In this document: piece after piece, positions 1 through 64,000 of the stretch
Layout: the number at the start of each line of letters is the position of its first letter
Numbering within the stretch: the stretch's first letter is position 1
DNA from: Patescibacteria group bacterium
GTDB taxonomy: Bacteria; Patescibacteriota; Patescibacteriia; PEXW01
Length of the DNA: 64,000 nt
Direction of reading: 5' to 3'
Assembly: GCA_038063455.1 (NCBI GenBank)
Contig: JBBTVB010000001.1
Location: 13,719-77,718, forward strand
Position numbers and translations under genes: made by a program
Notes under the pieces: generated by a model
The model's input: only the letters and a program-made list of their open reading frames with translations
Told to the model about the DNA's origin: nothing
The model's database searches: none

Positions 1-138
1 TCCCTCGCAAATCCCAGGCACCCCTGCTCGCCCATCGCTTCGTGCATGCCTTACTTCACTTGCACGGCTACCGCCACGACACTGCCGCCGCTGACCGGCG
101 GATGGAAGCGCAGGTGCAACGGTGTCTTAACGCCTTCT

Positions 139-501
139 ATGGTCCAAATTACCTCACGCAGCATTAAGAATAGTTTCCGCTACGCCTTGCGGGGCCTGTT
201 GCACACCTTCCGCACGCAGCAAAGTTTTCGATTGCAGGTCGTGGCCACCGGTCTGGTTGTGCTACTCATGGTCATGCTCCAGGTAACGACGCGCGATGCC
301 ATCATTCTCATTACCATGCTGGCCGCTGTCCTTACCCTAGAGCTCATTAACACGGTGGTGGAGCACATTACCGACTTGCTGAGCGCCAAGCTCACTGCCG
401 TGGCAAAGTTTGCCAAGGATGCAATGGCTGCGGCAGTCCTGTTCGCGTCACTGGTCGCAATCGTTATTGGCTGCTTGGTTTTTTGGCCCTACGTTCGCTA
501 A
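139..501 (+). CDS. dgkA: diacylglycerol/undecaprenol kinase family membrane protein
   Basis: ORF 46..501. From Met at 139 the 120-aa product has a DgkA-like layout (SFRYALRGL, three TM helices, ELINTVVEHITD). The start was chosen by typical family length. Confidence 0.7.
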   Translation: MVQITSRSIKNSFRYALRGLLHTFRTQQSFRLQVVATGLVVLLMVMLQVTTRDAIILITMLAAVLTLELINTVVEHITDLLSAKLTAVAKFAKDAMAAAVLFASLVAIVIGCLVFWPYVR

Positions 502-549
502 GCGCAGCATTGCCGAAAACGGCTTTTTTTTGTATACTCAGTGCACCCT

Positions 550-1788
550 ATGGCTCGTGAATCTACTCTGGTTGGGCTCGATCTCGGCTCAACAACAATC
601 CGTGTCGTCGTTGCCGCCCCTGTTGAAGGTGTAGGGCAACTGCAGATTTTAGGCGTGGGCGAGCACGCCGCGGACGGCATAAGCAAAGGGGCGATCACCA
701 GCATTGAAGACGCTATTTCGTCTATTTCTGGCGCGCTCGAACAAGCCGAGCGCATGACCGGCGTGCCAGTAACGCACGCGTACATCGGCATCAACGGCAC
801 GCACATTACCTCGCAAGAAGTGCACGGGGTGGTGGCGGTGGCCAAAGCTGACGGCGAAATCCGCGAAGAAGATGTTGAGCGCGTCATCGATGCGGCCCAG
901 ACCACAGTCATCCCGTCGAACGTTGAAATTCTTCACGTTATCCCGCGCACGTTCACCGTCGACAACCAGAAGGGGATCAAAGACCCGGTCGGCATGTCTG
1001 GCATTCGGCTGGAAGTCGACGCGCAAATTATCCAGGGCCAGCACGCGCATATCAAAAACCTGACCAAGTGCATCTACCGCACCGGCGTCGAGATCGACGG
1101 CCTGGTGTTGGGCGTGCTCGCCGCCTCCGAAGCCGTGGTAACGAAGCGCCAGAAAGACATTGGCGTTGCCATTCTTAACATTGGCGCTTCGACCAGCAGC
1201 CTCATGGTCTTTGAAGAGGGTGACGTACTGCACACGGCCATTCTGCCGGTTGGTTCGGGCCACATTACCAACGACATTGCCATTGGCTTACGTACGTCCA
1301 TTGACGTGGCCGAGCGGGTCAAACTCGAATTCGGCACGGCGTTGCCGGAAGAGGTCAGCAAGCGCGACGAAATTAATCTCGCCGAACTCGACCCTAAGGA
1401 ATCCGGGGTGGTCTCCCGCAAGCACGTGGCCGAAATTATCGAGGCGCGGGCATCGGAGATTTTTACCATGGTCGATAAAGAGCTGCAAAAGGTGGACCGC
1501 TCCGGCTTGCTCCCCGCCGGCCTCATGTTGGTTGGTGGTGGTGCCAAACTCCCGGGGCTGGTAGATGTGGCCAAGCGCGAGTTTCGCCTGCCGGCCAGCG
1601 TCGGCAACCCGCTCAACGTCGTGACCGCTATCGACAAGGCGCACGAGCCCGAGTACGCTACGGCCATTGGCCTGGCCTTCTGGGGCGCGTCTCTGCAGCA
1701 CGCTGGGGGCAACCGTACGTCCAAGTTCTCCACGGTCAACGACGTGGTTGGCAAGCTTCGTGGTTGGGTCAAGAATCTCACTTCTTAA
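550..1788 (+). CDS. ftsA: cell division protein FtsA
   Basis: Actin-fold motif LVGLDLGSTTIRVVV and GGGAKLPGL; lies directly upstream of ftsZ. GTG 541 is an alternative start. Confidence 0.9.
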   Translation: MARESTLVGLDLGSTTIRVVVAAPVEGVGQLQILGVGEHAADGISKGAITSIEDAISSISGALEQAERMTGVPVTHAYIGINGTHITSQEVHGVVAVAKADGEIREEDVERVIDAAQTTVIPSNVEILHVIPRTFTVDNQKGIKDPVGMSGIRLEVDAQIIQGQHAHIKNLTKCIYRTGVEIDGLVLGVLAASEAVVTKRQKDIGVAILNIGASTSSLMVFEEGDVLHTAILPVGSGHITNDIAIGLRTSIDVAERVKLEFGTALPEEVSKRDEINLAELDPKESGVVSRKHVAEIIEARASEIFTMVDKELQKVDRSGLLPAGLMLVGGGAKLPGLVDVAKREFRLPASVGNPLNVVTAIDKAHEPEYATAIGLAFWGASLQHAGGNRTSKFSTVNDVVGKLRGWVKNLTS

Positions 1789-1800
1789 ATTCTCGCAGCA

Positions 1801-3003
1801 ATGGCTCGTAGCGCTATGGAGATAAAACCCGACATCGAAACATTTGCCAAGATTAAGGTGGTTGGCGTGGGCGGCTCGGGCGGCTCGGCCGTGGACCGCA
1901 TGATCAACGCTAAGATTCGCGGCGTCGAGTTTATTGCGATCAACACCGACGCGCAAGCCCTGCACCATTCCAAGGCCTCCACCAAAATTCACATCGGCAA
2001 GACCGTAACGCGCGGCCTGGGGGCCGGCATGGACCCAGATTTGGGCCGCAAAGCCGCCGAAGAAAGTCAGGACGAAATTCACGAGGCGCTCAAGGGCGCC
2101 GACATGGTATTCATTACCTGCGGGCTCGGCGGCGGCACCGGTACCGGGGCTTCGCCCGTGGTAGCGGACATTGCGAAAGACATTGGTGCCCTGACGGTTG
2201 CGGTGGTTACTAAGCCCTTTGCCTTTGAAGGTGCGCAGCGCAAAGCCTTGGCCGACCAAGGCCACGGCGACCTCGGCGACCGGGTGGATACGCTCATCAC
2301 CATCCCGAACGACCGCTTGCTCCAAATCATCGACAAGAAAACCAGCTTGCTGGACGCCTTTGGCACGGTGGACGAAGTGCTGCGTCAGGGTGTGCAGGGG
2401 ATTAGTGAGCTCATCACCATCCCGGGGCTTATCAACGTGGACTTTGCTGACGTGAAGTCGATTATGGAAAATGCCGGCTCGGCCCTAATGGGCATTGGCA
2501 AAGCGACGGGGGACAACCGAGCAGTGGATGCTGCCAAAGCTGCCATTGATAGCCCCCTACTCGAACTCTCCATTGACGGGGCGAAAGGCATCCTGTTTAC
2601 CGTCACCGGCGGTCCGGATTTGGGCATGTACGAGGTCAACGAGGCGGCGCGGGTGATTACTGCTTCGGTCGACCCAGCCGCAAAAGTCATTTTTGGTACG
2701 GTTATCGACGAGAGTTTGAAAGGTGAAGTCCGCATTACCGTTATTGCCACCGGTTTTGGCAAAGGTGCCCTGCCGCGGCCGTTAACGAAGAAGATTACGC
2801 CGCAGGGTTTTGAAAATTACGACGCACCAAAAGAGATGGAGCGCCGCCCCATGGCTAGCGAGTCAGCTCGGCCGGTCATACGGCAAGTGGTTCAGCCGCA
2901 ACCTCGGCCGCTTGAGCCAGCCCCACAGCCAAAGCCCCAACCACCCCAGAAACCGGAAGACGACCTTGAAATTCCAGCGTTTATCCGACGGAAGATGATG
3001 TGA
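1801..3003 (+). CDS. ftsZ: cell division GTPase FtsZ
   Basis: [10 protein letters not shown] and the tubulin signature [13 protein letters not shown]; proline-rich linker and C-terminal [11 protein letters not shown] tail. Confidence 0.97.
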
Positions 3004-3112
3004 CCTGGTATCCACAGGTCTCGGTCTGGTGCGGGAGAGCCCTCCCTTTCGCGACACACCCAAACTCCAGTAGCCATAGGGTATTTGCCCAGGAGGCGTT
3101 TTTGGGTTGGGA

Positions 3113-3167
3113 TTGACAATCCCATATGTAGTGGTATACTACCCCCTAGAGCTACTACATATAGTGT
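3113..3167 (+). promoter_or_regulatory. sigma70-type promoter (TTGACA 3113-3118, 16-nt spacer, TATACT 3135-3140) overlapped by two NrdR-box-like palindromes
   Basis: ATCCCATATGTAGTGG (3119-3134) and CTACTACATATAGTGT (3152-3167) match the NrdR box consensus acaCwAtATaTwGtgt at about 11/16 and 13/16 positions. They are spaced about three helical turns apart, upstream of nrdR-nrdJ. Confidence 0.6.
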
Positions 3168-3494
3168 TACCTAGGGCATTGGGCCCTAGCCCCTCGCTCT
3201 GGCGGGGGTCGGGAGCGTGCACGCTGGTTCTCACGCTTCTTTCAAAATCAACACCACGCCCGTCCCGCCGTCGGTTACGCCGAAGCGGTTCGAGGCGGAT
3301 CTGGCTCCGCTGGCTGCTTGCCCGCCTCGGCTCCGCCGAAGGCGAGACGGGTCCCTAGCCAACGCCGTCCAACGTTTTCCTCGTGTTCCTCGTCACAACT
3401 TGGCGAGGAGCGCTCATCGTTGTACGATAAGCTTCCTGCCTGCGGACGCCTCACCGTGACGCATGGTAGTCGGGCCGCGTTCTAGCCTCCTTTT

Positions 3495-3968
3495 ATGAAA
3501 TGCCCTGCCTGCCATAAACCAGATACCCGGGTCATGGATTCCCGCCTCATCGAGGACGGGCTGGCCATTCGCCGCCGCCGGGAGTGCACGCGCTGCAGCT
3601 TCCGCTTCTCGACCATGGAAGAGACGGAGATTCTCAACCTGACCGTGGTCAAGCGCGATGGCCGGCACGAGCCCTACAGCCGGGAGAAGCTCGAAGTGGG
3701 TTTGCGCCGTTCTTTCCAGAAGCTGGCCATTACCCAGGACGAGTTCAAGCGCCTGGTCAACCGCATCGAGCGGGACATCCAGATTACCGGCCGGCAAGAG
3801 ATGAAAAGTTCGGACATCGGCGAAATTCTGATGAAACACCTGAAGCGGGCCAATCAGGTTGCCTACATCCGCTTTGCCTCGGTGTACCGGTCGTTCAAAG
3901 ACGTGGCCACTTTCCAGCGCGAACTGCATACGCTGTTGAAACCCGGCAAGCGCGCCCGTCGAAAGTAA
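3495..3968 (+). CDS. nrdR: transcriptional repressor NrdR
   Basis: N-terminal zinc ribbon MKCPAC...CTRC followed by an ATP-cone; precedes the RNR gene. Confidence 0.95.
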   Translation: MKCPACHKPDTRVMDSRLIEDGLAIRRRRECTRCSFRFSTMEETEILNLTVVKRDGRHEPYSREKLEVGLRRSFQKLAITQDEFKRLVNRIERDIQITGRQEMKSSDIGEILMKHLKRANQVAYIRFASVYRSFKDVATFQRELHTLLKPGKRARRK

Positions 3969-4005
3969 ATGCTAAAAAATCATTCCTCTTAATCAGCAAC
4001 CTGCC

Positions 4006-7000
4006 ATGCCGCACCCCACCCTCGACATTGCCACCGCAAGAACTTCTGCTGGTGTGGGGAATATGTATCCGGCCAATGGCTTGCGCATAACTCGGCGCTA
4101 CACCACGGCCGGGGTCGATCCGCTGTTGCAGGTGGAGTACGAGTTACGTACCTCGGTCATCAAGAATACCGATGGCCGCATTGTGTATGAAATCAATGAT
4201 GTGGAAGTGCCAGTCACCTGGTCGCAGGTCGCCACCGATATCATTGCCCAAAAATATTTCCGCAAAGCTGGCGTGCCCGTGCGCAACCCGGACGGCAGCC
4301 CCAAGCTGGATAGCCAGGGTAACGCGGTCACGGGCCCGGAGCGCAGCGCGCGCCAAGTGGTCCATCGCCTGGCCTTGTGTTGGCGCACCTGGGCCGAGAC
4401 CTGGGGCTACTTTGCCTCGGCCGCCGATGCGCGGGCCTACCAGGACGAAATGGAGTACATGCTGATTCGTCAGCTCGGCGCGCCCAACTCGCCACAGTGG
4501 TTCAATACTGGCTTGCACACGGCTTACGGCATCACCGGCAAACCCCAGGGCCACTACTACGTGGATCCGGCCAATGGCGAACTCCATAAATCCGACGATG
4601 CCTACTCCCACCCCCAGCCGCACGCCTGCTTCATCCAGAGCGTTAACGACGACCTGGTAAACGAGGGTGGGATTTTCGACCTGGTCACGCGGGAGGCGCG
4701 CCTGTTCAAGTTCGGTTCTGGTACGGGCAGCAATTTTTCCAGCCTGCGGGGTCGGGGCGAGAAACTCGGCGGTGGCGGCAGCTCATCGGGCATGATGTCC
4801 TTCCTGCAAATTTTCGACAAAGCGGCCGGCGCCATTAAAAGCGGCGGCACCACGCGTCGGGCGGCCAAGATGGTCATCGTCAACATCGACCACCCGGACG
4901 TGGAAGAATTTATTAACTGGAAAGTGAAAGAAGAGCAGAAAGTGGCCGACCTGGTTACCGGTAGCCGCACCAACAGCAAATTCCTCAACCAGATTATGAG
5001 CACAGCGCACGCCGAAGGTGCCACCAGTGTGGCGCAGTCGCCGGCGCTCAAAGCGGTGGTTCAGCACGCCATCAAGCACGAAGTACCGCTCAACTACATT
5101 GCCCGCGCGCTCGACCTGGTCAAACAGGGCCACACCACCCTCGACTTCCCGGTGCTCGACACGCATTTTGAAGGCGAGGCTTACGCTACGGTTTCTGGCC
5201 AGAACAGCAACAACACCGTGCGCGTCACCAATGCGTACATGGAAGCCGTGCGCACCAACGCGCCGTGGCAGCTGACGGGCCGGGTGAGCAAAGAAGTCGT
5301 CAAGACTGTACCCGCGCGCCAGCTGTGGGACCAAATTGCCTACGCTGCCTGGTCGTGCGCCGATCCGGGCTTGCAGTTTGACGACGCAGTGAACGAGTGG
5401 CACACCTGCCCAGTGGACGGCCGCATCAACGGCTCTAACCCGTGCAGCGAGTACATGTTCCTGGACGACACCGCCTGCAACCTGGCGTCCATTAACTTGG
5501 CGCACTACCTGGACCCCGTCACCGGCATTGTGGATATGGACAGCTACCGCCACAGCATCCGCTTGTGGACTATCACCCTCGAAACTTCCGTGCTCATGGC
5601 CCAGTTCCCGGGCAAGGAAATTGCCCGCCGCAGCTACGAGTACCGCACGCTCGGCTTGGGCTACGCTAACCTCGGCACCATCCTGATGACCATGGGTATT
5701 GCCTATGATTCGCCCGAAGCCCTGGCTATTACCGGTGCGCTTTCGGCCGTGATGACCGGTGAGTCCTACGCCACCAGCGCCGAGATGGCCAGCGTGGTGG
5801 GGCCCTTCCCGGCGTACGAACGCAACAAGCGTCACATGCTACGGGTCATTCGCAACCACCGCCGCGCAGCCTACGACGCAGCCAAGGATGAGTATGAAGG
5901 CCTCACCATCACGCCCATGGGCATCGACCAGACCGTCGTGCCACCCTATCTGGGCGACGCGGCTAAGCGGGCCTGGGACCGCGCCATTACCCTGGGCGAG
6001 CAGCACGGCTTTAGGAACGCGCAAACCACCGTTATTGCCCCCACTGGTACCATTGGCCTCGTCATGGACTGCGATACCACGGGTATCGAGCCCGACTTCG
6101 CGCTGGTCAAATTTAAGAAACTCGCGGGTGGTGGCTTCTTCAAGATCGTTAACCAATCCATGGACAAAGCTCTGCGTCGTTTGGGCTACACCGAGCAGCA
6201 AGTCAAAGACATCGAGAACTATGCCAAGGGCCACGGCACGCTCCAGGGCTGCCCGGCTATCAATCCGCTCACTTTGCGTGAGAAAGGTTTTACCGACGCC
6301 GATTTGGAGAAGATTGAGTCTGGCCTGAAGACCGCATTCGACATTCGTTTTGCCTTCACGCCCTTTACCATGGGCGACGAGATGCTCAAGCGCATTGGCC
6401 TGAGCGACGAGCAAGTGGCTGACCACGAGCTTAATGTCCTAAAAGCTCTTGGCTTTACCGAAGCCCAAATTAACGAAGCCAACGAGTACGTCTGCGGCAC
6501 CATGACCATTGAGGGCGCGCCGCACATCAAACCCGAGCACCTGCCAGTGTTCGACTGCGCCAACAAGTGTGGGGCCAAAGGTACCCGCTACATCCAGTAC
6601 GAAGCCCACCTCAAGATGATGGCCGCGGCTCAGCCCTTTATCTCTGGTGCCATTTCCAAAACCATCAACCTGCCGGGCGATGCCACGCTGGTAGATATAG
6701 AGCAGGCCTACCACAAGAGCTGGAAGTACATGCTCAAGGCCGTGGCCCTGTACCGCGATGGTTCCAAACTCTCACAGCCGTTGAACAGCATTTCTGGTTT
6801 GGACGAAACCGGCCAGACCGATACCACCGAAGACGAGACCAACGAGCAGGTCACACCCAAGCACGTCAGCGATGCGGTGGCCGCGCAAGCCGTGAAAGTG
6901 TCTTTGCCCAGCAAGCGCCACGGCTTCGTGCAGAAGGCCTACGTCGGCGGGCACAAAGTCTACCTGCGCACCGGCGAGTACAATGACGGCAAGCTCGGCG

Positions 7001-7512
7001 AAATCTTCATCGATATGTACAAAGAGGGGACGGCCTACCGCAGTTTACTTTCCATGTTCGCCATTTCCATTTCCAAAGGGTTGCAGTACGGCATCCCGCT
7101 GGAAGAGTACGTCGACACCTTCACCTACACGCGTTTTGAACCGGCTGGCCCGGTGCAGGGCCACGACAACGTGAAGATGTCCACCTCCATTCTGGACTAC
7201 GTGTTCCGCGTGCTGGGCTTTGAATATTTGGGCCGTACGGATTTGGTCCACGTGAAGCCCGACACGAAGGATGAAAAAGATTTGCATCAACCCGCTGTTG
7301 TCCAGCAAGCCACCTTACCCATGAACCTGCAAACCGCCGAGCAGAAAGAAGCCACCAAGAGCAACATCAGCTTCGGCATGGATGGCAAAGACGAAGCGCG
7401 GCAGCAAGGCTTTACCGGCGACCAGTGTGTGGCCTGCGGGAGCATGAAGATGAAGCGCAATGGCACCTGCAACCTGTGCCTAGATTGCGGGGAAACCACG
7501 GGGTGTAGCTAG
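4006..7512 (+). CDS. nrdJ: adenosylcobalamin-dependent ribonucleotide reductase (class II)
   Basis: 1168-aa ORF with the catalytic-loop motif SNPCSEY, typical class II blocks ([22 protein letters not shown]) and a C-terminal CxxC...CxxC tail. ATG 4063 is an alternative start. Confidence 0.93.
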
Positions 7513-7538
7513 GCAACACCCACGATTATGTGCGTACA

Positions 7539-7566
7539 AGCGCGGGCGTTTCTGCCCGCGCTTTTG
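7539..7566 (+). terminator. intrinsic terminator after nrdJ
   Basis: AGCGCGGGC / GCCCGCGCT 9-bp stem with a 6-nt loop, followed by TTTT. Confidence 0.7.
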
Positions 7567-7658
7567 TGTCGCTACCAACGACATGAGTAAAATCACCCCG
7601 TCCACCTACGCCGAGGCTTCGGTGGCCACCCCTCCTCCCCTTACGAAGCAATGCCAAT

Positions 7659-7688
7659 AAAAAAGAGCGGTCCGCAGGGATCGCTCTT
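7659..7688 (-). terminator. intrinsic terminator (minus strand) after CDS 7704..8813
   Basis: AGAGCG...CGCTCT stem; on the minus strand it is followed by a T-run (A-run 7659-7664 on plus). Confidence 0.6.
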
Positions 7689-7703
7689 TAGGAAGAAGAA
7701 CTA

Positions 7704-8813
7704 TTACGTTGCAAATGGTTTGCACACCTGTGCTTTGAATGCAGAGAAGCGCAGGAGGAGAGTTTGTTTTTCGGCTGGGATGTCCGTCAACTTTCCACTT
7801 AAAGGCAGTTGATTGCACAAGAGCGGTTGAAGCTCAATGGTCATGTTGCGTCGGGCAAGTAGTCGCATCTTGAGCTCTTGCTGTCTTTTCCGATTTGCTC
7901 GTTTATCTAGAAACTTACTAAACGGAAAACTCTTTTGTAGTTTTCCAAAACCGATTACACACACCGAAGCCACAATTACGACGCCTATTATGGAGCCAAG
8001 AATGCTTATCATTGTCTGCATCGTTGGTTGCAAAAGTAGTTGAATGCAAAGCAATATCATGCCGATGGCGCTCCAGGTCGTCGGTCGTAACAACTCGGTC
8101 CAGCCACGTCCATCGAATATTGGCCAGTCAGGACGATACCACCATATAGACTTTAGTGATTGTTTCCATGGGTGTAGCAGTACGGTGAGCACAGGTCCTG
8201 GTACTTTTCCTCGACTAACCACGAAAACTGCGCCGATGAGCCCAATGATCGTTCGGGCTATAAGCCAGGCGGCGATGACAAAGGGTTGAACAGTAAATGC
8301 CGTAAGGGCTCGACGTCGAAGGTGGCATTGATCACGTGGCTTCGTTTCAAACCATAAGTTGCACCAGAAAGTGAGCCACTGGGGCGGCTTCTTGGCGAAG
8401 AATTCTAACGCAACATGAATTGGTCGCGTGTCGGCCCCACCTGAGACAGTAAATTTTTTCTCAATTCGTTGTCCACCCCTGTTGTACAGCCGATAGGTGT
8501 ACTGTTCTCCTTCGCGTTCGGTGTATTTGGCCAGATCACTTCCATTTGCATTATCACTCGATAGCATTATGGCGTAGAGTTCATGTTGACCAGCACTTTG
8601 AAACGTAATGTACGTTACAATTGCGTCCAGTCTACACAACATACGATGCTCATGGCTATTTTCCATGTTTCGATAGCCCACAAGCACGTAGGGGTGCAAT
8701 ATACTACCTGCTCGTAGACGTTCCACGGTTGTTGGAAGCAGACACCACCGAATCGGGATAGTTGCGCTTGTAGCTTCTTGGCTTTCAACCAGTAAACTAA
8801 GACTTTTTTGCAT
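7704..8813 (-). CDS. hypothetical membrane protein (soluble N-domain, about 4 TM helices, charged C-tail ending CKPFAT)
   Basis: Long ORF; GGAGG lies 8 nt upstream of ATG 8813; own terminator; AT-richer than the flanks by eye. No family recognised. Confidence 0.7.
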   Translation of the reverse strand: MQKSLSLLVESQEATSATIPIRWCLLPTTVERLRAGSILHPYVLVGYRNMENSHEHRMLCRLDAIVTYITFQSAGQHELYAIMLSSDNANGSDLAKYTEREGEQYTYRLYNRGGQRIEKKFTVSGGADTRPIHVALEFFAKKPPQWLTFWCNLWFETKPRDQCHLRRRALTAFTVQPFVIAAWLIARTIIGLIGAVFVVSRGKVPGPVLTVLLHPWKQSLKSIWWYRPDWPIFDGRGWTELLRPTTWSAIGMILLCIQLLLQPTMQTMISILGSIIGVVIVASVCVIGFGKLQKSFPFSKFLDKRANRKRQQELKMRLLARRNMTIELQPLLCNQLPLSGKLTDIPAEKQTLLLRFSAFKAQVCKPFAT

Positions 8814-8902
8814 TGTCAAAACCTCCAATGTGTATGATTCATTTGTATTGTATTTTCAGATGACTCTAGCAAGGGTGGTGTATACTGTCAATCTTATTAT
8901 TT

Positions 8903-8933
8903 AAAAAAGAGCGGATCCGTTAGGGTCCGCTCT
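8903..8933 (-). terminator. intrinsic terminator (minus strand) after CDS 8938..9342
   Basis: AGAGCGGATCC / GGGTCCGCTCT stem, followed by T6 on the minus strand. Confidence 0.75.
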
Positions 8934-8937
8934 TGCT

Positions 8938-9342
8938 TTAATGCGTTTTGCTTGAGGTTTCTTCCTCGGGCATTTGCGGCAGTGCTGCGAATAGATCCAC
9001 CAACTGGTTGTAGCGGAGCGCTAGCAGTGTATACGCGTCCGGTTGCAGGCGGCGCATTTCGTAGAGTGCAATAAGCAGTTCTTTCGTTTGAACACGTAGT
9101 AAAAGGCGACGGAAGAAAAACTGCTCAATCGTCTCATCGGAGACTTGCTTTTTTAGCAATTCGAGGAACGACTCAACAAGGCCGATATGCGGGCTTGCCG
9201 CATCAAACGCGTAGGCTAGCCTATCAAGATCCTGCGTTTTACTAATAGCCTTAATATACGCCTGAAGAATATGGGCTCGGCCAGTCTTTGACTTTTGCCG
9301 ACGGGCCCTCTTTAAGACTTTTTCGAGAGCCACTATGCTCAT
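8938..9342 (-). CDS. hypothetical helical protein (134 aa)
   Basis: ORF with an AGGAG site upstream, a TTGACG-17-TAGAGT promoter-like sequence at about 9385-9415 (minus strand), and its own terminator. Confidence 0.65.
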   Translation of the reverse strand: MSIVALEKVLKRARRQKSKTGRAHILQAYIKAISKTQDLDRLAYAFDAASPHIGLVESFLELLKKQVSDETIEQFFFRRLLLRVQTKELLIALYEMRRLQPDAYTLLALRYNQLVDLFAALPQMPEEETSSKTH

Positions 9343-9456
9343 GGCAGAACTCCTATGTGGTAAGGTGCGTAACTTTTACCTCACTCTACTTTTGTTGGAC
9401 TACGGCGTCAATACAATGTGTACAGGAAAATAGCCACCAGGGTTTGTGGTGGCTGG

Positions 9457-9669
9457 TTAGACAATCGGGCTGTGCGGGCGCAGAATTGGTCGAAGCACCG
9501 CTTCCAGCAGGTGCTCGCGGAAGCCTACGCTTTTAATAATTACGATGAGCTCGACAATCTGCTCGTCGGGCAAATCGTCGCAACGCTGCGCGTTTTTTAT
9601 TTGCAGTTTCAGCACCTCGTCAGAACGATTTGGATTTTTGCAATCCAACGAAAATGCTTGTATGTTCAT
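9457..9669 (-). CDS. hypothetical small protein (70 aa)
   Basis: GGAGGTGAGC-ATG at 9669. A hairpin (AGCCACCAC/TGGTGGCT, about 9431-9455) lies downstream on the minus strand. Confidence 0.55.
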   Translation of the reverse strand: MNIQAFSLDCKNPNRSDEVLKLQIKNAQRCDDLPDEQIVELIVIIKSVGFREHLLEAVLRPILRPHSPIV

Positions 9670-9762
9670 GCTCACCTCCGGTATTTTTTGTGTGAGCAGT
9701 ATACGCTCAACGCCCGAACCGGTCAAGGCCTTTGGGTCCGAACCAGAACATTCCCGCTGTAC

Positions 9763-9790
9763 AAAAAAAGAACCACCCGGGGATGGTTCT
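9763..9790 (-). terminator. intrinsic terminator (minus strand) after CDS 9801..10010
   Basis: AGAACCA / TGGTTCT stem, followed by T7 on the minus strand. Confidence 0.7.
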
Positions 9791-9800
9791 TACAAGGTGC

Positions 9801-10010
9801 TTAAGCAAAGTGGATGTGGAGGTCTGCGGCATCCAGCGCGGTTACATCTGGCATGTTCCGCAACACGTACTCTCGTGTTGCAATCCATGCCGGAAGGATG
9901 TTGTAGGAGTCCCTGGAGACTCGAGGTTCTTGCCAGCGGATTTCCACTTTGTCGTGGCGGCGGCCTTCTACGACTGCCCCAAGGAGTGTGAGGGTGTATT
10001 CTACCCGCAT
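9801..10010 (-). CDS. hypothetical small protein (69 aa)
   Basis: ORF ends 11 nt before a good minus-strand terminator; the ribosome-binding site is weak. Confidence 0.5.
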   Translation of the reverse strand: MRVEYTLTLLGAVVEGRRHDKVEIRWQEPRVSRDSYNILPAWIATREYVLRNMPDVTALDAADLHIHFA

Positions 10011-10085
10011 TGCTGTGCGCCTTTCTGGTGGCGCGTCCTATGCGAGGTTTATCCTGCTTCCTATTGTGCAGGGTGTATCATCGAT

Positions 10086-10448
10086 CTATCCATTTTTTGC
10101 TGAACAATGTTTATTTCGGGCCAAATGCAGTGCGCTCTTAATATTTTTATGCTGCGTCCACACCCAGATGGTAATGCATAGTGATGAGACCCATGCTGCT
10201 ACATTTTGGGAGTCAGGATAAGACAATGCTACTTCGGAAGGTACAGCATGCATCATTCCCAGAACACACAGGGCAGCGAACCAAATTAGCATGCCCAAGA
10301 AGATGTTTGTTACAAATCCAGCCACGAGGTAGTACAGGAAGCGCACAATGATTCCATCTTGCGATGCTTTTGTAATTACACCCTCCAGCTTTAGAAGGAT
10401 ATGCACGCAGAAGACAAAGCCAACGATACAGAGTATGAGAATGTCCAT
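10086..10448 (-). CDS. hypothetical membrane protein (about 120 aa, 3-4 TM)
   Basis: GGAGGAAACA-ATG at 10448; hydrophobic segments throughout. Confidence 0.65.
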   Translation of the reverse strand: MDILILCIVGFVFCVHILLKLEGVITKASQDGIIVRFLYYLVAGFVTNIFLGMLIWFAALCVLGMMHAVPSEVALSYPDSQNVAAWVSSLCITIWVWTQHKNIKSALHLARNKHCSAKNG

Positions 10449-10571
10449 TGTTTCCTCCACAGACTTTTGATTTTTTTATATCTTACTTACTTTGACGCTA
10501 ACAACTTTAGGGTGCCATTATTATGCTGTCAAGCTTAAAACCCGCTGTGTTGGCGGGTTTCGAAGCAGGGG

Positions 10572-10715
10572 CTAAGCAGCGTCGGGAGCAGGTTCAGTTT
10601 CTGGCTGCTCGTCCAATATGCTGTGTAAGGTTTCCAGTGCGGCGATAACGCCGTGCACCCCTAGGTCTGGTCGCTGATCCGTAAAACGTTCAGCATGAGC
10701 CTTGAGTTCTTCCAT
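10572..10715 (-). CDS. possible small acidic protein (47 aa); start uncertain
   Basis: C-terminal part of ORF 10572..10916. A weak hairpin lies downstream (10541-10565). No clear RBS. Confidence 0.25.
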   Translation of the reverse strand: MEELKAHAERFTDQRPDLGVHGVIAALETLHSILDEQPETEPAPDAA

Positions 10716-10975
10716 ATATCGACAAGGGATTAATGGCGAACCCAGAAGCATAGCGCAGCCTATGGGTTTTGTCAAGGCATAACAATAAAAGCGGCTGCCA
10801 ATCTGGGGTCGATTGGCAGCCATTCGAGAGGGGGGTGAGCGTGAGATTTTGTTTGTGCAATGAGTATACGGCCACCCTTTTGGAGAGTCAATAGCATCTT
10901 GACAGCCTGTGTGCAACGGGGTAGAGTAGCGTGTTTATAGGAGTAACAAGGCACATTACAAACCCAGGAGGTTGT

Positions 10976-11335
10976 ATGAACGTCGAAAAAATCGGCGTGA
11001 ATGATCCGCGCACAATAACCATTCACACCCGAAACTCGGAGTACACCTGTAGTCAGCCGAATGTCGCCAAACAGCGCCGCTTCTTTAAAGACGGAAAGTT
11101 TCTTTTTGAGGGCTTTATTTATGGCGTCGCTTTAATGGCAGATACCGCTGAGAGAGTTCTTGCCGGCATGAAGATAAAATTTACGGAAATGAAGCCGCTA
11201 GGTGATGGTCGTCAAAGTATAGGCTGCACGGATATTTTCGTTGGCCATGCAGCAGTGTTTCATTTTACCAACCTGAATACTTTCGAGTTGGACAGCTATG
11301 TGACTTCCGACGTTATAAAAATCGAAATCGATTGA
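10976..11335 (+). CDS. hypothetical protein (119 aa)
   Basis: AGGAGGTTGT-ATG at 10976; a strong terminator follows immediately. Confidence 0.65.
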   Translation: MNVEKIGVNDPRTITIHTRNSEYTCSQPNVAKQRRFFKDGKFLFEGFIYGVALMADTAERVLAGMKIKFTEMKPLGDGRQSIGCTDIFVGHAAVFHFTNLNTFELDSYVTSDVIKIEID

Positions 11336-11356
11336 TTGTCAGATTGTACTTTTACA

Positions 11357-11387
11357 AAAGACCGGGAATGTGTACCGGTCTTTTTTC
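11357..11387 (+). terminator. intrinsic terminator
   Basis: AAAGACCGG / CCGGTCTTT stem followed by a T-run. Confidence 0.8.
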
Positions 11388-11422
11388 TTGTCTCCACAAA
11401 CATATTCCCGTACCCTAGAGGC

Positions 11423-12004
11423 ATGCCAATCCGCAAAGCTCCACCCAAAAAATTGAAACCCCTCAACCGCGGCGTGACCATTGCCTACATTGGTGATGGC
11501 AAAGGCAAGACCACGGCCGCAGTTGGGGTGGCCACACGCGCAGCCGGCTATGGCTGGAAAGTCCTCTTCTTCCAATTCTACAAAAGTCCAGACTGGCCGT
11601 CGGGCGAGCGGGAGGCTTTGCGCAAACTGGGTGTCGACGTAGAAGTGCACGGCCAGGGCTTTGTGGGAATTTTGGGCGACCGCAAACCACTAGCCCAACA
11701 CAAAGCTGCAGCAAAAAAAGCCTTAGACCGAGCATGGATGCTCATCCATTCGGGCAAATACCAGCTGGTGGTTTTGGACGAGATTATTTCGTGCTTGGAG
11801 CAAAAGCTTTTCCCGGTGTCTGTGGTTGTGGCAATGCTGAAAAAGCATGCTGCATCGCCAACCGCAAAAAACGTTCACCTAGTTATGACTGGTCACGAAA
11901 AGTTTGCAGCCTTGCTCAAGCAGGTTGACCTAGTGACAGAAATGAAAATGCTGAAGCATCCGTACTACAAAGGCTTCATTGCGGTGAAGGGGATTGATTA
12001 CTAA
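11423..12004 (+). CDS. cobO: ATP:cob(I)alamin adenosyltransferase (CobA/CobO/BtuR family)
   Basis: P-loop GDGKGKTTAA, VVLDEI, and a C-terminal HPYYKG...KGIDY typical of the family. Start taken at ATG 11423, downstream of the preceding terminator. Confidence 0.85.
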   Translation: MPIRKAPPKKLKPLNRGVTIAYIGDGKGKTTAAVGVATRAAGYGWKVLFFQFYKSPDWPSGEREALRKLGVDVEVHGQGFVGILGDRKPLAQHKAAAKKALDRAWMLIHSGKYQLVVLDEIISCLEQKLFPVSVVVAMLKKHAASPTAKNVHLVMTGHEKFAALLKQVDLVTEMKMLKHPYYKGFIAVKGIDY

Positions 12005-12068
12005 TATGTTGTTGACTTTTTACTAGGCACGTATATTATGTAGTCAAAATACATATTGAGGAGGAAGC

Positions 12069-12212
12069 ATGTGGGAATTAGTAGGGTTTATAGTCACTAG
12101 TATTGTTCTCTCTTTTGTTGGAGCTCTGATCCTTAACTTTCGAAGCTGGGAAGACCTACGTGAGGCTTTTGGGAGATCCAAAAGTAAGACCGACAACCCT
12201 ACAAAACAGTAG
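12069..12212 (+). CDS. small single-TM peptide (47 aa, MWELVGFIVTSIVLSFVGALILNF...)
   Basis: Absent from the ORF track (under 60 aa). Has GAGGAGGAAGC-ATG, an upstream TTGACT-16-TATTAT, and a terminator overlapping the stop codon. Confidence 0.6.
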   Translation: MWELVGFIVTSIVLSFVGALILNFRSWEDLREAFGRSKSKTDNPTKQ

Positions 12213-12225
12213 GGTTGTTTTTTTT
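12194..12225 (+). terminator. intrinsic terminator
   Basis: CAACCCT / AGGGTTG stem followed by T8. Confidence 0.8.
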
Positions 12226-12238
12226 AGGTAGTCTGGTA

Positions 12239-12468
12239 TGGTAGATATGCTTTGAAAATTGAGCAGGCAAACCGGTGCGCCCCTCGACAAGCTCGGGATC
12301 AGGCAATTCCGGTACGGTCCCGCCACGGTATCCCGGCCCAGCAATGGGCGCAGGGGAGTCCGACGCCTATCTTGCCTCCTGGCAGGATGAAGATAAATCC
12401 TTCGGGAAAAAGGTCGAACAAGGATGGAACCCGTCCTGCGACTGCCCTGATGTCGCAGCTATTTTCGT
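12239..12468 (+). promoter_or_regulatory. candidate cobalamin riboswitch: extended -10 promoter, aptamer at about 12255-12385, terminator-type platform at 12436-12468
   Basis: TGgTAGATA at 12239-12247. The core GGGATCAGGCAATTCCGGTACGGTCCCGCCACGGTA resembles the conserved GGGAA..GGTG..AA..CC....C.G..CCCGC..C.GTA block. A B12-box-like AGTCCGACGCCT is present. The hairpin CTGCGAC/GTCGCAG is followed by CTATTTT. The downstream genes fit B12 uptake. Confidence 0.55.
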
Positions 12469-12488
12469 ATGTATAATACGTCATATCT

Positions 12489-12875
12489 ATGGAATTTTTG
12501 AAACGTTTCCGCATCCCGTTCTTAAGTGTTTTGGTTATCGCTGCACTCGCTGGGGTTGGGGTCTATGCATACCAGCATCGTACGGTTGCGTATACAGACT
12601 GCGCTAACGTTAACGCCCAGGCTGTTGCTACGACCTTTACGTATCCTGGGAAAGACGGCACGACCGCGCTTGAGCTGCTCAAGGGCAAGTATCCAAAGAC
12701 GAGCACCAAGAGCATGGCAGCGTTGGGTGAATTTGTGACCGGTATTAATTGTCGCGAAGCGGGGAAGAGCGAGTACTGGCAGTTTTTTGTGAACGGGAAA
12801 TCATCCGACGTCGGTGCAGGTTCGTACACCAGCAAGTCCACCGATACCATTGAGTGGAAACTGACGTCTTTCTAA
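12489..12875 (+). CDS. membrane-anchored DUF4430 / transcobalamin-C-terminal-like domain protein (putative corrinoid-binding)
   Basis: N-terminal TM/signal anchor. C-terminal YWQFFVNGKSSDVGAGSYTSKSTDTIEWKL matches the W.y.VNG....G...Y.l..gD.i.W pattern I associate with DUF4430. Confidence 0.75.
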   Translation: MEFLKRFRIPFLSVLVIAALAGVGVYAYQHRTVAYTDCANVNAQAVATTFTYPGKDGTTALELLKGKYPKTSTKSMAALGEFVTGINCREAGKSEYWQFFVNGKSSDVGAGSYTSKSTDTIEWKLTSF

Positions 12876-12885
12876 ACTCACGGAC

Positions 12886-13431
12886 ATGCACATCCGACGA
12901 TATCTTACGCCAACCAACATCGTGCTTGTGGTGCTTGTGGCATTTGCCAGTGTTGCGCGCTTGCTGCCCCACCCCCCGAATTTTGCCCCGGTGGCGGCAG
13001 TCGCGCTCTTTAGTGGCGTGTACTTGGGTAAGCGCGCGTCGTTGATTGCCCCAGTAGTAGCCATGGTTATTTCTGACGCCTTCTTGGGTTTTCATAACCT
13101 CGTATTCTTTACCTGGGGCGGCATGGCCCTGGTCGGCATTCTTGGTTGGTGGGTGCGCGAACGCAAAGGCGCGCGGATGATTGTGGCCGGCTCGCTGGCT
13201 GGCTCGGCGCTGTTCTACGTCCTGACCAATTTTGGGGCGTGGCTTACCAACCATGGCGGGTTGTACACGTACGATATAGCTGGACTGACGCAAGGGTTTA
13301 TCAACGGCCTTCCTTTCCTGCGCAATACCGTGGCCGGTGACCTGTTCTACACCGGAGTATTCTTCGGTATCGCGGAAATTGCTGTAGCGTGGGAGCGGAG
13401 CCGGGCCAAGCGCCAGGCAGTGCGCGCCTAA
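12886..13431 (+). CDS. integral membrane protein, ECF S-component-like (putative corrinoid transporter subunit)
   Basis: 181 aa with 5-6 TM helices and an HPPNFAPVAAVALFSG motif. Separated by 10 nt from the DUF4430 gene, so probably co-transcribed. Confidence 0.7.
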   Translation: MHIRRYLTPTNIVLVVLVAFASVARLLPHPPNFAPVAAVALFSGVYLGKRASLIAPVVAMVISDAFLGFHNLVFFTWGGMALVGILGWWVRERKGARMIVAGSLAGSALFYVLTNFGAWLTNHGGLYTYDIAGLTQGFINGLPFLRNTVAGDLFYTGVFFGIAEIAVAWERSRAKRQAVRA

Positions 13432-13498
13432 GGGGAAACTGCACGCCCGAGTATGCGGCCCGCGAGGGGCTTTGCGTTACCCTGGGAATCGCAGTACT

Positions 13499-14413
13499 AT
13501 GGGGCCTATGCGGAACTACCGTCGGTACACCTCAGCTTCGGGGCATATTGTTGGGCGCAGCCGGGGTACCCCCCCAGATCGCAGCCGGTTGGTGGTGGGG
13601 ATTGTTATTGTTGGCCTGATTTTGCTCTTCGTGGCGTACCTGCGCACCGGCAAGAAGGCGACGCCTGCAACTACCAGCAATACGAATGTCAGCACCAACG
13701 TGGCAGTGAGTGTGCCGCGGGCGGCAGGTTTGAGCACCGCTGCCTGTCCGAGCATACTTGACCGCGCGAATACCACCGAGAAAGCGGTCGCCCTTACGCT
13801 GGATATTGGCACTGTCCCTGGCGATCTATCAAAGACTCTCCCTGCGGCAAAAACTGCAGGCGTACCCGTTGCGTTTTTTATAACCGGGAAGCTCGTAGAA
13901 AATGATAAGGCGGCGGTAGAAAGCATCCGGGATGCGGGTTTCCCGATATACAACCATAGCTACGACAACCTCCGGTTTTCCAAACTGACGACCAAGGAAG
14001 TGCAGGCGCAGCTGCAAGCAACCGACGACCTGATTCGCAGCGTGACGAATGTGTCGACCAAGCCGTACGCGCGTCTGCCTTTTGGCGATAGTTCTGCCGA
14101 GGCGATTTCGGCAATGCGGGCTGCGGGCTACTGCGCGCTGACCTGGACCGTGGATGGTTTGGATATAAGTTCAACGGCAACCGTGCAGAGCGTTACCCAA
14201 CGCGTGCAGACCTACATAAAACCCGGCGGGATTATCCTGCTGCATGCCGGTAGCGACTTGGCCTACGCGGCAATTCCGGAAGTTGTGCGCACGCTGCAAG
14301 CGCAAGGCTACCGCTTTGTTGCGCTCGACGACCTGTTCCGCATAGCGGCGCCGATCAGCACCAATACGAATACCGCTACCGCAAACACGAACACGCCAGC
14401 GAGTCAGGAATAA
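13499..14413 (+). CDS. polysaccharide deacetylase (NodB homology domain), membrane-anchored
   Basis: TM anchor followed by ALTLDIG, HSYDN and LLHAGS blocks. ATG 13499 is preferred over TTG 13472. Confidence 0.85.
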   Translation: MGPMRNYRRYTSASGHIVGRSRGTPPDRSRLVVGIVIVGLILLFVAYLRTGKKATPATTSNTNVSTNVAVSVPRAAGLSTAACPSILDRANTTEKAVALTLDIGTVPGDLSKTLPAAKTAGVPVAFFITGKLVENDKAAVESIRDAGFPIYNHSYDNLRFSKLTTKEVQAQLQATDDLIRSVTNVSTKPYARLPFGDSSAEAISAMRAAGYCALTWTVDGLDISSTATVQSVTQRVQTYIKPGGIILLHAGSDLAYAAIPEVVRTLQAQGYRFVALDDLFRIAAPISTNTNTATANTNTPASQE

Positions 14414-14474
14414 ATCCGCAAGTCTACTACACAGTGTGGTATACTGTTTTTACTCGCATTTTTTGCGCATACCT

Positions 14475-15707
14475 ATGAACGATTTGCCAACCCCACCCCC
14501 GAAGCCGCAACCAACCGTGACGCAGCGTACGCTGGTCGGCGCAATCTTGCTGAGCATTGTGCTGGGGGCGCTGGCTGGGGCACTGGGCGGGGCCATGAGC
14601 TCTGGCCGTTTTGACACTTGGTTCCGCCAGGTTTTTGGCACCCAGGGAGATGCCATAGCTACCACCCCGTCAACAAAAAATGTGACCGTGCAGGAAGAGT
14701 CGGCAACTGTTGACGTTATTAAAAAGGTAAAAGGCTCGGTGGTGAGCATTATCGTGAGCAAAGATTTGAGCAAAATCTACAATCAATCGAACAACGCTTT
14801 TCCGTTCGACTTTTTTGGCATCCAGCAACCGGTGCCGCAAGGCAAGCGAGAGGTTGGCGGGGGCTCGGGCTTCATCGTTAGCGCGGACGGCTACATTATG
14901 ACCAACAAGCACGTGGTGGAAGACACCGACGCCGAGTACACGGTGCTCACCAACGACGCCAAGCGCTACACGGCAAAAATTATTGCCACCGACCCAGTCA
15001 ACGACCTGGCCGTGCTGAAGATTGATGCCAAAGACCTTACGCCCGTTGCTTTTGGCGACTCCACGGCATTGGATATTGGCCAAACCGTTATTGCCATAGG
15101 GAACGCGTTGGGTCAGTATCGCAATACCGTTACCAAAGGGGTTATCTCGGGGTTAGCGCGTCGCGTGACCGCCGGCGACGGCCAGTCTACCGAGACGCTG
15201 GAAGATGTTATCCAGACTGATGCGGCCATCAATCCGGGCAACTCCGGCGGGCCGCTGCTTAACATCGATGGCCAAGTGATTGGGGTGAACACCGCGGTGA
15301 GCCAGGAAGGCCAGCTGATTGGCTTTGCCATCCCAGTGAACCAGGCCAAGCTCGTGTTCGAGAGTGTGAAGAAGCATGGCAAGATCGTTCGTTCATTCCT
15401 GGGCGTGCGCTACGTGCCCGTGACCAAAGCCCTGCAAGAGCAGAACAAGCTGAGCGTGGACTACGGTGTGCTTATTCAGCGCGGCAACACGCAGGGCGAG
15501 CTGGCGGTTATTCCCGGCAGCCCAGCCGATAAAGCTGGCCTGGTGGAAAACGACATTATTCTAGAAATTGGCGGCCAAAAGTTGGAAGGCGATACCAGCT
15601 TGGCCAGCCTTATTCAAAAGCGCGCGCCAGGCGAGAGTATTACCCTTAAAGTACTGAGCAAGAGTAAGGAAAAAAGCGTTACGGTGACGCTGGAAGAGTT
15701 GAAGTGA
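14475..15707 (+). CDS. htrA: HtrA/DegP-family serine protease with PDZ domain
   Basis: TNKHVV (His), DLAVLK (Asp) and GNSGGPL (Ser) triad blocks with a C-terminal PDZ domain. TGgTATACT promoter at about 14441-14449. Confidence 0.9.
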   Translation: MNDLPTPPPKPQPTVTQRTLVGAILLSIVLGALAGALGGAMSSGRFDTWFRQVFGTQGDAIATTPSTKNVTVQEESATVDVIKKVKGSVVSIIVSKDLSKIYNQSNNAFPFDFFGIQQPVPQGKREVGGGSGFIVSADGYIMTNKHVVEDTDAEYTVLTNDAKRYTAKIIATDPVNDLAVLKIDAKDLTPVAFGDSTALDIGQTVIAIGNALGQYRNTVTKGVISGLARRVTAGDGQSTETLEDVIQTDAAINPGNSGGPLLNIDGQVIGVNTAVSQEGQLIGFAIPVNQAKLVFESVKKHGKIVRSFLGVRYVPVTKALQEQNKLSVDYGVLIQRGNTQGELAVIPGSPADKAGLVENDIILEIGGQKLEGDTSLASLIQKRAPGESITLKVLSKSKEKSVTVTLEELK

Positions 15708-15765
15708 GGAGCGTATAGTCAATAGCATATGGTTTTTGCATCTGAGCTATTTGCTATACGCCATT

Positions 15766-15801
15766 AAAAAACCCGCACTGGATAAACCAATGCGGATTTT
15801 T
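15766..15801. terminator. bidirectional hairpin terminator
   Basis: CCGCACTGG / CCAATGCGG stem flanked by A6 and T5; lies between convergent genes. Confidence 0.6.
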
Positions 15802-15814
15802 GAAAAAGATAATT

Positions 15815-16432
15815 CTATTTGCTGTTTGCGAAACGAGCTGCAGGATCATTTTTCAGCCATTCGAGACCGAAATAGCTCCAGTGTAGGATCACTTTGCCCG
15901 CGCGCACGTTGAGACACGGGACGCGGAGGTGACCGTCGCGGCGCCGCACAACTGATTTCCAGAAGTATACGGTTTTATTACCGAATATCTTTTGAAATGC
16001 AGGTACGCCGAGCTTTTGGATCGCCAGAGCGTCAGTGAGGCCAAGGCAGGACTCGAGCATGGCTTTCTTCTTGAGGTAGTCATATATGATCAGTCCATTG
16101 GTGACGCCTCTTTTCTGGTCGTTATGAAGCCATAACTCTACTGCAGTAGTAAGGTCATACTCGCTGGAACCGGTATTTTCCAATTCCGGATGCATCAGTA
16201 CTTTCAAGCAGGGGTAGGTTGGGCTAACCGAACGGTCTACACGGACGATGGTGTTGGCAGAAGTTTTTTCTTTGTGTGTAACCTTTACAATTTCTGAACG
16301 TCCATGTAGGACATCGAGCATTCCTGGCAAGTTATTACACTGACCAAGAAGAGTTATATCTGCAGCAGTAAAGCCTGCCGCTTCCAATTTTTCCATCAAC
16401 TGATGGACTTGACCTTCTGAATACGAAGACAT
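15815..16432 (-). CDS. hypothetical protein (206 aa) with a C-terminal module related to the CDS at 45720 and 46565
   Basis: AAAGGAGAGAAGAC-ATG at 16432. The tail ...DGHLRVPCLNVRAGKVILHWSYFGLEWLKNDPAARF aligns with ...EGYRCVAYAELNDFGRNLGLRGFGDRWFGQCRF of the 45720 CDS. Confidence 0.7.
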   Translation of the reverse strand: MSSYSEGQVHQLMEKLEAAGFTAADITLLGQCNNLPGMLDVLHGRSEIVKVTHKEKTSANTIVRVDRSVSPTYPCLKVLMHPELENTGSSEYDLTTAVELWLHNDQKRGVTNGLIIYDYLKKKAMLESCLGLTDALAIQKLGVPAFQKIFGNKTVYFWKSVVRRRDGHLRVPCLNVRAGKVILHWSYFGLEWLKNDPAARFANSK

Positions 16433-16626
16433 GTCTTCTCTCCTTTTGTGGCACATGTGCCGTTGTTTTTTTGCTAGCGGGCTATCTCTGTGGTAGCCAT
16501 AGCCAGAAAACACCGAATGCATCTCGGTCACTTTTGGCTATGGCCATTTATTGTAAGTGGATTGTCAATGTGCGCGGAATTACAGCCCACCTTAGCACCG
16601 TGGGATGGTTTGTCAATATTCCCTTT

Positions 16627-16752
16627 GTCATTCCGAGTGCCGCAACGGCGGCGCGACCTGCCCGCCGTACTTCGCTGGCGAAGGCAGGCGGGGGAATCTC
16701 GAATTTTCTCTCCAAATGCGAGATTCCTCCTCTCTCCGGTTGTCGGAATGAC
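16627..16752. repeat. MITE-like element, copy A (GTCATTCCG ... CGGAATGAC termini)
   Basis: 9-bp terminal inverted repeat enclosing nested hairpins (GGAATCTCG/CGAGATTCC). Same termini family as 53411 and 56044. Confidence 0.6.
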
Positions 16753-16766
16753 AGAATAGGAAGGCG

Positions 16767-16805
16767 AGCTTTACAGTCCTACCGCTTTACAGCTATCTTC
16801 CCCTC
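16767..16805 (+). promoter_or_regulatory. conserved 39-nt start-proximal module (AGCTTTAC...CAGCTATCTT-N6-ATG), putative promoter of a leaderless prfB mRNA
   Basis: Same motif at the same 39-nt distance from the ATG as upstream of the arnT-like gene and smpB. Confidence 0.5.
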
Positions 16806-17904
16806 ATGCCCAGTCTCACCGACCAGATCCGCGACCTCCAGGCGAAGCTTGCTTCGACTTGGGGGTTACTTTGACCTAGACCAGCGTCGGCAAAAACTCG
16901 GCGAACTTGACGACCAGATGGCGCAAGTTGATTTTTGGGCTGACCAGGAAAACGCGCGCAACGTAAGCCAGCAAGCTGAAGCCTTGCGCAAAGAAGTGGG
17001 GGAGTGGCAACAGCTGAAGGCCAACCTGGATGACCTAGGTAATTTAGCTGACGAGACTCATGAAGACGCGAAGCTGACCAAAGAAATTACGGAGCAGTTT
17101 GCCCAACTGAAAAAGCAGTTTGACGGTTTGGAGTTTCAGGTGCTGCTCGCCGGCGAGTACGATAGTAAGGACGCAATTTTTTCCGTCCACGCCGGCACGG
17201 GTGGTACCGACGCCCAGGATTGGGCCGAGATGCTGCTACGTATGCTGTTGCGTTTCTGTGAACGCCAAGGCTGGAGCGCGCGCGTCGTTGATGAATCGAA
17301 GGGCCAAGAAGCGGGTATAAAAAGTGCGACCGTTATTGTCCGTGGTCGATGGGCCTATGGCTACTTGAAGAGCGAAGCAGGTGTGCACCGCCTGGTGCGT
17401 ATTTCACCCTACGACGCGGAGAAGATGCGCCATACCTCATTTGCGCTGGTCGAAGTGTTACCCGAGTTTGCGGATGTGGAAGAGCAGGCGATTGACGAGA
17501 AAGATTTGCGCGTGGATACGTATCTCTCATCTGGTCACGGTGGGCAGAGCGTGCAGACGACGTACTCGGCGGTGCGTATTGTGCACATCCCGACGGGCAT
17601 TACCGTGACCTGCCAGAACGAGCGCTCGCAGCGGCAGAACCGCGAGACCGCCATGTCTATCCTGCGCGCCAAGTTGCACCAGCTCAACATTTCCAAGCAG
17701 CAAGAAGAGAAACAGGCTTTGCGCGGGGCCTACAGCGAGGCGGCCTGGGGCAACCAAATTCGCAGCTACGTGCTGCAGCCGTACCAGCTGGTGAAAGACC
17801 ACCGCACCAGCGTGGAAACCACCAACCCGGACGATGTGCTCAATGGCCATTTGGAACCGTTCATGGAAGGCTACCTGCGCTGGCAGAAGGGTAAAGGCAA
17901 ATAA
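16806..17904 (+). CDS. prfB: peptide chain release factor 2 (programmed +1 frameshift at 16869-16875)
   Basis: Frame 0 reads MPSLTDQIRDLQAKLASTWGLL then TGA. The GGGGG-TTA-CTT-TGA-C site shifts into the frame encoding DLDQRRQKLGEL...SPYDAEKMRHTSF...GGQSVQTT. The ORF-track extension back to 16471 is non-coding read-through. Confidence 0.92.
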
Positions 17905-17941
17905 AAAGCAGCGCGAATGCACTGCTTAGAAGAATGCCGAA

Positions 17942-18571
17942 TTAGTAACCATTGCTTGTTTTAGCGAATGTTTTGATGTGTTCCAGTGCATCGGCAGCAG
18001 CTTGAAAACTGACGAATGCCTGGGCATCAATTTCATCTACCATGGGGCCGAGCACGGCTTGCATTTTTGGCAAACTTGGCCGTGTGTTAATTGCGCCGAA
18101 GCAGCCATTCCACAGTAGCAGCAATCTGGGCAAGGGCTGCCGCGTGAGCGTCAGTGTGGCATCACTCCGCTGCTCGTTAAGTAGGCAAAGGATAGTGCCA
18201 ATATTGCCGCGGTTAATATCGAGGCAGATAACTGTCGATGCAGAGCTTACAAACTGGCTTCGCTCCAGCGATGTGCCGTGTCGTTTTGTGTAGTAGCCGT
18301 CATTTTCTGTCCAGCGAGAGAGTACGCTGGTATGGATGTCATGGATGTAATGGGTAGTGACGTGCCGGAGCGATGACTCAAACGCCCCTTTACGCACTGC
18401 CTCAGATGTTCCACTTCCAGCCCCAGTAACTAAAATTTTGTTACCGGGTATGCGAGCTGGGCGGGCATGTGTACCTTCAGTATCTGGCATTGAGAGCTCT
18501 TTACCAAGCAGTATTGCAATGTTATTGATGTCCTGGTTTTCTTGGCGTTTGCCGAGTATGGCAATGTTCAT
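17942..18571 (-). CDS. LOG/SLOG-like Rossmann-fold nucleotide-binding protein
   Basis: GGAGGAACA-ATG at 18571. LVTGAGSGTSEAVRKGA and RGNIGTILCLLNE resemble the LOG-family GxGGxG and PGGxGTxxE motifs. Confidence 0.55.
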   Translation of the reverse strand: MNIAILGKRQENQDINNIAILLGKELSMPDTEGTHARPARIPGNKILVTGAGSGTSEAVRKGAFESSLRHVTTHYIHDIHTSVLSRWTENDGYYTKRHGTSLERSQFVSSASTVICLDINRGNIGTILCLLNEQRSDATLTLTRQPLPRLLLLWNGCFGAINTRPSLPKMQAVLGPMVDEIDAQAFVSFQAAADALEHIKTFAKTSNGY

Positions 18572-18687
18572 TGTTCCTCCACTGGTTCGTTTTGTTGCTT
18601 CGAACCTAGCATAGCTTGATATTGCTAGCAAATTGACAGGCGCGACGGTGGTCGGTACTCTAGGTATGCAAGAGGGCGAGGTCCACT

Positions 18688-19821
18688 ATGACCCCGTCGC
18701 GTTGGCTATTCTTTACCGCTGCAGCTACGGCTGCCGCCACGAGCATACTAATAACCGAACCCCAATGGATTCGGGGTGTGGTCGTGTCCGCGCTGCTGGT
18801 TACACTCTACATACGTTGGCGACCAGGTTGGCGCGCAGTGTTTGTGTGCACTTGTATTTTTGCGGGCTTGGCGTTCCGCATCCACGTGAGCCCAACCCTG
18901 GAGCCGGCGCCGCCGGAAATCGGATGGGTGGGCAACGTGCGTGAAGACTTTGTCGAAAAGCTTATTGCCGCCATGCCCGAGCGGGAAGCGCGTCTGGGCG
19001 CGGGTATGCTGCTGGGTGATGTGGCTGAACCGGCAAAAGACCTGGTGCAATCTTTTCGGCGCGCCGGCATTAACCATTTACTCGCGGTATCGGGCGGGAA
19101 CCTGGCCGTCGTCTTAACTTTTATTAGCATTTTGGGTGCCAGCCGGTTTTCGAAGACCACAAATATGTGCGTGGTGCTCGTCGTGGCACCAGCCTTCTGC
19201 TTGCTGACCAATGTGGAAGCGTCCATTTTACGTGCCAGCGTCATGGCCGGGTTGGCGGTTGTCGTCCAGCGCTTGGGTCGGCCGGCGCAAGCCATGAATG
19301 TGCTGGTGGCCGCGGCGTTGCTGCTGGTGTGGGTGTGGCCAGGCTTGCTGTGGGAAAGTGTCGGCTTCCAACTTTCGCTGGCTGCTACCTTTGGGCTAGT
19401 AGCGTTTAGTGGGCCATTGGAAGAGCAGCTTGCGCGTCACCTCCCATCAAGCATTGCAACCGTGCTCGCTGCCACGCTTGGTGCAACTTTGGCTACGCTG
19501 CCACCAAGCTTAGTTACCTTTGGTCAAGTTTCCATTATTGGCCCGTTCGTAAATATTATAGTGGTGCCGCTGGTGCCTTTGGTCATGGCCTGCGTGGGTG
19601 CGGTGGCGGGTATGAGCATCCTGTTGCCCTTCCTGGCTACCTACGTTGGCTCGGCAGCATGGGCAGTGTTGCACGCAATTGAGTTGGTCGTGCTGTATGC
19701 CAGCCGGTTACCAGCCGCCAGTGTCTTGCTGCCCAGCAGTGCTGCGCTGGGGTTAGCTGGTATCATTACGTTTGCCTCACTCCGATTATCCCGACGTCAT
19801 GTCCGCCCCCTCTTCGACTAA
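18688..19821 (+). CDS. comEC: ComEC/Rec2 competence channel, membrane domain
   Basis: Polytopic membrane protein with the AGINHLLAVSGGNLAVV signature. Confidence 0.85.
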   Translation: MTPSRWLFFTAAATAAATSILITEPQWIRGVVVSALLVTLYIRWRPGWRAVFVCTCIFAGLAFRIHVSPTLEPAPPEIGWVGNVREDFVEKLIAAMPEREARLGAGMLLGDVAEPAKDLVQSFRRAGINHLLAVSGGNLAVVLTFISILGASRFSKTTNMCVVLVVAPAFCLLTNVEASILRASVMAGLAVVVQRLGRPAQAMNVLVAAALLLVWVWPGLLWESVGFQLSLAATFGLVAFSGPLEEQLARHLPSSIATVLAATLGATLATLPPSLVTFGQVSIIGPFVNIIVVPLVPLVMACVGAVAGMSILLPFLATYVGSAAWAVLHAIELVVLYASRLPAASVLLPSSAALGLAGIITFASLRLSRRHVRPLFD

Positions 19822-20659
19822 AATGTGGGCCCTGCGGTTTGCTTTGCTCGTTGTTGTGCTGGCAGCGGGCGTTACCTGGTCGTCGGGCCGCGAGCCAGCA
19901 GCATTGCGCGTGTGGTTTGCCGATGTCGGTCAGGGCGATGGCATCATTCTCCGCACCCCCAGCCGCGATACGATTGTGGTGGATGGGGGAGTGCATCAAG
20001 ATTTCGTGCAAGAAGTTGACAGCCATATTCCCATCAACGACCGCGCTATAGATTTGCTGGTGGCCACGCACGCCGATGCGGACCATATCACCGGCCTCGT
20101 GGGTGTGGTGGAAAGTGGGCGCGTCGCCAATGCGCTGATAAATCGTGATGCGATGAAGCAGACCAAAATCTACCAGCGATTGCTCACCGCATTAGAAAAG
20201 TATCACGTCAACGTTATCGAGGCGCAAGCTGGGCAGGGATACACTTTTGGTGACGTGCGCGTTCAGGTGCTGTGGCCAACCATTGAAGGCTTGGCGCACG
20301 CTAAAGAGAGCAATGAAAAATCTATTGTGCTGCGGGTGTCGTATGGCAGCCAGGATATTTTGCTCACCGGTGACGCGCCCGACACGGCAGAAAAGCAGTT
20401 GCTGGAGCAGGGGAGTAATGTGGCCGCAGAAGTGCTCAAAGTTGGCCACCATGGCAGCAAGTACTCTACAACCGAGGCTTTTCTTACTTCTGTCCACCCA
20501 AACATTGCCGTGGTATCCGTCGGCGCAAAGAATCGTTACGGCCATCCCGCAGCCCGGGTGCTGGAGCTGCTCGAGAAGCAGGGGATCCAGATTTTCCGCA
20601 CAGACCTGCTAGGCGACGTATTGGTGGAGTGTTCAGTGACGCAATGCCAGGTGCGCTAG
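19799..20659 (+). CDS. membrane-anchored metallo-beta-lactamase-fold protein (ComEC C-terminal domain as a separate ORF)
   Basis: DVGQGDGIIL, HADADH and KVGHHGSKYS blocks with its own N-terminal TM helix. Overlaps the comEC ORF by 23 nt in another frame. Confidence 0.85.
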   Translation: MSAPSSTKMWALRFALLVVVLAAGVTWSSGREPAALRVWFADVGQGDGIILRTPSRDTIVVDGGVHQDFVQEVDSHIPINDRAIDLLVATHADADHITGLVGVVESGRVANALINRDAMKQTKIYQRLLTALEKYHVNVIEAQAGQGYTFGDVRVQVLWPTIEGLAHAKESNEKSIVLRVSYGSQDILLTGDAPDTAEKQLLEQGSNVAAEVLKVGHHGSKYSTTEAFLTSVHPNIAVVSVGAKNRYGHPAARVLELLEKQGIQIFRTDLLGDVLVECSVTQCQVR

Positions 20660-20854
20660 CGGCAGAGGTTGACAAATTGACCACTTCTTGCTACTGTACA
20701 GCGTTACAAACAATAGGAAACTATTGGCTGTAGCCTCGGCCACAAGCTGAGCGTTCGTTGACAAGTGAATAACAAGTTAGCGAAAAAGATAGTAAATAAT
20801 ATGAAGTAACGTTATAAACGACTTCCGCCAATGGCGAGGAGTAGGAGGTTTCTC

Positions 20855-22684
20855 ATGTCTGAGCAAAACCGTGGTCCAAGAAGAGGTCCACAAAATCACG
20901 ATGACCGCCCAAAAGGTGGTAATCGCACACAAGATGATCGTACTGCTATCCATGCATTGCAAATCACCAAGTGTGTCTATGATCCCTACATTTCTGCCCT
21001 GGTGGTAGAAGTACAAGCAGTTCGCGGGAAAAAACCCTGGCGAACCACAATGCTTGAGCTCCTCGTCAATGGTAGTCCGGTTTTCACTGACACAACCAAT
21101 TGGTCTGGCATTTTGAAGTTCCTTATTAAGGATTTTAAATTGCCGATTAATAAACACCGCGTGACAGTTCGTGCGGTTGGCATGCTAGATGGTGACGAAA
21201 ATGAATTAACCATCCAAGCTTCTGAGCTTTTTGATGTCCTGCCCACGAGTGCCGTACCATCAAATGCTGTGCGCGCAAGTGTGCAGCATGTAGTAGAGAC
21301 ACAAGAGAACGCCTTTGCGGTTACTTGCGTTGTTTCCACTACACGTAACGACATTGTTGTGCCAGATGTGAAGGTGGATTTAGTAGGTTATTCCGAAACT
21401 GTACAGACCGTACAAACTGGTCCGCATGGTGAAGCGAAGGCGGTTCTCATTCTTCCATTTTTGGAAGATGGATCAAAAAGACTCGTACCTATCCGTGCAA
21501 TTGTGCAAGGGGTTGGTACAGTATTTTCTGATATTCTTGAATTGATTCCCCCGCCCGAACCCATCCCGTATCATGTCGATTTTAGCGACCCAGAGCAGAT
21601 GGAAACAAAAGGGACGTATACGGTTCGGGCAAAGGCCGAGTATAAAGACGGGCAGCCAGTGAAAGGTGCGCGTCTTACTGTCACCGGTTTTGGTAACGAG
21701 AAGCCCTTCGTTACCAATCTGCATGGGGTGGCAATCCTTGAGCTTGCTTGCGATCCGAACACCGATTGGACGAAATTCCGAGTCGATGTTTCGGGCAACA
21801 AGCAGAGCCAAATCTACGATTTACCCAGCGCGCTCGGGCAAGAATCCCGCGCTGTAAAGAGTGAAGAGAAGTTGTTGCTTCCCGTCCCTGTCCCGCAGCA
21901 TTTCATGCAGGCTTTCCGTCGTGGGGCCAGGATTATTCAGTACACACCGAATACCCAGCCGCCGCCATCGCCTGGTTTACTTGTGAGCAATCTTGCCGTA
22001 CCTACAGTTAAAGCGAGCCGCTTACAGCGCAAGACAAAAGCATTTACGCGTTTTGTCCGACGTAACGGCCGGCCGACTATAGTGTATGGTGTGGTTCGCC
22101 CGATTGCTGGCCTCCTCGGTTTTTGCTGGGGCACCAACAATCGACGTTCAAACATCCTGCTGTTTCTGGGCGTGCCAGTAATGTTTGCCTGGGTTGCCTG
22201 GACCCTTATGCTTGCCGTGCAAGCCTACCTCCAGCATCCCGTAAGCGAGCAATTGCCGAATGTGGTGGCGGGTGTCGAAACCACCCTCACTGCATACCGC
22301 AGCGTACCAATGAGCATTGGGAATTTTTTCCTGCTTGTTGGTGGAACTCTACTGCTCTCGCTGTTTGCAATGCCATACTGGGTAATTGCGCGGCGGGAAG
22401 AAATAGAGCGAGGTTTCAAGACTATCAAGCACCGCTTACAGCCTCATTCTGGGGGCGTGATTGAGCTTGAAGAGCCTGGCTTAGCAAAGCAGTGGGTGCA
22501 AACGTTACTCGCCAACCAGAAAAGACTTTCACAACAACCAACAACGAACACTGCAAATGCAACACCTGTAACTGTGGCGACTGCGCCAGCAGCGAGCGGC
22601 CATGGAACCTTGCTGATGCTTTTGACCATTGCGGAAGTTGTTGATTGGGTGTACACGATTTACAAAAAGCTTGTGAGAAGGTAA
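20855..22684 (+). CDS. large hypothetical protein: N-terminal beta-sandwich-like repeats, C-terminal TM helices
   Basis: GGAGTAGGAGGTTTCTC-ATG at 20855; AT-richer by eye; no family recognised. Confidence 0.7.
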   Translation: MSEQNRGPRRGPQNHDDRPKGGNRTQDDRTAIHALQITKCVYDPYISALVVEVQAVRGKKPWRTTMLELLVNGSPVFTDTTNWSGILKFLIKDFKLPINKHRVTVRAVGMLDGDENELTIQASELFDVLPTSAVPSNAVRASVQHVVETQENAFAVTCVVSTTRNDIVVPDVKVDLVGYSETVQTVQTGPHGEAKAVLILPFLEDGSKRLVPIRAIVQGVGTVFSDILELIPPPEPIPYHVDFSDPEQMETKGTYTVRAKAEYKDGQPVKGARLTVTGFGNEKPFVTNLHGVAILELACDPNTDWTKFRVDVSGNKQSQIYDLPSALGQESRAVKSEEKLLLPVPVPQHFMQAFRRGARIIQYTPNTQPPPSPGLLVSNLAVPTVKASRLQRKTKAFTRFVRRNGRPTIVYGVVRPIAGLLGFCWGTNNRRSNILLFLGVPVMFAWVAWTLMLAVQAYLQHPVSEQLPNVVAGVETTLTAYRSVPMSIGNFFLLVGGTLLLSLFAMPYWVIARREEIERGFKTIKHRLQPHSGGVIELEEPGLAKQWVQTLLANQKRLSQQPTTNTANATPVTVATAPAASGHGTLLMLLTIAEVVDWVYTIYKKLVRR

Positions 22685-22689
22685 GAAAC

Positions 22690-23607
22690 ATGAATAAGCA
22701 TTTGAATGGAAAAGAAGTGTTTTGGGCTATTGCTCTTACCTGGGTAATAGCGATACTCATTGCAACACAATGGGCTATCCCAAGTTGGTGCGAGTATATA
22801 CCAGGAGTAATTACCGCGCTCTTACTAGCTGCGTGGTTTCGTTACTGGGCAACGATCGTAGTGGGGGCACTGGTTACCCTGCTGTTGATGTATAGCCTCT
22901 TTTCGAAAGCTGCTTCAGCGTACGAATCTGTGCGTGACCCGTTAACAGTTACGCTTGAGAAGACTGATCGCACGTTAAAGAATAATGTCAGCCGCGAGGT
23001 TGGCAGGATTACCAGCAACCTTGACAGTGGTTCGATTCAGCTTTCGCAAGCAAAAAAGGATTCTATCCTTGCTGCTGCAAAAGTGTATCGCAAAAATCAG
23101 GAATTCCTACAGCAAGTTGCAGAAACAGCGCAGTTGAAGCAAGCGTCTAGTCCGCAACACCCACAGCTAAAAGACTCGGTTACAAGTGACTCATTGAACA
23201 TCGATACGCTGCTGAACTTGCAGAGTAACGAGCCGCTAACCTTTGTAGTGAAGCAAGGTTGGCGTGCAACAGTGTGCGTAGACTCGGCATGGTATTGCCC
23301 CGATCAGGTGTACGACAAGAAAATTGCTGGTATCCAAGATTGGTGGTGTGATGAAAAGGGCTACAACCGAAATGCGAGTGGCTTTCCGGATGCAGAAGAA
23401 TGCCGCGCGTCAGACGTCAATCGGTATGCGGTTATCTACAGCCAGAACAGCAGTCCCTGGCTACCCTTGCATAATGCACAGAGTAAGACCATCGTGCTTG
23501 CTGAGGAAGGCGATGCCACCTTGGAATTTTCCATTAACGATCCGCTCGACGGTTTCGAAAGCAACAAAGGCGCGGTACGGATCAGCATCCGCCTTGAACC
23601 TTTGTAA
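22690..23607 (+). CDS. hypothetical membrane protein with a Cys-rich C-terminal domain (possibly lectin/PA-IL-like)
   Basis: Starts 6 nt after the previous stop. Two or three TM helices. The tail ...ATLEFSINDPLDGFESNKGAVRISI recalls the l.iND...DN.G pattern. Confidence 0.65.
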   Translation: MNKHLNGKEVFWAIALTWVIAILIATQWAIPSWCEYIPGVITALLLAAWFRYWATIVVGALVTLLLMYSLFSKAASAYESVRDPLTVTLEKTDRTLKNNVSREVGRITSNLDSGSIQLSQAKKDSILAAAKVYRKNQEFLQQVAETAQLKQASSPQHPQLKDSVTSDSLNIDTLLNLQSNEPLTFVVKQGWRATVCVDSAWYCPDQVYDKKIAGIQDWWCDEKGYNRNASGFPDAEECRASDVNRYAVIYSQNSSPWLPLHNAQSKTIVLAEEGDATLEFSINDPLDGFESNKGAVRISIRLEPL

Positions 23608-23630
23608 GTAAACATTGTACCCTTCAACCA

Positions 23631-23666
23631 AGAGCACGTCGTCTTACGATGTGCTCTTTTCTTTTT
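23631..23666 (+). terminator. intrinsic terminator
   Basis: AGAGCACGTCG / CGATGTGCTCT stem followed by a T-rich run. Confidence 0.75.
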
Positions 23667-23709
23667 GTTTACAATATGCTACAATACATACAGAAACAAA
23701 AATTTCCCA

Positions 23710-26088
23710 ATGAAAAATATACTTATGCCTACACACGCTCGTTTGCGCGTGCTCGCACTTTCCGCTCTGGTTATCAGCGCGGCGTTTTTGTTTACCCCCA
23801 CGGTACAGGCTGCCTATGGCGATGTCTCGACTTTTTTAGGAAAAATGTATAGCGGCGATGGCGGCACACGTACCAATGCCCTTTTGGATTTTCCCGAAGA
23901 CTTCGAAGTTACCAGCAATGGGACCTTCTACATTGCAGACACGTATAACAATGTTATTCGTAAAGTCACACCCGCTGGTGTTGTGTCCACATTCGCCGGA
24001 ACAGGGGAATATGGCAATAAAGATGGTGCAGGGACGAGCGCAACCTTTGCTTTACCACGCGGCATAACCCTGGATAGCAGCGGCAATGTATACGTGGCCG
24101 ACTCTGCGAACAATGCAGTTCGAAAAATTACCCCAGCGGGCGTAGTTACGACATTGGTCAAAACCGGTTTAAAAAATCCGCAAGGCGTGACGCTACATAG
24201 CAGCACGCTTTTTATTGCCGATACGGATGGCAATGCGATCCGCAAAGTACGCACCACCGGCGGCAAGCTGCTGACTGTTTCGACACTGGTCAAGAAACCA
24301 AAGAAGCTTGCGCTCTCTGCAGATAGTGCGTCACTGTACGTGGCAGACAGTGGTTCGTACCGCGTGTTAGAAGTGAACATTGGTACAGGGTCGGCCAGCG
24401 TCGTTGCTGGTTCTGGCGCGGCGGGCTACTGGGAAGGCACGGGTGCGGCCGCGCAGTTTCGCAACGTTTGGGGCGTCACCCGGGATGGCAACACATTATA
24501 CGTCAGCGATGGCAACGGTCTCACTGACTACATTCGTACCATTGATTTAACGACCAAAGCCACAAGTCTCTTTGCGACGGATTTCCGCATGCGAGATTTA
24601 AACCTCCCAGTGGGCCTGCGCGTTTTTGGTGCAAACGTCTACGTTGCAAACTCAGGCATTGGTACGATCCACCGCTATAGCAAAACCGCGCCAAGCGATG
24701 AAGATGCGTACATTGGTTCAGTGCGTTTCGGCGACACGAACGGCGCTCAAGCCGATGTGCTGTTGGGGCGGCCAACGGCGTTTGCCATAACCCAGGATGG
24801 CAGCACTATGTACGCAGCCGTGAACAACCACGTGCGCAAGATTATTTTAGCTACCGGAGAAACGTCGGCAGTTATTGGCGATATCATTGATGACTACGGC
24901 GAAGGCCCAGCGGATCAAGTGAACCCACGAGTTCGCTTTAGTAGCATTGCGTCGCTTGTTCTAAGCCCTGATGACAGCACGCTCTACGTGACCGACCGTT
25001 GGAATAATCGTATTCGAAAGATACACGTAACTACCCCAGCTGTCTCCGCACTTATTTCTGGCGCGGGGCTTATCAACTCCAACGGCAGCATGGACAACGG
25101 CTACCAAGAGGGCGGTACCTGCGCTACCCAGAGTTTAGCCCAAGCAGGGTGTGCGTACTTTCGGGGGCCTCAGGGCATCGCCGTTTCGCCGGACGGCACC
25201 ACCCTGTATGTTGCCGACTCGGGGAACAATCGTATTCGTACGGTAAACAGTAGCAGCGGCCAAACCGCATTGCTGGCTGGTGGCAGCGCAGGATATGTAG
25301 ACGGCGTGGGTAGCGCTGCGAAGTTCCGCGCGCCCAAACGTCTGGCGCTGAGTTTGGACGGGACGACGCTCTACGTCGCGGATACTGGCAACAGTAGCAT
25401 TCGCGCTATTGTGGTTGCGACGGGCAAAGTGACCACCCTGGCTGGCAGTAAAGTTGGGTACGCGGAAGGTAAGGGAAGCGGCGCGGCCTTCTCATTGCCA
25501 AGTGGTTTGGCCATGGGTCCGGACAACCTCTTGTACCTGACGAGTTCTGGTTCTAGCCATGTGATGGTAGTAAACACTCAGACCGGCCTTTCCACGCTCG
25601 TTGCTGGTTCCGGCAAGCTTGGCTATCGTGATGGCGGCCGCTTGGTTACCCGGTTTAATGGGCTAGGGAGTTTAGCCATAAGTCGTGATGGTACAAAACT
25701 CTACGTTGCCGATAGTAACAATGACCTTATACGGATTGTTGACGTACGGGGTGGTCCAAAATTTGGTTTACCTGCTCCAGTTTTTAGTCGCTTCTTAGTG
25801 AGTAAGCTTAAGCAGGCAAAAGTCAACACGCAGACCGCCTACCTCGATATTTTTGGTAAGCACTTTCGCAGCGCAGCCAGCGTTACCGTCGGGCCGTACA
25901 AAGTAAAAACTTTTGTTAAAAGTAGTACAAACATGAATATGCTTATCCCGTACGGCAAAATGCAACCTGGCTACTACGATGTAAAAATTGTTAATCGCGA
26001 TACACAACAAGTTATCAAAAAAGGCGCCTTTGCCATAACCGATAGTAAGGGGAAAATACCCTCAGTATTTTTCCGAATCACGCCCTAG
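23710..26088 (+). CDS. secreted NHL-repeat beta-propeller protein with a C-terminal IPT/TIG-like domain
   Basis: Signal peptide ...TPTVQA. Many repeats of the form LYVADSGNNRIRKV. Confidence 0.85.
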   Translation: MKNILMPTHARLRVLALSALVISAAFLFTPTVQAAYGDVSTFLGKMYSGDGGTRTNALLDFPEDFEVTSNGTFYIADTYNNVIRKVTPAGVVSTFAGTGEYGNKDGAGTSATFALPRGITLDSSGNVYVADSANNAVRKITPAGVVTTLVKTGLKNPQGVTLHSSTLFIADTDGNAIRKVRTTGGKLLTVSTLVKKPKKLALSADSASLYVADSGSYRVLEVNIGTGSASVVAGSGAAGYWEGTGAAAQFRNVWGVTRDGNTLYVSDGNGLTDYIRTIDLTTKATSLFATDFRMRDLNLPVGLRVFGANVYVANSGIGTIHRYSKTAPSDEDAYIGSVRFGDTNGAQADVLLGRPTAFAITQDGSTMYAAVNNHVRKIILATGETSAVIGDIIDDYGEGPADQVNPRVRFSSIASLVLSPDDSTLYVTDRWNNRIRKIHVTTPAVSALISGAGLINSNGSMDNGYQEGGTCATQSLAQAGCAYFRGPQGIAVSPDGTTLYVADSGNNRIRTVNSSSGQTALLAGGSAGYVDGVGSAAKFRAPKRLALSLDGTTLYVADTGNSSIRAIVVATGKVTTLAGSKVGYAEGKGSGAAFSLPSGLAMGPDNLLYLTSSGSSHVMVVNTQTGLSTLVAGSGKLGYRDGGRLVTRFNGLGSLAISRDGTKLYVADSNNDLIRIVDVRGGPKFGLPAPVFSRFLVSKLKQAKVNTQTAYLDIFGKHFRSAASVTVGPYKVKTFVKSSTNMNMLIPYGKMQPGYYDVKIVNRDTQQVIKKGAFAITDSKGKIPSVFFRITP

Positions 26089-28171
26089 TTGGTGGCGCAA
26101 TGCGTCGGCGACGTTTGACCAGCCAGGTCCCGCCGATCAGCAGTAGTACACTACAGCCGCTTACCAAGGCGCCCAAGCGAACGCTGGTTGGTTCGTAGCG
26201 GAAGCTGATCGTATGCGTGCCAGTGGGTACGCTTACGCCGAGGAAGCTGGTGTTGACCTTTAGTACCGGTGCTGTTTTTTCATCAATGCGGGCTTGCCAC
26301 CCCGGATACCACTGCAGGTTAGTAACGACAACGGTCGAACCCGTTGTTTTTACTTCAGCTTCCAGGTTCGTTGCTTCCTGCGTATGTATTCGAATAGTAA
26401 CCAACGCACTCGCATCTATAGCAGGCACAGCACCTGTCACCAGTGCCTCGGTGGCTGGATTAATATTCTGTATCGCCGCGGGGTTACTGCTAGCGACGAG
26501 TCGCTGCACTGCATGGATGGGCGGCACGGGGGCAATGTGCTCTGCCAATGTCCAACGGCCTTGCGTGTTAAGCGCGCGCCAATCTGGCGGCAGGGGCTGG
26601 AGGGTCAAAACCGTTTGTGTCCCGGTTACGGCAAGGACTTGGGTATTTGGTGATCGCACCACTAGCTGATTCTTTTTTACCAGTTGGCTGTTTGCACGCC
26701 ACAATTCTAAGTAGGACAGCGGGTAGAGCGAATCATACCCAAAGATTGTGGGTATGCCATAGGCCATGTACTGGCTGAGGTCGCTATCTCTCGACCAAAG
26801 TCGCCCAGTTGTCGTGGCTTGCGCGGTTGCTTCCAGGATAGGTGATGTGGGGTACAGGTCGGCCCGAGGCCCAAAGGGCAGAACGTGCTGCCATTGCCAA
26901 AGTCCAACCACAACTAGCGCAGCCAGTGCAATTCTGCCGCCCCAGTGCTGGAAGCGTTGGCCAAGTATTTCTGCACCCAGGCCAGCGAGAATTGCCGCAC
27001 CAAACGTCAAGAAAAAGGAAAAGCGCCATACGGTGGCTAAGGCAAGGGGAGGGATAGTTTGGCTAATGAGCAATCCCTTAAGTGTGGGAAACGCAATGAA
27101 TACACCAACGACGGCTACGGTGCTAGCTGCAACCCACCAAAGTCTTCGTCGCCAGGCTGCAAAAGAGAGCATGGCCAACAACAGCACCACGGGGCCAATG
27201 TACAAATTTCCTTCCAGGTAGTTTGCCGGACCACGGAAATTTTTTGCGTTCCCAAGAATGTTCGGGTCTGCCAGAGTGGCAAAGGCGCGGAGGTTGCGGG
27301 TTTCAAGATTAAACAGCACACTTGGCCGCACTAACTGCGACCAACGTGCAGGCGCTGGTTGCCGATACGCATAACGCGAAGCCTCTGCAATAGGCAGTAA
27401 TTGTATTGCACTCAAACCTATGCCAAGAACGAAAGCAATTGTAAAAAGGCCAAGACGTTTTTGCCATTGGTTGCGTTGCCAGAAGGCCACCGCCCAAATA
27501 CCGCTAACCAGCATAACCAGCAAGCCAATTTGCACTTGGCCACTAAAAAATGTCGCCATGGTAAGCAGGGCAATACCCACGACCCAACGCCAAGCCAGGG
27601 TACGGTGCAAACCTTGAATGGCCCACACAAGCCAGGGTAGCCATGCGGCGACCGCGCTCATGATGCTGGTGGTGCTCCACAATACAAATGGTGCACTTAA
27701 TACATACGCCAGACCAGCAAGGATACGCGATGACCGGCGCCAGCCCCAAGCTCCAGCGCACACGTACAGTCCAAGGCCACCAAGTAGGAATTGGCCGAGT
27801 ATGGAGAATGTAAAGCTCACCGCTGGTGGCAAAGACCAGAAGAGCGCCTTAAGTGGCGAGAGTACTGCTGCCTGGCCATTGGCAAAGAACGGTGTACCGG
27901 CAAAGATGAGCGGATTCCAAAGCGGAAGCTTGCCTTGCCGAATAGCCGCGTTCGTAAAGACGTGGTATGGGTAGGCTTGTACCAGTGAGTCATGTAACAA
28001 GCTGTGTTCTGGCCCATCTGTAGTGATAACCGGTAAAATCTTTGAAAGGTAGCCGACGCCTAAAGGCACATAGCCACGCAGGACGGGCCCAAACAGAAAG
28101 AGTGTGACTCCAGCAAAAATGATGACGGCAACTACGGGACCACGTCGAAAAAATGCAAGAATGCGTGACAT
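26078..28171 (-). CDS. YfhO-family membrane glycosyltransferase-like protein
   Basis: Polytopic protein with GKLPLWNPLIFAGTPFFANGQ and a C-terminal WYPGWQARIDEK...GTHTISFRYEP block typical of YfhO. Confidence 0.8.
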   Translation of the reverse strand: MSRILAFFRRGPVVAVIIFAGVTLFLFGPVLRGYVPLGVGYLSKILPVITTDGPEHSLLHDSLVQAYPYHVFTNAAIRQGKLPLWNPLIFAGTPFFANGQAAVLSPLKALFWSLPPAVSFTFSILGQFLLGGLGLYVCAGAWGWRRSSRILAGLAYVLSAPFVLWSTTSIMSAVAAWLPWLVWAIQGLHRTLAWRWVVGIALLTMATFFSGQVQIGLLVMLVSGIWAVAFWQRNQWQKRLGLFTIAFVLGIGLSAIQLLPIAEASRYAYRQPAPARWSQLVRPSVLFNLETRNLRAFATLADPNILGNAKNFRGPANYLEGNLYIGPVVLLLAMLSFAAWRRRLWWVAASTVAVVGVFIAFPTLKGLLISQTIPPLALATVWRFSFFLTFGAAILAGLGAEILGQRFQHWGGRIALAALVVVGLWQWQHVLPFGPRADLYPTSPILEATAQATTTGRLWSRDSDLSQYMAYGIPTIFGYDSLYPLSYLELWRANSQLVKKNQLVVRSPNTQVLAVTGTQTVLTLQPLPPDWRALNTQGRWTLAEHIAPVPPIHAVQRLVASSNPAAIQNINPATEALVTGAVPAIDASALVTIRIHTQEATNLEAEVKTTGSTVVVTNLQWYPGWQARIDEKTAPVLKVNTSFLGVSVPTGTHTISFRYEPTSVRLGALVSGCSVLLLIGGTWLVKRRRRIAPPTRA

Positions 28172-28395
28172 GCTATTAGCCTAGGGGATTTTGCTAACAA
28201 CGACAAACGCTCAGTCACCACGTTGTGGCCCCAATGGGTCGCCAGCTTTGATTCCTTCAATACGGGGTCCCCGCGAATGTGGTGCGCACCCTGAGCTTGT
28301 CGAAGGGGAGCACGCGTTCGTGGGGTAAAGCGAGGATTCGCACGCAACCCGAAGAACCACCTTCGGTGGGGCGAAGGGTGAAGAGCGAAACGAGC

Positions 28396-28619
28396 TGGCG
28401 GACCCGAAGGGAATCGTCACTGCGTGACCGGCTTGCTCCCGATGGGTCGCAAGCTTCGATTCCCTTCAGACAAACGATCAGTCACCACGTTATGGTGCCT
28501 GTTCGTTTGGCGGACCCGAAGGGAATCGTCACTGCGTGACCGGCTTGCTCCCGATGGGTCGCAAGCTTCGATTCCCTTCAGACAAACGATCAGTCACCAC
28601 GTTATGGTGCCTGTTCGTT
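28396..28619 (-). repeat. perfect tandem repeat, 2 x 112 bp; each unit ends (minus strand) in the last 20 nt of tRNA-Asp including CCA
   Basis: Units 28396-28507 and 28508-28619 are identical by my reading. Internal helix GAAGGGAATCG/CGATTCCCTTC plus smaller hairpins. Confidence 0.9.
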
Positions 28620-28728
28620 TGGCGGACCCGAAGGGAATCGAACCCTCGATCTTCTCCGTGACCCGCGCACCACACGCACTAGGCTCGTGTGTGCGGGGCA
28701 GGCAGGGAGACGGTGCAGCGCTGTCGGC
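28620..28728 (-). repeat. partial tRNA-Asp copy (anticodon stem to CCA) with an insertion of about 40 nt in the anticodon loop
   Basis: CACCGTCTCCCTG + CCTGCCCCGCACACACGAGCCTAGTGCGTGTGGTGCGCGG + GTCACGGAGAAGATCGAGGGTTCGATTCCCTTCGGGTCCGCCA. No acceptor or D-arm 5' part. Confidence 0.85.
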
Positions 28729-28804
28729 TGGCGGACCCGAAGGGAATCGAACCCTCGATCTTCTCCGTGACAGGGAGACGTGTTAACCGCTACACTACGG
28801 GTCC
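28729..28804 (-). tRNA. tRNA-Asp (anticodon GUC), CCA encoded
   Basis: GGACCCG-TA-GTGT-AGCGGTTA-ACAC-G-TCTCC-CTGTCAC-GGAGA-AGATC-GAGGG-TTCGATT-CCCTT-CGGGTCC-G-CCA folds as a canonical cloverleaf. Confidence 0.92.
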
Positions 28805-28877
28805 AACCGACAACGCTGCAAACTCTTTTGACGTGCTCGCCCCGTACCATCCGAGCACCAGCGAGGATTGGTGCGGG

Positions 28878-28900
28878 GTTAACCGCTACACTACGGGTCC
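28878..28900 (-). repeat. 23-nt copy of the tRNA-Asp 5' end (acceptor 5' strand plus D-arm)
   Basis: GGACCCGTAGTGTAGCGGTTAAC is identical to positions 1-23 of the gene 73 nt downstream (minus strand), then diverges. Confidence 0.85.
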
Positions 28901-28972
28901 AAAATTGAGCTAGCCGATTGTAACACGGCCTTTAGGACATGCCAAGGTCGCTAGTGTTGTATACTGTAACGT

Positions 28973-29326
28973 ATGCAACACATTCAAGGAAGCAAGGCAG
29001 AATGGACGCACAAGCCAGGGTATAGCAAAAAAGTCTTGGCGACTCCGGAAGTGCTAAAGGCGCCTGGCCTTTTGGTGCAGGAACTTTCGATTGCTCCAGG
29101 GCAAGTGGCCGCGAGCCACTACCACAAGCAGCAAGTGGAAATTTTTTACTTCCTCAATACCGCTGGGGAATTTTGGGTAAACGGCGAAAAGATCCCACTG
29201 GCAGCCGGGGATATTCTCATCGTCGAACCCAATGACAAACACGAAGTTCGGAATACCAGCAATGAGCCGTACCGGTATGTAGCGTTCAAGTATAATTGGG
29301 TAGACGACGATTACTTTGAGGGCTAA
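28973..29326 (+). CDS. cupin-domain protein
   Basis: Two cupin motifs (G..AASHYHKQQVEIFYF...G and GDILIVEPNDKHEVRN). TATACT lies 7 nt before the ATG. Confidence 0.8.
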   Translation: MQHIQGSKAEWTHKPGYSKKVLATPEVLKAPGLLVQELSIAPGQVAASHYHKQQVEIFYFLNTAGEFWVNGEKIPLAAGDILIVEPNDKHEVRNTSNEPYRYVAFKYNWVDDDYFEG

Positions 29327-30915
29327 GGTGCAATGCGTACCAGCTGGAAATCTGGCGAGCTCAGCAGTAGGGTGCCAGGGAATGGCACGATTCCGTTTTG
29401 AATTTTTTCTAAAACCAGACCGCTGGTTGGTTGCAGGCCTTCAATGTGCACCAGCGTGGTCCCGGGTTCATTGCCCAGGTAGTAGCGAATAGTTGGTTCA
29501 TGGTGCACGTAGATATTCTGTATGTACAAGGTTTCCGGCTGTTCGGCCTGGAGGATTTTTCGCGTGGCGGGTAAGAGCGGTTCGCCTCGCTGCAGCATAA
29601 GTTCAGCCCGTTGCCCCGCCAGTGCGAGCGTGCCCACCCAGAGGAGTACGGCCATGGGTATTACTCGCCAGAGTAGTCGGGATTTACGGTAGTGCGCAAC
29701 AATAGTTAGCGCCACAGTCAACAGGCCTATACCCAGGGCGGTAAGCCACCGTCCGCTCTGGCCATCCAGCCCAGCAACATAGGCTTGGGGCACCAGCCAA
29801 TGGGTCAGGCCGTCATCGGGCACCATGCTCGGCAGCCGCCGCACGAATGCGACCACGCCCCACCCAATGAGCGCCACGGTCGTCCAGCGCAACGGCCAGG
29901 CAAACCAGCGCGTGAGCCACATTCCCATGACGAGTGCAAGAATCGGGTAGAGGGGTAGGAGATACCATGAGCTTTTGGTTGCGTTCACCGAGAGCAGGAT
30001 GATTCCGCTGGCGAGGTATATTAGGAAGAAGGTTAGCAGTTGGTCGCGTTTTTTTAAGGCCCGGCCGATTGCCCAGACGCTGGCTGGCAGGGCAAAGGCG
30101 GCAAAGGGGAAGAAGCGCTGAATAAAAACTTTCCAGTACCAGCCTGGTCCGGCCGAGAAGCCGTACAAGTTTGTTGAAGATCGTTCCACTACATCGTTGC
30201 TAATAGTGGTTTGTATAAATGTAAAGCCCCGAAGCAGCAACTGACTCACGATCCAGGGCGCGATAATTATTAGCCCTACACTAATGGACTGTAACCAAAT
30301 TTTTTTTGAGTATGTATTAAAGCCTCGTGTAAAAATGAGGTGGAGCAAGATTGGGATGCCGGCAAATGCAATGGCCGTAAATTTTGTAATAAAACCTAGT
30401 CCCAGCGCAGCCGCGACTAAGAGTAACCAGCGCGGCTTTGACCAACTCTTCCAGTAGGCCCACAGGCTAAGGACCGTAAAGAAGGTTAGCAACCCATCAG
30501 TCTCGCCAGTGCGGAAGGCGTGGCCAAAAAGGTATTTTCCCGAAAGAAAAACCATCACAGTCAACCAGATCGTTGAATGCTTTTTACTCATCTGCCATGC
30601 CCACAGTCCTATTAGTAACGTGGTCAGCGTGCCGGCAAGTGCAGACCAGAAGCGAATGGAGAACTCGTTTTCACCAAGCACGGCAGTTGCCACACCGCCC
30701 AACCAAAAACGCAGGGGCGGTTTCCAATAGTACGGCTCGTGGTTCCAGGTGAGCTCCAGCCAGTTACCGGATTCGACCATTTCGTGCGTCACTTGCGCGT
30801 GGATCGCCTCATCCCATTTTTCCAGCGGGTTGGTGCCCAAGCTCCAGAAGAACATGACGCTGGCAAGCACGGCAAGAGCAATGAACGACAGGAGTACGGA
30901 ACGAGGCGGAATCAT
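29323..30915 (-). CDS. ArnT/PMT-family (GT39/GT83-like) membrane glycosyltransferase
   Basis: Polytopic protein with N-terminal EKWDEAIHAQVTHEMVESGNW...YYWKPPLRFW typical of this family. Confidence 0.85.
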   Translation of the reverse strand: MIPPRSVLLSFIALAVLASVMFFWSLGTNPLEKWDEAIHAQVTHEMVESGNWLELTWNHEPYYWKPPLRFWLGGVATAVLGENEFSIRFWSALAGTLTTLLIGLWAWQMSKKHSTIWLTVMVFLSGKYLFGHAFRTGETDGLLTFFTVLSLWAYWKSWSKPRWLLLVAAALGLGFITKFTAIAFAGIPILLHLIFTRGFNTYSKKIWLQSISVGLIIIAPWIVSQLLLRGFTFIQTTISNDVVERSSTNLYGFSAGPGWYWKVFIQRFFPFAAFALPASVWAIGRALKKRDQLLTFFLIYLASGIILLSVNATKSSWYLLPLYPILALVMGMWLTRWFAWPLRWTTVALIGWGVVAFVRRLPSMVPDDGLTHWLVPQAYVAGLDGQSGRWLTALGIGLLTVALTIVAHYRKSRLLWRVIPMAVLLWVGTLALAGQRAELMLQRGEPLLPATRKILQAEQPETLYIQNIYVHHEPTIRYYLGNEPGTTLVHIEGLQPTSGLVLEKIQNGIVPFPGTLLLSSPDFQLVRIAP

Positions 30916-30954
30916 GTAGGCAGGATAGCTGTAGAGCTGTAGAGGCGTAAAGCT
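30916..30954 (-). promoter_or_regulatory. conserved 39-nt start-proximal module upstream of the arnT-like gene
   Basis: Minus strand reads AGCTTTACGCCTCTACAGCTCTACAGCTATCCTGCCTAC-ATG. Confidence 0.5.
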
Positions 30955-31063
30955 ATAGACATAAAACCAAGCGCAGCCTTCGCCTCCGCTTGGTACGCTG
31001 TCTATTAAAACTAAACGAGCGCACCCACGGAGAGGCGCGCTCGGGCTATATAGCTTTAATGGC

Positions 31064-31408
31064 TTAGCCTTTTGCCTTGGTTACAATCGCCTTGAATACT
31101 TCCGGGTGGAATTCGGCCAAGTGAGCTAGAATCTTGCGGTCCAGCTGGATATTTGCTTTCTTCAGGGCGTTGATAAGCTTGGAATAGGTTGTCTCATTCA
31201 AGCGGGCAGCAGCATTAATCTTAATCTGCCACAGGCTGCGGGCGTCGCGCTTCTTCAAGCGGCGGTGGATGTAGGCATAGCGGCCGGCTTTGCGGACGGC
31301 AACCTTAGCTAGCTTGACGCTGGACTTGCGCTTCCAACGATAGCCCTTGGCCCGCTCGAGAAGGTTTTTACGGTGTTTAATGTGGCTGGTACCTCGTTTG
31401 ACGCGCAT
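31064..31408 (-). CDS. rplT: 50S ribosomal protein L20
   Basis: MRVKRGTSHIKHRKNLLERAKGYRW... Confidence 0.97.
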   Translation of the reverse strand: MRVKRGTSHIKHRKNLLERAKGYRWKRKSSVKLAKVAVRKAGRYAYIHRRLKKRDARSLWQIKINAAARLNETTYSKLINALKKANIQLDRKILAHLAEFHPEVFKAIVTKAKG

Positions 31409-31411
31409 AGG

Positions 31412-31621
31412 TTAGGCAAATGGCGTGAGCTGCTTGATAGCGCGCACGTTGGTGGGGTGAGCTTCCTTGTCTTTCCGCTTTCCGCGAGTAATATTTCCAG
31501 ATTCTCGGGCATTAAAATGGTCTTGCCCCGCTGCACGGCGCATGATCTTTTGGCTGCCCTTTTTGGCGCCGGAGCGCCGAAAACGTTTGGCCGTTGCTTT
31601 GTGGGTCTTTACTTTCGGCAT
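31412..31621 (-). CDS. rpmI: 50S ribosomal protein L35
   Basis: MPKVKTHKATAKRFRRSG... Start at Met 31621 rather than the ORF-track start at 31678. Confidence 0.93.
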   Translation of the reverse strand: MPKVKTHKATAKRFRRSGAKKGSQKIMRRAAGQDHFNARESGNITRGKRKDKEAHPTNVRAIKQLTPFA

Positions 31622-31758
31622 AGTTTGTAGACTGTACCCGGTTTTGCCTTTGGCGTCAAGGGATGCAGATCCCGCCAAGGGGGCCTCAACTCTAAACTGT
31701 CGGCGGGATGATGCTTCGCTTAAACTTTATCATGAGGAATTGCTATTTCCGCGAAGCA

Positions 31759-32271
31759 TCACTTCTTCTTCCGGATAAGCACGCTCAAACGGCCGCCCAT
31801 GGCCGAAACGGGGGAGTCGACTACCACGCCCTCGCCCAGGCTGGCAATGAAGTCGGACAGGATTTTTTTGGCCAAATCCATGCGGGCGCGTTCACGGCCT
31901 CGCAGAATCATTTCCAGCTTCACCCGGTCGCCATGTTCGAAGAATTTCAAGCTTTGGTCGCGGCGCATGTCCAGGTCGTGCGCGCCGATTTTTAGGGACA
32001 GGCGGATACCCTTAATTTCGGACACTTTCACTTTGGCCTTCTGCTTGCGCTCGGCTTTTTCTTGCTGGTAGAGGTACGAACCCCAGTCAATGATTTTGCA
32101 AATGGGCGGGTTGGCCCGCGGGTTCACTTCGACCAGGTCGAGTTCTTGCTCTTTGGCCAGCGCAAGAGCCTGCTCGGTAGGCATTTTGCCAACGAACTTG
32201 CCATCCGCATCAATAATTTGCACCTCGGGTAAGCGAATCTGAAGGTTGATGCGGAAACGTTTGGTACTTAT
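31759..32271 (-). CDS. infC: translation initiation factor IF-3 (non-AUG start, probably ATA at 32271)
   Basis: The open frame continues upstream of the ORF-track GTG as (I)STKRFRINLQIRLPEVQIIDADGK, the conserved IF-3 N-terminus. The only start candidates there are ATA, ATC and ATT. Confidence 0.88.
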   Translation of the reverse strand: MSTKRFRINLQIRLPEVQIIDADGKFVGKMPTEQALALAKEQELDLVEVNPRANPPICKIIDWGSYLYQQEKAERKQKAKVKVSEIKGIRLSLKIGAHDLDMRRDQSLKFFEHGDRVKLEMILRGRERARMDLAKKILSDFIASLGEGVVVDSPVSAMGGRLSVLIRKKK

Positions 32272-32316
32272 ACGCGTGAGGAGTTAGGAAACGAGATGGG
32301 AGTAGTATAGCAGAAT

Positions 32317-32586
32317 TTACTTGCTTTCCAGGGTGTCTTTCAGGATGGTACGGAGGGCGATTTTACCTTTCGTGGTTTTGAAGTACGCCTCGCGCCGTCG
32401 GGCTTCTGGAGCAGTTAGGAAGCCTTCAAAGAAGATGAGTTTGAATGGACGACGGTTTGCCGTCGAAATATTCTGGCCGGCGTTGTGTGCTTTTAGGCGT
32501 TTCTCAAGGTCTCCCGTGGAACCGATGTAGAGTTTTCGATCCTTGAGGCTTTGGAGCGCGTAGACGTAATGAAAGTCCGTAATCAT
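32317..32586 (-). CDS. GIY-YIG nuclease superfamily protein
   Basis: YVYALQS...KLYIGSTGDLEKRLKAHNAG. Confidence 0.85.
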   Translation of the reverse strand: MITDFHYVYALQSLKDRKLYIGSTGDLEKRLKAHNAGQNISTANRRPFKLIFFEGFLTAPEARRREAYFKTTKGKIALRTILKDTLESK

Positions 32587-32604
32587 CTATACATTATAAC
32601 CGAA

Positions 32605-32908
32605 GTGCCCCACACCAGTCGCTTCTCGCCTGACGGCGAGGCTCCGGTGCAGGGCATGAACCACTCGTCACACTTTCATGGCTTGGTCATTTATAAGAGG
32701 TTGGTACTTCTTAAAGATGGCCTGCCATGAACCCGAGCGAAGCGTGGGCGACTTTGGAAATTTGCCCCGAACCACTCGCTACTCCGCTTTCGCGGAGGCT
32801 CGGGTTCAGGGCATGCCCCAGTCGCTAGAAGCTTTTCTTATAGAAAGGCTTGTTAGCAGGTGGCCTGCCATGCACCGGAGTCCGAGCGAAGCTCGGGCGA
32901 CTGGTGCA
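32605..32908. repeat. diverged tandem duplication (about 150 bp unit) of palindromic elements abutting the tmRNA 3' end
   Basis: GCCCCACACCAGTCGC.../GCCCCGAACCACTCGC... at 32607 and 32764. TGGCCTGCCATG.ACC.GAG..CGAGCGAAGC..GGGCGACT at 32719 and 32860. A related palindrome lies at 61304-61345. Confidence 0.75.
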
Positions 32909-33312
32909 TGGTGGAGATGAGGGGTCTTGCACCCCTGTCTAGAATGCGGCGGGCAGGTGGTCTACAGGTGTAGGGCGTTCACGGGTGTTTCGATTGTGCC
33001 GCATGGAGCGCCCAAGCCCGGCAGAATCTAGTGGAAGTAATTTTCGGTTGCGTTGTTACCACCCCCGCGCAACCTACGCCTGGAATATAACACTCGCGAT
33101 TCCCGCGCCAGGTCGCGGGGCGAATGGGCTATCGGTTTTTAAGCGAACGCCGGAGCAAAGCTGGGAACTGTGAACGCGTTAGCGAACGCAGTCTTCACCT
33201 TGCTGACAATGCTATTGGCAGTTGTCGAGTTGTCCAGCAGTTTTACGCCGTGCCGAACGCGGGCGACCCGCACACCAACCGTAATGCAATCTATCAACTT
33301 CTGAACATCCCC
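32909..33312 (-). ncRNA. ssrA: tmRNA (ssrA)
   Basis: 5' GGGGATG pairs with 3' CATCTCC-A-CCA (G3:U70). T-arm-like GGGGTGCAAGACCCC. Internal tag frame 33219..33139 reads ANSIVSKVKTAFANAFTVPSFAPAFA*. Adjacent to smpB. Confidence 0.85.
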
Positions 33313-33405
33313 GTGGAGACTAGGGCTAGTCCTAGGCTCAACGGGACTTTTCAGTATTGGCCAGCAAGCTGGCCCGCTACCTGTAGTGGCAGAGCTTGCT
33401 CTGCT

Positions 33406-33858
33406 TTAACCCTTTTGCCGCATCGCGCGGGCAACGTCACGCGACACTTCTCGTTTTTTAATCGATGCTCGTTTATCATGTGCTTTTTTCCCACGCGCTA
33501 GGCCAATGCTCACTTTTACCAAGCCGCGGTGGGTAAAGAATTTTAGCGGGATAAGCGTGCAGCCCGCGCTGTGCATTTTTCCAATGAGCGTAGAAATCTC
33601 TGAGCGCTTCATCAGCAAGTGTCGGTCGCGCTCAGGATTGTAACCGACTTGGACAGTAGCTGCGGGTTTGTACGGCGCAATGTAGGCGTGGACAAGCCAC
33701 AGCGATCTTTCCCGCAAACTCACGTATGCGCCCTGCAGGTTCATATTGCCAGTTTTGGCTGACTTTACTTCCGGCCCGGTAAGGACAATGCCAGCATCGT
33801 ACGTTTCTAGTACGTCGTAGTTAAAGGTCGCTTTTTTGTTGCGGGCCAGTTGAGGCAT
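33406..33858 (-). CDS. smpB: SsrA-binding protein SmpB
   Basis: NKKATFNYDVLETYDAGIVLTGPEVKS... Confidence 0.95.
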   Translation of the reverse strand: MPQLARNKKATFNYDVLETYDAGIVLTGPEVKSAKTGNMNLQGAYVSLRERSLWLVHAYIAPYKPAATVQVGYNPERDRHLLMKRSEISTLIGKMHSAGCTLIPLKFFTHRGLVKVSIGLARGKKAHDKRASIKKREVSRDVARAMRQKG

Positions 33859-33897
33859 AGGAGAAGGGTAGCTGGAGAGCTATAGAGCCGTAAAGCT
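33859..33897 (-). promoter_or_regulatory. conserved 39-nt start-proximal module upstream of smpB
   Basis: Minus strand reads AGCTTTACGGCTCTATAGCTCTCCAGCTACCCTTCTCCT-ATG. Confidence 0.5.
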
Positions 33898-33990
33898 CGC
33901 CTCGCTCCGCGAGTCGGAGCGGGCCGTAGCGTAGAAAAAATGAGGCCCGCGTCCGGTAAAGGATAGCGGGCCAAGGTTGGGGTGCATGGT

Positions 33991-34410
33991 TTAGACACAT
34001 GCAGGTAGACGTTCCGGCAGGAGCCCACTGGTTAGCGGGTGATGGCGCAACACAGCCTCGAAGTCATCATCGGTCTGGGCACCGAATGCCAGTCCCAGGA
34101 CTTGAAGTGCTTCGGAGCACATGTACATTTCGCTCGTTGGGTTGCCAATTACTTGGCAACGTTGCTTGATTGCCCGGGCTATGGCCCTGCCAATGGCGAC
34201 AGCGTTATTTGAACGTACCGGCATAAAGCTCGGCGGCAAATCGGTTGCCGCAAGCAGCCTTGTAAATGCCATACTCATGCGCCCAGAGTCGCTCACAAGC
34301 GCCTTACGAAGAGCTTCTGGAATTTCATTCATCTTGACCTCAAAACGGATCTCTTCAAGAAGCGCGTGAATGATTGCGGCAAAGAATGGACTAGAGTTCG
34401 AAGCCTTCAA
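33991..34410 (-). CDS. hypothetical protein (139 aa)
   Basis: GAGGAGG lies 7 nt upstream of a TTG start at 34410; helical; no family recognised. Confidence 0.6.
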   Translation of the reverse strand: MKASNSSPFFAAIIHALLEEIRFEVKMNEIPEALRKALVSDSGRMSMAFTRLLAATDLPPSFMPVRSNNAVAIGRAIARAIKQRCQVIGNPTSEMYMCSEALQVLGLAFGAQTDDDFEAVLRHHPLTSGLLPERLPACV

Positions 34411-34515
34411 AGTACTACCTCCTCAAGGTTTGATTTTCGGTCTGTTTTAAGGTGCTTTCTACCGACATCAAATATTACAAGAGTGAGCGTATTTTGTCAA
34501 TGCTATACTTTAGCC

Positions 34516-36138
34516 ATGAACATTCGTACTGAACTGCAGGAGTTGATAGCCAAGGTTGCCGGAATGCCGCAGCCGAAAATTGAACGCACACCGCGCCCGG
34601 AGTTTGGCGACTACGCTACCAACGTCGCCTTAGGCGTGGCGCAAAAGCAAGATGCCTTGCCGCGCGACGTGGCCCAGCAGTTGAGTTTGCGACTAGCGGC
34701 AACGAAGGCAGAGTGTATTCAAAAGGTGGATGTGGCTGGTCCAGGGTTCATCAACATTACCTTGAGCGACAAGTGGTTAGTTGCCCAGGCCAAAGGCCTG
34801 CAAAAGTCTGCGGCATCACTAAGCAAGTCAACAGCGTTCAAGGGCCAACACGCGCACTTAGAATTCATTTCGGCTAACCCCACTGGACCCCTCACGTTGG
34901 CTAATGCCCGCGGCGGCTTTTTGGGCGATATACTGGGGAACGTCCTGCAGCGGGTCGGCTACAAAGTCTATCGCGAGTATTACGTGAATGACCGGGGCAA
35001 CCAGATTAACGTGCTGGCCGAGTCGGTGCTGCGCCGGTACTTCCAGCAACAGGGGATTACCATTGATTACCCAGAGACGTGTTACCAAGGCGTGTACATC
35101 GAAGAGTTGGCCCGCAAGTTAAAGCTGCCGAATTATAAAATGACCGACGTGGCTAAACTCGCCGAGATCCGCGACAAGATTAAAGACAAGGTCGTTGCCA
35201 CGATGCTCAAAGAAATTCAACGCGTGGTTACGAAGGTTATGGGCATCCAGTTTGATAATTGGCTCTCGGAAAAGGCGCTGGTTGCCTCGGGCGTGCTGGA
35301 CAAACTTCTAGCCCAGCTCAAAGCGCACAACATGGTCTACGAGAAAGACGGTGCGACCTGGCTGGCAACCACAAAGTATGGTGACGACAAAGATCGCGTG
35401 CTCGTCAAAGCCGATGGCGAAATGACCTATTTCCTGCCCGACATCGCCAACCACTGGTTGAAATTTACGAAGCATAAGGCAAACATCGGCATTAACATCC
35501 TTGGCCCTGACCACCATGGCTATACCGGCCGTATGCGGGCTGCACTTGCAGGTTTGAATATCGACCCAAAACGCTTCTCCCCACTTATTTTTCAAATTGT
35601 GAGGGCGATTAAAGACGGCCAGGAGCTACGAATGTCAAAACGCCGGGGAACTTACGTAGAAATTGAAGAAATTGTTCAGGACGTTGGCTTGGATGCCGCC
35701 CGGTTTTTCTTTTTGATGTATGACACGACCACACCCCTAGATTTCAATTTGGATCTGGCCAAGGAGCGGAGCGAGAAAAATCCGGTGTACTATATCCAGT
35801 ATGCGCACGCCCGGCTGTGTAGCATTTTGGCCAAGGTGAAGAAACTACCCGCCGCAAAACAGCGGCTTGATGTATTGCACCCCGCCAGCCGAAAGCTTAT
35901 ACTGGAATTCCTTCACTGGCCGGAAGTACTGGAAGATGTCAGTCGCGACTACGGTGCGCAACGGATTCCGCAGTACGCCTTGCACCTGGCCCGTACATTC
36001 CATGAGTTTTACACCCAGGTCCGCGTGATTGATAATGACAAGGTCCAGGCATTGCCACTCGCGCTGGTTCGCGCTACAAAGAATGTACTGGCAGACGTGC
36101 TGGCAACCATGGGAATAAGCGCGCCAACAAAAATGTGA
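34516..36138 (+). CDS. argS: arginine--tRNA ligase
   Basis: Class I aaRS HIGH-type SANPTGPLTLANARGG and MSKRRG (KMSK), plus a DALR anticodon-binding tail. TGcTATACT lies 6 nt before the ATG. Confidence 0.95.
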   Translation: MNIRTELQELIAKVAGMPQPKIERTPRPEFGDYATNVALGVAQKQDALPRDVAQQLSLRLAATKAECIQKVDVAGPGFINITLSDKWLVAQAKGLQKSAASLSKSTAFKGQHAHLEFISANPTGPLTLANARGGFLGDILGNVLQRVGYKVYREYYVNDRGNQINVLAESVLRRYFQQQGITIDYPETCYQGVYIEELARKLKLPNYKMTDVAKLAEIRDKIKDKVVATMLKEIQRVVTKVMGIQFDNWLSEKALVASGVLDKLLAQLKAHNMVYEKDGATWLATTKYGDDKDRVLVKADGEMTYFLPDIANHWLKFTKHKANIGINILGPDHHGYTGRMRAALAGLNIDPKRFSPLIFQIVRAIKDGQELRMSKRRGTYVEIEEIVQDVGLDAARFFFLMYDTTTPLDFNLDLAKERSEKNPVYYIQYAHARLCSILAKVKKLPAAKQRLDVLHPASRKLILEFLHWPEVLEDVSRDYGAQRIPQYALHLARTFHEFYTQVRVIDNDKVQALPLALVRATKNVLADVLATMGISAPTKM

Positions 36139-36233
36139 AACTTCGGAGCAAAGTACATTATTCAAAATCACGGCAGGTCGAAGTTTCATCCCGCCTTGGC
36201 GGGATCCCTCAACTCGCAGCTCATCCGATAACT

Positions 36234-37379
36234 ATGCGCATCGGTATCGACTGCAGAACTATCCTCAATCCACACTCTGGCGAACGTGCCGGCGTGGGCC
36301 ACTACGTGCATGGCTTGGTGAACGCGCTCATCCGGCAGAACCCCAAGGACGAATTCGTCCTATATTTTGATTACCGCACGCCAGATATGGGCATGTTTAG
36401 CCGGCCCAACGTGAAGGTGAAGCACTTTCCCTTCTCGCAGTACGGCAAGTACTTATCGTTTGGGTACTCGCACATGCTCATTACTGCCTACTTGCTGAAA
36501 GAAGGGTTGGATGTGCTGCACATCCCGGCCGGGTCCATTCCGCTGACGTACCCGAAAAAGGTGGTGTACACCATGCACGACGTGGCAATTTTCAAACACC
36601 CCGAGTGGTTCCCGTCATCTTTTGTTTCGCGCAACGTGCTGGTGCCGCAAACCCTGCGCAAAGCCGACGCTATTATTGCCGTGTCGGGCAGTACGGCAAA
36701 AGACCTCAAGCAGTTATTCAACATCAATGCCAAAAAGATTACGACCATTCACCACGGCTTCGACGTGCAGAAAATTCCGCTCAAGCGCCGCGCTACCGAA
36801 ACGTTGGCCAAGTTCAAATTGCCGAAGCAGTACTTCCTGTTCGTCGGCACGCTAGAGCCGCGCAAAAACGTCGAAAACCTAATGCGCGCCTTCAAACAGC
36901 TGCAAGAAAAAACCCCGGCTGCCAAAGATGTGGTGCTAGTGCTAGCTGGCCAGTACGGCTACCACTCCGAACAGATCATGCAGGAGATGCTCGACTTAGG
37001 GCTTAAACGGAGTATCCGCTACCTTGGGTATGTTAGCCACAACGAAAAGTTAGAACTTATCAAGCACGCTACGGCCTTTACCTTCCCCACGCTGTACGAA
37101 GGGTTTGGCTTGCCCGTGCTGGAAGCGCTCGCTTTGGGCGTACCGGTTATCACCAGTAATAACTCTTCGTTGCCAGAAATTACCGGTAAGGCTGCAATCC
37201 TGGTTGACCCGAAGAACGTCAACGACATTGCCCGCGCCATGCGCGACATTTTGACCAAGCCCGCAACCGTGCAGCGCCTGCAAGCAGCCGGGCCCAAGCA
37301 AGCGCTGTCGTTCTCTTGGGACACCTGCGCGCAAGAAACCATGAAGGTGTACCGCAAAGTGGTGGGGAAGAGGGCGTAG
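36234..37379 (+). CDS. glycosyltransferase family 4 (GT-B fold)
   Basis: MRIGIDCR... with a C-terminal EGFGLPVLEALALGVPVITSN motif. Confidence 0.88.
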   Translation: MRIGIDCRTILNPHSGERAGVGHYVHGLVNALIRQNPKDEFVLYFDYRTPDMGMFSRPNVKVKHFPFSQYGKYLSFGYSHMLITAYLLKEGLDVLHIPAGSIPLTYPKKVVYTMHDVAIFKHPEWFPSSFVSRNVLVPQTLRKADAIIAVSGSTAKDLKQLFNINAKKITTIHHGFDVQKIPLKRRATETLAKFKLPKQYFLFVGTLEPRKNVENLMRAFKQLQEKTPAAKDVVLVLAGQYGYHSEQIMQEMLDLGLKRSIRYLGYVSHNEKLELIKHATAFTFPTLYEGFGLPVLEALALGVPVITSNNSSLPEITGKAAILVDPKNVNDIARAMRDILTKPATVQRLQAAGPKQALSFSWDTCAQETMKVYRKVVGKRA

Positions 37380-37399
37380 GGGCGAAGCTTGCTTCGCCC
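37376..37399 (+). repeat. REP element (GTAG + hairpin) left of the RAYT gene
   Basis: GTAGGGGCGAAGCTTGCTTCGCCC; overlaps the GT4 stop codon. Confidence 0.7.
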
Positions 37400-37408
37400 A
37401 GACTATCG

Positions 37409-37885
37409 ATGCACCCCTTAGGCCGTCGTTCAATTCGTTTGCAAGAGTATGACTACCGTTCTGATGGGGCGTATTTTGTTACCATATGTACATTTAATAG
37501 AAAACGGTCAATTACCGAATCGCGCAAACTATTACTCAAACATGAGCTCAAAGCCCTTGAAGTCAGGTTCCAAGGCCTCCACCTAGATTTTTACATATTC
37601 ATGGCTAATCATATTCACGTCATTTTTACATTTCGCAATGTAGCAACGGAATTATCAAAAGTTGTCCAAACATACAAATCTCGAACAACAATCGGTATAC
37701 GCAAGGGCGGGTATACTGCGCCGAAGTTCTGGCAAAGAAATTATTATGAGCGAGTTATCCGAAATCAAGAAGAGTTAAATGTGCTGCGTGAATATATCCG
37801 TCTTAATCCAGAGCAAGAACGTTTTGATTTTCAAGAAATTTTACGTCAGAAGGGTCGAGCAAGCTCGACCCCTACGGCACTATAA
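37409..37885 (+). mobile_element. REP-associated tyrosine transposase (RAYT; IS200/IS605 Y1 transposase-like)
   Basis: YDYRSDGAYFVTICT, the MANHIHVIF HUH motif, and KFWQRNYYERVIR with the catalytic Tyr region. AT-richer by eye. Flanked by GTAG hairpins. Confidence 0.85.
37852..37875 (-). repeat. REP element, inverted orientation, overlapping the RAYT 3' end
   Basis: Minus strand reads GTAGGGGTCGAGCTTGCTCGACCC. Confidence 0.65.
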
Positions 37886-37897
37886 ATATTGAGACCT

Positions 37898-37923
37898 GTA
37901 GGGGCAGAACTTGCCTCTGCCCC
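37898..37923 (+). repeat. REP element right of the RAYT gene
   Basis: GTAGGGGCAGAACTTGCCTCTGCCCC. Confidence 0.7.
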
Positions 37924-38012
37924 ATAATTTAAAATTCATGCTACTCCTTGACAGAGTTGCGTTTCGGTGATAGATTAGCCGGAAACATAAAACAACATTG
38001 CAGGAGGAGTAT

Positions 38013-38363
38013 ATGCCAAATGTCTTGGTGCAGTATAGGGTTACGGAGCATGGCACCCCATCATTGCTTTTGAAGGCCGATCTGGCAAGAATTGTTGCCA
38101 ACAGGCTGAATGTCGGGGAAGCTTCACCGATAAGCTGCGACGATGTTACTGTCGTGTTCCAAAAGTTCGGCTTCAATGACGTACATAAACGTGATGTGGT
38201 AATACAGGTAACTGCGCACGACTTCCCTGATCGTGTCCGGGAGCACAAGGCAATTACAGAAGCGATCGCTGACGACATTGTGCCGACGCTGAAAAATTTT
38301 AGCTTCGGAGTGATCGTCAACTTGACGCCGCTGGAGTGGGCCGCTCGCGAACCCAAAATGTAG
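38013..38363 (+). CDS. hypothetical 116-aa protein, possibly tautomerase superfamily (N-terminal Met-Pro)
   Basis: CAGGAGGAGTAT-ATG at 38013. MPNVLVQY... together with a MIF/CHMI-like length. Functional assignment is weak. Confidence 0.6.
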   Translation: MPNVLVQYRVTEHGTPSLLLKADLARIVANRLNVGEASPISCDDVTVVFQKFGFNDVHKRDVVIQVTAHDFPDRVREHKAITEAIADDIVPTLKNFSFGVIVNLTPLEWAAREPKM

Positions 38364-38384
38364 CCGACATCATTTTCCTCTTTT

Positions 38385-38414
38385 GAAAGCTCTCAACTCA
38401 ATGAGGGCTTTTTT
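38385..38414 (+). terminator. intrinsic terminator
   Basis: GAAAGCTCTC / GAGGGCTTTT stem followed by a T-run. Confidence 0.7.
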
Positions 38415-38470
38415 CATTCCTCTTGCCAATGAGGCTGCTTTATCGTAAAGTATATTTTGCACATACGGCT

Positions 38471-41400
38471 ATGAAGAAAAAGGCAGCGCAGCAAGAAAAG
38501 GCCGCGACGCAGGAACCGCAAATGCGCGCCGCCCCCGTGAACCACTCACAGAGTTCGGATTCACGGCAAACCCCCTTCCCCGCACTGGAGGAAGCGGTTT
38601 TGCAATTGTGGGAGCAGGAACAGGTATTTGCCAAAACCTTGGCGCAGACCAAAAACGGTCCGCGCTTTGTCTTTTACGAAGGTCCGCCCACGGCCAACGG
38701 CAAACCCGGCATCCACCACGTACTGGCGCGTGCGTATAAAGATGTGATTGTTCGCTACAAAACCATGCGCGGTTTTTACGTGGAGCGCAAAGCCGGCTGG
38801 GACACGCACGGCCTGCCCGTGGAGTTGCAGGTGGAGAAGGCCCTAAACATTTCGGGCAAGCAGCAAATTGAAGACATTGTCCCCGGTGACAAGCGCGCGA
38901 GCATTGAAAAATTCAACCAAGAGTGCAAAACCAGTGTCATGGCGTACCGGCAGGACTGGGAAGCGCTAACCCGCCGCATGGGCTACTGGCTCGATGTAGA
39001 CCACCCGTACATTACCTACGATGCAGGCTACATCGAGAGTGTGTGGTCGGTGTTGAAACAGGTGTGGGATAAAGGTCTCGTCTACAAAGGCCATAAAGTT
39101 GTCCCGCACTGCCCGCGCTGCGAGACGGCGCTGTCTTCACACGAAGTCGCGCAGGGCTATAAGAGCGTTATCGACACGTCGGTGTACGTAAAGTTTAAAG
39201 TGACGAACAGCAACGTGAAAGCTATTCAGAACCTTACGAGTAAAGGCGAAGACGTTTTCATCCTCTCCTGGACCACAACGCCGTGGACGCTGCCGGGCAA
39301 CGTCGCCTTGGCGATTGGTAAAAAAATTGCCTACCAACTGGTCAAAGCGGATGGCGCGTACTTGGTCGTTGCGAAAGAACGCCTGCACGTCGTGGGCGAA
39401 GATGCCAAAGTGCTGGAAGACTTGAAAGGCGAGCAACTCATTGGGACGACGTACGAGCCACTGTTTGCAGGCGCGGTAGAGCGAGGCAATGCACAAACTG
39501 CCTGGACGGTGTTGGACGCTGCTTTTGTAAACACAACCGATGGTACCGGCGTGGTGCACACCGCAGTGATGTATGGCGAAGACGACTACCAACTCGGAGC
39601 CACGGCGGGTTTGCCGAAGCAGCACACCGTGGATACGACGGGAAAATTTTTACCCTCGGTTCCCAAATGGGCCGGGAAGTTTGTGAAGAGCAAAACCGTT
39701 GAAACCGAAATTATTACCGACCTTAAAGAACGTGGCTTGCTTTTTAAAGTGGAAGCATACACGCACGACTACCCGTTCTGCTGGCGGTGCAGCACGCCGC
39801 TGCTCTACTACGCTAAGGATAGCTGGTTTATTAAGATGTCGGCCGTGCGGGACCAGCTCATAAAAAATAACCAGACCATCAATTGGGTGCCGGCGCACTT
39901 GCGTGACGGCCGCTTCGGCGAATGGCTGAAAGACGTGAAAGACTGGGCCATCTCCCGCGAGCGTTACTGGGGCACGCCGCTGCCGATCTGGGAGTGCGAG
40001 CAGTGCCAGGCGCAGAAAATGGTGGGGAGCTTTGCTGAGCTGAACCTCCAAGAAACTGGCGTTGAAGTTATGATTATGCGGCACGGTTTTTCGAAGAAGA
40101 ATGAGCCGTCTATTATTCAAGGGAACCTTGAAGAAAGCGAGGCATGGGGGTTAACCGCAGCAGGGCAGGCCGAGGTACAAAAAACCGCAGTCAAACTGGT
40201 TGGCAAGGTTGACGTTATTGTGGCATCAGATTTTGGTCGTACGCGCGAGACCGCCGCCATAGTCCAAAAAGCAACTGGCGCCTCGGTCCACTATGATGCT
40301 GACTTGCGGGAAATTTACACTCCGGCTTGGGAAGGCCAGCTGGTTGACGAAGTGCTGCGTACGGTACCCGAACCTATACCGCTCAATTACCGTATGGGTG
40401 CGGGCGAAACGTACTACGCTCTCCGCGAACGCATGCAACGTGCAGTGCAGCGCGCTATTCGCCAGCACCCAGGCAAGCGCATTGTGTTTGTTTCGCACGG
40501 CGACCCGTTGTGGATCCTCAAGTGGTCATACTCGGACGTACCAGAAAACACGTATCACGAAACGGCATACCCGAAGAAAGGCGAAGTGGAGACCCTCCAC
40601 GTTCCCGTGCAATTCGATCCCCACCGGCCATACGTTGATGACCTAACGCTGGTGTGTGAAAAATGCCAAGGCACCATGCGCCGGGTGCCCGAAGTACTGG
40701 ATGTGTGGTTTGACTCGGGGGCTGTGCCCTATGCCCAGTGGCACTATCCATTTGAACAGCTGGCGCGCGTGGATGAAGGCACGAACTTCCCAGCAGATTA
40801 CATTGCTGAAGCTATTGACCAGACCCGCGGGTGGTTTTACACCCTACTCGCCATTTCCACGTTGCTTGGCAAAGGCGCGCCCTACAAGAACGTCATTTCG
40901 CTGGCGCACATTTTGGATGCCAAAGGCCAGAAAATGAGTAAGTCGAAAGGTAATGTGGTAGAGCCAAACGCCGTCATGAATACATATGGAGCTGATGCAT
41001 TACGACTCCATCTTTTTGGTATGAACCAGGCGGGGGATAATAAGCTTTTCGACGTGCGCGACGTGGATGGCGTAGTAAAGAAAACCTTGTTGATTTTTTG
41101 GAATGTGGTGACGTTTTATATAACGTACGTTGTAGAAGCTGCGCAAGATCCTTCGTCCCGCCGCGGCGGGACTCAGGATGACAATGGGAGTAAACCCGAG
41201 CACGTTATGGACCGGTGGATTTTGGCGCGGCTGGCGCAGGTAACCAAGCTGGTAGCCGACAAGTTGGATGCCTACGATCCAACTACAGCCGTGCGCGGGC
41301 TGCAGGAGTTTATAACCGAGCTTTCCACGTGGTATTTGCGCCGTAGCCGCGACCGGTTGCGCACCAAGGGCGGGGAAGAAACTGGCGCTATCCTTGGTCA

Positions 41401-42067
41401 GGTTATTCAACACACCGCTATGCTCTTGGCGCCCTTTACTCCGTTCATTGCGGATACAGTGTATGGTGAATTACGGGCAGAAAGTGATCCAGTGAGCGTC
41501 CATTTAGCAAGCTGGCCAAAAGCCGTGGTTTCGAGCCAGAAACTTTTGGAATCGATGCAGATGTTGCGCGACGCTGTGGAGTTAGGTCACGCCATTCGGA
41601 AAGATGGCAACCTCAAGCTTCGTCAACCGCTTGCTTGCGTCTTTGTGAACTATGAAATGTCGGCGGAACTGCAGAGCGTGTTGAAAGAAGAGCTCAATGT
41701 TGAAAGCTGCAAAGTTGGCAAGGCTGTTCCTGCTGGAACGTCGTGGCTGCAAAAAGGCAAGGGTGCGTTGCTAGTGGCTATGGATACAGCAATGACCGAT
41801 GACCTGAAGCACAAAGGCCTTGTGCGCGAACTTGCCCGCCACATTAACGATTTACGCAAAGTCGCTGGCCTCACCGTGAAAGATTTGGTGGATGTCGAAT
41901 GGATGACCGACGACCAAACCTTGCAGCATGCCTTTACCGAGCACACCGCTGAACTGCGTGACCTTACTCGCACCCGTGGTATAAAAGCGTCGACGGTGAC
42001 AAACGTCACACACAAGAAAGAACTCGTCATGGGTGGGGCACGCGTGACTATTGGGATTAGCGCATAA
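38471..42067 (+). CDS. ileS: isoleucine--tRNA ligase with an inserted histidine-phosphatase (PGAM-like) domain
   Basis: PPTANGKPGIHH (HIGH), KMSKSKG, and CP1 editing blocks. Codons 40061-40612 encode RHG...GRTRETA...SHGD between the CxxC knuckle and FDPHRPYVD. Start is ATG 38471 or 38522. Confidence 0.92.
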   Translation: MKKKAAQQEKAATQEPQMRAAPVNHSQSSDSRQTPFPALEEAVLQLWEQEQVFAKTLAQTKNGPRFVFYEGPPTANGKPGIHHVLARAYKDVIVRYKTMRGFYVERKAGWDTHGLPVELQVEKALNISGKQQIEDIVPGDKRASIEKFNQECKTSVMAYRQDWEALTRRMGYWLDVDHPYITYDAGYIESVWSVLKQVWDKGLVYKGHKVVPHCPRCETALSSHEVAQGYKSVIDTSVYVKFKVTNSNVKAIQNLTSKGEDVFILSWTTTPWTLPGNVALAIGKKIAYQLVKADGAYLVVAKERLHVVGEDAKVLEDLKGEQLIGTTYEPLFAGAVERGNAQTAWTVLDAAFVNTTDGTGVVHTAVMYGEDDYQLGATAGLPKQHTVDTTGKFLPSVPKWAGKFVKSKTVETEIITDLKERGLLFKVEAYTHDYPFCWRCSTPLLYYAKDSWFIKMSAVRDQLIKNNQTINWVPAHLRDGRFGEWLKDVKDWAISRERYWGTPLPIWECEQCQAQKMVGSFAELNLQETGVEVMIMRHGFSKKNEPSIIQGNLEESEAWGLTAAGQAEVQKTAVKLVGKVDVIVASDFGRTRETAAIVQKATGASVHYDADLREIYTPAWEGQLVDEVLRTVPEPIPLNYRMGAGETYYALRERMQRAVQRAIRQHPGKRIVFVSHGDPLWILKWSYSDVPENTYHETAYPKKGEVETLHVPVQFDPHRPYVDDLTLVCEKCQGTMRRVPEVLDVWFDSGAVPYAQWHYPFEQLARVDEGTNFPADYIAEAIDQTRGWFYTLLAISTLLGKGAPYKNVISLAHILDAKGQKMSKSKGNVVEPNAVMNTYGADALRLHLFGMNQAGDNKLFDVRDVDGVVKKTLLIFWNVVTFYITYVVEAAQDPSSRRGGTQDDNGSKPEHVMDRWILARLAQVTKLVADKLDAYDPTTAVRGLQEFITELSTWYLRRSRDRLRTKGGEETGAILGQVIQHTAMLLAPFTPFIADTVYGELRAESDPVSVHLASWPKAVVSSQKLLESMQMLRDAVELGHAIRKDGNLKLRQPLACVFVNYEMSAELQSVLKEELNVESCKVGKAVPAGTSWLQKGKGALLVAMDTAMTDDLKHKGLVRELARHINDLRKVAGLTVKDLVDVEWMTDDQTLQHAFTEHTAELRDLTRTRGIKASTVTNVTHKKELVMGGARVTIGISA

Positions 42068-42089
42068 CTTAGTTAAAAGTATTTTTGTC

Positions 42090-42623
42090 ATGATACATTC
42101 GCCAACACCCGTTGATGAAATACTTGATCTTGTTGATAGCAATGACATTGTAGTAGGACAAAAAACACGCTCGGAAGTCTATGAACAAGAGTTAAGTAAT
42201 TTTCGAGTCATCAACGTGTTTGTAGTCAATGACCGTGGAGAATTATGGATTCCTCGACGTACTGCGCAGAAACGAATTTTTCCACTGCACCTCGATGTCA
42301 GCGTAGGCGGACATGTCGAAAGCGGAGAAAACTATGAAGATGCATTTCATCGCGAAGTGTTAGAAGAAATAAATATTGATACGAGAATTACTCCCTATAA
42401 GCTATTGGGGAAGCTCACACCTACGGACGGTATTTCAGCGTTCATGCAAGTGTATGAGATTAAAAAAAATTCAGCACCCCGGTATAATCAAGAAGACTTT
42501 ATAGAATACTTCTGGTTGAAACCACAGGCTCTTATGCAGAAAATTGCAAAAGGGGAAAAAGTAAAAAGCGATTTACCGAAACTTATCCAGATGTTTTACC
42601 CACCACAGCATGAGCTTGCTTGA
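42090..42623 (+). CDS. NUDIX hydrolase (IDI-like subfamily)
   Basis: Nudix box GGHVESGENYEDAFHREVLEEINI. Markedly AT-rich by eye. Overlaps the recO start by 14 nt. Confidence 0.8.
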   Translation: MIHSPTPVDEILDLVDSNDIVVGQKTRSEVYEQELSNFRVINVFVVNDRGELWIPRRTAQKRIFPLHLDVSVGGHVESGENYEDAFHREVLEEINIDTRITPYKLLGKLTPTDGISAFMQVYEIKKNSAPRYNQEDFIEYFWLKPQALMQKIAKGEKVKSDLPKLIQMFYPPQHELA

Positions 42624-43389
42624 CGTTTCCGGCGTCGTGCTCAACCGCCGTGACGTACGCGAGGACAGTCGCTTGTATAGCGTCTACACCCACGAACGCG
42701 GCAAGGTAGAAGTTTTTGGCCGTGGCATTCGCAAGGGGAGCGCAAAGCTCGGCGGTCACTTGGAACCTGGTGCAACTGTCCGGCTCACACTTGCCCAAGG
42801 CAAGAGCGGGGAGACCATTACGGCGGTCGAGCGCGATCACTATCCTGCTGCCACGATGCAAAGCCTGCCGCGGTTGGCGAGTTTAGGTTTTGTACTCGGC
42901 CTTGTTGATGCGCTTACTAAAGCAGATTCGCCCGACCCAGCGCTAGCCACTTTTTTGCAAGAAGCGGTTGGCATTATCGAAACCTTTGATGAGCCTAGTA
43001 ACCACTTTGCGCGCTTTCGCATGTGGTTTGCTTGGCACGTGCTTGGCCTAACAGGCGTGGGTCCAGAGTTGGACCGGTGCGTGCAGTGTCGGCGGGAGTT
43101 GCCAGAAGCTAAAGTACGCTTTAGCGCATTGCTGGGCGGCTGGCTGGGACCAGAGTGTAGCGATAAAGATGTTGATGCCATTGCCGTCACCGCTGACGTA
43201 CGGGATTGCGTGCGCGTGTTGGTACGCAGCAATTGGACAGAAGCTTTTGCGTACGGTGCGCCAATTAGCGTGGAGCAGACTGTTGCAAAGCTGACGCGCG
43301 CAGCTTTGGACCATGCCCTAGAGCGTCGCCTGCCCGCCGAACGCTTCGTCGCCTTTGTCCGTTCGCTGTCGGTGCCGTATACTGCCTAG
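42610..43389 (+). CDS. recO: DNA repair protein RecO
   Basis: N-terminal OB fold (VVLNRRDVREDSRLYSVYTHERGKVEVFGRG) and a CVQC...C zinc motif. Confidence 0.88.
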   Translation: MSLLDVSGVVLNRRDVREDSRLYSVYTHERGKVEVFGRGIRKGSAKLGGHLEPGATVRLTLAQGKSGETITAVERDHYPAATMQSLPRLASLGFVLGLVDALTKADSPDPALATFLQEAVGIIETFDEPSNHFARFRMWFAWHVLGLTGVGPELDRCVQCRRELPEAKVRFSALLGGWLGPECSDKDVDAIAVTADVRDCVRVLVRSNWTEAFAYGAPISVEQTVAKLTRAALDHALERRLPAERFVAFVRSLSVPYTA

Positions 43390-43393
43390 CGAT

Positions 43394-45436
43394 ATGCCCA
43401 AAGCAAAAGTCCCAAACGAAAAAGTGAGCAAAATTCCTGTCCGCCGTACCAAACCCAAGGCAGACCCAGAGGCGGAGCGGGATGCAATCGTGCTGGAGGA
43501 ATTGCCAGCCATGGATGCGGCCAAAGACACGCGGGACACGGAAGCCTCGGTCGGCATGACCAAGCTCGACCGGGCCAAGCGGGAAAATGTGCTGGAAGAA
43601 ATTTATCACCCAGATGAACCCACGGCTGGCAATGGCTCGAACGTTCAAAAAATCGACCAGCAAAAACGCCGGTCACGGAAGTTGCTCATTAGCTTTATCG
43701 TGCTGGGCGTGCTGGCCGCCGCTGCCGCGGCTGGCTACGTGGTGTTTAGCCACGGCAGCAAGTTCAGCGAGCGCGTCACGCTGTCGGTTAACGCGCCGGC
43801 CGACGTGGCGGCAGGTGACCAAATAACCTTGAGCATTGCCATCAAGAACGAAGAGCGCACGGCCCTGCGGAATGCCGAGCTCACCTTTAACGCGCCCGAA
43901 GGTTTTACCTTCCAGTCCAGCACGCCTGCCGCCTCGAACGAGTTTAACAACGCCTGGTCGCTGGGCACGCTCAAAGATAATGCCGGCACCACCGTGACTA
44001 TCACTGGGCGGCTACTGGGCAACCAGGGTGAGGAAAAGCAGTTTAGCTTCACGCTCGGCTACCGGCCGGCAGACTTTAACTACGACTTCCAGAAAACCAC
44101 CGAAACCAAAGTGCGCATTAGCAGCTCGGTGTTGCGGCTAACCCCCGAAGTGCCCCTGCGACTTATCCCGAGCGCGCCCACAGAAATTCCCATCGCCATT
44201 GAGAATACCAGTGCCGAACCGCTCACGGATATTACCCTGGTCGCGGAGTACCCCGAAGCTTTTACCTTTACCAAAGCCGACCCCAAGCCCTCCGAAAAAA
44301 ATACTATTTGGAATGTACCCGATATCCCGGCGAATGGAAAAGTAAAAGTAACACTTACCGGCACGTTTGCAGGCAAGCCCGGGGATACGCCAGAATTTAA
44401 ATTCCGCGCGGGCAAAACCTTGAACCAAGGCTTCGACGTGCAGGCCGAGGCCAATGGCATTGGCACGCTGGTGCAAGCCGGCATGACGCTGACCACCAAG
44501 ATTACCAACCCAGGCAGCGGCGCGGCCGTGGGCTGGGGTGACACGCTCAACTACGTCGTCAGTTATAAAAACAACAGCGACGGCGACATGCAAGATGCCA
44601 GCGTGACGCTGGAATTTGCCCAGAAGAATGCGGGCGGCAAAGACGTGCGGATTCTGGACCTGGATAACCGGTCGGGGAGTGCGAGTAGCAAACTTGATGG
44701 CCGCACGCTGACCTGGACCAAGCAGGACATTCCTGCCTTGGCACTGGTGAAGGCGAACACGGGCGGCGACATTCTGCTGCGGGTTGCCGTGGTGTCTGGC
44801 CCGGAGATAAAGGGCCAAGATGATCGCAACTTTACTATTACCACCGCCTCACGTGTGGCAGTGGGCAAGATAGAGGGCGTGGAAGGCAAGAATTTCGAAA
44901 CGCAAGCGGACCAGATTGTTACCAAGGTTACTAGCAAGCTCAACGTGGAGTCGGAAGGCCGCTTCTACAATGACGAACAGCTACCAGTGGGTATGGGCGC
45001 GTTGCCGCCGCAAGTCGGTCAAACCACCACGTACCAGCTCATTTGGTCGCTCACCAACCCAACGAATGAGGTAACCCAAGTGGTTGTCTCGGCGACCCTG
45101 CCAGACAATGTGATCTGGACCGGAACGCAGGCGGTAACTGCTGGGCAAGCGGTGGCGTTTGATGCGGTGACGCGAGAAATAACGTGGCGCGTGAACCGCG
45201 TGCCGCCCGGTACCGGCAGCTTGTTCCCCAGCCTGGAAGCAACGTTCAAAGTGTCCATCACACCTGTTACCACCGACCTGGGCCAGCTGATGCTGCTGCT
45301 CAACAGAACCGTGGTCACGGCACGGGACGAATTCACGGCCAAAGATATTCGCTTGGAAAAAGCCATTGTGACTACCGACCTCACCACCGACGTCGCCGCG
45401 CAGGGCAAGGGCTTGGTGGTTGCGGCACAGCCGTAG
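43394..45436 (+). CDS. membrane-anchored surface protein with DUF11/CARDB-like beta-sandwich repeats
   Basis: Charged N-terminus, one TM helix, then repeats of the LNYVVSYKNNSDGDMQDASVTLEF type. Confidence 0.75.
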   Translation: MPKAKVPNEKVSKIPVRRTKPKADPEAERDAIVLEELPAMDAAKDTRDTEASVGMTKLDRAKRENVLEEIYHPDEPTAGNGSNVQKIDQQKRRSRKLLISFIVLGVLAAAAAAGYVVFSHGSKFSERVTLSVNAPADVAAGDQITLSIAIKNEERTALRNAELTFNAPEGFTFQSSTPAASNEFNNAWSLGTLKDNAGTTVTITGRLLGNQGEEKQFSFTLGYRPADFNYDFQKTTETKVRISSSVLRLTPEVPLRLIPSAPTEIPIAIENTSAEPLTDITLVAEYPEAFTFTKADPKPSEKNTIWNVPDIPANGKVKVTLTGTFAGKPGDTPEFKFRAGKTLNQGFDVQAEANGIGTLVQAGMTLTTKITNPGSGAAVGWGDTLNYVVSYKNNSDGDMQDASVTLEFAQKNAGGKDVRILDLDNRSGSASSKLDGRTLTWTKQDIPALALVKANTGGDILLRVAVVSGPEIKGQDDRNFTITTASRVAVGKIEGVEGKNFETQADQIVTKVTSKLNVESEGRFYNDEQLPVGMGALPPQVGQTTTYQLIWSLTNPTNEVTQVVVSATLPDNVIWTGTQAVTAGQAVAFDAVTREITWRVNRVPPGTGSLFPSLEATFKVSITPVTTDLGQLMLLLNRTVVTARDEFTAKDIRLEKAIVTTDLTTDVAAQGKGLVVAAQP

Positions 45437-45561
45437 GGAGAAGCCATGAAGCGCGTAGGCGGGAATCCCTATTCCCGCCGAGGTTGGGGAACCTCGGCTA
45501 CGCGTAAAAAAATCCGAGTGCACGCTCTCCAGCGTGCGCTCATGTTTACGTTAACTATTGA

Positions 45562-45627
45562 CCCAGCACCACTTTTGTAACTCAAAAGTGGTGCTGGGTT
45601 GACATTTTCCCGATACCGCGCTATAGT
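45562..45627 (+). promoter_or_regulatory. perfect 15-bp inverted repeat abutting a consensus-like promoter (TTGACA-17-TATAGT)
   Basis: CCCAGCACCACTTTT-gtaactc-AAAAGTGGTGCTGGG (45562-45598) is followed directly by TTGACA (45599-45604) and TATAGT (45622-45627). Confidence 0.6.
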
Positions 45628-45719
45628 AATCTGTAAATTTCTTTGAAAAACGTGGGCACTAACGCCCACCACTGTGGTTCCGACAGCATTCGGACAAAAC
45701 GAAGATAAAGGAGCTGATC

Positions 45720-46301
45720 ATGGCTAGTACCAAGATCGGGGACACGCGGGAGCAAGAAACTCTGCGCGTGATTGCGGACATTACCATCAAGTTGGCCAAC
45801 GGGTCACTCACTCTCGAATCGGCAAAACGGTTTGCAAAGAAGGAAAGTCCCTTTACCATGCCGCAGAAGCTGTCTGTCGACGGCAGCGAACCACGCTTTC
45901 AGAGTATCTCGAAAGACGCGTACTACTACGTGAACCCGAATTTGAAAATCGAGCACTTCCCGCTAACGAATCCGGCGGTTCGCGACGTGGAGTACGAAAT
46001 TGTCGAATTTAACCATGACCCGACGACGCAGGAAATTCTGGACGCTTGCGAGACGGGTACCCTGCGCCGACCCGAACGCGACGAAGCTGAAATCTACTTT
46101 GACAATGTTCCAGACTCCAGAGACCAGCTGGGCAAATCACCGATTGTTGCTTTGTGCGGCTCTCTCCTAGAGCTCGAGGGCTACCGGTGCGTCGCGTACG
46201 CTGAGCTCAACGACTTCGGTCGCAACCTGGGCCTCCGCGGCTTCGGCGATCGCTGGTTCGGGCAGTGCCGTTTCCTCGCCGTCCGCAAGTTTGCACTTTG
46301 A
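45720..46301 (+). CDS. hypothetical protein, 'RFLAVR-tail' family (193 aa)
   Basis: AAAGGAG RBS. C-terminus PIVALCGSLLELEGYRCVAYAELNDFGRNLGLRGFGDRWFGQCRFLAVRKFAL. Terminator at 46348-46382. Confidence 0.75.
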   Translation: MASTKIGDTREQETLRVIADITIKLANGSLTLESAKRFAKKESPFTMPQKLSVDGSEPRFQSISKDAYYYVNPNLKIEHFPLTNPAVRDVEYEIVEFNHDPTTQEILDACETGTLRRPERDEAEIYFDNVPDSRDQLGKSPIVALCGSLLELEGYRCVAYAELNDFGRNLGLRGFGDRWFGQCRFLAVRKFAL

Positions 46302-46347
46302 GACTTGGACACTTCGCTCTTTTGGACCCTTAGTCCCTTAGCGTTTT

Positions 46348-46382
46348 CCCCCACACCAATACGTTGGTGTGGGGGAATTTTT
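46348..46382 (+). terminator. intrinsic terminator, followed by a TGcTATACT promoter (46389-46397)
   Basis: CCCCCACACCAA / TTGGTGTGGGGG 12-bp stem followed by AATTTTT. Confidence 0.8.
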
Positions 46383-46564
46383 ATATTTTGCTATACTCCC
46401 AAACGGACAGTAGGCGAATCTGCCCGCGACTACGGTTTCGGGCGGCCGAACTCTAGGACGCAGGATCTGGCCAGAATGCCGTCGGGCATGCCTTACGGCA
46501 GCGCGCCCCCGCGATTCCTCTACAACCGTAAAGGTACTTGGTGCAGAGTGCTGGCGGGTTACCC

Positions 46565-47077
46565 ATGACCCCGAAGAATATACAGCCCGAAGAGTACTCA
46601 ACGGGCAGTGTCACGGATGGCACCCTGCACATTACTGACGGCTCTCTCCTAGAGCTCAAGGGCAACCGGTACGTCGCGTACGCTGAACTCAACGACAACG
46701 GTCGCAACCTGAACCTCAACGACTTCGACAATCGCTGGAACAGGCAGTACCGTTTCCTCGCCGTCCGCAACTCCCTTTACGTGCACAACCTCACCCATCA
46801 AAAATGGTGGGGTTGTTTGTGGTTGTTTTTGCTATACTCTATGCATGCCCGATGCGCTTGCCAAAACTGCTACCCGGTTCATCCTTCGCGAATTTGTGGG
46901 GGATATTTTGCTGTTCCCGGTATGGTGGTTTGGCAAAGGCCTGCAACGCGTTGGCCAAGCGACTTGGGCGCGCCAAGTGCGGTTTACGAACCGCAGCCGC
47001 TGGAGCCCCAAAGTGTGGTTCCAGAATATTTTTGTGCCCATGTACGGCGACTACTCGCGCAGCGGCCGGGCGATTAG
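46565..47077 (+). pseudogene. truncated paralogue of the 45720 CDS lacking an in-frame stop before its terminator
   Basis: Codons 46565 to about 46770 encode MTPKNIQ...GSLLELKGNRYVAYAELNDNGRNLNLNDFDNRWNRQYRFLAVRN, highly similar at the DNA level to the 45720 CDS tail. The frame then runs through a terminator hairpin (46786-46830) and overlaps CDS 46845..47234. Confidence 0.45.
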
Positions 47078-47234
47078 TTTTTTCGTGCGCCTTGTGGTGG
47101 CCCTCGCGCTCTCCCTCGTCTTTATTATCTACACCCTCCTCGTCTGTACGAGCTTTGTGCTGTACCTGCTGCTGCCGCTAGGCGTGGTGTACTTTTTCTT
47201 GCGTCAACTCGTCGGCCTGCCTTGGCCAGTCTAA
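46845..47234 (+). CDS. hypothetical membrane protein (129 aa)
   Basis: TGcTATACT (46830-46838) lies 6 nt before the ATG. C-terminal TM helices. Precedes the clp-like gene by 3 nt. Confidence 0.7.
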   Translation: MPDALAKTATRFILREFVGDILLFPVWWFGKGLQRVGQATWARQVRFTNRSRWSPKVWFQNIFVPMYGDYSRSGRAISFFVRLVVALALSLVFIIYTLLVCTSFVLYLLLPLGVVYFFLRQLVGLPWPV

Positions 47235-47237
47235 GCA

Positions 47238-49970
47238 ATGGCAACCAAACCCATCCAACCTTTTGCTTTCATCACCTGCCCGGCGTGTGCGAACGCACCC
47301 GAAGGCTGCCCCGCGTGCAAGAACCGCCGCGCAACATTGTGGTTTTTGGGCCGACTGTTTGTGTGGGACAAAGCCATTGACCGGTGGACCATTGCCGAAG
47401 AGCGCATTCAACGCTTGCTGCATCGCGGTTTTAACATTGCGCTCGGCGTCTTCGGCATCCTGGGTATGTTTCTCCTCGTCTTGCAGGCGATGGACCAAAA
47501 CCTTATCGCTGACGTAGGTGCGGTCGTGCAATTCCTTGGTACGCGTTCGGTGCCGCACTTGGTCGTTGCGCTTGCCTTGGTCGGGGATCTCATTTTGGTC
47601 AGCCGGTTGTTGAAAGCCAGACAAGAACGCACGCTGGTGGTGCCCCGCGATAGCGAGCTCATGCGGGTTCCTGCCCCAACCCTTTCGTGGACCGACGTCA
47701 TGGCGAGCGAGGCGCGATTCCAAAATATTGCCCCGGCATTTTTGCAACCGGCCGAGCGAGCCATCGAAGGGGCGTGGACCTTAGCCGAGCGCATGCAGCA
47801 TGCCGACGTTGCGCCGCTCCACATTTTTGCTAGCCTCTTCGCCTTCCACGACACGCAAGTCGTGTTTGGCCGGCTCGGCATTCAAAGCAAACCCTTGAGC
47901 GAGCGGGTGACGCGCGCCCTGGTCACGTTGCCGAAGAGCGCCACCACCCCGCGGCTGGGGCAGGATGCGACGGTGGTAATTCTGCGGGCCTATTTGGAAG
48001 CCGCCCTGGAAGGCCGGCCCGTGGTGGATATTACGGAACTCCTCGTGGCGCTTGGGCACGACCCAGTGGTTGCAGATATTTTGGCTGACCTGGCAATTGA
48101 CGAGCAGAAACTTCGGAACGTCGTCGCCTGGATCGCTATTAGCCGGCGGATGTCGCGCAGCTACCAGCGCTGGCGCGGGCAGGCCCGGTACCGCGGCAAG
48201 GGCGGTATGAACCGGGCATTTACCGCCATTGCCACGCCGATGCTGGACCAGTACAGCCACGACCTCACCGAGCTGGCGCGCAGCGGCGCCCTGGCCCGCT
48301 GCATTGGCCGCGAGCGCGAGTTTGAAGAAATTTTCCGGGTGTTCGAAAGCGGCCGCTCTAACCCGCTGCTCGTTGGGCTACCCGGCGTGGGCAAGACGGC
48401 AATCGTCGACGGGCTGGCCTACCGCATGGTGGCGGATGACGTGCCGCCCGTGCTGCAAGATAAACGGTTGGTGAGCTTGTCCGTGGCCTCGCTTGTTGGT
48501 GCTGCCGGCCGGCAAGGCGAGTTAGAAGAACGCTTTACTATTATCCTCAACGAAGTCGTACGCTCGGGCAATATCCTGCTCTACATCGACAACATTCAAA
48601 ATCTCATGGGTCTTACGACCGAGGGCGGAAGCCGTTTGGACTTGGCCGAGATTCTGGCCCAGGCGTTGGGCCACCAGGCATTCTTGTGCATTGCTACCAC
48701 CAACCCCACAGACGAGCACCGCTACGTCGAGCGTTCGGGTTTAGCGTCTACCCTGCAACGCGTGCCTATTAACGAAGTCGATACCAATGGCGCCATTCAA
48801 ATTTTAGAAGGCAAAGTAGGTGCTGCAGAACACAAGCAGGAAGTGCTATTCAGCTACGATGCTATTGAGCGGGCGGTCACCTTGTCGCAACGCTACATCC
48901 ACGACCGGTACTTGCCCGAGAAAGCCGTCAGCCTGGCCGAAGAGGCAGCAGTGTACGTCCGCAAAACGCGCGGGAAGGGGAGTATTATTTCCGGTGAGGA
49001 CGTTGCCGCGATTGTTTCGGAGCGCACGAACGTGCCGGTGACGCAAGTGACCGAGGCTGAAACTGCAAAACTCCTGCACTTGGAGGAGCACATCCACGAG
49101 CGGGTCGTTGGCCAGGATGAAGCCGTCAAAGCCGTGTCCGCATCGTTGCGTCGCGCCCGTGCCGAACTGCGGGATGCCAAACGGCCAATTGCAAACTTCC
49201 TCTTTCTCGGCCCCACTGGCGTGGGCAAAACCGAGCTGGCCAAAGCCGTGGCCGAAGTGTACTTTGGCGACGAGCAGAGCATGATTCGGCTGGACATGTC
49301 CGAATACCAGGTGCAGTCGAGTCTGGGCCGGCTTATTGGCACGGCCGAAGGCGAGGGTGGCTTCCTCACCGAGGCAGTGCGCAAAAATCCGTTTACCATG
49401 CTGCTGCTGGACGAATTGGAAAAAGCCCACCCGGATATTCTCAACGTCTTCTTGCAGGTTATGGATGACGGGCGCCTGACCGATAGTACTGGCCGTACCG
49501 TTGACTTCACCAACGTCATTCTCATTGCTACGTCCAACGCTGGCACGCCAATTATTCAAGCGGGGATCGATGCCGGCGAACCACTGGAGCACATCAAGCA
49601 GCGTCTGGTTACCCAAGAGCTCGGTCAGCACTTTCGGCCCGAATTCCTCAACCGTTTCGACGGCATCATCGTCTTCACGCCGCTGGACTTTGAACAGGTT
49701 ATTGCCATTACCCGCCTAATGCTGGCGCAGCTAGCGAAGCTGCTTAAAGACAAGGGTGTGCAGTTGCAAGTGTCTGAAGCGGCAATAATTGAGTTGGCGC
49801 AAACGGGTTTTGATCCACAGTTTGGAGCGCGGCCGTTGCGCCGTGCATTGCAAGAGCACGTCGATAATGCGCTCGCTAATGCGCTGCTCACCGGTGAGCT
49901 TGCCCGGCGGGATATAGCCATATTGGAACCCGGCGGTAAGATTCGGGTGGAGAAGGCAAAGGCTGTGTAA
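47238..49970 (+). CDS. Clp/Hsp100-type double-AAA+ ATPase with N-terminal zinc ribbon and TM helices
   Basis: CPAC...CPAC followed by two hydrophobic helices and a Clp_N-like repeat. Walker A motifs GLPGVGKTAIV and GPTGVGKTELAKA. I saw no long M-domain and no IGF/L loop. Confidence 0.88.
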   Translation: MATKPIQPFAFITCPACANAPEGCPACKNRRATLWFLGRLFVWDKAIDRWTIAEERIQRLLHRGFNIALGVFGILGMFLLVLQAMDQNLIADVGAVVQFLGTRSVPHLVVALALVGDLILVSRLLKARQERTLVVPRDSELMRVPAPTLSWTDVMASEARFQNIAPAFLQPAERAIEGAWTLAERMQHADVAPLHIFASLFAFHDTQVVFGRLGIQSKPLSERVTRALVTLPKSATTPRLGQDATVVILRAYLEAALEGRPVVDITELLVALGHDPVVADILADLAIDEQKLRNVVAWIAISRRMSRSYQRWRGQARYRGKGGMNRAFTAIATPMLDQYSHDLTELARSGALARCIGREREFEEIFRVFESGRSNPLLVGLPGVGKTAIVDGLAYRMVADDVPPVLQDKRLVSLSVASLVGAAGRQGELEERFTIILNEVVRSGNILLYIDNIQNLMGLTTEGGSRLDLAEILAQALGHQAFLCIATTNPTDEHRYVERSGLASTLQRVPINEVDTNGAIQILEGKVGAAEHKQEVLFSYDAIERAVTLSQRYIHDRYLPEKAVSLAEEAAVYVRKTRGKGSIISGEDVAAIVSERTNVPVTQVTEAETAKLLHLEEHIHERVVGQDEAVKAVSASLRRARAELRDAKRPIANFLFLGPTGVGKTELAKAVAEVYFGDEQSMIRLDMSEYQVQSSLGRLIGTAEGEGGFLTEAVRKNPFTMLLLDELEKAHPDILNVFLQVMDDGRLTDSTGRTVDFTNVILIATSNAGTPIIQAGIDAGEPLEHIKQRLVTQELGQHFRPEFLNRFDGIIVFTPLDFEQVIAITRLMLAQLAKLLKDKGVQLQVSEAAIIELAQTGFDPQFGARPLRRALQEHVDNALANALLTGELARRDIAILEPGGKIRVEKAKAV

Positions 49971-50402
49971 TACGAAAAAAAATTCACCCACCCGCATTGC
50001 TGCAGGTGGGTGGTTGTGCATTGCACTGTCCAGCCAGACCCCGGAGTAGGAATTCGCCTCTGGTGCCTTGAAATGAGCAAGAAGGACACCATTCACTGAC
50101 CCTAATTAAAGGGGTGAGTTTTCACCAAGTCGAGTGCTCGGCCAGCGGCTAGTACGATGACGAGGCCCCTGCATCCGTAGACGCAGGGCTTTGCTGGAGC
50201 GGCGATTATAACAAACTCGATCTCCGTATTCGCACTTCAGTGCAATGCTGGAAAGGGCTGGAATGTGGACTTTACCGAGTCCCGCCGCGTGATGTCAAGA
50301 AGAGACCAGGGGTGTTGACCAACTACCCAAAAAAGCCTAAGCTTTTTTGCCAATACAAAAAACTCTTTAACAACCATACAGAAAGCGAGGCACACATTGT
50401 TG

Positions 50403-51536
50403 ATGCATATTGGCGGTTCGAAGCGTGTGCTGCAGTCGGCATGCGTTGGCGAAAAAGTGTACCGGTTTCATTGCCGCTTACTTTTTTCGAGCAGCATTGC
50501 GGTCGTTACCGACATCAGCTACCCAGATTTTTCTGGGGCGCTACTCATGCCGCGGTGGAGCGAAAAAGGCAAGCACAATTACGTAGTATATTCTGACATA
50601 TACGCATTGCACCGTGCATTGGCTCATGGACAAGATACGTACGAGCAATCCACACAGGGCGAAATACCCCGTATGGCCAAAGCACTTACAGCGGCAACGA
50701 TTTTGCAAGGTATACAATTGGGTGTCAACACGCAGAATGCCGGAGCCTATCAGGATGAGCTTCTCACTGCCGCCGCTACAGCGATAGATGCAATTGGCCC
50801 AAACGCACGCCTGGTGGGGAAGCGTGAAGCCCTGGATCAACTTGCGGCTATTGCAAAAGGTCGGGACAGTCGCGGCCGCGTAAACCCTACAGTGTTACTC
50901 ACGCGCCTCGCCGCAGTTATCCGGCGTGTCGATGCGCGAGAACAAGATGCCACCAATATCGATGGCGTGTTTGCTTTTCGTCGTCAGATAGTACGAACCA
51001 CTATTCAGCTATTAGAAACCCAAGTAGCAGTGGCAAGGAGTTTTCTGGCACAAGTGTTGGCAAATTGGCCGCAGATTGCGTCACACAAGCGTCACCTCAT
51101 TGCAGGGCACGTAGATGCGATGGCCGAAGTATTCCGGACAATAGACATTCAACCCTTTCGGACAAACTTTGCATTTGCCGCTATCGAATATAATTTTGCC
51201 GCCAGCGCATTACGTAATGGCAACCCTGACACAGCTAAAGTGTTTCTGCAGCGTTCGGCCGCGGGCTTTGCTTTACGTAGTCTGCGGGCAGAGCTGGAAC
51301 GTGCGTACTTTTCGATCAGTCGGGTTGTGCGTTTGCGACAACCATTAGACACGAGCGCTACCCTATTGGTGCTGTCAGATTGCACGCAGGAATTAGAAAA
51401 TCTGTACACCGACAACTTACGCCAGTTTGATAAGCCAGTTGTTTCGGCAGGTATCAAGCATGCAGCGCAGCACCTTAGAGATGCGAAGTTGCACGATGCG
51501 TACACCACATTGCAACAGGTTGTTCGGCTAGTCTAG
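50403..51536 (+). CDS. hypothetical all-helical protein; start uncertain (50403 or 50547)
   Basis: Long ORF in high-GC core-like sequence; no family recognised. Confidence 0.55.
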   Translation: MHIGGSKRVLQSACVGEKVYRFHCRLLFSSSIAVVTDISYPDFSGALLMPRWSEKGKHNYVVYSDIYALHRALAHGQDTYEQSTQGEIPRMAKALTAATILQGIQLGVNTQNAGAYQDELLTAAATAIDAIGPNARLVGKREALDQLAAIAKGRDSRGRVNPTVLLTRLAAVIRRVDAREQDATNIDGVFAFRRQIVRTTIQLLETQVAVARSFLAQVLANWPQIASHKRHLIAGHVDAMAEVFRTIDIQPFRTNFAFAAIEYNFAASALRNGNPDTAKVFLQRSAAGFALRSLRAELERAYFSISRVVRLRQPLDTSATLLVLSDCTQELENLYTDNLRQFDKPVVSAGIKHAAQHLRDAKLHDAYTTLQQVVRLV

Positions 51537-51597
51537 CATTGGCCTTGACCGGCTGCCATATGTACAGTACAGTGAGGTTCTTGCATTTGCTCTTTCG

Positions 51598-51678
51598 GGT
51601 GTGTAGTTCAGGGGTAGAACGCTGACAAACGATTGGTCCGGAGTCAGAGGTCGCTGGTTCGAAACCGGCCACACCCAT
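51598..51678 (+). tRNA. aberrant tRNA-Arg(CCG)-like gene with a 16-nt anticodon loop (9 extra nt), no encoded CCA
   Basis: GGGTGTG-TA-GTTC-AGGGGTA-GAAC-G-CTGAC-[AAACGATTGGTCCGGA]-GTCAG-AGGTC-GCTGG-TTCGAAA-CCGGC-CACACCC-A. The 3' part of the loop (TCCGGA), the stem and the variable loop resemble tRNA-Arg(CCG). Confidence 0.55.
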
Positions 51679-51684
51679 TGGTTT

Positions 51685-51714
51685 GGACGTCTCACATGAG
51701 GCGTCCGTTTTTTT
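51685..51714 (+). terminator. intrinsic terminator after the tRNA-like gene
   Basis: GGACGTCTC / GAGGCGTCC stem followed by GTTTTTTT. Confidence 0.8.
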
Positions 51715-51716
51715 AT

Positions 51717-51750
51717 AAAAAAAGAGTCCCAACTATAGAAGTTGGGACTC
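51717..51750 (-). terminator. intrinsic terminator (minus strand) with no annotated gene feeding it
   Basis: GAGTCCCAAC / GTTGGGACTC 10-bp stem, followed by T7 on the minus strand. Confidence 0.7.
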
Positions 51751-52097
51751 GTACGTACACCTGCTGATCGGCAGAGCTGGGGTATGCTCAACTCCTAGAG
51801 CCCACGTTCAGGCAACACAAGCGACTCGCTCACATTCGTGCGATTTTAGCCTGCCCGAGTACAGACTAAAAAAATGTGAGATTTCGGAGACCGACAGTAT
51901 CAGCAACCAAGAAATGGACGTAACGTGACTAGAGGTTCCCAATGAAAAAGCGTTAAGAACTCGGACCCACGGTGTACGTAATAGAAAGAACAAATTGCAT
52001 GGCCAGCCTACCTGATTATACGCACTATGTCAACGCTGCTGGGGTGCGCCCCGTAGTTCTTGTCCGAATGCCAAAATCCTCGTAGAGTATAGGCACT

Positions 52098-53408
52098 ATG
52101 CCTGTATCCATGGAAACTCTGGTTTCGTTTGCCAAGCGTCGCGGCTTTATTTTCCCCACTGCCGAAATCTACGGTGGTCTGGGCGGCTTTTGGGATTTTG
52201 GCCCTTTGGGTGTGGAACTCAAGAACAATATTAAGCGGGAATGGTGGAAGCGCTTCGTGCAGCAGCGCAACGATGTGGTTGGTTTGGATTCGTCGATTGT
52301 GACTAACCCGAAGGTTTTTGAAAAAAGCGGCCACCTGGTGAATTTTCACGACGCCCTGGTCGAATGTAAAAAATGCCACCAGCGTTTCAAAGCGGATGAC
52401 CTTGGGCAAGAATGTACGAATTGTGGCGGGAAAGAATTTACCAATCCTGCCAACTTTAACTTGATGTTTAAGACGTTCATCGGCTCGACCGAGGAAAGCG
52501 TCTCTACAGCCTACCTTCGCCCCGAAACCGCGCAGGGCATCTTCGTCAATTTTCAAAACGTCCAGCAGAGCATGCGACTCAAGCTGCCCTTTGGCATTGG
52601 CCAAATTGGCAAAGCTTTCCGCAACGAAATTACGCCCGGTAACTTTATCTTCCGCTCGCGCGAGTTCGAGCAAATGGAGCTGGAGTTTTTCTGCAAACCC
52701 GGCGAAGACGACCAGTGGTTTGATTACTGGCGCAAAGAAAGTATGCAGTGGTTCTTGGACTTGGGCATAAAAAAAGACCATATCCGTTTCACCGACCAGC
52801 CCAAGTCCGAGCTAGCACACTACTCCAAAGCCACCACCGATATTGAATATCATTTCCCCTTCGAAAAAGGTTGGAGTGAACTCATGGGCGTTGCCAACCG
52901 TACCGACTTTGACCTTAAAGCGCACGGTCAGGTTCTGCGTGACGAAGAAGCCAAAGGGGACATCATCCCATTCTGCATCGAACCATCAGCAGGCGTGGAC
53001 CGCGCGGCACTCGCTTTTCTTATTGATGCCTACGAAGAAGTAGAGGGCGGCCGCTCTACCACCACGGAAGCCACCAAAGAAAAAGAAGTTGTGCTACGGT
53101 TGCACAAATCTCTTGCACCGATTAAAGTCGCCATTTTGCCGCTATCTAAAAGAGAGCCACTCGCAACAAAGGCCAAAGAAGTGCAAGCACTCATCAACAA
53201 AGACTTCACCACTTGGTACGACGACACGCAGTCTATTGGCCGCCGCTACCGCCGCCAGGATGAAATTGGCACACCGTATTGCGTGACCATCGACTTTGAA
53301 ACCGTGGAAAAAGACAACGCCGTTACCGTCCGCGACCGCGACACCATGGCGCAGGAGCGGGTAGCAATTGCGGAATTGCCGGGTATGTTGAAAGAGCAGT
53401 TTGCCTAA
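52098..53408 (+). CDS. glyQS: glycine--tRNA ligase (dimeric GlyQS type)
   Basis: SFAKRRGFIFPTAEIYGGLGGFWDFGPLG, FRNEITPGNFIFRSREFEQMELEFF and an anticodon-binding tail. Confidence 0.95.
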   Translation: MPVSMETLVSFAKRRGFIFPTAEIYGGLGGFWDFGPLGVELKNNIKREWWKRFVQQRNDVVGLDSSIVTNPKVFEKSGHLVNFHDALVECKKCHQRFKADDLGQECTNCGGKEFTNPANFNLMFKTFIGSTEESVSTAYLRPETAQGIFVNFQNVQQSMRLKLPFGIGQIGKAFRNEITPGNFIFRSREFEQMELEFFCKPGEDDQWFDYWRKESMQWFLDLGIKKDHIRFTDQPKSELAHYSKATTDIEYHFPFEKGWSELMGVANRTDFDLKAHGQVLRDEEAKGDIIPFCIEPSAGVDRAALAFLIDAYEEVEGGRSTTTEATKEKEVVLRLHKSLAPIKVAILPLSKREPLATKAKEVQALINKDFTTWYDDTQSIGRRYRRQDEIGTPYCVTIDFETVEKDNAVTVRDRDTMAQERVAIAELPGMLKEQFA

Positions 53409-53410
53409 TT

Positions 53411-53503
53411 GTCATTGCGAGCCCCGCTACTGCGGGGCGAAGCAATCTTACGTTTCTTAGCGAAGGCAAGATTGCCGCGGTCGCTTCGCTCCCTCGCAAT
53501 GAC
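53411..53503. repeat. MITE-like element, copy B (GTCATTGCGAG ... CTCGCAATGAC)
   Basis: Perfect 11-bp terminal inverted repeat filling the glyQS-tatD spacer. Inner hairpin CCCCGC/GCGGGG. Confidence 0.7.
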
Positions 53504-53513
53504 AAGAGAAAAT

Positions 53514-54356
53514 ATGCTCATCGACACGCACTGCCACCTCAACTTCCAAGCCTACAAAGCTGACGTGGATGACGTTATCCAGCGCACGCTGGCCGCGGGC
53601 ATGCGGGTTATTAACGTGGGCACGCAACGCGACACCAGTAAAGCCGCGGTTGATTTAGCGCAGAAATATCCGGGTAAGCTTTTCGCCGCAGTCGCTATCC
53701 ACCCCGTGCACTTACACAGCCAGCATGTTGATGAAGAAGAATCCTCATTCAATACGCGGGAAGAGGACTTTGATCACGTATATTATTCTGACTTAGCTAG
53801 CCAGCCGGGCGTCATCGCCATAGGAGAATGCGGGCTGGATTATTTTCGTGCCCCGGATGGCGTGGATGAGCAAACCTACAAACACAAGCAGAAAGAGGTT
53901 TTTCTGCAGCACATCCAACTGGCCAAAGAAAAAGACTTGCCACTCATTTTGCACGTCCGGCCCAGCAAGGCCGAACCGCAAGGCGCGTACCTGGATGTGC
54001 TTAAGCTCTTACAGCAAGCCCAGTACACCCGTGGCGTCGTGCACTGCTACACTGGCGACTTGGAAACTGCCAAGAAGTTTTTGGCTGCCGGTTGCTTACT
54101 ATCTTTCACCGGCATCATTACCTTTCCCAACGCGAAAGAGCTTCTTGAGGTGGCGAAGTTTGTGCCACTCGATCGCGTGATGGTCGAGACCGACGCGCCC
54201 TATCTCACACCCCAGCAATTCCGCGGCAAGCGGAATGAGCCGCTCTTTGTGCAGTTTGTGGCGCAAAAAATTGCCGAAGCCAAGGGCGCCAACTACGAAC
54301 AGGTAGAGCAGCAGACCACAATTAACGCGGAAACTTTTTTTAGATTGCCAGCCTAA
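53514..54356 (+). CDS. tatD: TatD-family metal-dependent hydrolase/DNase
   Basis: MLIDTHCHLN..., GECGLDY, ILHVR, VHCYTG, ETDAPYL. The ORF-track N-extension is read-through of the MITE. Confidence 0.92.
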   Translation: MLIDTHCHLNFQAYKADVDDVIQRTLAAGMRVINVGTQRDTSKAAVDLAQKYPGKLFAAVAIHPVHLHSQHVDEEESSFNTREEDFDHVYYSDLASQPGVIAIGECGLDYFRAPDGVDEQTYKHKQKEVFLQHIQLAKEKDLPLILHVRPSKAEPQGAYLDVLKLLQQAQYTRGVVHCYTGDLETAKKFLAAGCLLSFTGIITFPNAKELLEVAKFVPLDRVMVETDAPYLTPQQFRGKRNEPLFVQFVAQKIAEAKGANYEQVEQQTTINAETFFRLPA

Positions 54357-54388
54357 AAAAACCGCGCTCTCCATATTGGAAAGCGCGG
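54355..54388. terminator. hairpin terminator shared by tatD and the convergent small ORF
   Basis: CCGCGCT / AGCGCGG stem. A7 on the plus strand gives a T-run on the minus strand. Confidence 0.65.
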
Positions 54389-54420
54389 ATCACATTTTGC
54401 TTTTTCGGCTAGGTATTTGA

Positions 54421-54624
54421 CTAGATAGTCGAGAGACCTTTGTTGCCGACTTTTGTGCGTGCAGTTTTGGTAAATTCCTTACCAACGCCTCCTGTGCAGT
54501 AGCCTGACCCCTTCCCATCTTGCTCAGCAATAGTTAAGAATCTTTTTGGCTTTCCATCCGGTCCTGTTGGCGGTGGGCTGTCCTGAAAATGTGTACCGGT
54601 AGGCAAGGTGGGTTTGTATGACAC
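54421..54624 (-). CDS. small Gly/Pro/Lys-rich hypothetical protein (67 aa, GTG start)
   Basis: On the minus strand: TTGACA-16-TATTCT promoter (about 54690-54721), AAAGGAG 10 nt before the GTG, and a terminator downstream. Confidence 0.5.
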   Translation of the reverse strand: MSYKPTLPTGTHFQDSPPPTGPDGKPKRFLTIAEQDGKGSGYCTGGVGKEFTKTARTKVGNKGLSTI

Positions 54625-54763
54625 TTTGAAAGAGCTCCTTTTTGCGCTTCCTTTGCGCAGTTTTTTGGGTTACGGTCTGTTTTCCGAAGTTGGTAGAATA
54701 TCAGAAAGTACCTATTTGTCAAGCAAACTTTCCACATTGAAGGCCCTAAGGTAGAATGCCCGC

Positions 54764-55831
54764 ATGGACATTGTCCCCATAATTCTTACAGTTCTCGTGC
54801 TTATTGGCATTGGTTTGCTTTACGCCCGCATGGGCAAGGGCGGTGGTGGTGCTGACCCGCAAACCCAGGAAAAACTTATCCGCATGGAAGAGCGTTTGCA
54901 GCAGCTCAATGAGAAAAGCACCGAACAAACCCGCGTGCTGGACGCCAAGCTCGGGGAGTCAACCAAAGCCCTGCAGCAGCAGTTTGGCCAGTCCACCAAG
55001 ATCGTGCAGGATGTTACGGAGAAACTTACCAAACTGGATGAGACCAACCGGCAGGTGCTCAATTTTTCTGATCAGCTCCGCAACCTCCAAGACATCCTGC
55101 AAAACCCTAAGCAGCGCGGCATCCTCGGCGAGTACTTTTTAGATAGCTTACTCAAGAACGTTTTGCCCCCTGGTTCGTACCAAATGCAGTACAAGTTCAA
55201 AGATGGGGAGATTGTAGACGCGGTCGTCAAAATTAAAGACCGGCTGGTGCCTATCGACTCCAAGTTCAGTTTGGAGAACTACAACCGCATGGCCGACACG
55301 CACATGGAAAGCGAGAAGAAAATTTTGGAAAAAGCCTTTGTCAACGACCTCAAGGTGCGTATCCAAGAAACCGCCAAGTACATTCGGCCCAACGAAGACA
55401 CCATGGACTTTGCGTTCATGTTCATCCCGTCCGAAGCTATTTATTACGACCTGCTCGTCAACAAGGTCGGCGCACTGACCGAAGAAACTGAAAACCTGAT
55501 CCAGCGGGCGGCCAACAAGTATCACGTTATCATTGTGTCACCCACGTCTTTCCTAGCGTACTTGCAAACCGTGCTGGAAGGTTTGCGCGCCATGCAGATT
55601 GAAGAGTCGGCCAAAGAGATTCGAAAAAATGTGGAGCTGCTGGGCAAACACATTTCGGCGTATGATGCGTACATGCTCAAGCTCGGTAACAACTTGGGCA
55701 CAACCGTGAATGCCTACAACACAGCGTACAAAGAGTTTAAGAAGGTAGATAAAGACGTTTTCAAAATTGCGGACGTCGGCGGCAAGATTGAACCCCTGGA
55801 ACTCGAAAAGCCGAAATCAAACGAGTTATGA
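54764..55831 (+). CDS. rmuC: DNA recombination protein RmuC
   Basis: N-terminal TM helix, coiled coil, and a C-terminal nuclease-like FMFIPSEAIY block. TAGAAT lies 6 nt before the ATG. Confidence 0.9.
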   Translation: MDIVPIILTVLVLIGIGLLYARMGKGGGGADPQTQEKLIRMEERLQQLNEKSTEQTRVLDAKLGESTKALQQQFGQSTKIVQDVTEKLTKLDETNRQVLNFSDQLRNLQDILQNPKQRGILGEYFLDSLLKNVLPPGSYQMQYKFKDGEIVDAVVKIKDRLVPIDSKFSLENYNRMADTHMESEKKILEKAFVNDLKVRIQETAKYIRPNEDTMDFAFMFIPSEAIYYDLLVNKVGALTEETENLIQRAANKYHVIIVSPTSFLAYLQTVLEGLRAMQIEESAKEIRKNVELLGKHISAYDAYMLKLGNNLGTTVNAYNTAYKEFKKVDKDVFKIADVGGKIEPLELEKPKSNEL

Positions 55832-56037
55832 CTTTTGTAGAATTCCAAAAAGTTATTCATCAGCACGATTTTCTTATCGTCTGTTTGAATGATTACAAGC
55901 GAGAAGGAATCTTCTATACTTTTGTAGCTATTCAAAATAAACTTGGCCATGGTTATCATGCAGAAGGTCGTACGGATGTACTCTCGGATACTTTAGAAGA
56001 ATTAGTAGCGCAAATGCAGAAGTCGAAAGGGGAGTAA
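55828..56037 (+). CDS. hypothetical small protein (69 aa)
   Basis: ATGA overlap with the rmuC stop codon; AT-rich. Confidence 0.5.
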   Translation: MTFVEFQKVIHQHDFLIVCLNDYKREGIFYTFVAIQNKLGHGYHAEGRTDVLSDTLEELVAQMQKSKGE

Positions 56038-56043
56038 CCCTCT

Positions 56044-56133
56044 GTCATTCTGAGCGAGGTCTCCTGACCGAGCGAAGAATCTTGCGCTATTTCATTCCAG
56101 CATGATCCTTCGTCCTGATGGCCTCAGGATGAC
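56044..56133. repeat. MITE-like element, copy C (GTCATTCTGAG ... CTCAGGATGAC)
   Basis: Imperfect terminal inverted repeat of the same family; contains CCGAGCGAAGAATC. Confidence 0.6.
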
Positions 56134-56185
56134 AAATACTTGCCAAAAGTATTTTTTTGTGTTAGAATGTATTTATAAAATAAAT

Positions 56186-58432
56186 ATGCATACGTATTTA
56201 CGCAACACATTCGCTTGGTACCACAAGTGGCACGAAGATTGGGTCCATGGCCCCTCGCACTGGGCAATTTTTGCGTGCGCAGTTGTAACGGTCGTCGCGC
56301 TCGGTGTGTATGCAGTACAAACGGGTTCGCCAAGTATCGTCGAGACAGCACAGGCCCAGGTTGCAGCCTGCAGTAACCGCAGTCCTATAACCAGTGCATG
56401 TTCCTGCAACGGCGCAACCGTAAGCACGGGCTTTTGCTGCTACAACAAAGTGTACCCGGCTAACCAGAAGAGCATCGTGCACCAAACCACCCAGTGCGGG
56501 TACACCGAAGTCAGCCCGCACTTTCAAGGTTTGCAATCCAATTCGCACGGTAATATTTATTTTACCGGCGGTACGCAGCGTAAGAACAACCCGCCCGGTA
56601 CGCCCACACCGTATCCTGCCAGCTTTGCCGATGACCGCACCAATTGGGCGCGACACTATGATGTCATTATCAATGGCAACGACCAGCTGTACGACCTGAC
56701 GAAGCCGATTAACCCGAATATCCAGATGACCAAGTACATGACCGGCAACGAACTGGACTGTGTTTTAGAGAACCACACGTTGTGCGAGAAGTATGACTAC
56801 ATGCAAGCGCGTGCCACCGCCGATGGTATAAATTTTGAAGATCTTTTCTTACACTTCAAGAAGAACACCACTATCACTGCCAGTGGGCAAACGCGTGTTT
56901 TCCCCGGTTGGAACCCGGCGGACGACCAAGGCCAGTGTGGTGGCACGGCCAACGACGGGACAAATGACCGCATTGTCTCGTGCGGGCAAGCGGCGAGTGA
57001 TGCGAATGCCACAGCGCGTACGCGCTTCTTCGCGCGCGTCCCGTTTGGGTACGACGAGTACTGGCGTAACACCAGCGCGTCGCAGTACTACCCGCAAGAT
57101 TGGCGCTGGCGCGTGAATGGGAAAAATGCCAAGTACCAGCAGTACAATGCCGAATACTATGCGGATGCCGTGCGCAGCAGCAACACCGGTGGGCGTGACT
57201 ACAGCGGCATTTTCGTGGACAACATGGGCCGCAGCCCGTATGGCTCCAAAACCGATCCCGTCCTAGAAAATGGCAACACGCACGAACTGGTTTCGGTGTT
57301 TAACACCTACAGCAATAGCAGCAACTACACCAACGACTGGTACGATAATCACATTTTGCCGACGCTGCAGGCGGCAAAAGCCAGCTTGAATGCCATTGGC
57401 AAAAAACTGTACATCAACGCCATCACTGCCGAATACTGGTACCCAAACTTTTTGAACGGTGCCGATGCCTTTGTTCGCGAGTGGGTCATTAAAGCGAAGT
57501 CCACCAACACTACCACGGTCGGTCGCTTCCTGAACGATTTGTGGCCGCAGGTACAAGCGAGCCGGGCGCAAAGCAAAGAGCAGCACTTTAATTTCACCAT
57601 GGAAACGTCGTGGGACGATGGTGGTAGTGGTGGATGTTTTCAGGGCTATACCTTGGACCAAGAAAAAATGTGGAGCTTGGGCACGTACCATTTGCTCCGC
57701 TACCCGGGATTGCATTTTTATCCGGGCTGGAAAACCTGGACTGGCTACTACTTTGGCGCCATGGCAACAGATTTAGGCGACCCCGTGGGCGATTGGTTTG
57801 AGTGGAAAACCGGCCTCAAAGATAGTGCCGACCAAGGGACGCGTACGCACAAAATTTATCGACGCAATTTTGCCAAGGGTACAGTCTTCGTGCGCTTCTA
57901 TGAAGGGCCCGAAGGCTACTGTCCAACGGCGAATTTTACGGCCACCCCGGCCACTGCCGCATTTGATGCGGCAGACTTGACCAAAGATTACCGCAAGGTG
58001 AATGTAGACGGTACGCTCTCGAGCTTGCCGGCCAACGTATCCTTGGGTACGGCCCAAGCACTTGTTTTGGTGCAGGCCGCCAGCGGCCCGTCGGCCGACA
58101 CCACAGCCCCAACGGTGACGGTGTCTTCACCGGCAGCCGGCGCAACCGTAAGCGGCACGGTAACCCTGGCAGCGAATGCCTTGGATAACGTCGGGGTGGT
58201 TGGCGTGCAATTTAAAGTGGATGGTGCAAATGTTGGCGCCGAAGATACAACTAGTGGTTATGCCGTAAGTTGGAATGCAGCCAGTGTGAGCTCGGGTTCG
58301 CACGTCATTACTGCAGTGGCCCGCGATGCCGCCGGCAACACCACAACTTCAGCTAGCGTCACGGTGACGGTCAACAACGTGCCCACAGACAGCACGGCCC
58401 CGGGCCAGGTGATAGACTTGCGGTTGCAGTAG
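56186..58432 (+). CDS. membrane-anchored extracellular protein: putative glycosyl-hydrolase-like central domain plus C-terminal bacterial Ig-like domains
   Basis: TM helix after the start. The IFVDNMG block recalls GHL-type TIM barrels (weak). The C-terminal APTVTVSSPAAGATVSGTVTL...HVITAVARDAAGNTT is an Ig-like domain. Confidence 0.75.
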   Translation: MHTYLRNTFAWYHKWHEDWVHGPSHWAIFACAVVTVVALGVYAVQTGSPSIVETAQAQVAACSNRSPITSACSCNGATVSTGFCCYNKVYPANQKSIVHQTTQCGYTEVSPHFQGLQSNSHGNIYFTGGTQRKNNPPGTPTPYPASFADDRTNWARHYDVIINGNDQLYDLTKPINPNIQMTKYMTGNELDCVLENHTLCEKYDYMQARATADGINFEDLFLHFKKNTTITASGQTRVFPGWNPADDQGQCGGTANDGTNDRIVSCGQAASDANATARTRFFARVPFGYDEYWRNTSASQYYPQDWRWRVNGKNAKYQQYNAEYYADAVRSSNTGGRDYSGIFVDNMGRSPYGSKTDPVLENGNTHELVSVFNTYSNSSNYTNDWYDNHILPTLQAAKASLNAIGKKLYINAITAEYWYPNFLNGADAFVREWVIKAKSTNTTTVGRFLNDLWPQVQASRAQSKEQHFNFTMETSWDDGGSGGCFQGYTLDQEKMWSLGTYHLLRYPGLHFYPGWKTWTGYYFGAMATDLGDPVGDWFEWKTGLKDSADQGTRTHKIYRRNFAKGTVFVRFYEGPEGYCPTANFTATPATAAFDAADLTKDYRKVNVDGTLSSLPANVSLGTAQALVLVQAASGPSADTTAPTVTVSSPAAGATVSGTVTLAANALDNVGVVGVQFKVDGANVGAEDTTSGYAVSWNAASVSSGSHVITAVARDAAGNTTTSASVTVTVNNVPTDSTAPGQVIDLRLQ

Positions 58433-58491
58433 GCGGCCCCCACCTTGGTACAGGTTTCCACTAGCTGTCTATATCTTTAATCTTCGGCCCT

Positions 58492-58677
58492 ATGTTCGAC
58501 CTTAATATCACCAAGCGCAGCGGTGAAGTAGTGTACGGCCTAGGTTTCGTCGGCGCGGTCATTTACTACATTTCCGTGGCCAATGGTTTTTGGGAAGGTG
58601 TGCTTGGCATTTTGCAAGCTATTGTCTGGCCCGTATTCTTTGTGTACGAAGCCTTGCAATTTTTTTACACCCGCTAA
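58492..58677 (+). CDS. small 2-TM membrane protein (61 aa)
   Basis: Hydrophobic ORF between two genes on the same strand. Confidence 0.5.
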   Translation: MFDLNITKRSGEVVYGLGFVGAVIYYISVANGFWEGVLGILQAIVWPVFFVYEALQFFYTR

Positions 58678-58695
58678 TTTTTTATCCTGACGCAT

Positions 58696-59316
58696 ATGGA
58701 AACTAAAACGGTTGATGTTGGCAAAGCCTTCCGGTACGGTTGGGAAACGCTGAAGAAAGATTTCTGGTATTTCATTGGCATCTCGGTGCTATATGTGGTT
58801 ATAACGAGCGTGCCGAATGCAGGGGACAATGATAGTGGCTTGGGTATTCTGGGCATCTTCATTGGCGCCTGGCTCACTGGCGGTTTGTACCGTATCTTGC
58901 TCGATTATCACGTTGGCAAGAAGCAGGAGTTCACCGTGCTCTTCACGCAGCTTAAGCATTTTTGGCGCATCCTGTTAGGTACGCTGTTACTGCTCCTCAT
59001 CATTGCCGGCGGGCTCATTCTGCTTATCGTGCCGGGCATTATCTGGGCGCTCAAGTACCAGTTCACCATAATGCTCATTGTGGACAAGGACATGCAGATT
59101 ATGGATGCCCTGCGCGCGAGCGGGGAGATGACCAAGGGCATCAAATGGCCGCTTTTCGTCTTTGGCCTGGCCGCCTTGGGCGCTCTCGCCCTCGGGCTCA
59201 TTGCGTTGGGCGTCGGCGTATTCGTTGCTGTCCCGGTTATCTGGCTGGCCTACGTCTACGTGTACCGCAACTTGCCCAGCCCGAGTGCAACCCCGGCAGT
59301 CGCGGCAAAGAGCTAG
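58696..59316 (+). CDS. integral membrane protein (206 aa, 4-5 TM)
   Basis: TATCCT lies 7 nt before the ATG. Terminator at 59335-59357. Confidence 0.7.
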   Translation: METKTVDVGKAFRYGWETLKKDFWYFIGISVLYVVITSVPNAGDNDSGLGILGIFIGAWLTGGLYRILLDYHVGKKQEFTVLFTQLKHFWRILLGTLLLLLIIAGGLILLIVPGIIWALKYQFTIMLIVDKDMQIMDALRASGEMTKGIKWPLFVFGLAALGALALGLIALGVGVFVAVPVIWLAYVYVYRNLPSPSATPAVAAKS

Positions 59317-59334
59317 ACACTTGTACTATCCGCA

Positions 59335-59357
59335 AAACCCGCCGCAGTGCGGGTTTT
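59335..59357 (+). terminator. intrinsic terminator
   Basis: AAACCCGC / GCGGGTTT stem followed by T. Confidence 0.75.
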
Positions 59358-59463
59358 GCATTTACTACCAACCCGGGAAGAGGGGTGGGGAATGAAACAA
59401 AAAGGTGGCTTGTTCTAATGTCTTTTAGGGTATAAGATCGAGGCGCGTTTTATTGTCATTTTT

Positions 59464-61251
59464 ATGAAAATTGTTGAGATAAAAATTGATGGTTTTCGGG
59501 GTTTTAGTAATTTTTCGGTCACATCCGGTGATACCGGAGGATTTATAGTACTGGCCGGAAACAATGGCACAGGCAAATCGACTATTTTGGAAATTGCAGA
59601 GAGTTTAATTAATGGAAGAGCACATACAAATTTTAATGTTGAAGTACTTTCGGGCATTACAAAGGAAAAGACAGATTGGGAGGTTACTGTGGAGTTTAGC
59701 GATGATGATTTAGAATATCTTGCAAAATACTTGACCAGAACACAGCCCCAAACATTCTCAAATAGTTGGGAGTCTTTATTGCTATCTATGAAAAGTGATT
59801 TAAAAAATGAACATGGCAAACATTTTTCTACTATTTCTCTCAGCGTAAATAAGAATTTTCCGATTGGCAGGTCCGGGTTGACCCTTAACTATAATGGCAA
59901 TCCGAATGTTGTGCCACAGTGGTATTCAACTCTTGGCAGCTCTAATTTTTTTGCTGTTTATCTTAGATCCCACCAACAAATACAAGAAACTAACTTAACG
60001 ATTTTTAACGCTTCGGAAGATCAAAACACTCTTTCTCAAGTCGTAGGAGGCGAGAAAAGTCTTAGCCAACGTACTGCAATAGCCACAATTCAATTAGGAC
60101 AGATTCTCTCGCAACTAACTCTTAGTGAGATTTGGAATAATTATCGGTCAAATGGTGGTTCGTTTACGACAGTAAAAGAAGTCCTCGACCCTATAAATGA
60201 AGTCATTGAACCACTTGAGATGACATTCCAGGACGAGGGCTTACAAACGGGAAATATATTTTTTGTAATCCGAAACAAGAAAAGTGGTAAACAGTACTCA
60301 TTAAACTACGCGAGTTCTGGCGAAAGACACGTAATTGCTTTGGCGGCCACACTAATACAGTGGCAAAGACAAAAATTTAAAAGCATTATCTTAATTGATG
60401 AACCAGAAATTCATTTACACCCTGATTATATCTCGAAACTTGGCGCCTTGTTCTCAAAAGTTTTTGGTCCAGAAAATAGTTATACATGTATGGTAGCCAC
60501 ACATTCACCAGACTTTATTGCAACAAATCCAGACAGGGTCTTTCAAATTTCCGTAGACTCAAAGACAATTGTCCCAGTAGAAAACCTTCCGCAAAGAGTT
60601 GCTCTATTTGAAGCCCTAGGAAAAAAGTTCGATCTCTCATTTCTTATTAAAAGGATTGTTTGGGTTGAAGGTGTAACATCACCGAGTAAAGATCACCTAC
60701 AAGATCATGAGGTTTATCAATACTTGATTGACCCGAATAAAGTCACGACAGTGTTTTTACCAGCTGGTGTAGACCCCTCAAGAGACGGAAGTAAGGAAGG
60801 CGTACGCGCGGCAATGAAAGGTTCGAGCATCTTTTTAGAGTTTATTAAGTCAGTTTCAAGTATTGATAGTGGGCTAAATATTATAGCCTTGGTTGATAAA
60901 GATGATGATAAAGGTGCAATAAAGTCGCTGACAATAAAATATACACCTTTTACAAATTTAGAGAATATATTTTTATTGGATTTTCAAGCAGTAGCTGAAG
61001 CTGCGAGTTTAGAAGGAAAGAAACAATATACGCCCATTGAAATATCAAAAATTCTTGATAATATTACTGGTCAAACTTCAACTCAAACTATGAGCGTAAA
61101 TGGCAAGAAAGTGTTTGATAGTTTATATGGCACACTATTTACAATCCCAGATATTTCGCATAAAGAATTCCAAGAGCGTATCTTAAAAAAGATTTTAGTT
61201 GAAAGACTGCCACAAGAAGTTAAAGATTTGTTTGCTGAACTACGCGCATAA
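59464..61251 (+). CDS. ABC/SMC-like ATPase fused to a Toprim/DUF4435-like domain (OLD / PARIS-merge / AbiL-like defence candidate)
   Basis: Walker A GNNGTGKST, signature-like SSGER, Walker B IILIDEPEIHLHP, and THSPDF. C-terminal VWVEGVTS...ALVDKDDD (Toprim Glu and DxD). Strongly AT-rich by eye. Confidence 0.8.
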   Translation: MKIVEIKIDGFRGFSNFSVTSGDTGGFIVLAGNNGTGKSTILEIAESLINGRAHTNFNVEVLSGITKEKTDWEVTVEFSDDDLEYLAKYLTRTQPQTFSNSWESLLLSMKSDLKNEHGKHFSTISLSVNKNFPIGRSGLTLNYNGNPNVVPQWYSTLGSSNFFAVYLRSHQQIQETNLTIFNASEDQNTLSQVVGGEKSLSQRTAIATIQLGQILSQLTLSEIWNNYRSNGGSFTTVKEVLDPINEVIEPLEMTFQDEGLQTGNIFFVIRNKKSGKQYSLNYASSGERHVIALAATLIQWQRQKFKSIILIDEPEIHLHPDYISKLGALFSKVFGPENSYTCMVATHSPDFIATNPDRVFQISVDSKTIVPVENLPQRVALFEALGKKFDLSFLIKRIVWVEGVTSPSKDHLQDHEVYQYLIDPNKVTTVFLPAGVDPSRDGSKEGVRAAMKGSSIFLEFIKSVSSIDSGLNIIALVDKDDDKGAIKSLTIKYTPFTNLENIFLLDFQAVAEAASLEGKKQYTPIEISKILDNITGQTSTQTMSVNGKKVFDSLYGTLFTIPDISHKEFQERILKKILVERLPQEVKDLFAELRA

Positions 61252-61278
61252 AAATTTTGGCATCCCTCATCCTGCCTG

Positions 61279-61345
61279 GTAGACTAGGGGCATGACCCTT
61301 CTGCCCCGCACCAGTCGTCCCGCGGGGCGGGACTCCGGTGCGGGA
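61279..61345 (+). repeat. GTAG-type REP (61279-61307) overlapping a CACCAGTCG...CTCCGGTG palindrome (61304-61345)
   Basis: GTAGACTAGGGGCATGACCCTTCTGCCCC, then CCCCGCACCAGTCGTCCCGCGGGGCGGGACTCCGGTGCGGG. Relatives at 37898 and at 32607/32871. Confidence 0.65.
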
Positions 61346-61438
61346 TGTTGCGCCGCGAATTAGGGGTAATTTTTAATGCGGCACTCCACCATCTTGGGCT
61401 GTTTTGTTGCATTCATGCTAGTGCGATAGACTGTAGCC

Positions 61439-64000
61439 ATGACTCTTTTGCCATCCTTAAATGAAGCTCAAAAACAGGCGGTTACGCATGCGGCCGGGCC
61501 GCTATTGATAGTTGCTGGCGCGGGGACGGGCAAAACTACGGTCGTCACCCAGCGCATTGCCTGGCTTATTGCTGAGCAGAAGATTAAGCCGGACCATATC
61601 CTGGCCCTCACCTTTACGGACAAGGCTGCCGGGGAGCTGGAAGAGCGCGTAGACAAGTTGCTGCCCATGGGCTATGTGGACTTGTGGGTAAGCACGTTTC
61701 ACAGTTTTTGCGAGCGCATTTTGCGGGACCACGCCCTAGATATTGGCCTCACACCGGACTTCACTTTGTTGGACGAAACCGACCAGGCAATTTTGATGCG
61801 CGAGAATTTGGAGAAGTTTGAGCTCAACTACTACCGGCCGCTCGGGAATCCAACGAAGTTTGTTTCGAGTCTGATTAAACATTTCTCGCGCTGCAAAGAT
61901 GAGGCTATTCGGCCGGAAGAGTACATTGAATTTGCAAAGAATTTACAATTGGATCAGGACGCGGACCCCGCAATGCACAAAGGTAAAAAGCGTGTGCGGG
62001 GTGCGACTCCAGACAAAGCTGAAAGCGGGGAAGAGCAAGACGCACTGGAGTCGCAACGCATCAACGAAATTGCGAATGCCTACCATACCTACCAACAGCT
62101 CCTTTTTGAAAAAGGTGCGTTAGACTTTGGCGATCTTATTACCCAAGCTTTGTACCTGTTCCAACAGCGGCCGAAGATTTTAGAGCGCTACCGCAAGCAG
62201 TTTGAGTACATTCTGGTAGACGAGTTCCAAGACACCAACTGGGCGCAGTATGAATTGGTGAAGCTACTCGCCAGCCCGCAGAACAATTTGACCGTGGTGG
62301 GGGATGACGACCAGAGCATTTACAAGTTCCGCGGGGCCAGCGTGGCCAATATTCTGGCATTCAAGGCGGACTTTCCAAAAGCCGCGGAGGTTGTGCTCAC
62401 GGAAAACTATCGCTCCACGCAAAATATTTTGGACCTGGCGTACGCATTTATCCAGGCGAATAATCCGAACCGGCTGGAGGTGCAATTGGGGAGCAGTAAA
62501 GCTGTAAAGCCAGAGAGCCGTAAGGGCAAGAAGGGCTCTAAAGCTTTACCGCTCTATAGCTCTACGGCTATCAGTAAAAAACTTGTTGCTCAAGAGAAAG
62601 GCGCTGGAACCATAGAGTATTCCGTCGCACCGATCCTGGAACAAGAAGCGACGGGCGTAGTGGAAAAAATTATCGAGCTCAAGAAAAAGAAAGGCACGTC
62701 GTACAACGACTTTGCCATTCTGGTGCGCGCTAATGATTCGGCCCAACCGTTCTTGCAGCGTCTACGCGCCGCGGACGTTCCGTTCCAGTTTGTGGCCACG
62801 GCGGGCCTATACCGCCAGCCGATTGTGCTGGACATTCTCAACTACCTCAAGCTGCTGGATAACTTCCACGAGAGTGCCAGCCTGTACCGCATTCTCACTT
62901 TGCCTTCGCTCGGCATTCCGCTGCAGGATGTAATGACCATGATGGCCACGGCGCGACGGGAGACGAAGTCGTTGTTTGAAGTGTCTAAGAATATCCGGGC
63001 TTTACCTGGTATGAAGCCGGAAACCATTACCGCCGTGGAAAAATTGCATGGCTGGCTGGAGGCGCACGGACAACTGGCCCGCACGCAGCCGGTGGGGGAA
63101 GTCGCCCTCAAATTTTTGGAAGACTCGGGTTTGATGAAGCAGCTTACCAGCTCTACGGATGCCGACCATTTGGAAGTGGTCAACTACATGAACCAGCTCT
63201 TCCAGGTGTTTCAAGGTTTCCAAACGCGGCACGACGATCCGACCGTGACGAATTTCTTGCACGAGTTGGCGTTTGCCCAGGACGCTGGGGACAGCGGCAG
63301 TCTGCGGCCGCCGGAGTGGGAGCAGGGGCCGGAGGCGGTAAAGGTAATGACCATTCACAGTGCCAAAGGCTTGGAGTTTCCGTACGTGTTTATTGCGAAC
63401 CTCGTTGATAAACGTTTCCCAACAATAGAGCGGCGCGACGCCATTGCACTGCCAGACGCCCTAGTGCGCGAAAAGCTGCCTGAAGGGGACTGGCACTTGC
63501 AGGAAGAGCGGCGGCTCATGTACGTAGCAATTACCCGCGCCAAGCAAGGCGTGTTCTTCACGGCGGCCGAGGACTATGGCGGTGCACGCAAGAAAAAACC
63601 TTCGCGGTTTATTGAAGAGCTTGGACTCAAAGCCAAACCCTTCAAGCTCAAAGGGGGATTGCTCGATAGGCCGAAAGCTCCGGCTCGTGAAGAGAACGAT
63701 GCGGATGTACTCCGCAAAGCCCTGCCGCCGTATTTCAGCTTCACGCAGCTGAAGGCGTTTGAAAAATGCCCAAAGCAGTATGCGTTCGCGCACTTGCTCA
63801 AAATTCCCGTGCCTGGCCAGGCGACGTTGAGTTTTGGCCAGACCGTTCATAACACTTTGCTCAACTTCTACAAGCTGGCGCGGGAGCGGGGGAGTGCGGG
63901 GCAAGCCGATTTGTTCAGGAAGAAAGATACGGTCACTGTTGGCCCACTGGTGACGTGGTCAGATTTAATCACGATTTACCAAGCCGCGTGGATAGACCAG
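61439..64000 (+). CDS. UvrD/PcrA/AddA-type DNA helicase with the start of a C-terminal PD-(D/E)XK nuclease-like region (3' partial)
   Basis: Missing from the ORF track because it has no stop in the window. I translated AGAGTGKTT (Walker A), VGDDDQSIYKFRGA, TIHSAKGLEF, MYVAITRAK, and later FTQLKAFEKCPKQYAF. The frame is open through 64000. Confidence 0.9.
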   Translation, partial: MTLLPSLNEAQKQAVTHAAGPLLIVAGAGTGKTTVVTQRIAWLIAEQKIKPDHILALTFTDKAAGELEERVDKLLPMGYVDLWVSTFHSFCERILRDHALDIGLTPDFTLLDETDQAILMRENLEKFELNYYRPLGNPTKFVSSLIKHFSRCKDEAIRPEEYIEFAKNLQLDQDADPAMHKGKKRVRGATPDKAESGEEQDALESQRINEIANAYHTYQQLLFEKGALDFGDLITQALYLFQQRPKILERYRKQFEYILVDEFQDTNWAQYELVKLLASPQNNLTVVGDDDQSIYKFRGASVANILAFKADFPKAAEVVLTENYRSTQNILDLAYAFIQANNPNRLEVQLGSSKAVKPESRKGKKGSKALPLYSSTAISKKLVAQEKGAGTIEYSVAPILEQEATGVVEKIIELKKKKGTSYNDFAILVRANDSAQPFLQRLRAADVPFQFVATAGLYRQPIVLDILNYLKLLDNFHESASLYRILTLPSLGIPLQDVMTMMATARRETKSLFEVSKNIRALPGMKPETITAVEKLHGWLEAHGQLARTQPVGEVALKFLEDSGLMKQLTSSTDADHLEVVNYMNQLFQVFQGFQTRHDDPTVTNFLHELAFAQDAGDSGSLRPPEWEQGPEAVKVMTIHSAKGLEFPYVFIANLVDKRFPTIERRDAIALPDALVREKLPEGDWHLQEERRLMYVAITRAKQGVFFTAAEDYGGARKKKPSRFIEELGLKAKPFKLKGGLLDRPKAPAREENDADVLRKALPPYFSFTQLKAFEKCPKQYAFAHLLKIPVPGQATLSFGQTVHNTLLNFYKLARERGSAGQADLFRKKDTVTVGPLVTWSDLITIYQAAWIDQ

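Follow-up and report, generated by a model that had tools for sequence, protein, structure and literature searches.

The window analysed here, a 64,000-nt stretch of a contig from an uncultured groundwater member of the Patescibacteria, carries three unrelated housekeeping genes behind one and the same short cassette: prfB (release factor 2), smpB, and a gene for a PMT/ArnT-like glycosyltransferase. In each case a 39-nt module immediately precedes the start codon. The features are as follows.

16767–16805, plus strand: prfB module, AGCTTTAC AGTCCTAC CGCTTTAC AGCTATCT TCCCCTC
16770–16775, plus strand: −35 hexamer TTTACA of the prfB module, then an 18-nt spacer
16794–16799, plus strand: −10 hexamer TATCTT of the prfB module, then 6 nt to the ATG
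16806–16808, plus strand: ATG of prfB, the predicted transcription start
16869–16875, plus strand: +1 frameshift site of prfB, CTT TGA C, preceded by a Shine-Dalgarno-like GGGGG
29323–30915, minus strand: PMT_2/ArnT-like gene, with its ATG at 30913–30915
30916–30954, minus strand: PMT module, AGCTTTAC GCCTCTAC AGCTCTAC AGCTATCC TGCCTAC
30951–30946, minus strand: −35 hexamer TTTACG of the PMT module
30927–30922, minus strand: −10 hexamer TATCCT of the PMT module
32909–33312, minus strand: tmRNA gene, downstream of smpB
33406–33858, minus strand: smpB, with its ATG at 33856–33858
33859–33897, minus strand: smpB module, AGCTTTAC GGCTCTAT AGCTCTCC AGCTACCC TTCTCCT
33894–33889, minus strand: −35 hexamer TTTACG of the smpB module
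33870–33865, minus strand: −10 hexamer TACCCT of the smpB module

A first-pass annotation had described such a module at an identical distance before the three ATGs, and all three sites were recovered at its coordinates. Its consensus, taken as a 33-nt degenerate form that omits the ATG and the last 6 nt of the module, matches the three sites with 0 mismatches and gives 0 matches in 100 dinucleotide-preserving shuffles. A fourth match, with 3 mismatches, lies at 62542–62574 on the plus strand, inside a helicase open reading frame; the annotation had missed this degenerate copy and its inverted partner (together 62488–62573), and had also overlooked that the −10-to-ATG geometry is common to many other genes of the window. 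The copy count and the distances to start codons come from roughly 74 kb of a contig that measures 277 kb in all.

Each module is built from four tandem octamers (RGCTYTAC three times, then RGCTAYCY) followed by 7 nt. The arrays are repeats of GTAGAGCT, and the opposite strand of each octamer reads GTAG followed by AGCT. A tandem octamer had been noticed earlier in the spacer; TRF reports a period of 8 at 30927–30959, and the octamers make up all of the module but its last 7 nt. Immediately upstream of the PMT module there is a fifth octamer-like unit (ATGTCTAT).

The ATGs to which these distances are referred are credible starts. That of prfB is credible because a canonical CTT TGA C +1 frameshift site lies 22 codons downstream, and those of smpB and PMT because the N-termini of the proteins align with their orthologues. 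The NCBI-annotated prfB orthologue P0276 begins MPSLADQIRGLQ, and the orthologue in contig L022 has the same N-terminus.

The arrangement proposed at the outset, a −35 hexamer, 18 nt, a −10 hexamer, 6 nt and the ATG, is present in all three copies, as TTTACA-18 nt-TATCTT (prfB), TTTACG-18 nt-TATCCT (PMT) and TTTACG-18 nt-TACCCT (smpB). The hexamers thus fall within the 16–19 nt separation of sigma-70 promoters, and in each −10 box the second base is A and the sixth T. Measured against the E. coli consensus, the hexamers are mediocre: the prfB copy scores 9/12 and is the only one to pass a promoter scan, TTTACG/TATCCT scores 8/12, and TACCCT is weaker.

A TANNNT box ends 6 nt before 9 of the 91 open reading frame starts in the window, where about 1.4 are found at other offsets (P about 1e-5), and the same offset-6 peak is seen in relatives (5/53, 4/35 and 3/21). 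A Shine-Dalgarno sequence is absent from the 20 nt before the three ATGs, the last 7 nt of the modules being TCCCCTC, TGCCTAC and TTCTCCT, and neither GGAG nor GAGG occurs within the three modules. Other genes do have GGAGG-type sites, so that leaderless and Shine-Dalgarno-led initiation would coexist in this genome. TANNNT at 6 nt, enrichment of that offset, absence of a Shine-Dalgarno sequence and retention of the geometry in orthologues together make up the pattern of TA-led leaderless genes. We infer, with good support, that the module is a sigma-70-type promoter with transcription starting on the A of the ATG. The leaderless mRNAs suggested by the first-pass annotation are thereby supported through the layout, the offset-6 peak and the −10 boxes of orthologues, with the start site itself predicted.

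It might be supposed instead that the module is a transcribed 5′ leader, served by a promoter further upstream or by terminator read-through, and that this pyrimidine-rich, unstructured sequence acts as a Shine-Dalgarno-independent translation enhancer. No significant RNA structure was found at the three modules (fold z = −0.97, +1.68 and −0.63), the PMT copy folding worse than 198 of 200 shuffles, and the module contains no GGAGG. Because the PMT gene follows rpmI–rplT on the same strand, read-through into it is conceivable; but terminator hairpins abut the module, that of rplT adjoining the PMT copy on its upstream side, and thus leave no space for a further promoter. Also against a leader, TAYCYT stands 6 nt from the ATG, exactly at the −10 position of orthologues and of many other genes, and the best-conserved unit matches a −35 element at 18-nt spacing. 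This explanation is highly improbable. An RNA element or REP-like hairpin was rejected, since neither the three modules nor the helicase foldback described below has significant structure; in the whole window, Rfam at gathering thresholds reports the tmRNA and two tRNAs only, and nothing at the modules.

Comparison of orthologous upstream regions, which had been suggested as a check, shows that the −10 geometry is kept and the module is not. Orthologues of smpB have TATACT, 6–8 nt and ATG (L006, L018, L019, L008, L010 and L012), those of PMT have TACAAT, TACACT, TAAAAT or TAGTAT, 6 nt and ATG or GTG, and the prfB orthologue in L022 has TTGCTC-17 nt-TACACT-6 nt-ATG. The module is absent in L006, L018, L019, L010, L012 and L022; the closest relative, L008, alone has one, a degenerate module in front of smpB. 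Alignment of the smpB upstream regions places the array precisely between the T-run of the terminator and the conserved −10 box, and by eye it is likewise between terminator and −10 box in the PMT upstream sequences. Since the promoters found at these positions in relatives are ordinary ones, the cassette appears to be recently copied or expanded regulatory DNA.

A plausible history can be proposed. In the ancestor, prfB, smpB and PMT would all have been leaderless already, with compact promoters consisting of a terminator hairpin, TATACT, TACAAT or TACACT, 6 nt and the ATG; these would often have been of the extended −10 (TGn) type, without room for a −35 element. In this genome an octamer array would then have been inserted or expanded downstream of the terminator and ahead of the ancestral −10 box, preserving the −10-to-ATG geometry and adding a spacer and a −35 element. 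The last unit (RGCTAYCY plus T) would supply the −10 box and the first the −35-like TTTACR. Three 8-nt periods make 24 nt, the combined length of a hexamer (6 nt) and the spacer (18 nt), so that the TTTACR of the first unit comes to be correctly spaced from the −10 box.

Conservation within the module exceeds what a promoter needs, as had been claimed, and the spacer is better conserved than contacts with RNA polymerase would by themselves account for. Five promoter-type copies can be compared, two of them from other genomes, with pairwise identities of 26–34/39 (67–87%). The best-kept columns are those of the −35 unit, where GCTTTAC is invariant, and GCTA.C.T of the −10 unit; the spacer columns CTA..GCT.T.C are also invariant. 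An nhmmer profile finds the full copies and the helicase pair only, with no tail of weaker matches. The −10 part alone (CAGCTAYCYT) is not enriched (13 observed, 10 expected), so the signal belongs to the module in its entirety. Octamers occurring singly elsewhere in the window show no notable enrichment either (22 observed, 15 expected), and the octamer was therefore rejected as a HIP1-like dispersed word.

Such conservation could reflect a regulon operator, in which the octamers are transcription-factor sites, or mark an alternative-sigma promoter class, that co-regulates prfB, smpB–ssrA, PMT and other genes, the core promoter being merely embedded. The module is indeed a discrete class, distinct from the extended −10 promoters prevalent in this clade, its consensus is kept across three genomes, and the products of prfB and smpB alike act on ribosomes that have stalled or are terminating. 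An operator should, however, be kept upstream of orthologues, and this site is not, in six relatives for smpB and PMT and one for prfB. In other genomes the copies precede holA and a gene for a small membrane protein, neither of which has a function in common with the three genes here, and one copy lies within a coding region with a defective −10. In addition, an 8-bp period makes neighboring sites face different sides of the helix, an unusual spacing for direct repeats that are bound cooperatively. Co-regulation by such an operator is unlikely. Of the two possibilities raised by the first-pass annotation, a bound regulator or a repeat that donates promoters, the repeat is favored because the module forms a class of its own, is missing from the orthologous sites of relatives, stands before unrelated genes elsewhere and has a copy in a coding region; a bound regulator is the less likely of the two. 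The best joint explanation is that an octamer-built, propagating promoter cassette of the sigma-70 type probably gives rise to leaderless prfB, smpB and PMT mRNAs.

The coding-region copy belongs to a foldback in the gene for a UvrD/AddA-like helicase (61439 onward); the whole of it is in frame and falls in a hypervariable loop of the protein.

62488–62527, minus strand: left arm, reading on the plus strand GGGGAGCA GTAAAGCT GTAAAGCC AGAGAGCC GTAAGGGC
62528–62533: centre, 6 nt
62534–62573, plus strand: right arm, GGCTCTAA AGCTTTAC CGCTCTAT AGCTCTAC GGCTATCA

The right arm is identical to the smpB copy at 27 of 32 positions and is of the same family, and its "−10" reads TATCAG, lacks the final T and is followed by no in-frame start codon. 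The arms are inverted and pair imperfectly, in a weak hairpin (z = −1.3). Judged by its sequence, the pair is a set of promoter-dead, back-to-back copies without a usable −10. The corresponding helicase site in L017 is shorter, yet it is not a clean empty site.

Copies in other genomes repeat the promoter arrangement. At a distance of 39 nt from the ATG, the cassette precedes the gene for a 91-residue membrane protein in the Patescibacteria contigs L002 and L003, and holA in the Patescibacteria contig L004. No other similarity joins these contigs to the window, and tblastn of the proteins of L002, L004 and L005 against the window and its relatives revealed no shared genes in the stretches compared. 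The PMT and holA copies are nevertheless identical at 34 of 39 positions, so that in-situ expansion of an 8-nt unit is not an easy explanation. Without exception, the five promoter-type copies of the three genomes are placed 39 nt from a start codon, to the base, and each retains TA...T in its last unit.

A contig of Thermoanaerobaculia (Acidobacteriota), L005, shares the 16-mer AGCTTTACCGCTCTAT in an array that ends in GCTATCA just before kbl, which is probably leaderless; the array is not positioned as a promoter. In L020, a close relative, the corresponding sites hold repeat hairpins of another build, and for this reason the L005 array may be an analogous, pattern-picked repeat hairpin rather than a true homologue. 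No related arrays were found in viral contigs (three scans), plasmids or phages, the few viral matches being single chance words. One contig from the viral scans, L026, carries a repeat of a different kind.

These arrays raise the question of whether the modules are neutral debris of short tandem repeats, left by slippage in intergenic DNA, with an incidental resemblance to promoters; the repeat-built hairpins of Thermoanaerobaculia may arise in the same way. The helicase copy and the L005 array, neither placed as a promoter, the different hairpin at the same site in the relative of L005, and a duplicated terminal unit in the L002 copy would be in keeping with such an origin. Against it, five copies lie at exactly 39 nt from the start with TA...T intact, where intragenic copies have lost the final T, and each promoter-type copy directly follows a terminator, where the gene needs its own promoter; nor are single octamers notably enriched elsewhere. 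Neutral debris is therefore very unlikely.

A propagating or expanding promoter cassette fits better than a conserved regulon operator. The cassette would behave as a propagating repeat, in that it stands before unrelated genes in other Patescibacteria and has a promoter-dead pair in the helicase gene; the route may be 8-nt slippage, ectopic conversion or transposition. The promoter copies showed neither terminal inverted repeats nor target-site duplications, their flanks being too diverged to define a duplication, and no clean pair of empty and filled sites was seen for them; mobility of the cassette is therefore offered as a proposal. A bolder version, that the array is a self-propagating, target-specific element which inserts beside CTAY-containing −10 boxes, perhaps via a Y1/RAYT-type transposase that recognizes CTAC/GTAG, installs a −35 element, thereby rewires leaderless promoters and has crossed phyla, L005 being the case in point, is unlikely.

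REP structure consists of GTAG followed by an imperfect-palindrome hairpin. The genome does encode a RAYT-like Y1 transposase (37409–37885), below the NCBIfam cut-off at 68 versus 80 bits, which is flanked by GTAG-plus-hairpin sequences as in the REP and REPIN elements mobilized by RAYT (Y1) transposases (PMC8049555). Those hairpins (GTAGGGGY) occur in the window only beside that gene. Unlike REP or REPIN elements, the module has no palindromic stem and no significant fold, and a GGCGAAG-type REP motif beside the modules found no support. Any link between the transposase and the module is hypothetical.

Promoter-embedded simple sequence repeats are found in phase-variable genes of Haemophilus, Neisseria and Mycoplasma, and here too tandem repeats lie between or around the −35 and −10 elements. 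In contrast to those systems, the genes are housekeeping genes, and an extra 8-nt unit would recreate a −35-like TCTACA instead of turning the promoter off. Two pairs of near-identical contigs could be compared, the window with L001 (99.99% identity) and L002 with L003, and within each pair the octamer number is the same.

Closer parallels exist among mobile regulatory DNA. Putative mobile promoters are 50–100 nt long, at least 80% identical and located before non-homologous genes (Matus-Garcia, Nijveen and van Passel 2012; PMC3488235). The cassette resembles them as reused regulatory DNA, with similar sequences before non-homologous genes within a genome and across genera, and differs in its 39-nt length, 67–87% identity, tandem build from 8-nt units and unvarying distance from the start codon; it agrees with them in concept and falls outside the formal definition, its block being 39 nt (to about 47 nt with the fifth unit) and only one pair exceeding 80% identity. 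Correia elements of Neisseria are short repeats that supply sigma-70-like promoters, and Rickettsia palindromic elements sit in frame in housekeeping genes (PMC10969869), as the cassette and the helicase foldback do, respectively. Unlike these MITEs of 100–150 nt, the promoter copies are 39-nt, one-sided arrays of tandem octamers without terminal inverted repeats or target-site duplications.

Leaderless genes elsewhere have a TANNNT box about 6–7 nt before the start codon (PMC3160421, PMC3898074, PMC4007540, PMC12340547). The module shares with the leaderless promoters of Actinobacteria and Deinococcus-Thermus the box at 6 nt, the missing Shine-Dalgarno sequence, the geometry kept in orthologues and the coexistence with Shine-Dalgarno-led genes in one genome. 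It differs in having a fixed −35 and a near-identical octamer-built spacer, where known leaderless promoters share little beyond TANNNT, and in its host, a member of the Patescibacteria (CPR). A full-text literature search turned up no article about leaderless genes of Patescibacteria.

To our knowledge, almost nothing is known of how transcription and translation start in uncultured Patescibacteria. The window affords sequence-level evidence that genes of one CPR lineage are regularly expressed from leaderless mRNAs, and a view of promoter turnover in which the compact promoters of three essential genes would have been overwritten by one cassette with the −10-to-ATG distance kept to the base. 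If active, the cassette could serve as a compact native promoter for CPR genetic tools and would show clearly how regulatory DNA can spread in the form of a short repeat. Gene callers that expect a ribosome-binding site may misplace start codons in these genomes; two of the PMT starts called in relatives look misplaced.

The sequence was read at each of the places that the first-pass annotation had assigned to the module, ahead of prfB, smpB and an ArnT-like gene (PMT), and all three positions are exact:

16767-16805, plus strand: prfB module; AGCTTTAC, AGTCCTAC, CGCTTTAC, AGCTATCT, TCCCCTC, then ATG at 16806
30954-30916, minus strand: module of the PMT_2/ArnT-like glycosyltransferase gene; AGCTTTAC, GCCTCTAC, AGCTCTAC, AGCTATCC, TGCCTAC, then ATG at 30915
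33897-33859, minus strand: smpB module; AGCTTTAC, GGCTCTAT, AGCTCTCC, AGCTACCC, TTCTCCT, then ATG at 33858

Every module divides, in register, into four tandem octamers plus 7 nt, and the period of 8 is detected by Tandem Repeats Finder. A 33-nt degenerate consensus, which leaves out the ATG and the preceding 6 nt, finds these sites in the window with no mismatches and one further site, 62542-62574, with three; 100 dinucleotide-preserving shuffles gave no match. The occurrence of the three modules is real and far beyond chance. The start codons behind them are sound. In prfB the canonical CTT TGA C +1 frameshift lies 22 codons past the ATG, and an NCBI-annotated orthologue begins with MPSLADQIRGLQ; Pfam matches to SmpB and the PMT protein run from the first residues, and both N-termini are common to orthologues.

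The module is laid out as TTTACR (-35), 18 nt, TAYCYT (-10), 6 nt and ATG, from which we infer that transcription would start on the A of the ATG. The leaderless promoter proposed by the first-pass annotation is supported by three independent lines: an offset of TANNNT that is general in the genome, the geometry at orthologous genes and a location directly after terminator-like hairpins. When window ORFs of at least 100 codons are taken from their first ATG, 9 of 91 have a TANNNT ending exactly 6 nt upstream of it, against an average of about 1.4 at other offsets (binomial P ~1e-5). The peak persists when the modules are removed and recurs in relatives (5/53, 4/35 and 3/21). Since other window genes have clear GGAGG sites, leaderless and Shine-Dalgarno-led genes would coexist. 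In Actinobacteria and Deinococcus-Thermus, TANNNT at such a distance is the accepted mark of a leaderless gene and has been validated experimentally (PMC3160421, PMC3898074, PMC4007540, PMC12340547); the module would work in the manner of the leaderless promoters of those groups. Directly upstream of each module stands the terminator-like hairpin of the preceding gene, the spot where a gene needs its own promoter.

It might be supposed that the module is transcribed and acts as a translational enhancer. This is disfavoured because no space is left for another promoter upstream, and because TAYCYT coincides in position with the -10 box of the orthologous genes. The structure of the module RNA is not significant (fold z = -0.97, +1.68 and -0.63) and no Rfam family matches at the modules, which argues against a leader or riboswitch.

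A -10 box also lies 6-7 nt before the ATG at 28171, 28973, 32586, 34516, 54764, 58696 and 61439, in genes for YfhO-like, cupin, GIY-YIG, argS (TGcTATACT, an extended -10), rmuC, DUF975 and helicase, all of which are probably leaderless. GGAGG-type ribosome-binding sites are found instead at 8813, 9342, 10448, 10976, 18571, 20855 and 45720. The prfB frameshift site (16857-16875; GGGGG TTA CTT TGA C) retains its internal Shine-Dalgarno-like stimulator; because this is kept though the gene appears leaderless, SD/anti-SD pairing is presumably functional in the organism. Directly downstream of smpB is the tmRNA gene (32909-33312, minus strand; Rfam 79.7 bits, without an ARAGORN call), followed by the small GIY-YIG gene (32317-32586), which starts with TATAAT, 6 nt and ATG.

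Comparison of about 74 kb of the source genome with about 170 kb from relatives suggests how the modules arose. Six relatives (SmpB 72-87% identical) have TATACT, 6-8 nt and ATG at smpB, directly after a terminator hairpin; at PMT the relatives have TACAAT, TACACT, TAAAAT or TAGTAT, 6 nt and ATG or GTG, and prfB in one relative (L022; RF2 89% identical) has TTGCTC-17 nt-TACACT-6 nt-ATG. Leaderless promoters of the ordinary kind in this clade look unlike the module: they mostly carry TATACT or TACAAT, often with TGn (extended -10) ahead, and the upstream terminator fills the place of the -35. Among the relatives examined, the module is absent at prfB, smpB and PMT except in L008, the closest of those compared (ArgRS 83%, L20 96% identical), where smpB is preceded by a degenerate version, TTGCTTAC GACTCTAA AGCTTTAT CGCTATAC TCCCTTT ATG. 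In the smpB upstream alignment all genomes share an orthologous terminator hairpin and an orthologous -10 box/6 nt/ATG, and the extra sequence, about 32 nt in L008 and about 62 nt in the window, falls exactly between the T-run of the terminator and the -10 box. Upstream of PMT the arrangement is, by eye, alike:

L006 (a relative), PMT upstream: ...TTTTTGTTCTAT-GCGATG-CTACAAT-GCTGCT-ATG
Window, PMT upstream: ...TTTTATGTCTAT-[AGCTTTACGCCTCTACAGCTCTACAG]-CTATCCT-GCCTAC-ATG

Thus the 3' part of the module corresponds to the ancestral -10 region, and an octamer array was probably inserted or expanded upstream of it, bringing an added spacer and a -35 element. Since three 8-nt periods equal 6 + 18 nt, the array by itself sets a TNTACR hexamer at promoter spacing. 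The called PMT GTG starts in L008 (12495) and L019 (3896) look misplaced; slightly downstream, TACAAT, 6 nt and GTG give an N-terminus matching the window protein, which points to systematic start-codon errors for putatively leaderless genes in CPR annotations.

The module also occurs in other genomes. One scan of 185,579 species-representative genomes gave a single match, in L002, a Patescibacteria MAG from a Hainich groundwater well (the sequence is also in L003), where a 91-aa membrane protein has GGCTTTAC GGCTCTAC GGCTATCC AGCTATCC TACCCCC before its ATG. A metagenome scan found GGCTTTAC GGCTCTAC AGCTCTAC GGCTATCC TGCCTGT before the holA ATG of L004, in a CPR-like gene context (polA, holA, rpsT). 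Both copies start 39 nt ahead of the ATG, as in the window, and neither contig has any other nucleotide or protein similarity to the window and relative stretches compared. The PMT copy is identical to the L004 copy at 34 of 39 positions, and is closer to it than to either other copy of its own genome. In L002 (1867-3247) two ORFs stand directly upstream of the module: one is reverse-transcriptase-like, and the other resembles, by eye, the four-helix-bundle proteins that frequently accompany genes of that type.

All five promoter-type copies agree without exception in the columns GCTTTAC (the -35 unit), CTA, GCT.T.C and GCTA.C.T.C. The two promoter elements are the best conserved parts, and the spacer is conserved beyond the known need of a promoter. 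The matches of a profile built from the copies are confined to the full modules and the helicase pair described below; the next hits are many orders of magnitude weaker, with no tail of weaker module-like promoters. The earlier claim of conservation in excess of promoter function is therefore borne out by both the spacer and the discreteness of the class.

The fourth copy in the window is intragenic:

62488-62573: back-to-back octamer pair; five reverse units (GGGGAGCA GTAAAGCT GTAAAGCC AGAGAGCC GTAAGGGC), a 6-nt centre and five forward units (GGCTCTAA AGCTTTAC CGCTCTAT AGCTCTAC GGCTATCA)

The pair is in frame within a UvrD/AddA-like helicase, encodes GSSKAVKPESRKGKKGSKALPLYSSTA, and forms a weak hairpin (z = -1.3). 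The loop in which it falls varies strongly from orthologue to orthologue: the one in L015 (88% identical) has a diverged copy of equal length, and in the one in L017 (86% identical) the loop is shorter by 57 nt. The last unit reads TATCAG in the window and TATCAA in L015, so it lacks the final T that all functional -10 boxes require, and there is no start codon in frame behind it. With neither, the pair is senseless as a regulated promoter; it would make sense as a by-product of a spreading repeat, by analogy with the in-frame Rickettsia palindromic elements (PMC10969869). Comparison of three orthologue proteins (P0123, P0125, P0126) places the loop (62480-62580) between NNPNRLEVQL and ISKKL, with inserts that are unrelated among orthologues, reach about 50 residues and are rich in G, P, S and K (e.g. 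GNTPPLTPPSKGGEGEGAKKRGRRKNSAPQLSPSSQGGEGGGRDKAFA), which suggests repeated in-frame insertion of repetitive DNA. In L015 (3402-6572), two Y1_Tnp genes and a HicA toxin gene stand just upstream of the helicase.

The first-pass annotation had left a choice between a bound regulator and a repeat that donates promoters. An operator shared by a regulon is disfavoured, because orthologous genes do not keep the site, the module precedes unrelated genes from genome to genome, and one copy lies within a gene; the propagated repeat is favoured on the same grounds. Nor is the module likely to be neutral repeat debris, since TA...T stands exactly 6 nt from the start codon in 5/5 promoter-type copies and is lost in the intragenic ones. 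The best reading of these sequences is a sigma-70-type promoter cassette for leaderless mRNAs, built of tandem octamers, that was copied onto compact leaderless promoters already in place, or expanded there. Its spread could have involved slippage by 8 nt, with CTAY motifs around the -10 box as the seed; ectopic conversion from one promoter to another; or transposition. Each octamer unit reads GTAG+AGCT on the opposite strand, and the window holds a gene of possible relevance:

37409-37885: RAYT-like Y1 transposase gene; Pfam Y1_Tnp; NCBIfam REP_Tyr_transpos (REP-associated tyrosine transposase), 68 bits, below the 80-bit cut-off

GTAG-plus-GC-rich hairpins flank this gene (37376-37925), at 37376, 37868 (minus strand) and 37898, and the type is found nowhere else in the window. 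The transposase and the GTAG reading of the units together offer a candidate lead on module spread. The modules themselves, unlike the GTAG sequences beside the gene, are not hairpins, and a REP element was rejected for that reason.

In concept the module is akin to the putative mobile promoters of Matus-Garcia et al. (PMC3488235) and to promoter-bearing MITEs such as Correia elements (PMC10969869). It falls outside the formal definition of the former, being 39 nt long as against 50-100 nt, with 67-87% identity, and of the latter, lacking terminal inverted repeats or target-site duplications. No publication dealing with leaderless genes or with promoter motifs of Patescibacteria came up in a full-text literature search; a figure legend in a recent survey of bacterial core promoters names a CPR lineage. 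The combination of a leaderless promoter and a propagated regulatory repeat is a variant on known themes and no new principle. Its value lies in showing promoter turnover cleanly in a phylum that is poorly understood, and in offering a candidate native CPR promoter that can be tested.

The metagenome scan also matched L005, a contig of 66% G+C from a Thermoanaerobaculia (Acidobacteriota) bacterium, between a cysteine dioxygenase gene and kbl. Eleven octamers come first, in reverse orientation and with a 16-nt period, reading on the forward strand as AGCTTTACCGCTCTAT, identical to window 62542-62557; 23 nt later follow CCCTTTAC AGCTCTAC AGCTCTAC AGCTCTAC AGCTATCA TCCGCAACC ATG. This array forms a strong hairpin (z = -5.8). 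In L020, a close relative whose Kbl falls in the same 90% cluster, the equivalent place is taken by a perfect palindrome of 32 nt, made from a different 7-nt repeat, then TATGAT, 6 nt and ATG, and a second short-repeat hairpin follows its kbl. Thus the lineage carries short-tandem-repeat hairpins of varying sequence, and L005 may simply be the one whose unit the search pattern picked out; its resemblance to the module could reflect homology or convergence. Long intergenic hairpins lie at 2907-2981 and 4185-4257 in L020 and at 2256-2398 and 3600-3640 in L005; their arms are short tandem repeats of 7-, 8- and 9-mers that differ between close relatives at the same site.

Other repeats are present in the window. 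A 132-nt direct repeat (46157-46288 and 46639-46770, 87% identical, 482 nt apart) spans two small unannotated ORFs, neither with a Pfam or NCBIfam match. A perfect 112-bp tandem repeat of 2.2 copies (28396-28640) adjoins tRNA-Asp (28729-28804, minus strand) and holds extra copies of the tRNA 3' half (TGGCGGACCCGAAGGGAATCG..., three times); it looks like what successive rounds of integration and excision would leave behind at an attachment site in a tRNA gene.

What the first reader, a model, noticed from the sequence alone, without database searches (positions are those of the whole stretch)
28172..28905. tRNA-Asp gene embedded in nested partial copies of itself plus a perfect 2x112-bp repeat whose units end in the tRNA 3' terminus
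The order on the minus strand is as follows. First comes a 23-nt copy of tRNA-Asp positions 1-23 (28900-28878), followed by 73 nt of hairpin-rich unique sequence. Next is the intact 76-nt tRNA-Asp(GUC) with encoded CCA (28804-28729). Next is a copy running from the anticodon stem to CCA, in which the anticodon loop is interrupted by a GC-rich hairpin of about 40 nt (28728-28620). Last come two units identical at all 112 positions by my reading (28619-28508 and 28507-28396). Each unit ends in GATTCCCTTCGGGTCCGCCA. Each can form an 11-bp helix (GAAGGGAATCG/CGATTCCCTTC) enclosing two hairpins, plus a helix that pairs across the unit junction (CAAACGA/TCGTTTG). A rearranged, diverged copy of unit pieces lies at 28206-28262, just upstream of the yfhO-like gene. 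Four direct copies of a tRNA 3' end at 112/112/109-bp spacing look like att remnants of serial integrations. Against that reading, the intervening DNA is far too short to be an element and no integrase is in the window. In addition, the sequence right after the 5' half copy (CCCGCACCA) is nearly complementary to the sequence right before the interrupted 3' part (TGGTGCGCGGG), an arrangement reminiscent of split or intron-bearing tRNAs. A third reading is an array of co-transcribed, CCA-ended tRNA-derived small RNAs. Sequence alone cannot decide between these.
Basis: partly seen in the sequence, partly recalled or inferred. Interest (0 to 1): 0.72.

Follow-up and report, generated by a model that had tools for sequence, protein, structure and literature searches.

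The report
Nested tRNA-Asp gene with tRNA-linked repeats
In this Patescibacteria (CPR) genome the working tRNA-Asp gene sits inside the hairpin-interrupted remains of an older copy of itself. It is followed by repeat units that end in the tRNA's 3' tail, and the same layout recurs in at least six related lineages, so it is a real, shared and partly exchanged structure, not an integration scar.

Summary
The 112-nt units are identical, and the 20-nt tRNA 3' end occurs four times where 0.01 is expected.

New evidence changes the reading:
- The pieces around the intact tRNA-Asp form one "outer" tRNA-Asp gene behind the normal promoter.
- That gene is split by a 43-nt hairpin (H1, at 22/23), by an insert carrying the complete inner tRNA clamped by a 16-bp leader/trailer helix (X, after position 28, with a 4-nt overlap), and by a 41-nt hairpin (H2, at 34/35).
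- Removing the inserts restores the tRNA exactly.
- The same nested design occurs in six other Kerfeldbacteria-like lineages, with different tRNA-Asp alleles. The hairpins show compensatory changes.
- Its distribution conflicts with the phylogeny of the neighbouring yfhO gene.
- No integrase, group I intron core or bulge-helix-bulge motif was found.

The 112-nt units match the definition of E. coli tRNA-linked repeats (TLRs, as at tyrT/rttR). A related unit family is conserved in three relatives.

Best reading: a co-transcribed composite locus built by nested cassette insertion and unequal recombination. The repeated pieces are kept alike by gene conversion, and the locus is exchanged between lineages. 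Mechanism and function remain inferred.

The parts
28917..28945 (-). Promoter-like site TTGGCA-17-TACAAT (with TG), the only one upstream of the whole array
   Evidence: It lies in front of the 5' fragment. In the simple loci L004 and L006 a similar TTGGCA...TACAAT sequence lies at a similar distance in front of the intact tRNA.
28879..28900 (-). Outer tRNA-Asp gene, positions 1-22 (the '5' fragment')
   Evidence: Exact copy of the inner tRNA.
28836..28878 (-). H1: 43-nt hairpin insert at tRNA position 22/23 (CCCCGCACC...GGTACGGGG plus CGAG)
   Evidence: Homologous hairpins sit at the same site in L008, L013, L026, L009 and L084. 94.7% of cells are paired and 5 pairs show compensatory changes.
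28830..28835 (-). Outer gene, positions 23-28 (CACGTC)
   Evidence: Conserved as GCACGT(C) after H1 in all modules.
28805..28829 (-). Left part of insert X: 9 nt (AAAAGAGTT) plus the 16-nt leader arm TGCAGCGTTGTCGGTT
   Evidence: The leader pairs with the trailer, duplex dG -30.0 kcal/mol. Eight tRNAs at simple loci give -3 to -13.
28729..28804 (-). Inner, intact tRNA-Asp(GUC) with encoded CCA. Presumed to be the only functional tRNA here.
   Evidence: ARAGORN and Rfam at 70.5 bits. Identical to the tRNA-Asp of L002, L004, L006 and L010.
28713..28728 (-). Right part of insert X: trailer arm GCCGACAGCGCTGCA plus C
   Evidence: Complementary to the leader. 14 of 15 identical to L008.
28703..28712 (-). 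Outer gene, positions 25-34 (CGTCTCCCTG). It overlaps the 23-28 piece by CGTC, giving a 4-nt direct duplication around X.
28662..28702 (-). H2: 41-nt hairpin insert inside the anticodon, at 34/35 (CCTGCCCCGCAC...GGTGCGCGGG)
   Evidence: Homologous inserts at the same site in L008, L013, L026 and L082. In L009 and L084 this hairpin holds a complete tRNA. 7 pairs show compensatory changes.
28620..28661 (-). Outer gene, positions 35-76 including CCA
   Evidence: Exact copy. Together with the following hairpin it is 89-91% identical to the tRNA 3' part plus trailer of L004 and L006.
28508..28619 (-). TLR-type unit 1 (112 nt). It contains the trailer hairpin, an inverted T-arm segment GAAGGGAATCGAA, two small hairpins, and tRNA positions 56-76.
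28396..28507 (-). TLR-type unit 2, identical to unit 1
28308..28395 (-). 88-nt element directly after the last CCA. It contains the only terminator-like hairpin on this strand (28377-28360).
   Evidence: The 109-nt blast segment that contains it (with 21 nt of tRNA 3' end) is 97% identical to L002, although YfhO is only 56% identical. It is absent from the closer relatives L004 and L006.
28202..28262 (-). Degenerate unit piece (GAAGGAATCAAAGCTGGCGACCCATTGGGG) fused to the 3' half of the ancestral trailer hairpin
   Evidence: (families D3 and D4) and the alignment with L002, L004 and L006.

Best explanation
The region is one tRNA-Asp transcription unit that has grown at the DNA level into a "Russian doll".

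Shown by the sequence:
- Behind the normal promoter lies an older ("outer") tRNA-Asp gene. Its sequence is still exact, but it is cut into pieces.
- The cuts are made by two related 41-43-nt hairpins (H1 at 22/23, H2 at 34/35) and by an insert (X, after position 28, flanked by a 4-nt duplication).
- X carries the complete, working ("inner") tRNA-Asp.
- The inner tRNA is clamped by a 16-bp leader/trailer helix that continues its acceptor stem.
- Downstream lie two identical 112-nt units and one degenerate unit. By their sequence features they are tRNA-linked repeats (TLRs). Each consists of the tRNA's trailer hairpin, a helix formed between an inverted copy of the T arm and a copy of tRNA positions 56-76, and a free acceptor-3'-CCA tail.

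Inferred:
- The leader/trailer clamp keeps the inner tRNA folding apart from the identical outer pieces. It also offers a double-strand RNase entry site.
- Everything is transcribed from the promoter at 28945-28917. RNase P and the 3'-end processing enzymes release the tRNA, with the units as by-products.
- The perfect 2 x 112 duplication is a recent unequal crossover between the 21-nt tRNA-end repeats.
- The long outer pieces stay identical to the inner gene through gene conversion.
- The outer pieces also serve as homology arms. Through them the module can be copied into a plain tRNA-Asp gene of another lineage, or lost again by recombination between the direct repeats.
For: Anatomy:
- Parts and coordinates were checked by script, and outer pieces minus inserts equal the inner tRNA exactly. 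The same holds for L026, which has four inserts.
- The single promoter precedes the 5' fragment. A similar promoter precedes the intact tRNA in the simple loci L004 and L006.

Recurrence of the nested design:
- L008, L013, L026 = L034, L009, L084 = L086 and L082.
- These loci carry four different tRNA-Asp alleles.
- The inner tRNA sits either in X (window, L008, L013, L026; presumably L082) or in the loop of H2 (L009, L084).

Structure:
- The leader/trailer duplex is -13 to -34 kcal/mol for five nested tRNAs, against -3 to -13 for eight tRNAs at simple loci. Four unrelated sequences all pair.
- H1: 94.7% of cells paired, 5 compensatory pairs, 0 of 500 shuffles as high, slid controls 35-50% paired.
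- H2: 94.7% paired, 7 compensatory pairs, 0 of 500 shuffles.

Gene conversion versus decay:
- The 22-nt and 42-nt outer pieces have no substitutions in the window, L008, L013 and L026.
- The 10-nt piece has 1-2 substitutions in L008 and L013.

Exchange between lineages:
- The window and L008 share H1 + spacer + leader at 89% and the trailer at 14 of 15. Their YfhO proteins are 42% identical, and H2, the promoter and the trailer hairpin are 56-61% identical.
- L009 and L084 (49% YfhO) share an almost identical H2::tRNA cassette. L009's sister L013 (74%) lacks it.
- L026 is nested while its sister L010 (71%) is simple and carries another tRNA allele.

TLR reading:
- At E. coli tyrT-tyrV I verified a 178-nt x 3.1 repeat in which each unit ends in the 19-nt tRNA-Tyr 3' end.
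- The family definition is in PMC8144298.
- A related unit is conserved in L007, L008 and L083: 32 pairs, 7 compensatory. Its closing strand GGAnnnG tracks each genome's T loop.

The same layout at a protein gene:
- A 5' fragment, an H-like hairpin, a spacer and then the intact gene occur at the UvrD helicase gene in this window.
Against: - No enzyme or mechanism for inserting X or the hairpins has been identified. X has no terminal inverted repeats at its exact ends, and the 3-4-nt overlap could be microhomology.
- The close relatives L004, L006 and L002 have plain tRNA genes, so the module is dispensable.
- High conservation of H1 + X between the window and L008 could reflect selection on an RNA rather than transfer.
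- Compensatory changes in hairpins fit an RNA function as well as DNA palindrome maintenance.
- Only 4-5 sequences per hairpin alignment and 3 for the unit family were available.
- The yfhO tree is a single-gene neighbour-joining tree without support values.
- Transcription, processing and copy number are untested.
Confidence: 0.5

Rival explanations
1. Functional RNA operon. The outer pieces, hairpins and 112-nt units are selected products. Examples would be CCA-ended small RNAs whose free GGGUCCGCCA tail or inverted T-arm segment pairs with pre-tRNA-Asp or its fragments, or that titrate a processing or charging factor. The architecture would then be kept by selection on these RNAs rather than by gene conversion and exchange.
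For: - Stems are conserved and loops vary in H1 between the window and L008.
- H1, H2 and the unit family show compensatory changes.
- The unit folds very stably, z = -6.8, as does the whole array, z = -8.8.
- The module persists in streamlined genomes despite flanking direct repeats that should delete it.
- Some E. coli TLRs are transcribed, processed and bind Hfq and CsrA (PMC8144298).
Against: - The module is absent from the closest relatives.
- Its layout varies widely: X versus H2 as host of the tRNA, extra inserts at 42/43 and 56/57, and 0-2 units.
- The outer pieces are degenerate or mismatched in L008, L013, L082 and L084.
- The window unit and the L007/L008/L083 unit share topology but little sequence.
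- No Rfam family matches.
- Most E. coli TLRs have no known function.
Confidence: 0.2
2. Integration scars. The partial tRNA copies are attL/attR remnants of integrative elements that targeted tRNA-Asp with tyrosine integrases and later decayed almost completely. The 112-nt unit would be a decayed cis-mobilizable remnant that was duplicated.
For: - Two copy boundaries lie in the anticodon loop (34/35) and the T loop (55/56), and both copies run to the 3' end. Displaced tRNA fragments from integrations look like this (PMC4383910, abstract; the sublocation classes are from my own knowledge of Williams 2002).
- The element right after the CCA is shared at 97% with the more distant L002 but not with L004 or L006.
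Against: - No integrase lies in the about 15 kb around the locus or in the examined flanks of the related loci.
- Intervals between copies are 66-112 nt.
- 5' fragments upstream of the intact gene and the nested, non-overlapping order of the pieces are not what integration produces.
- A leader and a trailer that came from different elements would not be complementary in four different sequence versions.
- Scans of viral contigs found only chance matches.
Confidence: 0.12
3. A spliced multi-intron or split tRNA. H1, X and H2 are introns removed from the outer precursor, giving a second tRNA-Asp, with the inner tRNA as an intron-encoded product.
For: - Removing the inserts gives a perfect tRNA in the window and in L026.
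- Each insert is a self-contained hairpin.
- Patescibacteria often carry group I introns in tRNA-Asp at 35/36 (PMC13011429).
- A second tRNA in this window has a 16-nt anticodon loop.
Against: - The inserts are 41-43 nt, far below the size of a group I core, and no RF00028 match appears even at E = 10.
- The site is 34/35, preceded by G rather than U.
- I could not draw a bulge-helix-bulge motif at the H2 junctions. The consensus fold simply stacks H2 on the anticodon stem.
- The outer pieces in L008, L013, L082 and L084 would give defective tRNAs.
Confidence: 0.05
4. Assembly artefact. Repeats or strain mixtures were mis-joined at shared tRNA k-mers.
For: The perfect 112-nt repeat is shorter than typical read pairs but longer than many k values, and the Logan contig breaks there.
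Against: - Homologous nested modules appear in independent assemblies from different projects. L084 = L086 and L026 = L034, and L008 and L051 share the first 252 nt of the module.
- The contig break is what a real repeat would cause.
Confidence: 0.03

Closest known systems
tRNA-linked repeats (TLRs) of E. coli, e.g. the 178-bp x 3.1 repeat after tyrT-tyrV (rttR/rtT RNA, tpr)
   Same: - Both lie directly downstream of a tRNA gene on the same strand, in short tandem arrays.
- Each unit ends in the last about 20 nt of the upstream tRNA, including CCA (19 nt in E. coli, 21 nt here).
- Each unit also holds an upstream segment complementary to the tRNA-derived end: GGGGAAGGAT in E. coli, GAAGGGAATCG here.
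Verified; the definition is in PMC8144298.
   Different: - No sequence similarity, and no Rfam match to any family.
- The host is a CPR bacterium.
- Units are 112 nt and identical to each other, against 178 nt at 95% in E. coli.
- The E. coli loci have no upstream 5' fragments, hairpin-interrupted copies or nested tRNA.
Displaced tRNA gene fragments left by integrative elements (genomic islands at tDNA; Islander, PMC4383910)
   Same: Direct repeats of the tRNA 3' part begin in the anticodon loop or T loop, next to an intact gene.
   Different: There is no integrase and no island. A 5' fragment lies upstream. The pieces are nested around an insert carrying a whole tRNA. The junction hairpins are conserved.
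[quoted passage not shown]
   Same: Same phylum, same tRNA, and an interruption inside the anticodon.
   Different: The site is 34/35. The insert is 41 nt with no catalytic core. An intact replacement tRNA is supplied instead of splicing.
Archaeal multi-intron, split and permuted tRNA genes (Thermoproteales, Nanoarchaeota; PMC3218864 and PMC4033280, listed)
   Same: Several short hairpin-like interruptions sit at non-canonical positions of one tRNA gene (22/23, 28/29, 34/35, and 42/43 and 56/57 in relatives). The inserts are related to each other, as if copied from site to site.
   Different: This is a bacterium. No bulge-helix-bulge motif is recognisable. The outer gene is often defective. 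A complete tRNA lies inside one insert.

Membership tests
tRNA-linked repeats (TLR) | Located immediately downstream of a tRNA (or rRNA) gene in the same operon | tested here: met
   The units at 28619-28396 follow the tRNA-Asp copies on the same strand. There is one promoter-like site upstream and one terminator-like site downstream.
tRNA-linked repeats (TLR) | The 3'-terminal 18-19 bp of each unit are identical to the 3' end of the upstream tRNA | tested here: met
   21 nt (CGATTCCCTTCGGGTCCGCCA) are identical in both units.
tRNA-linked repeats (TLR) | One to five units per locus | tested here: met
   Two identical units plus one degenerate piece.
tRNA-linked repeats (TLR) | Transcribed with the operon and processed into discrete RNAs | not testable with these tools
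   No transcriptome data are available. Only promoter and terminator pattern scans were possible.
Integrase att scars at tRNA genes | Integrase gene and island DNA lie between the regenerated gene and the displaced fragment | tested here: not met
   Intervals are 66-112 nt. Pfam scans of neighbouring genes here and at related loci show no recombinase (gene tables).
Integrase att scars at tRNA genes | The displaced fragment is the 3' part, starting at a loop crossover site | tested here: inconclusive
   This holds for the 35-76 and 56-76 copies. The 1-22, 23-28 and 25-34 pieces and their nested order do not fit.
Group I intron in tRNA | Catalytic core detectable (RF00028), about 200 nt or more | tested here: not met
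   No match at E up to 10 in the window region, or at E up to 0.1 in seven related loci. The inserts are 41-43 nt.
Group I intron in tRNA | The 5' exon ends in U and the intron ends in G. In Patescibacteria tRNA-Asp the site is 35/36. | tested here: not met
   H2 follows G34. The site is 34/35 (PMC13011429).
Archaeal-type spliced or split tRNA | Bulge-helix-bulge motif at the exon-intron junctions | tested here: not met
   By inspection and from the consensus fold, H2 stacks directly on the anticodon stem without the 3-4-3 motif. This is a weak test and no dedicated search tool was used.
Archaeal-type spliced or split tRNA | The joined exons give a functional tRNA in all members | tested here: not met
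   The joined exons are exact in the window and L026. They are defective or mismatched in L008, L013, L082 and L084.
Archaeal-type spliced or split tRNA | Splicing endonuclease encoded in the genome | not tested
   Only a 64-kb window is available.

The most novel reading that the evidence does not exclude
The module is a new kind of selfish insertion in an essential gene: a small hairpin-bounded cassette that lands inside tRNA-Asp genes and carries its own complete tRNA-Asp instead of splicing. The split halves of the old gene would serve as homology arms, so the cassette spreads between CPR lineages by DNA uptake and recombination. Breaks made by the small GIY-YIG nucleases encoded next to tRNA-Asp in some relatives might help. 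Repeated hits would give the Russian-doll nesting. The same hairpin family may do something similar at protein genes, as the UvrD 5' duplication suggests.
Probability: 0.22. Interest if true: 0.85.

Novelty: new variant of a known kind. Interest (0 to 1): 0.68.

Why it matters
- The library search turned up interrupted bacterial tRNA genes only as group I intron hosts or as integration scars. This locus shows a third state: a gene broken at several non-canonical sites and rescued by a full copy nested inside it. The design recurs in at least seven CPR lineages.
- It extends tRNA-linked repeats from E. coli to a distant phylum. There the unit shows covariation with the T loop, which gives a comparative handle on a family whose function has been open since 1978.
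- It bears on tRNA annotation in CPR genomes. Fragments and nested genes can confuse tRNA finders and break assemblies.
- It bears on how single-copy essential genes tolerate invasion.
- If the mobile-cassette reading holds, it would be a new strategy for a selfish element and evidence of gene exchange among CPR bacteria.

Tried and rejected
- Phage collection (blastn): only ordinary tRNA-Asp matches.
- Viral contig scans with the 5'-fragment/H1 junction, the H2 junction and a tRNA-plus-unit pattern: 4, 3 and 0 hits. The hits show no nested module; the hits also lack any tRNA.
- Metagenome scan with the junction pattern: 59 hits, of which only 3 were real modules (L026, L034, L051). The rest were coincidental.
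- Rfam at relaxed thresholds: nothing beyond tRNA and tmRNA. The microRNA "hits" are artefacts of the repeat.
- H hairpins as an abundant REP- or MITE-like family: not supported. I counted only about 4 CCCCGCAC sites in 64 kb against a rough expectation of about 2.5. One clear extra member exists at 61303, and a few more in relatives.
- Tandem-array-plus-two-deletions origin. It would explain the leader/trailer complementarity. I rejected it because it does not explain why the outer pieces add up to exactly one tRNA with a 3-4-nt overlap in every lineage.
It is not conserved as such. It follows from H1 and H2 being homologous palindromes.
- The 227 nt between the last CCA and yfhO as a structured leader: z = -1.5, so not notably structured.
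- Literature search for nested or fragmented bacterial tRNA genes: no description of this arrangement in the library.
Full report
**1.

All coordinates are on the minus strand.
- ARAGORN and Rfam find one intact tRNA-Asp(GUC) with encoded CCA at 28804-28729.
- A 25-nt exact copy of its start lies at 28902-28878.
- Positions 25-34 and 35-76 are copied at 28712-28703 and 28661-28620, around a 41-nt insert.
- Tandem Repeats Finder gives a 112-nt period, 2.2 copies, 100% identity, and the two units are identical.
- The 20-nt tRNA 3' end occurs four times where 0.01 is expected.
- One unit folds into the junction-spanning hairpin plus a closing helix around two hairpins. Energy is -56.9 kcal/mol, z = -6.8.
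- The whole 526-nt stretch folds with z = -8.8.

**2. Organism and setting**

- The downstream YfhO-family protein is 100% identical to one annotated from a Patescibacteria-group MAG. Its relatives are Kerfeldbacteria-like genomes.
- The neighbours are ordinary genes: NHL-repeat protein, YfhO, cupin, PMT_2 glycosyltransferase, L20, IF3, a small GIY-YIG protein, tmRNA, SmpB and ArgRS. None is a recombinase.
- tRNA-Asp is next to yfhO in nearly all relatives, so the locus is syntenic.

**3. What the pieces are**

In the plain relatives L004 and L006 the order is promoter, tRNA-Asp, a trailer hairpin, about 30 nt, then yfhO.

In the window a similar promoter (TTGGCA-17-TACAAT, 28945-28917) sits in front of the 5' fragment instead. 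Read in order, the pieces are:
- tRNA 1-22
- a 43-nt hairpin, H1
- tRNA 23-28
- 9 nt plus a 16-nt leader, the complete tRNA, and a 15-nt trailer (together insert X)
- tRNA 25-34
- a 41-nt hairpin, H2
- tRNA 35-76
- the ancestral trailer hairpin

Taking out H1, X (which is flanked by the 4-nt duplication CGTC) and H2 gives exactly the tRNA. So the flanking "partial copies" are one older tRNA-Asp gene, split three times. The working tRNA lies inside one of the inserts.

**4. The design recurs**

- The same order is found in L008, L013, L026 = L034 and L082. In each, H1 is at 22/23, GCACGT(C) follows it, and H2 starts with CCTGCCCCG at 34/35.
- In L009 and L084/L086 the complete tRNA sits in the loop of H2 instead.
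- L026 has a further 50-nt double hairpin in the T loop (56/57), yet its outer pieces still add up to the exact tRNA.
- L082 has an extra 24-nt hairpin at 42/43.
- These loci carry four different tRNA-Asp alleles.
- In the window, L008, L013 and L026 the long outer pieces match that genome's own inner tRNA exactly. The short 25-34 piece has one or two substitutions in L008 and L013. This pattern fits gene conversion acting on the longer repeats.
- In L009, L082 and L084 the outer and inner genes differ, and the outer could not make a tRNA.
- Independent assemblies give the same modules. A separate assembly of the window organism breaks exactly at the unit end.

**5. Structure is conserved**

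- The leader and trailer of nested tRNAs pair strongly: -30.0, -25.7, -34.3, -12.9 and -33.7 kcal/mol, in four unrelated sequence versions. Eight tRNAs at plain loci give -3 to -13. The helix continues the acceptor stem and includes part of the CCA.
- H1 (5 sequences) and H2 (4 sequences) each have 94.7% of cells paired, with 5 and 7 pairs changed on both sides. No shuffle in 500 reaches these values, and slid controls are 34-56% paired.
- Sample sizes are small. Such patterns fit either an RNA constraint or maintenance of DNA palindromes.

**6. Distribution conflicts with descent**

On YfhO identities:
- The window is closest to the plain loci L006 (67%), L004 (61%) and L002 (56%), and is only 42% identical to L008.
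- Yet H1 + spacer + leader is 89% identical and the trailer 14 of 15 identical to L008. H2 (56%), the promoter (61%) and the trailer hairpin (59%, against 82% to L006) are not.
- L009 and L084 (49%) share a nearly identical H2::tRNA cassette that L009's sister L013 (74%) lacks.
- Nested L026 is sister (71%) to plain L010, which has another allele.

Either parts of the module move between lineages, or they are under unusually strong constraint with many losses. Loss is easy, because each insert is bracketed by direct repeats of 25 and 43 nt.

**7. The 112-nt units**

- I checked the E. coli K-12 tyrT-tyrV locus. It has a 178-nt x 3.1 repeat at 95% identity. Each unit ends in the 19-nt tRNA-Tyr 3' end and contains an upstream complement of it. 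It is annotated rttR/tpr.
- PMC8144298 defines these tRNA-linked repeats: 22 in ten loci, with 18-19 bp identical to the upstream tRNA or rRNA 3' end. Some are transcribed, processed and bound by Hfq and CsrA, and the function is otherwise unknown.
- The window units meet every sequence criterion.
- L007, L008 and L083 have a related unit (GGAnnnGAAGGGCAG ... CTGCCCAGGAC plus tRNA 56-76). It has 32 consensus pairs, 7 of them compensatory. Its closing strand is always the reverse complement of that genome's own T loop.
- The two perfect copies in the window are most simply a recent unequal crossover.
- The "rearranged" copy at 28202-28262 has the same order as in L002.
- The 88 nt after the last CCA lie in a 109-nt segment that is 97% identical to L002, and hold the only terminator-like hairpin on this strand.

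**8. Readings that fail**

- Integrase scars: there is no integrase or island, 5' fragments lie upstream, the order is nested, and leader and trailer are complementary.
- Spliced introns: there is no group I core, the site and size differ from the Patescibacteria 35/36 introns (PMC13011429), no bulge-helix-bulge motif appears, and the outer genes of several relatives are defective.
- Phage or viral origin: only chance hits.

**9. A wider clue**

- An H-like hairpin (CCCCGCACC...GGTGCGGG) at 61303-61345 directly follows a diverged duplicate of the promoter and first 17 nt of the UvrD helicase gene. The intact gene starts about 95 nt further on. The local alignment scores 38, against 17.1 +/- 3.2 (maximum 31) for shuffles.
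- So the layout "5' fragment, hairpin, intact gene" is not confined to the tRNA.
- Small GIY-YIG nuclease genes lie directly downstream of tRNA-Asp in L012 and L082, and between IF3 and tmRNA in the window.
- Whether they drive these rearrangements is unknown.

**10. Verdict**

- The finding is real and more structured than first described. It is a nested tRNA-Asp gene plus tRNA-linked repeats, shared and apparently exchanged among CPR lineages.
- The anatomy, its recurrence and the conservation of the hairpins are shown.
- Co-transcription, the clamp's role in processing, gene conversion and horizontal spread are inferred.
- The inserting mechanism and any function of the by-products are unknown.

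Noticed in passing
window 51597-51677 (+): The second tRNA in the window (ARAGORN calls it Val-AAC, 81 nt; Rfam 52.5 bits) has a 16-nt anticodon loop instead of 7 (AAACGAUUGGUCCGGA between CUGAC and GUCAG). The only canonical 7-nt loop inside it would read GUCCGGA, i.e. Arg-CCG, which would imply a 9-nt insertion. Its identity and processing are unclear.
   Followed up: partly
window 61254-61460 (+): The promoter and first 17 nt of the UvrD-helicase CDS (ATG at 61439) are duplicated about 140 nt upstream (score 38, against a maximum of 31 in 500 shuffles). The upstream copy runs directly into a 40-nt hairpin of the same CCCCGCACC...GGTGCGGG type as H1 and H2.
   Followed up: partly
window 59464-61251 (+) and 61439-end (+): An AAA_15/AAA_21 ATPase (595 aa) is followed by a UvrD-type helicase with a C-terminal PD-(D/E)XK hit. 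This gene pair is reminiscent of Gabija-like defence systems. I did not examine it further.
   Followed up: no
window 32317-32586 (-); L012 3368-3637 (-); L082 297-542 (+): Small stand-alone GIY-YIG nuclease genes (81-89 aa). In the window the gene lies between IF3 and tmRNA. In L012 and L082 it lies about 120-180 nt downstream of tRNA-Asp, and L010 appears by eye to hold a degraded copy at the same place. L002 has one near SpoU.
   Followed up: partly
window 28308-28395 (-) and L002 3481-3568: An 88-nt element right after the CCA lies in a 109-nt segment that is 97% identical between genomes whose YfhO proteins are 56% identical. It is absent from the closer relatives L004 and L006. It contains a terminator-like hairpin with possible alternative pairings.
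   Followed up: partly
L026 7316-7390 and L009 3731-3804: The inner tRNA of L026 lacks the final A of CCA (GCC followed by C), while its broken outer copy keeps CCA. The inner tRNA of L009 encodes no CCA. CCA encoding therefore varies among these nested genes.
   Followed up: no
window 28973-30915: A cupin gene and a PMT_2 glycosyltransferase gene lie between L20 and tRNA-Asp. In L002 and L003, L20 is followed directly by tRNA-Asp. The position and orientation of the tRNA module relative to yfhO also differ among relatives (upstream, downstream or divergent).
   Followed up: partly
window 32909-33312 (-): A standard one-piece tmRNA (Rfam 79.7 bits) with SmpB next to it. The tmRNA / IF3-L35-L20 / yfhO / tRNA-Asp neighbourhood is conserved in several relatives (L008, L009, L083, L084).
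   Followed up: no
L009 2628-2660 and L026 7471-7520: The double hairpin inserted in the T loop of L026's outer gene (TCCCGCC...GGCGGGATCCCGC...GCGGGG) resembles a double hairpin in an unrelated intergenic stretch of L009. This suggests a second small family of GC-rich hairpins.
   Followed up: no

Follow-up and report, generated by a model that had tools for sequence, protein, structure and literature searches.

There is good evidence for leaderless initiation in Actinobacteria, Deinococcus-Thermus, Mycoplasma, and archaea. A leaderless mRNA is translated without a Shine-Dalgarno (SD) sequence and needs an AUG. In Deinococcus-Thermus, de Groot et al. reportedly described in 2014 a “-10 region adjacent to ORF” and leaderless mRNAs. 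In a literature search, we found no description of leaderless initiation in CPR/Patescibacteria, a very large radiation whose members are uncultured and have reduced ribosomes.

In Deinococcus, a TANNNT motif lies 6 to 7 bp upstream of about one-third of the genes, and a GGAG-type ribosome-binding site (RBS) precedes others (Zhong et al. 2025, PMC12340547); this dual TANNNT/GGAG pattern was also documented by Zheng et al. 2011 (PMC3160421). [quoted passage not shown] 2018, PMC6028130). Group C genomes that use genetic code 11 are nearly all high GC (10.1101/2022.07.25.500264). In SD-poor lineages (Bacteroidota and Cyanobacteria; group B; Nakagawa et al. 2017, PMC5397173), most conserved genes reportedly start without SD pairing.

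The window analyzed here, a 64-kb stretch of DNA, comes from a Patescibacteria (CPR) genome whose kin are Parcubacteria and Kerfeldbacteria MAGs; the clade is of mid-GC content (42 to 56%), and a metagenome scan yielded just two additional close relatives. Gene starts were sampled at a sub-genome scale, as 49 curated starts in the window and about 10 partly orthologous loci of the clade. Our analysis shows that the known dual TANNNT/SD architecture of group C and Deinococcus occurs here in a new lineage, with one unusual trait: the SD is also missing from operon-internal and leadered core genes. This two-style layout is apparently undescribed for Patescibacteria, and it does not overturn current understanding.

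As in Deinococcus-Thermus, both motifs lie within 20 nt before ORFs, the motif is conserved at orthologues, and gene callers misplace such starts (here, those of ArgS in locus L045 and of an MBL-fold gene in L012 and L013). Unlike in Deinococcus-Thermus, the host is a mid-GC member of the Patescibacteria, an SD is missing from operon-internal genes and from core genes with short leaders, and SD use is biased toward fast-evolving or variable genes. The resemblance to group C consists of a -10 box near the starts of first genes and an SD RBS on other genes. However, the fit to the group C model is incomplete: in that model, operon-internal genes use an SD RBS, as do leadered first genes, whereas here it is found on 0 of 10 operon-internal genes and on only 12 leadered genes. 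Nor does the present clade share the high GC content of almost all code 11 group C genomes. With the SD-poor lineages, the clade shares SD-independent starts at most conserved genes, a presumably retained anti-SD, and a strong SD on only a minority of genes, whereas -10 boxes abutting the ATG are not a known characteristic of those lineages.

The original prediction held that conserved genes carry a -10-like hexamer 6 or 7 nt before the ATG. The distribution of these distances in the window bears this out: TANNNT lies exactly 6 nt (n = 11) or 7 nt (n = 3) before the ATG at 14 of the 49 curated starts, compared with 1.4% of the 1,754 other ATGs in the window (P = 6e-15). All eight sites named beforehand (argS, rmuC, the coding sequence [CDS] at 46845, prfB, smpB, the arnT-like gene, the cupin gene, and the CDS at 58696) could be read in the sequence, including the flagged one at 34501-34518, TGCTATACT-TTAGCC-ATG; nrdR, cobA, yfhO, uvrD, a GIY-YIG gene, and an AAA_15 gene are new to the list (Table 1). 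When starts were set by a motif-blind rule (first in-frame ATG; 45 genes), spacer 6 held 10 TANNNT and spacer 7 held 3, whereas the remaining spacers from 0 to 40 averaged 1.03 (Poisson P of about 1e-7), and the spacer profile has a sharp maximum at 6. Counting ATGs by distance from all 1,355 TANNNT of the window, irrespective of gene starts, gave 22 at spacer 6 versus about 19 elsewhere and no peak; this count is uninformative rather than negative because the signal is confined to real gene starts.

Leaderless-type genes make up about 29% of the genes in the window and roughly 40% of the first genes of transcription units. All 14 start with ATG, and each is preceded by an intergenic stretch of 87 nt or more, or by a divergent gene. 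About five more genes have the hexamer 9 to 11 nt before the start, which would leave leaders of merely 2 to 5 nt. Start choice was partly manual, and the SD was considered in picking the starts of the SD genes at 16432 and 20855. Starts are supported by protein domains that begin at residue 1 (NrdR Zn ribbon) or 2 (ArgS N domain) and by tblastn alignments from residue 1.

Several features indicate that the hexamers are promoter elements. A -35 element (TTGnCn or TTTACn) is found at 16 to 18 nt from 10 of 19 hexamers, whereas the rate at random TANNNT is 8.3% (P = 7e-7). Two further hexamers have an extended -10 TG without a -35, so that 12 of 19 have either element and 7 have neither. The hexamer consensus is TATACT/TATAAT-like, with some weak matches (TAGCCT, TAGGCT, and TACCCT), and matches the -10 consensus of promoters in this genome that are clearly leadered; an independent promoter scan retrieved TTGACG-17-TACAGT at rpmI and TTGCCA-17-TAAAGT at ileS. 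Furthermore, hexamer spacing is kept at orthologues, in as many as eight MAGs of related Patescibacteria (42 to 56% GC), though the hexamer letters change. This applies to argS, smpB, PMT, yfhO, the GIY-YIG gene, uvrD, and CDS 46845 (L001 to L003, L016, L017, and L045 to L047). At argS, TGnTATACT-N6/7-ATG is conserved in six close genomes despite diverged flanks, and TATACT-N6/7 recurs in L045 and L046 (N9 in L047). The smpB hexamer (TACCCT, TATACT, or TAGACT among orthologues) has spacer 6 in four relatives, 7 in L045, and 8 in L046; PMT orthologues carry TATCCT, TACAAT, TAGTAT, or TAAAAT. The motif of the DUF975 gene is not conserved in L002, and that of the AAA_15 gene is the weakest case, which may have arisen by chance because the surrounding DNA is AT rich.

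Judged from motif and spacing, the TANNNT hexamers are probably sigma-70 -10 boxes abutting the ORF. Lying 6 to 7 nt before the ATG, the -10 box of such an ordinary sigma-70-type promoter would place transcription onset on the A of the ATG or no more than two bases away, and leaderless mRNAs are therefore predicted.

Table 1. Positions of hexamer-led, SD-led, and other initiation-related features in the window
Feature	Positions	Strand	Elements	In relatives
nrdR	3483..3497	+	TAGCCT-N6-ATG, ATG 3495; Zn-ribbon domain from residue 1	
cobA/BtuR	11411..11425	+	TACCCT-N6-ATG; -35 TTGTCT at 17 nt	
prfB	16794..16808	+	TATCTT-N6-ATG, ATG 16806; -35 TTTACA at 18 nt	
yfhO-like gene	28169..28183	-	TAGGCT-N6-ATG, ATG 28171; -35 TTGTCG at 17 nt	Identical arrangement in L002
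Cupin gene	28960..28975	+	TATACT (28960-28965)-N7-ATG, ATG 28973	TATACT-N6 in L001
PMT/ArnT-like gene	30913..30953	-	TTTACG-18-TATCCT-N6-ATG, ATG 30915	TACAAT-N6-ATG in L001, L002
GIY-YIG gene	32584..32598	-	TATAAT-N6-ATG, ATG 32586	Same in L002
smpB	33856..33896	-	TTTACG-18-TACCCT-N6-ATG, ATG 33858	
argS	34501..34518	+	Extended -10 TGcTATACT (TGCTATACT), TATACT 34504-34509, N6, ATG 34516; Pfam Arg_tRNA_synt_N from residue 2	
CDS 46845	46830..46847	+	TGcTATACT-N6-ATG (TGCTATACT)	Same in L003
rmuC	54752..54766	+	TAGAAT (54752-54757)-N6-ATG, ATG 54764	
DUF975 gene (CDS 58696)	58683..58698	+	TATCCT-N7-ATG	
AAA_15 (PtuA/AriA/OLD-like) gene	59451..59466	+	TATTGT-N7-ATG	
uvrD-like gene	61427..61441	+	TAGACT-N6-ATG	TACAAT-N6-ATG in L002
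SD-led orphan	8811..8826	-	GGAGG, 8 nt, ATG 8813	
SD-led orphan	9340..9354	-	AGGAG, 7 nt, ATG 9342	
SD-led orphan	9667..9679	-	GGAGG, 5 nt, ATG 9669	
SD-led orphan	10446..10458	-	GGAGG, 5 nt, ATG 10448	
SD-led orphan	10966..10978	+	AGGAGG, 4 nt, ATG 10976	
SD-led small ORF (47 aa)	12059..12071	+	AGGAGG, 4 nt, ATG 12069	
SD-led orphan hyp16432	16430..16444	-	AGGAG, 7 nt, ATG 16432	Slot without it in L012
SD-led orphan hyp18571	18569..18580	-	GGAGG, 4 nt, ATG 18571	Slot holds SD-led glmS in L012, L013
hyp20855 (609-aa orphan)	20667..20857	+	TTGACA-17-TACTGT, leader of ~160 nt (20695-20854), double SD AGGAGTAGGAGG, ATG 20855	Leader near-invariant
hyp34410	34408..34500	-	TTGACA-17-TAATAT, leader, AGGAGG (34418-34423), 7 nt, TTG start 34410	
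hyp38013	37948..38015	+	TTGACA-17-TAGATT, leader of ~30 nt, AGGAGG, 5 nt, ATG 38013	
SD-led orphan hyp45720	45709..45722	+	AGGAG, 6 nt, ATG 45720	Slot without it in L001, L003
ileS (leadered, SD-less core gene)	38423..38473	+	TTGCCA-17-TAAAGT, leader of ~12 nt without SD, ATG 38471	
prfB programmed +1 frameshift site TGGGGGTTACTTTGAC	16860..16875	+	22 in-frame codons, then CTT TGA C; SD-like GGGGG stimulator	

SD-led genes form the second class. GGAGG, AGGAG, or AGGAGG lies 4 to 8 nt before the start of 12 of the 49 genes, compared with 1.0% of other ATGs (P = 5e-14), and SD duplex dG is cleanly bimodal, from -6.5 to -13.8 kcal/mol in these 12 genes and mostly above -4 in the rest. All 11 SD sites of the original prediction were found at this spacing, and a twelfth, absent from it, lies at 9342 on the minus strand. 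These genes are a distinct class in content as well, as none of the 12 has a Pfam domain (Fisher P = 5e-9); scans of the orphans with PHROG and PADLOC gave no matches, and a phage or defense origin is therefore unsupported. One SD-led gene starts with TTG. The class has its own upstream -35/-10 pairs, putative promoters that are equally canonical and lie about 30 to 60 nt upstream (about 165 nt in one case), and translation would proceed through the strong AGGAGG-type SD. With strong SD sites in use, the ribosome presumably retains a functional CCUCC anti-SD; neither the window nor the 47 fetched loci contain a 16S rRNA sequence or its 3' end. The canonical SD-stimulated frameshift site of prfB would lend indirect support to a functional anti-SD. 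For hyp20855, an alternative start at ATG 20831 was ruled out because the codon is destroyed in L013; its conserved leader gave only noise in an Rfam search and no second copy in an nhmmer search.

According to the original prediction, leaderless translation is the native mode, and the AT-richer genes with an SD were recently acquired by horizontal transfer together with that SD or, alternatively, form a separately regulated class. The two styles stand, with -10 boxes at leaderless distance and SD-less conserved genes, but recent acquisition of the SD genes we regard as unlikely. Composition supports it in the window, where SD-led genes have a lower median GC3 (0.51 versus 0.635 for the others; Mann-Whitney P = 0.0014). 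Clade-wide, however, their GC3 offset is about zero in automated gene calls, which are noisy (with shadow ORFs and false SD starts inside genes) and were used only for the leaderless-versus-SD contrast. Moreover, the compositionally most deviant genes of the window, those of lowest GC (NUDIX, 0.40; Y1_Tnp, 0.41; AAA_15, 0.37), have no SD, and two of them, NUDIX and Y1_Tnp (transposase-like and the only such gene in the window), are found at the corresponding positions of a Kerfeldbacteria-like genome and are ancestral to the neighborhood.

Gene distribution likewise points both ways. Variable slots are enriched for SD-led genes, and across 10 clade loci the genome-specific fraction is far higher among them than among leaderless-type genes (P = 5e-5 to 5e-4). 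Among the six SD genes covered by synteny, four (hyp16432, hyp18571, hyp38013, and hyp45720) are missing from the equivalent slot of relatives and two are conserved; together with the absence of Pfam, PHROG, and PADLOC matches, this speaks for acquisition. Against it, the families of hyp20855 and hyp34410 are syntenic across the clade and their SD is conserved. The former is syntenic in L012 and L013, where SD and leader are both identical; the latter, a fast-evolving, positional family divergent from argS, lies between smpB and argS in seven genomes. Just three homologues of hyp20855 were found among 5.8 billion proteins, and because two of them lie in the same-clade syntenic contigs L012 and L013, a foreign donor is unsupported. 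In addition, relatives have SD-led genes with normal GC3 (glmS, Band_7, a dcd-like gene, an MFS transporter, and an ABC ATPase), and no integrase, repeat, or tRNA-flanked island structure was seen. Because SD-led starts occur on fast-evolving, often genome-specific genes and on some ordinary genes in relatives, the SD probably marks leadered genes of a flexible or rapidly evolving pool, which might be posttranscriptionally regulated, and not foreign DNA as such. The alternative of a separately regulated class is plausible.

The remaining core genes of the window, neither hexamer led nor SD led and including operon-internal ones, have no SD. As had been claimed, ftsZ, nrdR, htrA, ileS, and recO lack one: their duplex dG with CACCUCCU is at least -1.7 kcal/mol, versus -6.5 or lower in the SD class. 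None of 10 operon-internal starts in the window has an SD, the leadered genes ileS, htrA, and NHL lack it in several genomes, and conserved genes of the lineage, operon-internal and short-leader genes included, are generally without it. For ileS, ATG 38522 (preceded by a weak AGGA) was ruled out as the start because M-K-K-K at 38471 is conserved. No A-rich non-SD motif is evident here. Translation of these SD-less genes presumably starts through coupling of termination to reinitiation or through SD-independent binding to leaders that are G poor and unstructured, and the operon-internal ones suggest a strong dependence on reinitiation or coupling.

Since leadered core genes (ileS, htrA, and NHL) clearly initiate without an SD, TANNNT could in principle act in a leadered mRNA as a ribosome-binding or standby element of non-SD type, comparable to GeneMarkS-2 group B or X. 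We find this very improbable: the motif is missing at 10 of 10 operon-internal starts, is accompanied by a -35 at 17 to 18 nt or an extended TG, corresponds to the -10 consensus of the genome's clearly leadered promoters, and is coupled to ATG only. That AT-rich intergenic DNA and free start choice mimic a -10 at 6 to 7 nt, by chance or as an annotation artifact, is hardly credible, for although some hexamers are weak, start choice was partly manual, and automated calling is noisy, the motif-blind first-ATG rule reproduces the peak, the flanking spacers provide an internal control within the same upstream regions, spacing is conserved at orthologues in genomes of 42 to 56% GC, and P is about 1e-7 to 6e-15.

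We therefore favor a model of three classes, namely, leaderless genes with an adjacent -10 box, SD-led leadered genes, and SD-less genes, which as a whole we hold to be likely. In this model, leaderless and SD-less starts belong to conserved, syntenic genes and SD-led starts to fast-evolving, often genome-specific genes in variable slots. The window offers a small testable case of initiation mode versus gene conservation. A more tentative reading, which we think is rather doubtful, is that SD-independent initiation has become the default for conserved genes of the clade, whether leaderless, preceded by a short SD-less leader, or operon internal, and that a still-functional SD/anti-SD pairing serves almost only rapidly evolving, lineage-specific or variable-slot genes. 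If true, initiation mode would track gene age or turnover within one genome, and the clade would add a third architecture to those of GeneMarkS-2 groups B and C, possibly tied to the reduced CPR ribosome.

Because gene callers trained on SD sites misplace starts in these MAGs, start annotation and N-terminal analyses need a dual model. An exact sequence look-up of ArgS (start 34516) and FtsZ (start 1801) gave no record, and the deposited annotation probably has other starts for both. In the relative L045, the ArgS gene call is 77 codons too long. The SD upstream of the MBL-fold gene in L012 and L013 proved to be a gene-caller artifact, with the start set at an internal AGGAG; its true start is an ATG farther upstream, aligned with position 19799 of the window.

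Our analysis shows that gene starts in this window carry two distinct upstream signals, as the original prediction had held: some have a −10 hexamer (TANNNT) ending 6 to 7 nt before the ATG, and a set of orphan genes has Shine-Dalgarno (SD) sequences. At argS, the bases preceding and including the start codon read TGCTATACT-TTAGCC-ATG. Every other −10 and SD site listed at the outset is present, and additional sites were found at nrdR, cobA, yfhO, a GIY-YIG gene, uvrD, and an AAA_15 gene. When each of 45 ORFs was given its first in-frame ATG as the start, without regard to the motif, TANNNT occurred 10 times at a spacer of 6 nt and three times at 7 nt, versus a mean of 1.03 at other spacers from 0 to 40 nt (Poisson P about 1e-7 for the peak). 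With curated starts, corroborated by domain boundaries and by alignments beginning at residue 1, the motif precedes 14 of 49 genes but only 1.4% of the 1754 other ATGs in the window (P 6e-15). The hexamer lies 9 to 11 nt upstream in five further genes (ftsA, the DUF4430 gene, rpmI, the DUF11 gene, and the class II aaRS gene), which therefore would have leaders of 2 to 5 nt. The 12 SD sites (GGAGG, AGGAG, or AGGAGG, 4 to 8 nt before the start) are likewise nonrandom (P 5e-14).

Coordinates of the features discussed (window positions, or positions in comparison loci from related Patescibacteria MAGs, designated by L numbers)
Feature	Sequence	Position	Strand
argS −10 box, spacer, and ATG	window	34501-34518	
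argS start codon	window	34516	
ftsZ start	window	1801	
prfB promoter	window	16768-16805	+
PMT gene promoter	window	30922-30953	-
smpB promoter	window	33865-33896	-
Noncoding block (~190 nt) upstream of hyp20855	window	20667-20854	+
Same block	L012	9800-10000	
Same block	L013	6070-6267	
smpB-argS slot gene	window	33991-34410	-
Y1_Tnp (IS200-like) gene	window	37409-37885	+
NUDIX gene	window	42090-42623	+
AAA_15 gene	window	59464-61251	+
infC start region	window	32266-32311	-
infC ATA codon	window	32268	-
ileS	window	38471-42067	+
ileS, stop-to-stop ORF	window	38405-42067	+
cobA/ribonucleotide reductase cluster	window	11423-13431	+
cobA/ribonucleotide reductase cluster	window	3976-7512	+
ArgS as called	L045	6852-8708	-
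MBL-fold gene	L012	7897	
MBL-fold gene	L013	4184	

On sequence grounds, five lines of evidence argue that the hexamers are promoter elements. (i) A TTGnCn/TTTACn box lies 16 to 18 nt upstream of 10 of 19 hexamers, versus 8.3% for random TANNNT (P 7e-7), and two more, at argS and the CDS at 46845, carry the extended −10 TG. (ii) The same promoter grammar is used elsewhere: TTGACA-17-TAATAT at the gene divergent from argS, TTGACA-17-TAGATT at hyp38013 (orphan genes are named by their start coordinates), TTGACG-17-TACAGT at rpmI, TTGCCA-17-TAAAGT at ileS, and TTGACA-17-TACTGT at hyp20855. (iii) All motif genes could be first genes, with at least 87 nt of intergenic DNA upstream or a divergent neighbor, and the motif is found at none of 10 operon-internal starts. 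(iv) Leaderless translation needs ATG, and ATG is the start codon in all 14 motif genes. (v) The spacing is conserved where the hexamer sequence is not. At argS, TGnTATACT-N6/7-ATG is kept in six close genomes in which the surrounding DNA has diverged, and TATAAT/TATACT-N6 is kept in two more-distant ones (42% and 46% GC). Across genomes, the hexamer is TACCCT, TATACT, or TAGACT at smpB; TATCCT, TACAAT, TAGTAT, or TAAAAT at the PMT gene; and TAGACT or TACAAT at uvrD. The arrangement is also kept at orthologues of yfhO, the GIY-YIG gene, and the CDS at 46845, and the Kerfeldbacteria-like L047 has TAGACT-N6-ATG at both smpB and a VanZ gene. We infer that the genes abutting a −10 box are translated in the leaderless mode.

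The promoters of prfB, smpB, and PMT share a long block, (GGCGA)GCTTTAC(A/G)G-N14-CAGCTA(T/C)C(C/T)T-N6-ATG, for which no occurrence is expected by chance; GGCGAGCTTTAC is identical in prfB and smpB. At PMT in relatives, the −10 sequences differ from this block. It may be the site of a shared regulator or a duplicated promoter cassette joining two ribosome termination/rescue factors.

The SD-led genes form a separate mode in anti-SD duplex energy (−6.5 kcal/mol or lower, versus mostly above −4) and have their own upstream promoters, so they would be leadered. The ribosome has probably kept its anti-SD, because the SD consensus pairs perfectly with CCUCCU and because prfB still has the canonical +1 frameshift cassette TGG GGG TTA CTT TGA C with an SD-like stimulator. 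A leader also leaves room for posttranscriptional control, and hyp20855, whose leader is long and conserved, is a suggestive case. Three genomes share the block upstream of this gene almost unchanged, with flanking proteins that are only 50 to 83% identical. The block contains a perfect promoter followed by a leader of ~160 nt (fold z-score −3.8), for which three hairpins are predicted, one of them capped by a GAAA tetraloop; the first of the two SDs could be paired in a predicted 3′ helix. Rfam has no family that matches the leader, and the window and the relatives' loci contain no further copy; three near-identical sequences give no power for covariation. The leader is a putative new cis-regulatory RNA.

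The original prediction further read the leaderless mode as native and the AT-richer SD genes as recent acquisitions or a separately regulated class, which is supported in part. The contrast within the window is real: a Pfam domain is missing from all 12 SD genes versus 3 of 37 others (P 5e-9), and GC3 is 0.51 in SD genes versus 0.635 (P 0.0014). SD genes are also more common in variable slots. Of the six whose surroundings could be compared by synteny, four do not occur at the corresponding position in relatives, and across ten clade loci, 33 leaderless-type genes are shared and 5 unique, versus 17 to 24 shared and 23 unique among SD-led genes (Fisher P 5e-5 to 5e-4). However, several facts argue against equating an SD with recent acquisition: two SD families are syntenic, and across the clade the GC3 offset between SD genes and the others is close to zero. 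A search of 5.8 billion proteins gave only three homologues of hyp20855. The gene is syntenic in two other genomes, where its SD and leader are identical; its protein is only 50 to 55% identical, versus 72 to 83% for core proteins. The second family, of 134 to 150 aa and with no assigned function, lies between smpB and argS, divergent from the latter, in seven genomes (window, L001, L002, L003, L017, L045, and L046) and is absent from L047. It is fast evolving (12 to 20% identity to the window copy), often starts with TTG, and is SD led in every copy but that of L045, where no SD is seen. Among the SD-led genes in variable slots of relatives are glmS (starting MCGIVG), Band_7, a dcd-like gene, an MFS transporter gene, and an ABC ATPase gene, all with normal GC3. 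No SD precedes the three genes of lowest GC in the window (NUDIX, Y1_Tnp, and AAA_15). NUDIX and Y1_Tnp (~40% GC) are missing from L001 and L003 but are found at the corresponding positions in L047, which makes them, despite their composition, long-standing genes that some genomes have lost rather than recent arrivals. The AAA_15 gene has the lowest GC (37%), and its ATPase matches PtuA (Septu), AriA (PARIS), and OLD-family defense models. Its slot between DUF975 and uvrD is variable, with different genes in L002, and it is likely a defense gene insertion. A better generalization is that genes that are conserved and syntenic are leaderless or have no SD, whereas leaders and SDs go with genes that evolve fast or vary in position.

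The same dual pattern is known from Deinococcus, where TANNNT lies 6 to 7 bp upstream in about one-third of genes and others have a GGAG ribosome binding site (PMC12340547), from the GeneMarkS-2 group C genomes, with a Pribnow box 6 to 8 nt from first genes and 25 to 50% of transcripts leaderless (PMC6028130), and from the "TA-led" genes of Zheng et al. 2011 (PMC3160421). In the group C model, operon-internal genes use SD (PMC6028130), whereas internal and leadered core genes here lack it; and nearly all code-11 group C genomes reportedly have a high GC content (10.1101/2022.07.25.500264), whereas this clade spans 42 to 56% GC. Full-text literature searches turned up no relevant account of leaderless genes in Patescibacteria, CPR bacteria, or Saccharibacteria. 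The architecture itself is known; its host lineage appears to be new.

The remaining core genes have neither an abutting hexamer nor an SD. ileS has a conserved promoter and a 12- to 18-nt SD-less leader in three genomes, htrA keeps TGGTATACT ~30 nt upstream, with an SD-less leader, and the NHL gene has a conserved A-rich leader of 18 nt. None of the 10 operon-internal genes (ftsZ, nrdJ, the DUF6580 gene, the MBL-fold gene, hyp22690, rplT, NUDIX, recO, the DUF11 gene, and clpB), which lie −23 to +37 nt from the upstream gene, has an SD (ΔG at or above −4.6, nine of them at or above −3.2). These genes presumably start by reinitiation or coupling and by SD-independent loading. The start of infC is probably noncanonical: no ATG, GTG, or TTG occurs upstream of the IF3_N domain, and the likely start is an ATA (MSTKRFRINLQIR...) ~32 nt downstream of a TATACT box, without an SD. 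A noncanonical start codon is expected from IF3 autoregulation. IleS carries a His_Phos_1 (histidine phosphatase) domain inside its catalytic domain, at about residues 534 to 700 from the start at 38471 (556 to 722 of the stop-to-stop ORF); the window copy and those of L001, L046, and L047 have the insert, and those of L003 and L045 lack it.

The window encodes, by Pfam, dagK, ftsA, ftsZ, nrdR, class II ribonucleotide reductase, cobA, polysaccharide deacetylase, htrA, prfB, comEC, an NHL-repeat protein, a YfhO-like protein, a cupin, a PMT/ArnT-like glycosyltransferase, the infC-rpmI-rplT operon, smpB, argS, a GT4 glycosyltransferase, ileS, NUDIX, recO, a ClpB-like ATPase, a class II aaRS, tatD, rmuC, and a UvrD-like helicase, in addition to about 15 domain-less ORFs; Rfam and ARAGORN identified a tmRNA and two tRNAs. 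ArgS is 78 to 82% identical to proteins from three Patescibacteria-labeled MAGs (L001 to L003), and the relatives of SmpB are labeled Parcubacteria (76%) and Kerfeldbacteria (58 to 60%); these matches place the source organism (53% GC) in the CPR. The cobA (corrinoid adenosyltransferase), DUF4430, and DUF6580 genes cluster near the gene for the B12-dependent class II ribonucleotide reductase, an arrangement that suggests a small cobalamin salvage/uptake module; Rfam detected no cobalamin riboswitch.

Starts are misplaced by deposited or automatic gene calls in this clade. No product on record matches ArgS and FtsZ with the starts assigned here. In L045, the call for ArgS begins at a TTG and gives 618 aa, with the TATAAT-N6-ATG start ~76 codons inside it; in L012 and L013, the call for the MBL-fold gene begins at an internal AGGAG-GTG.
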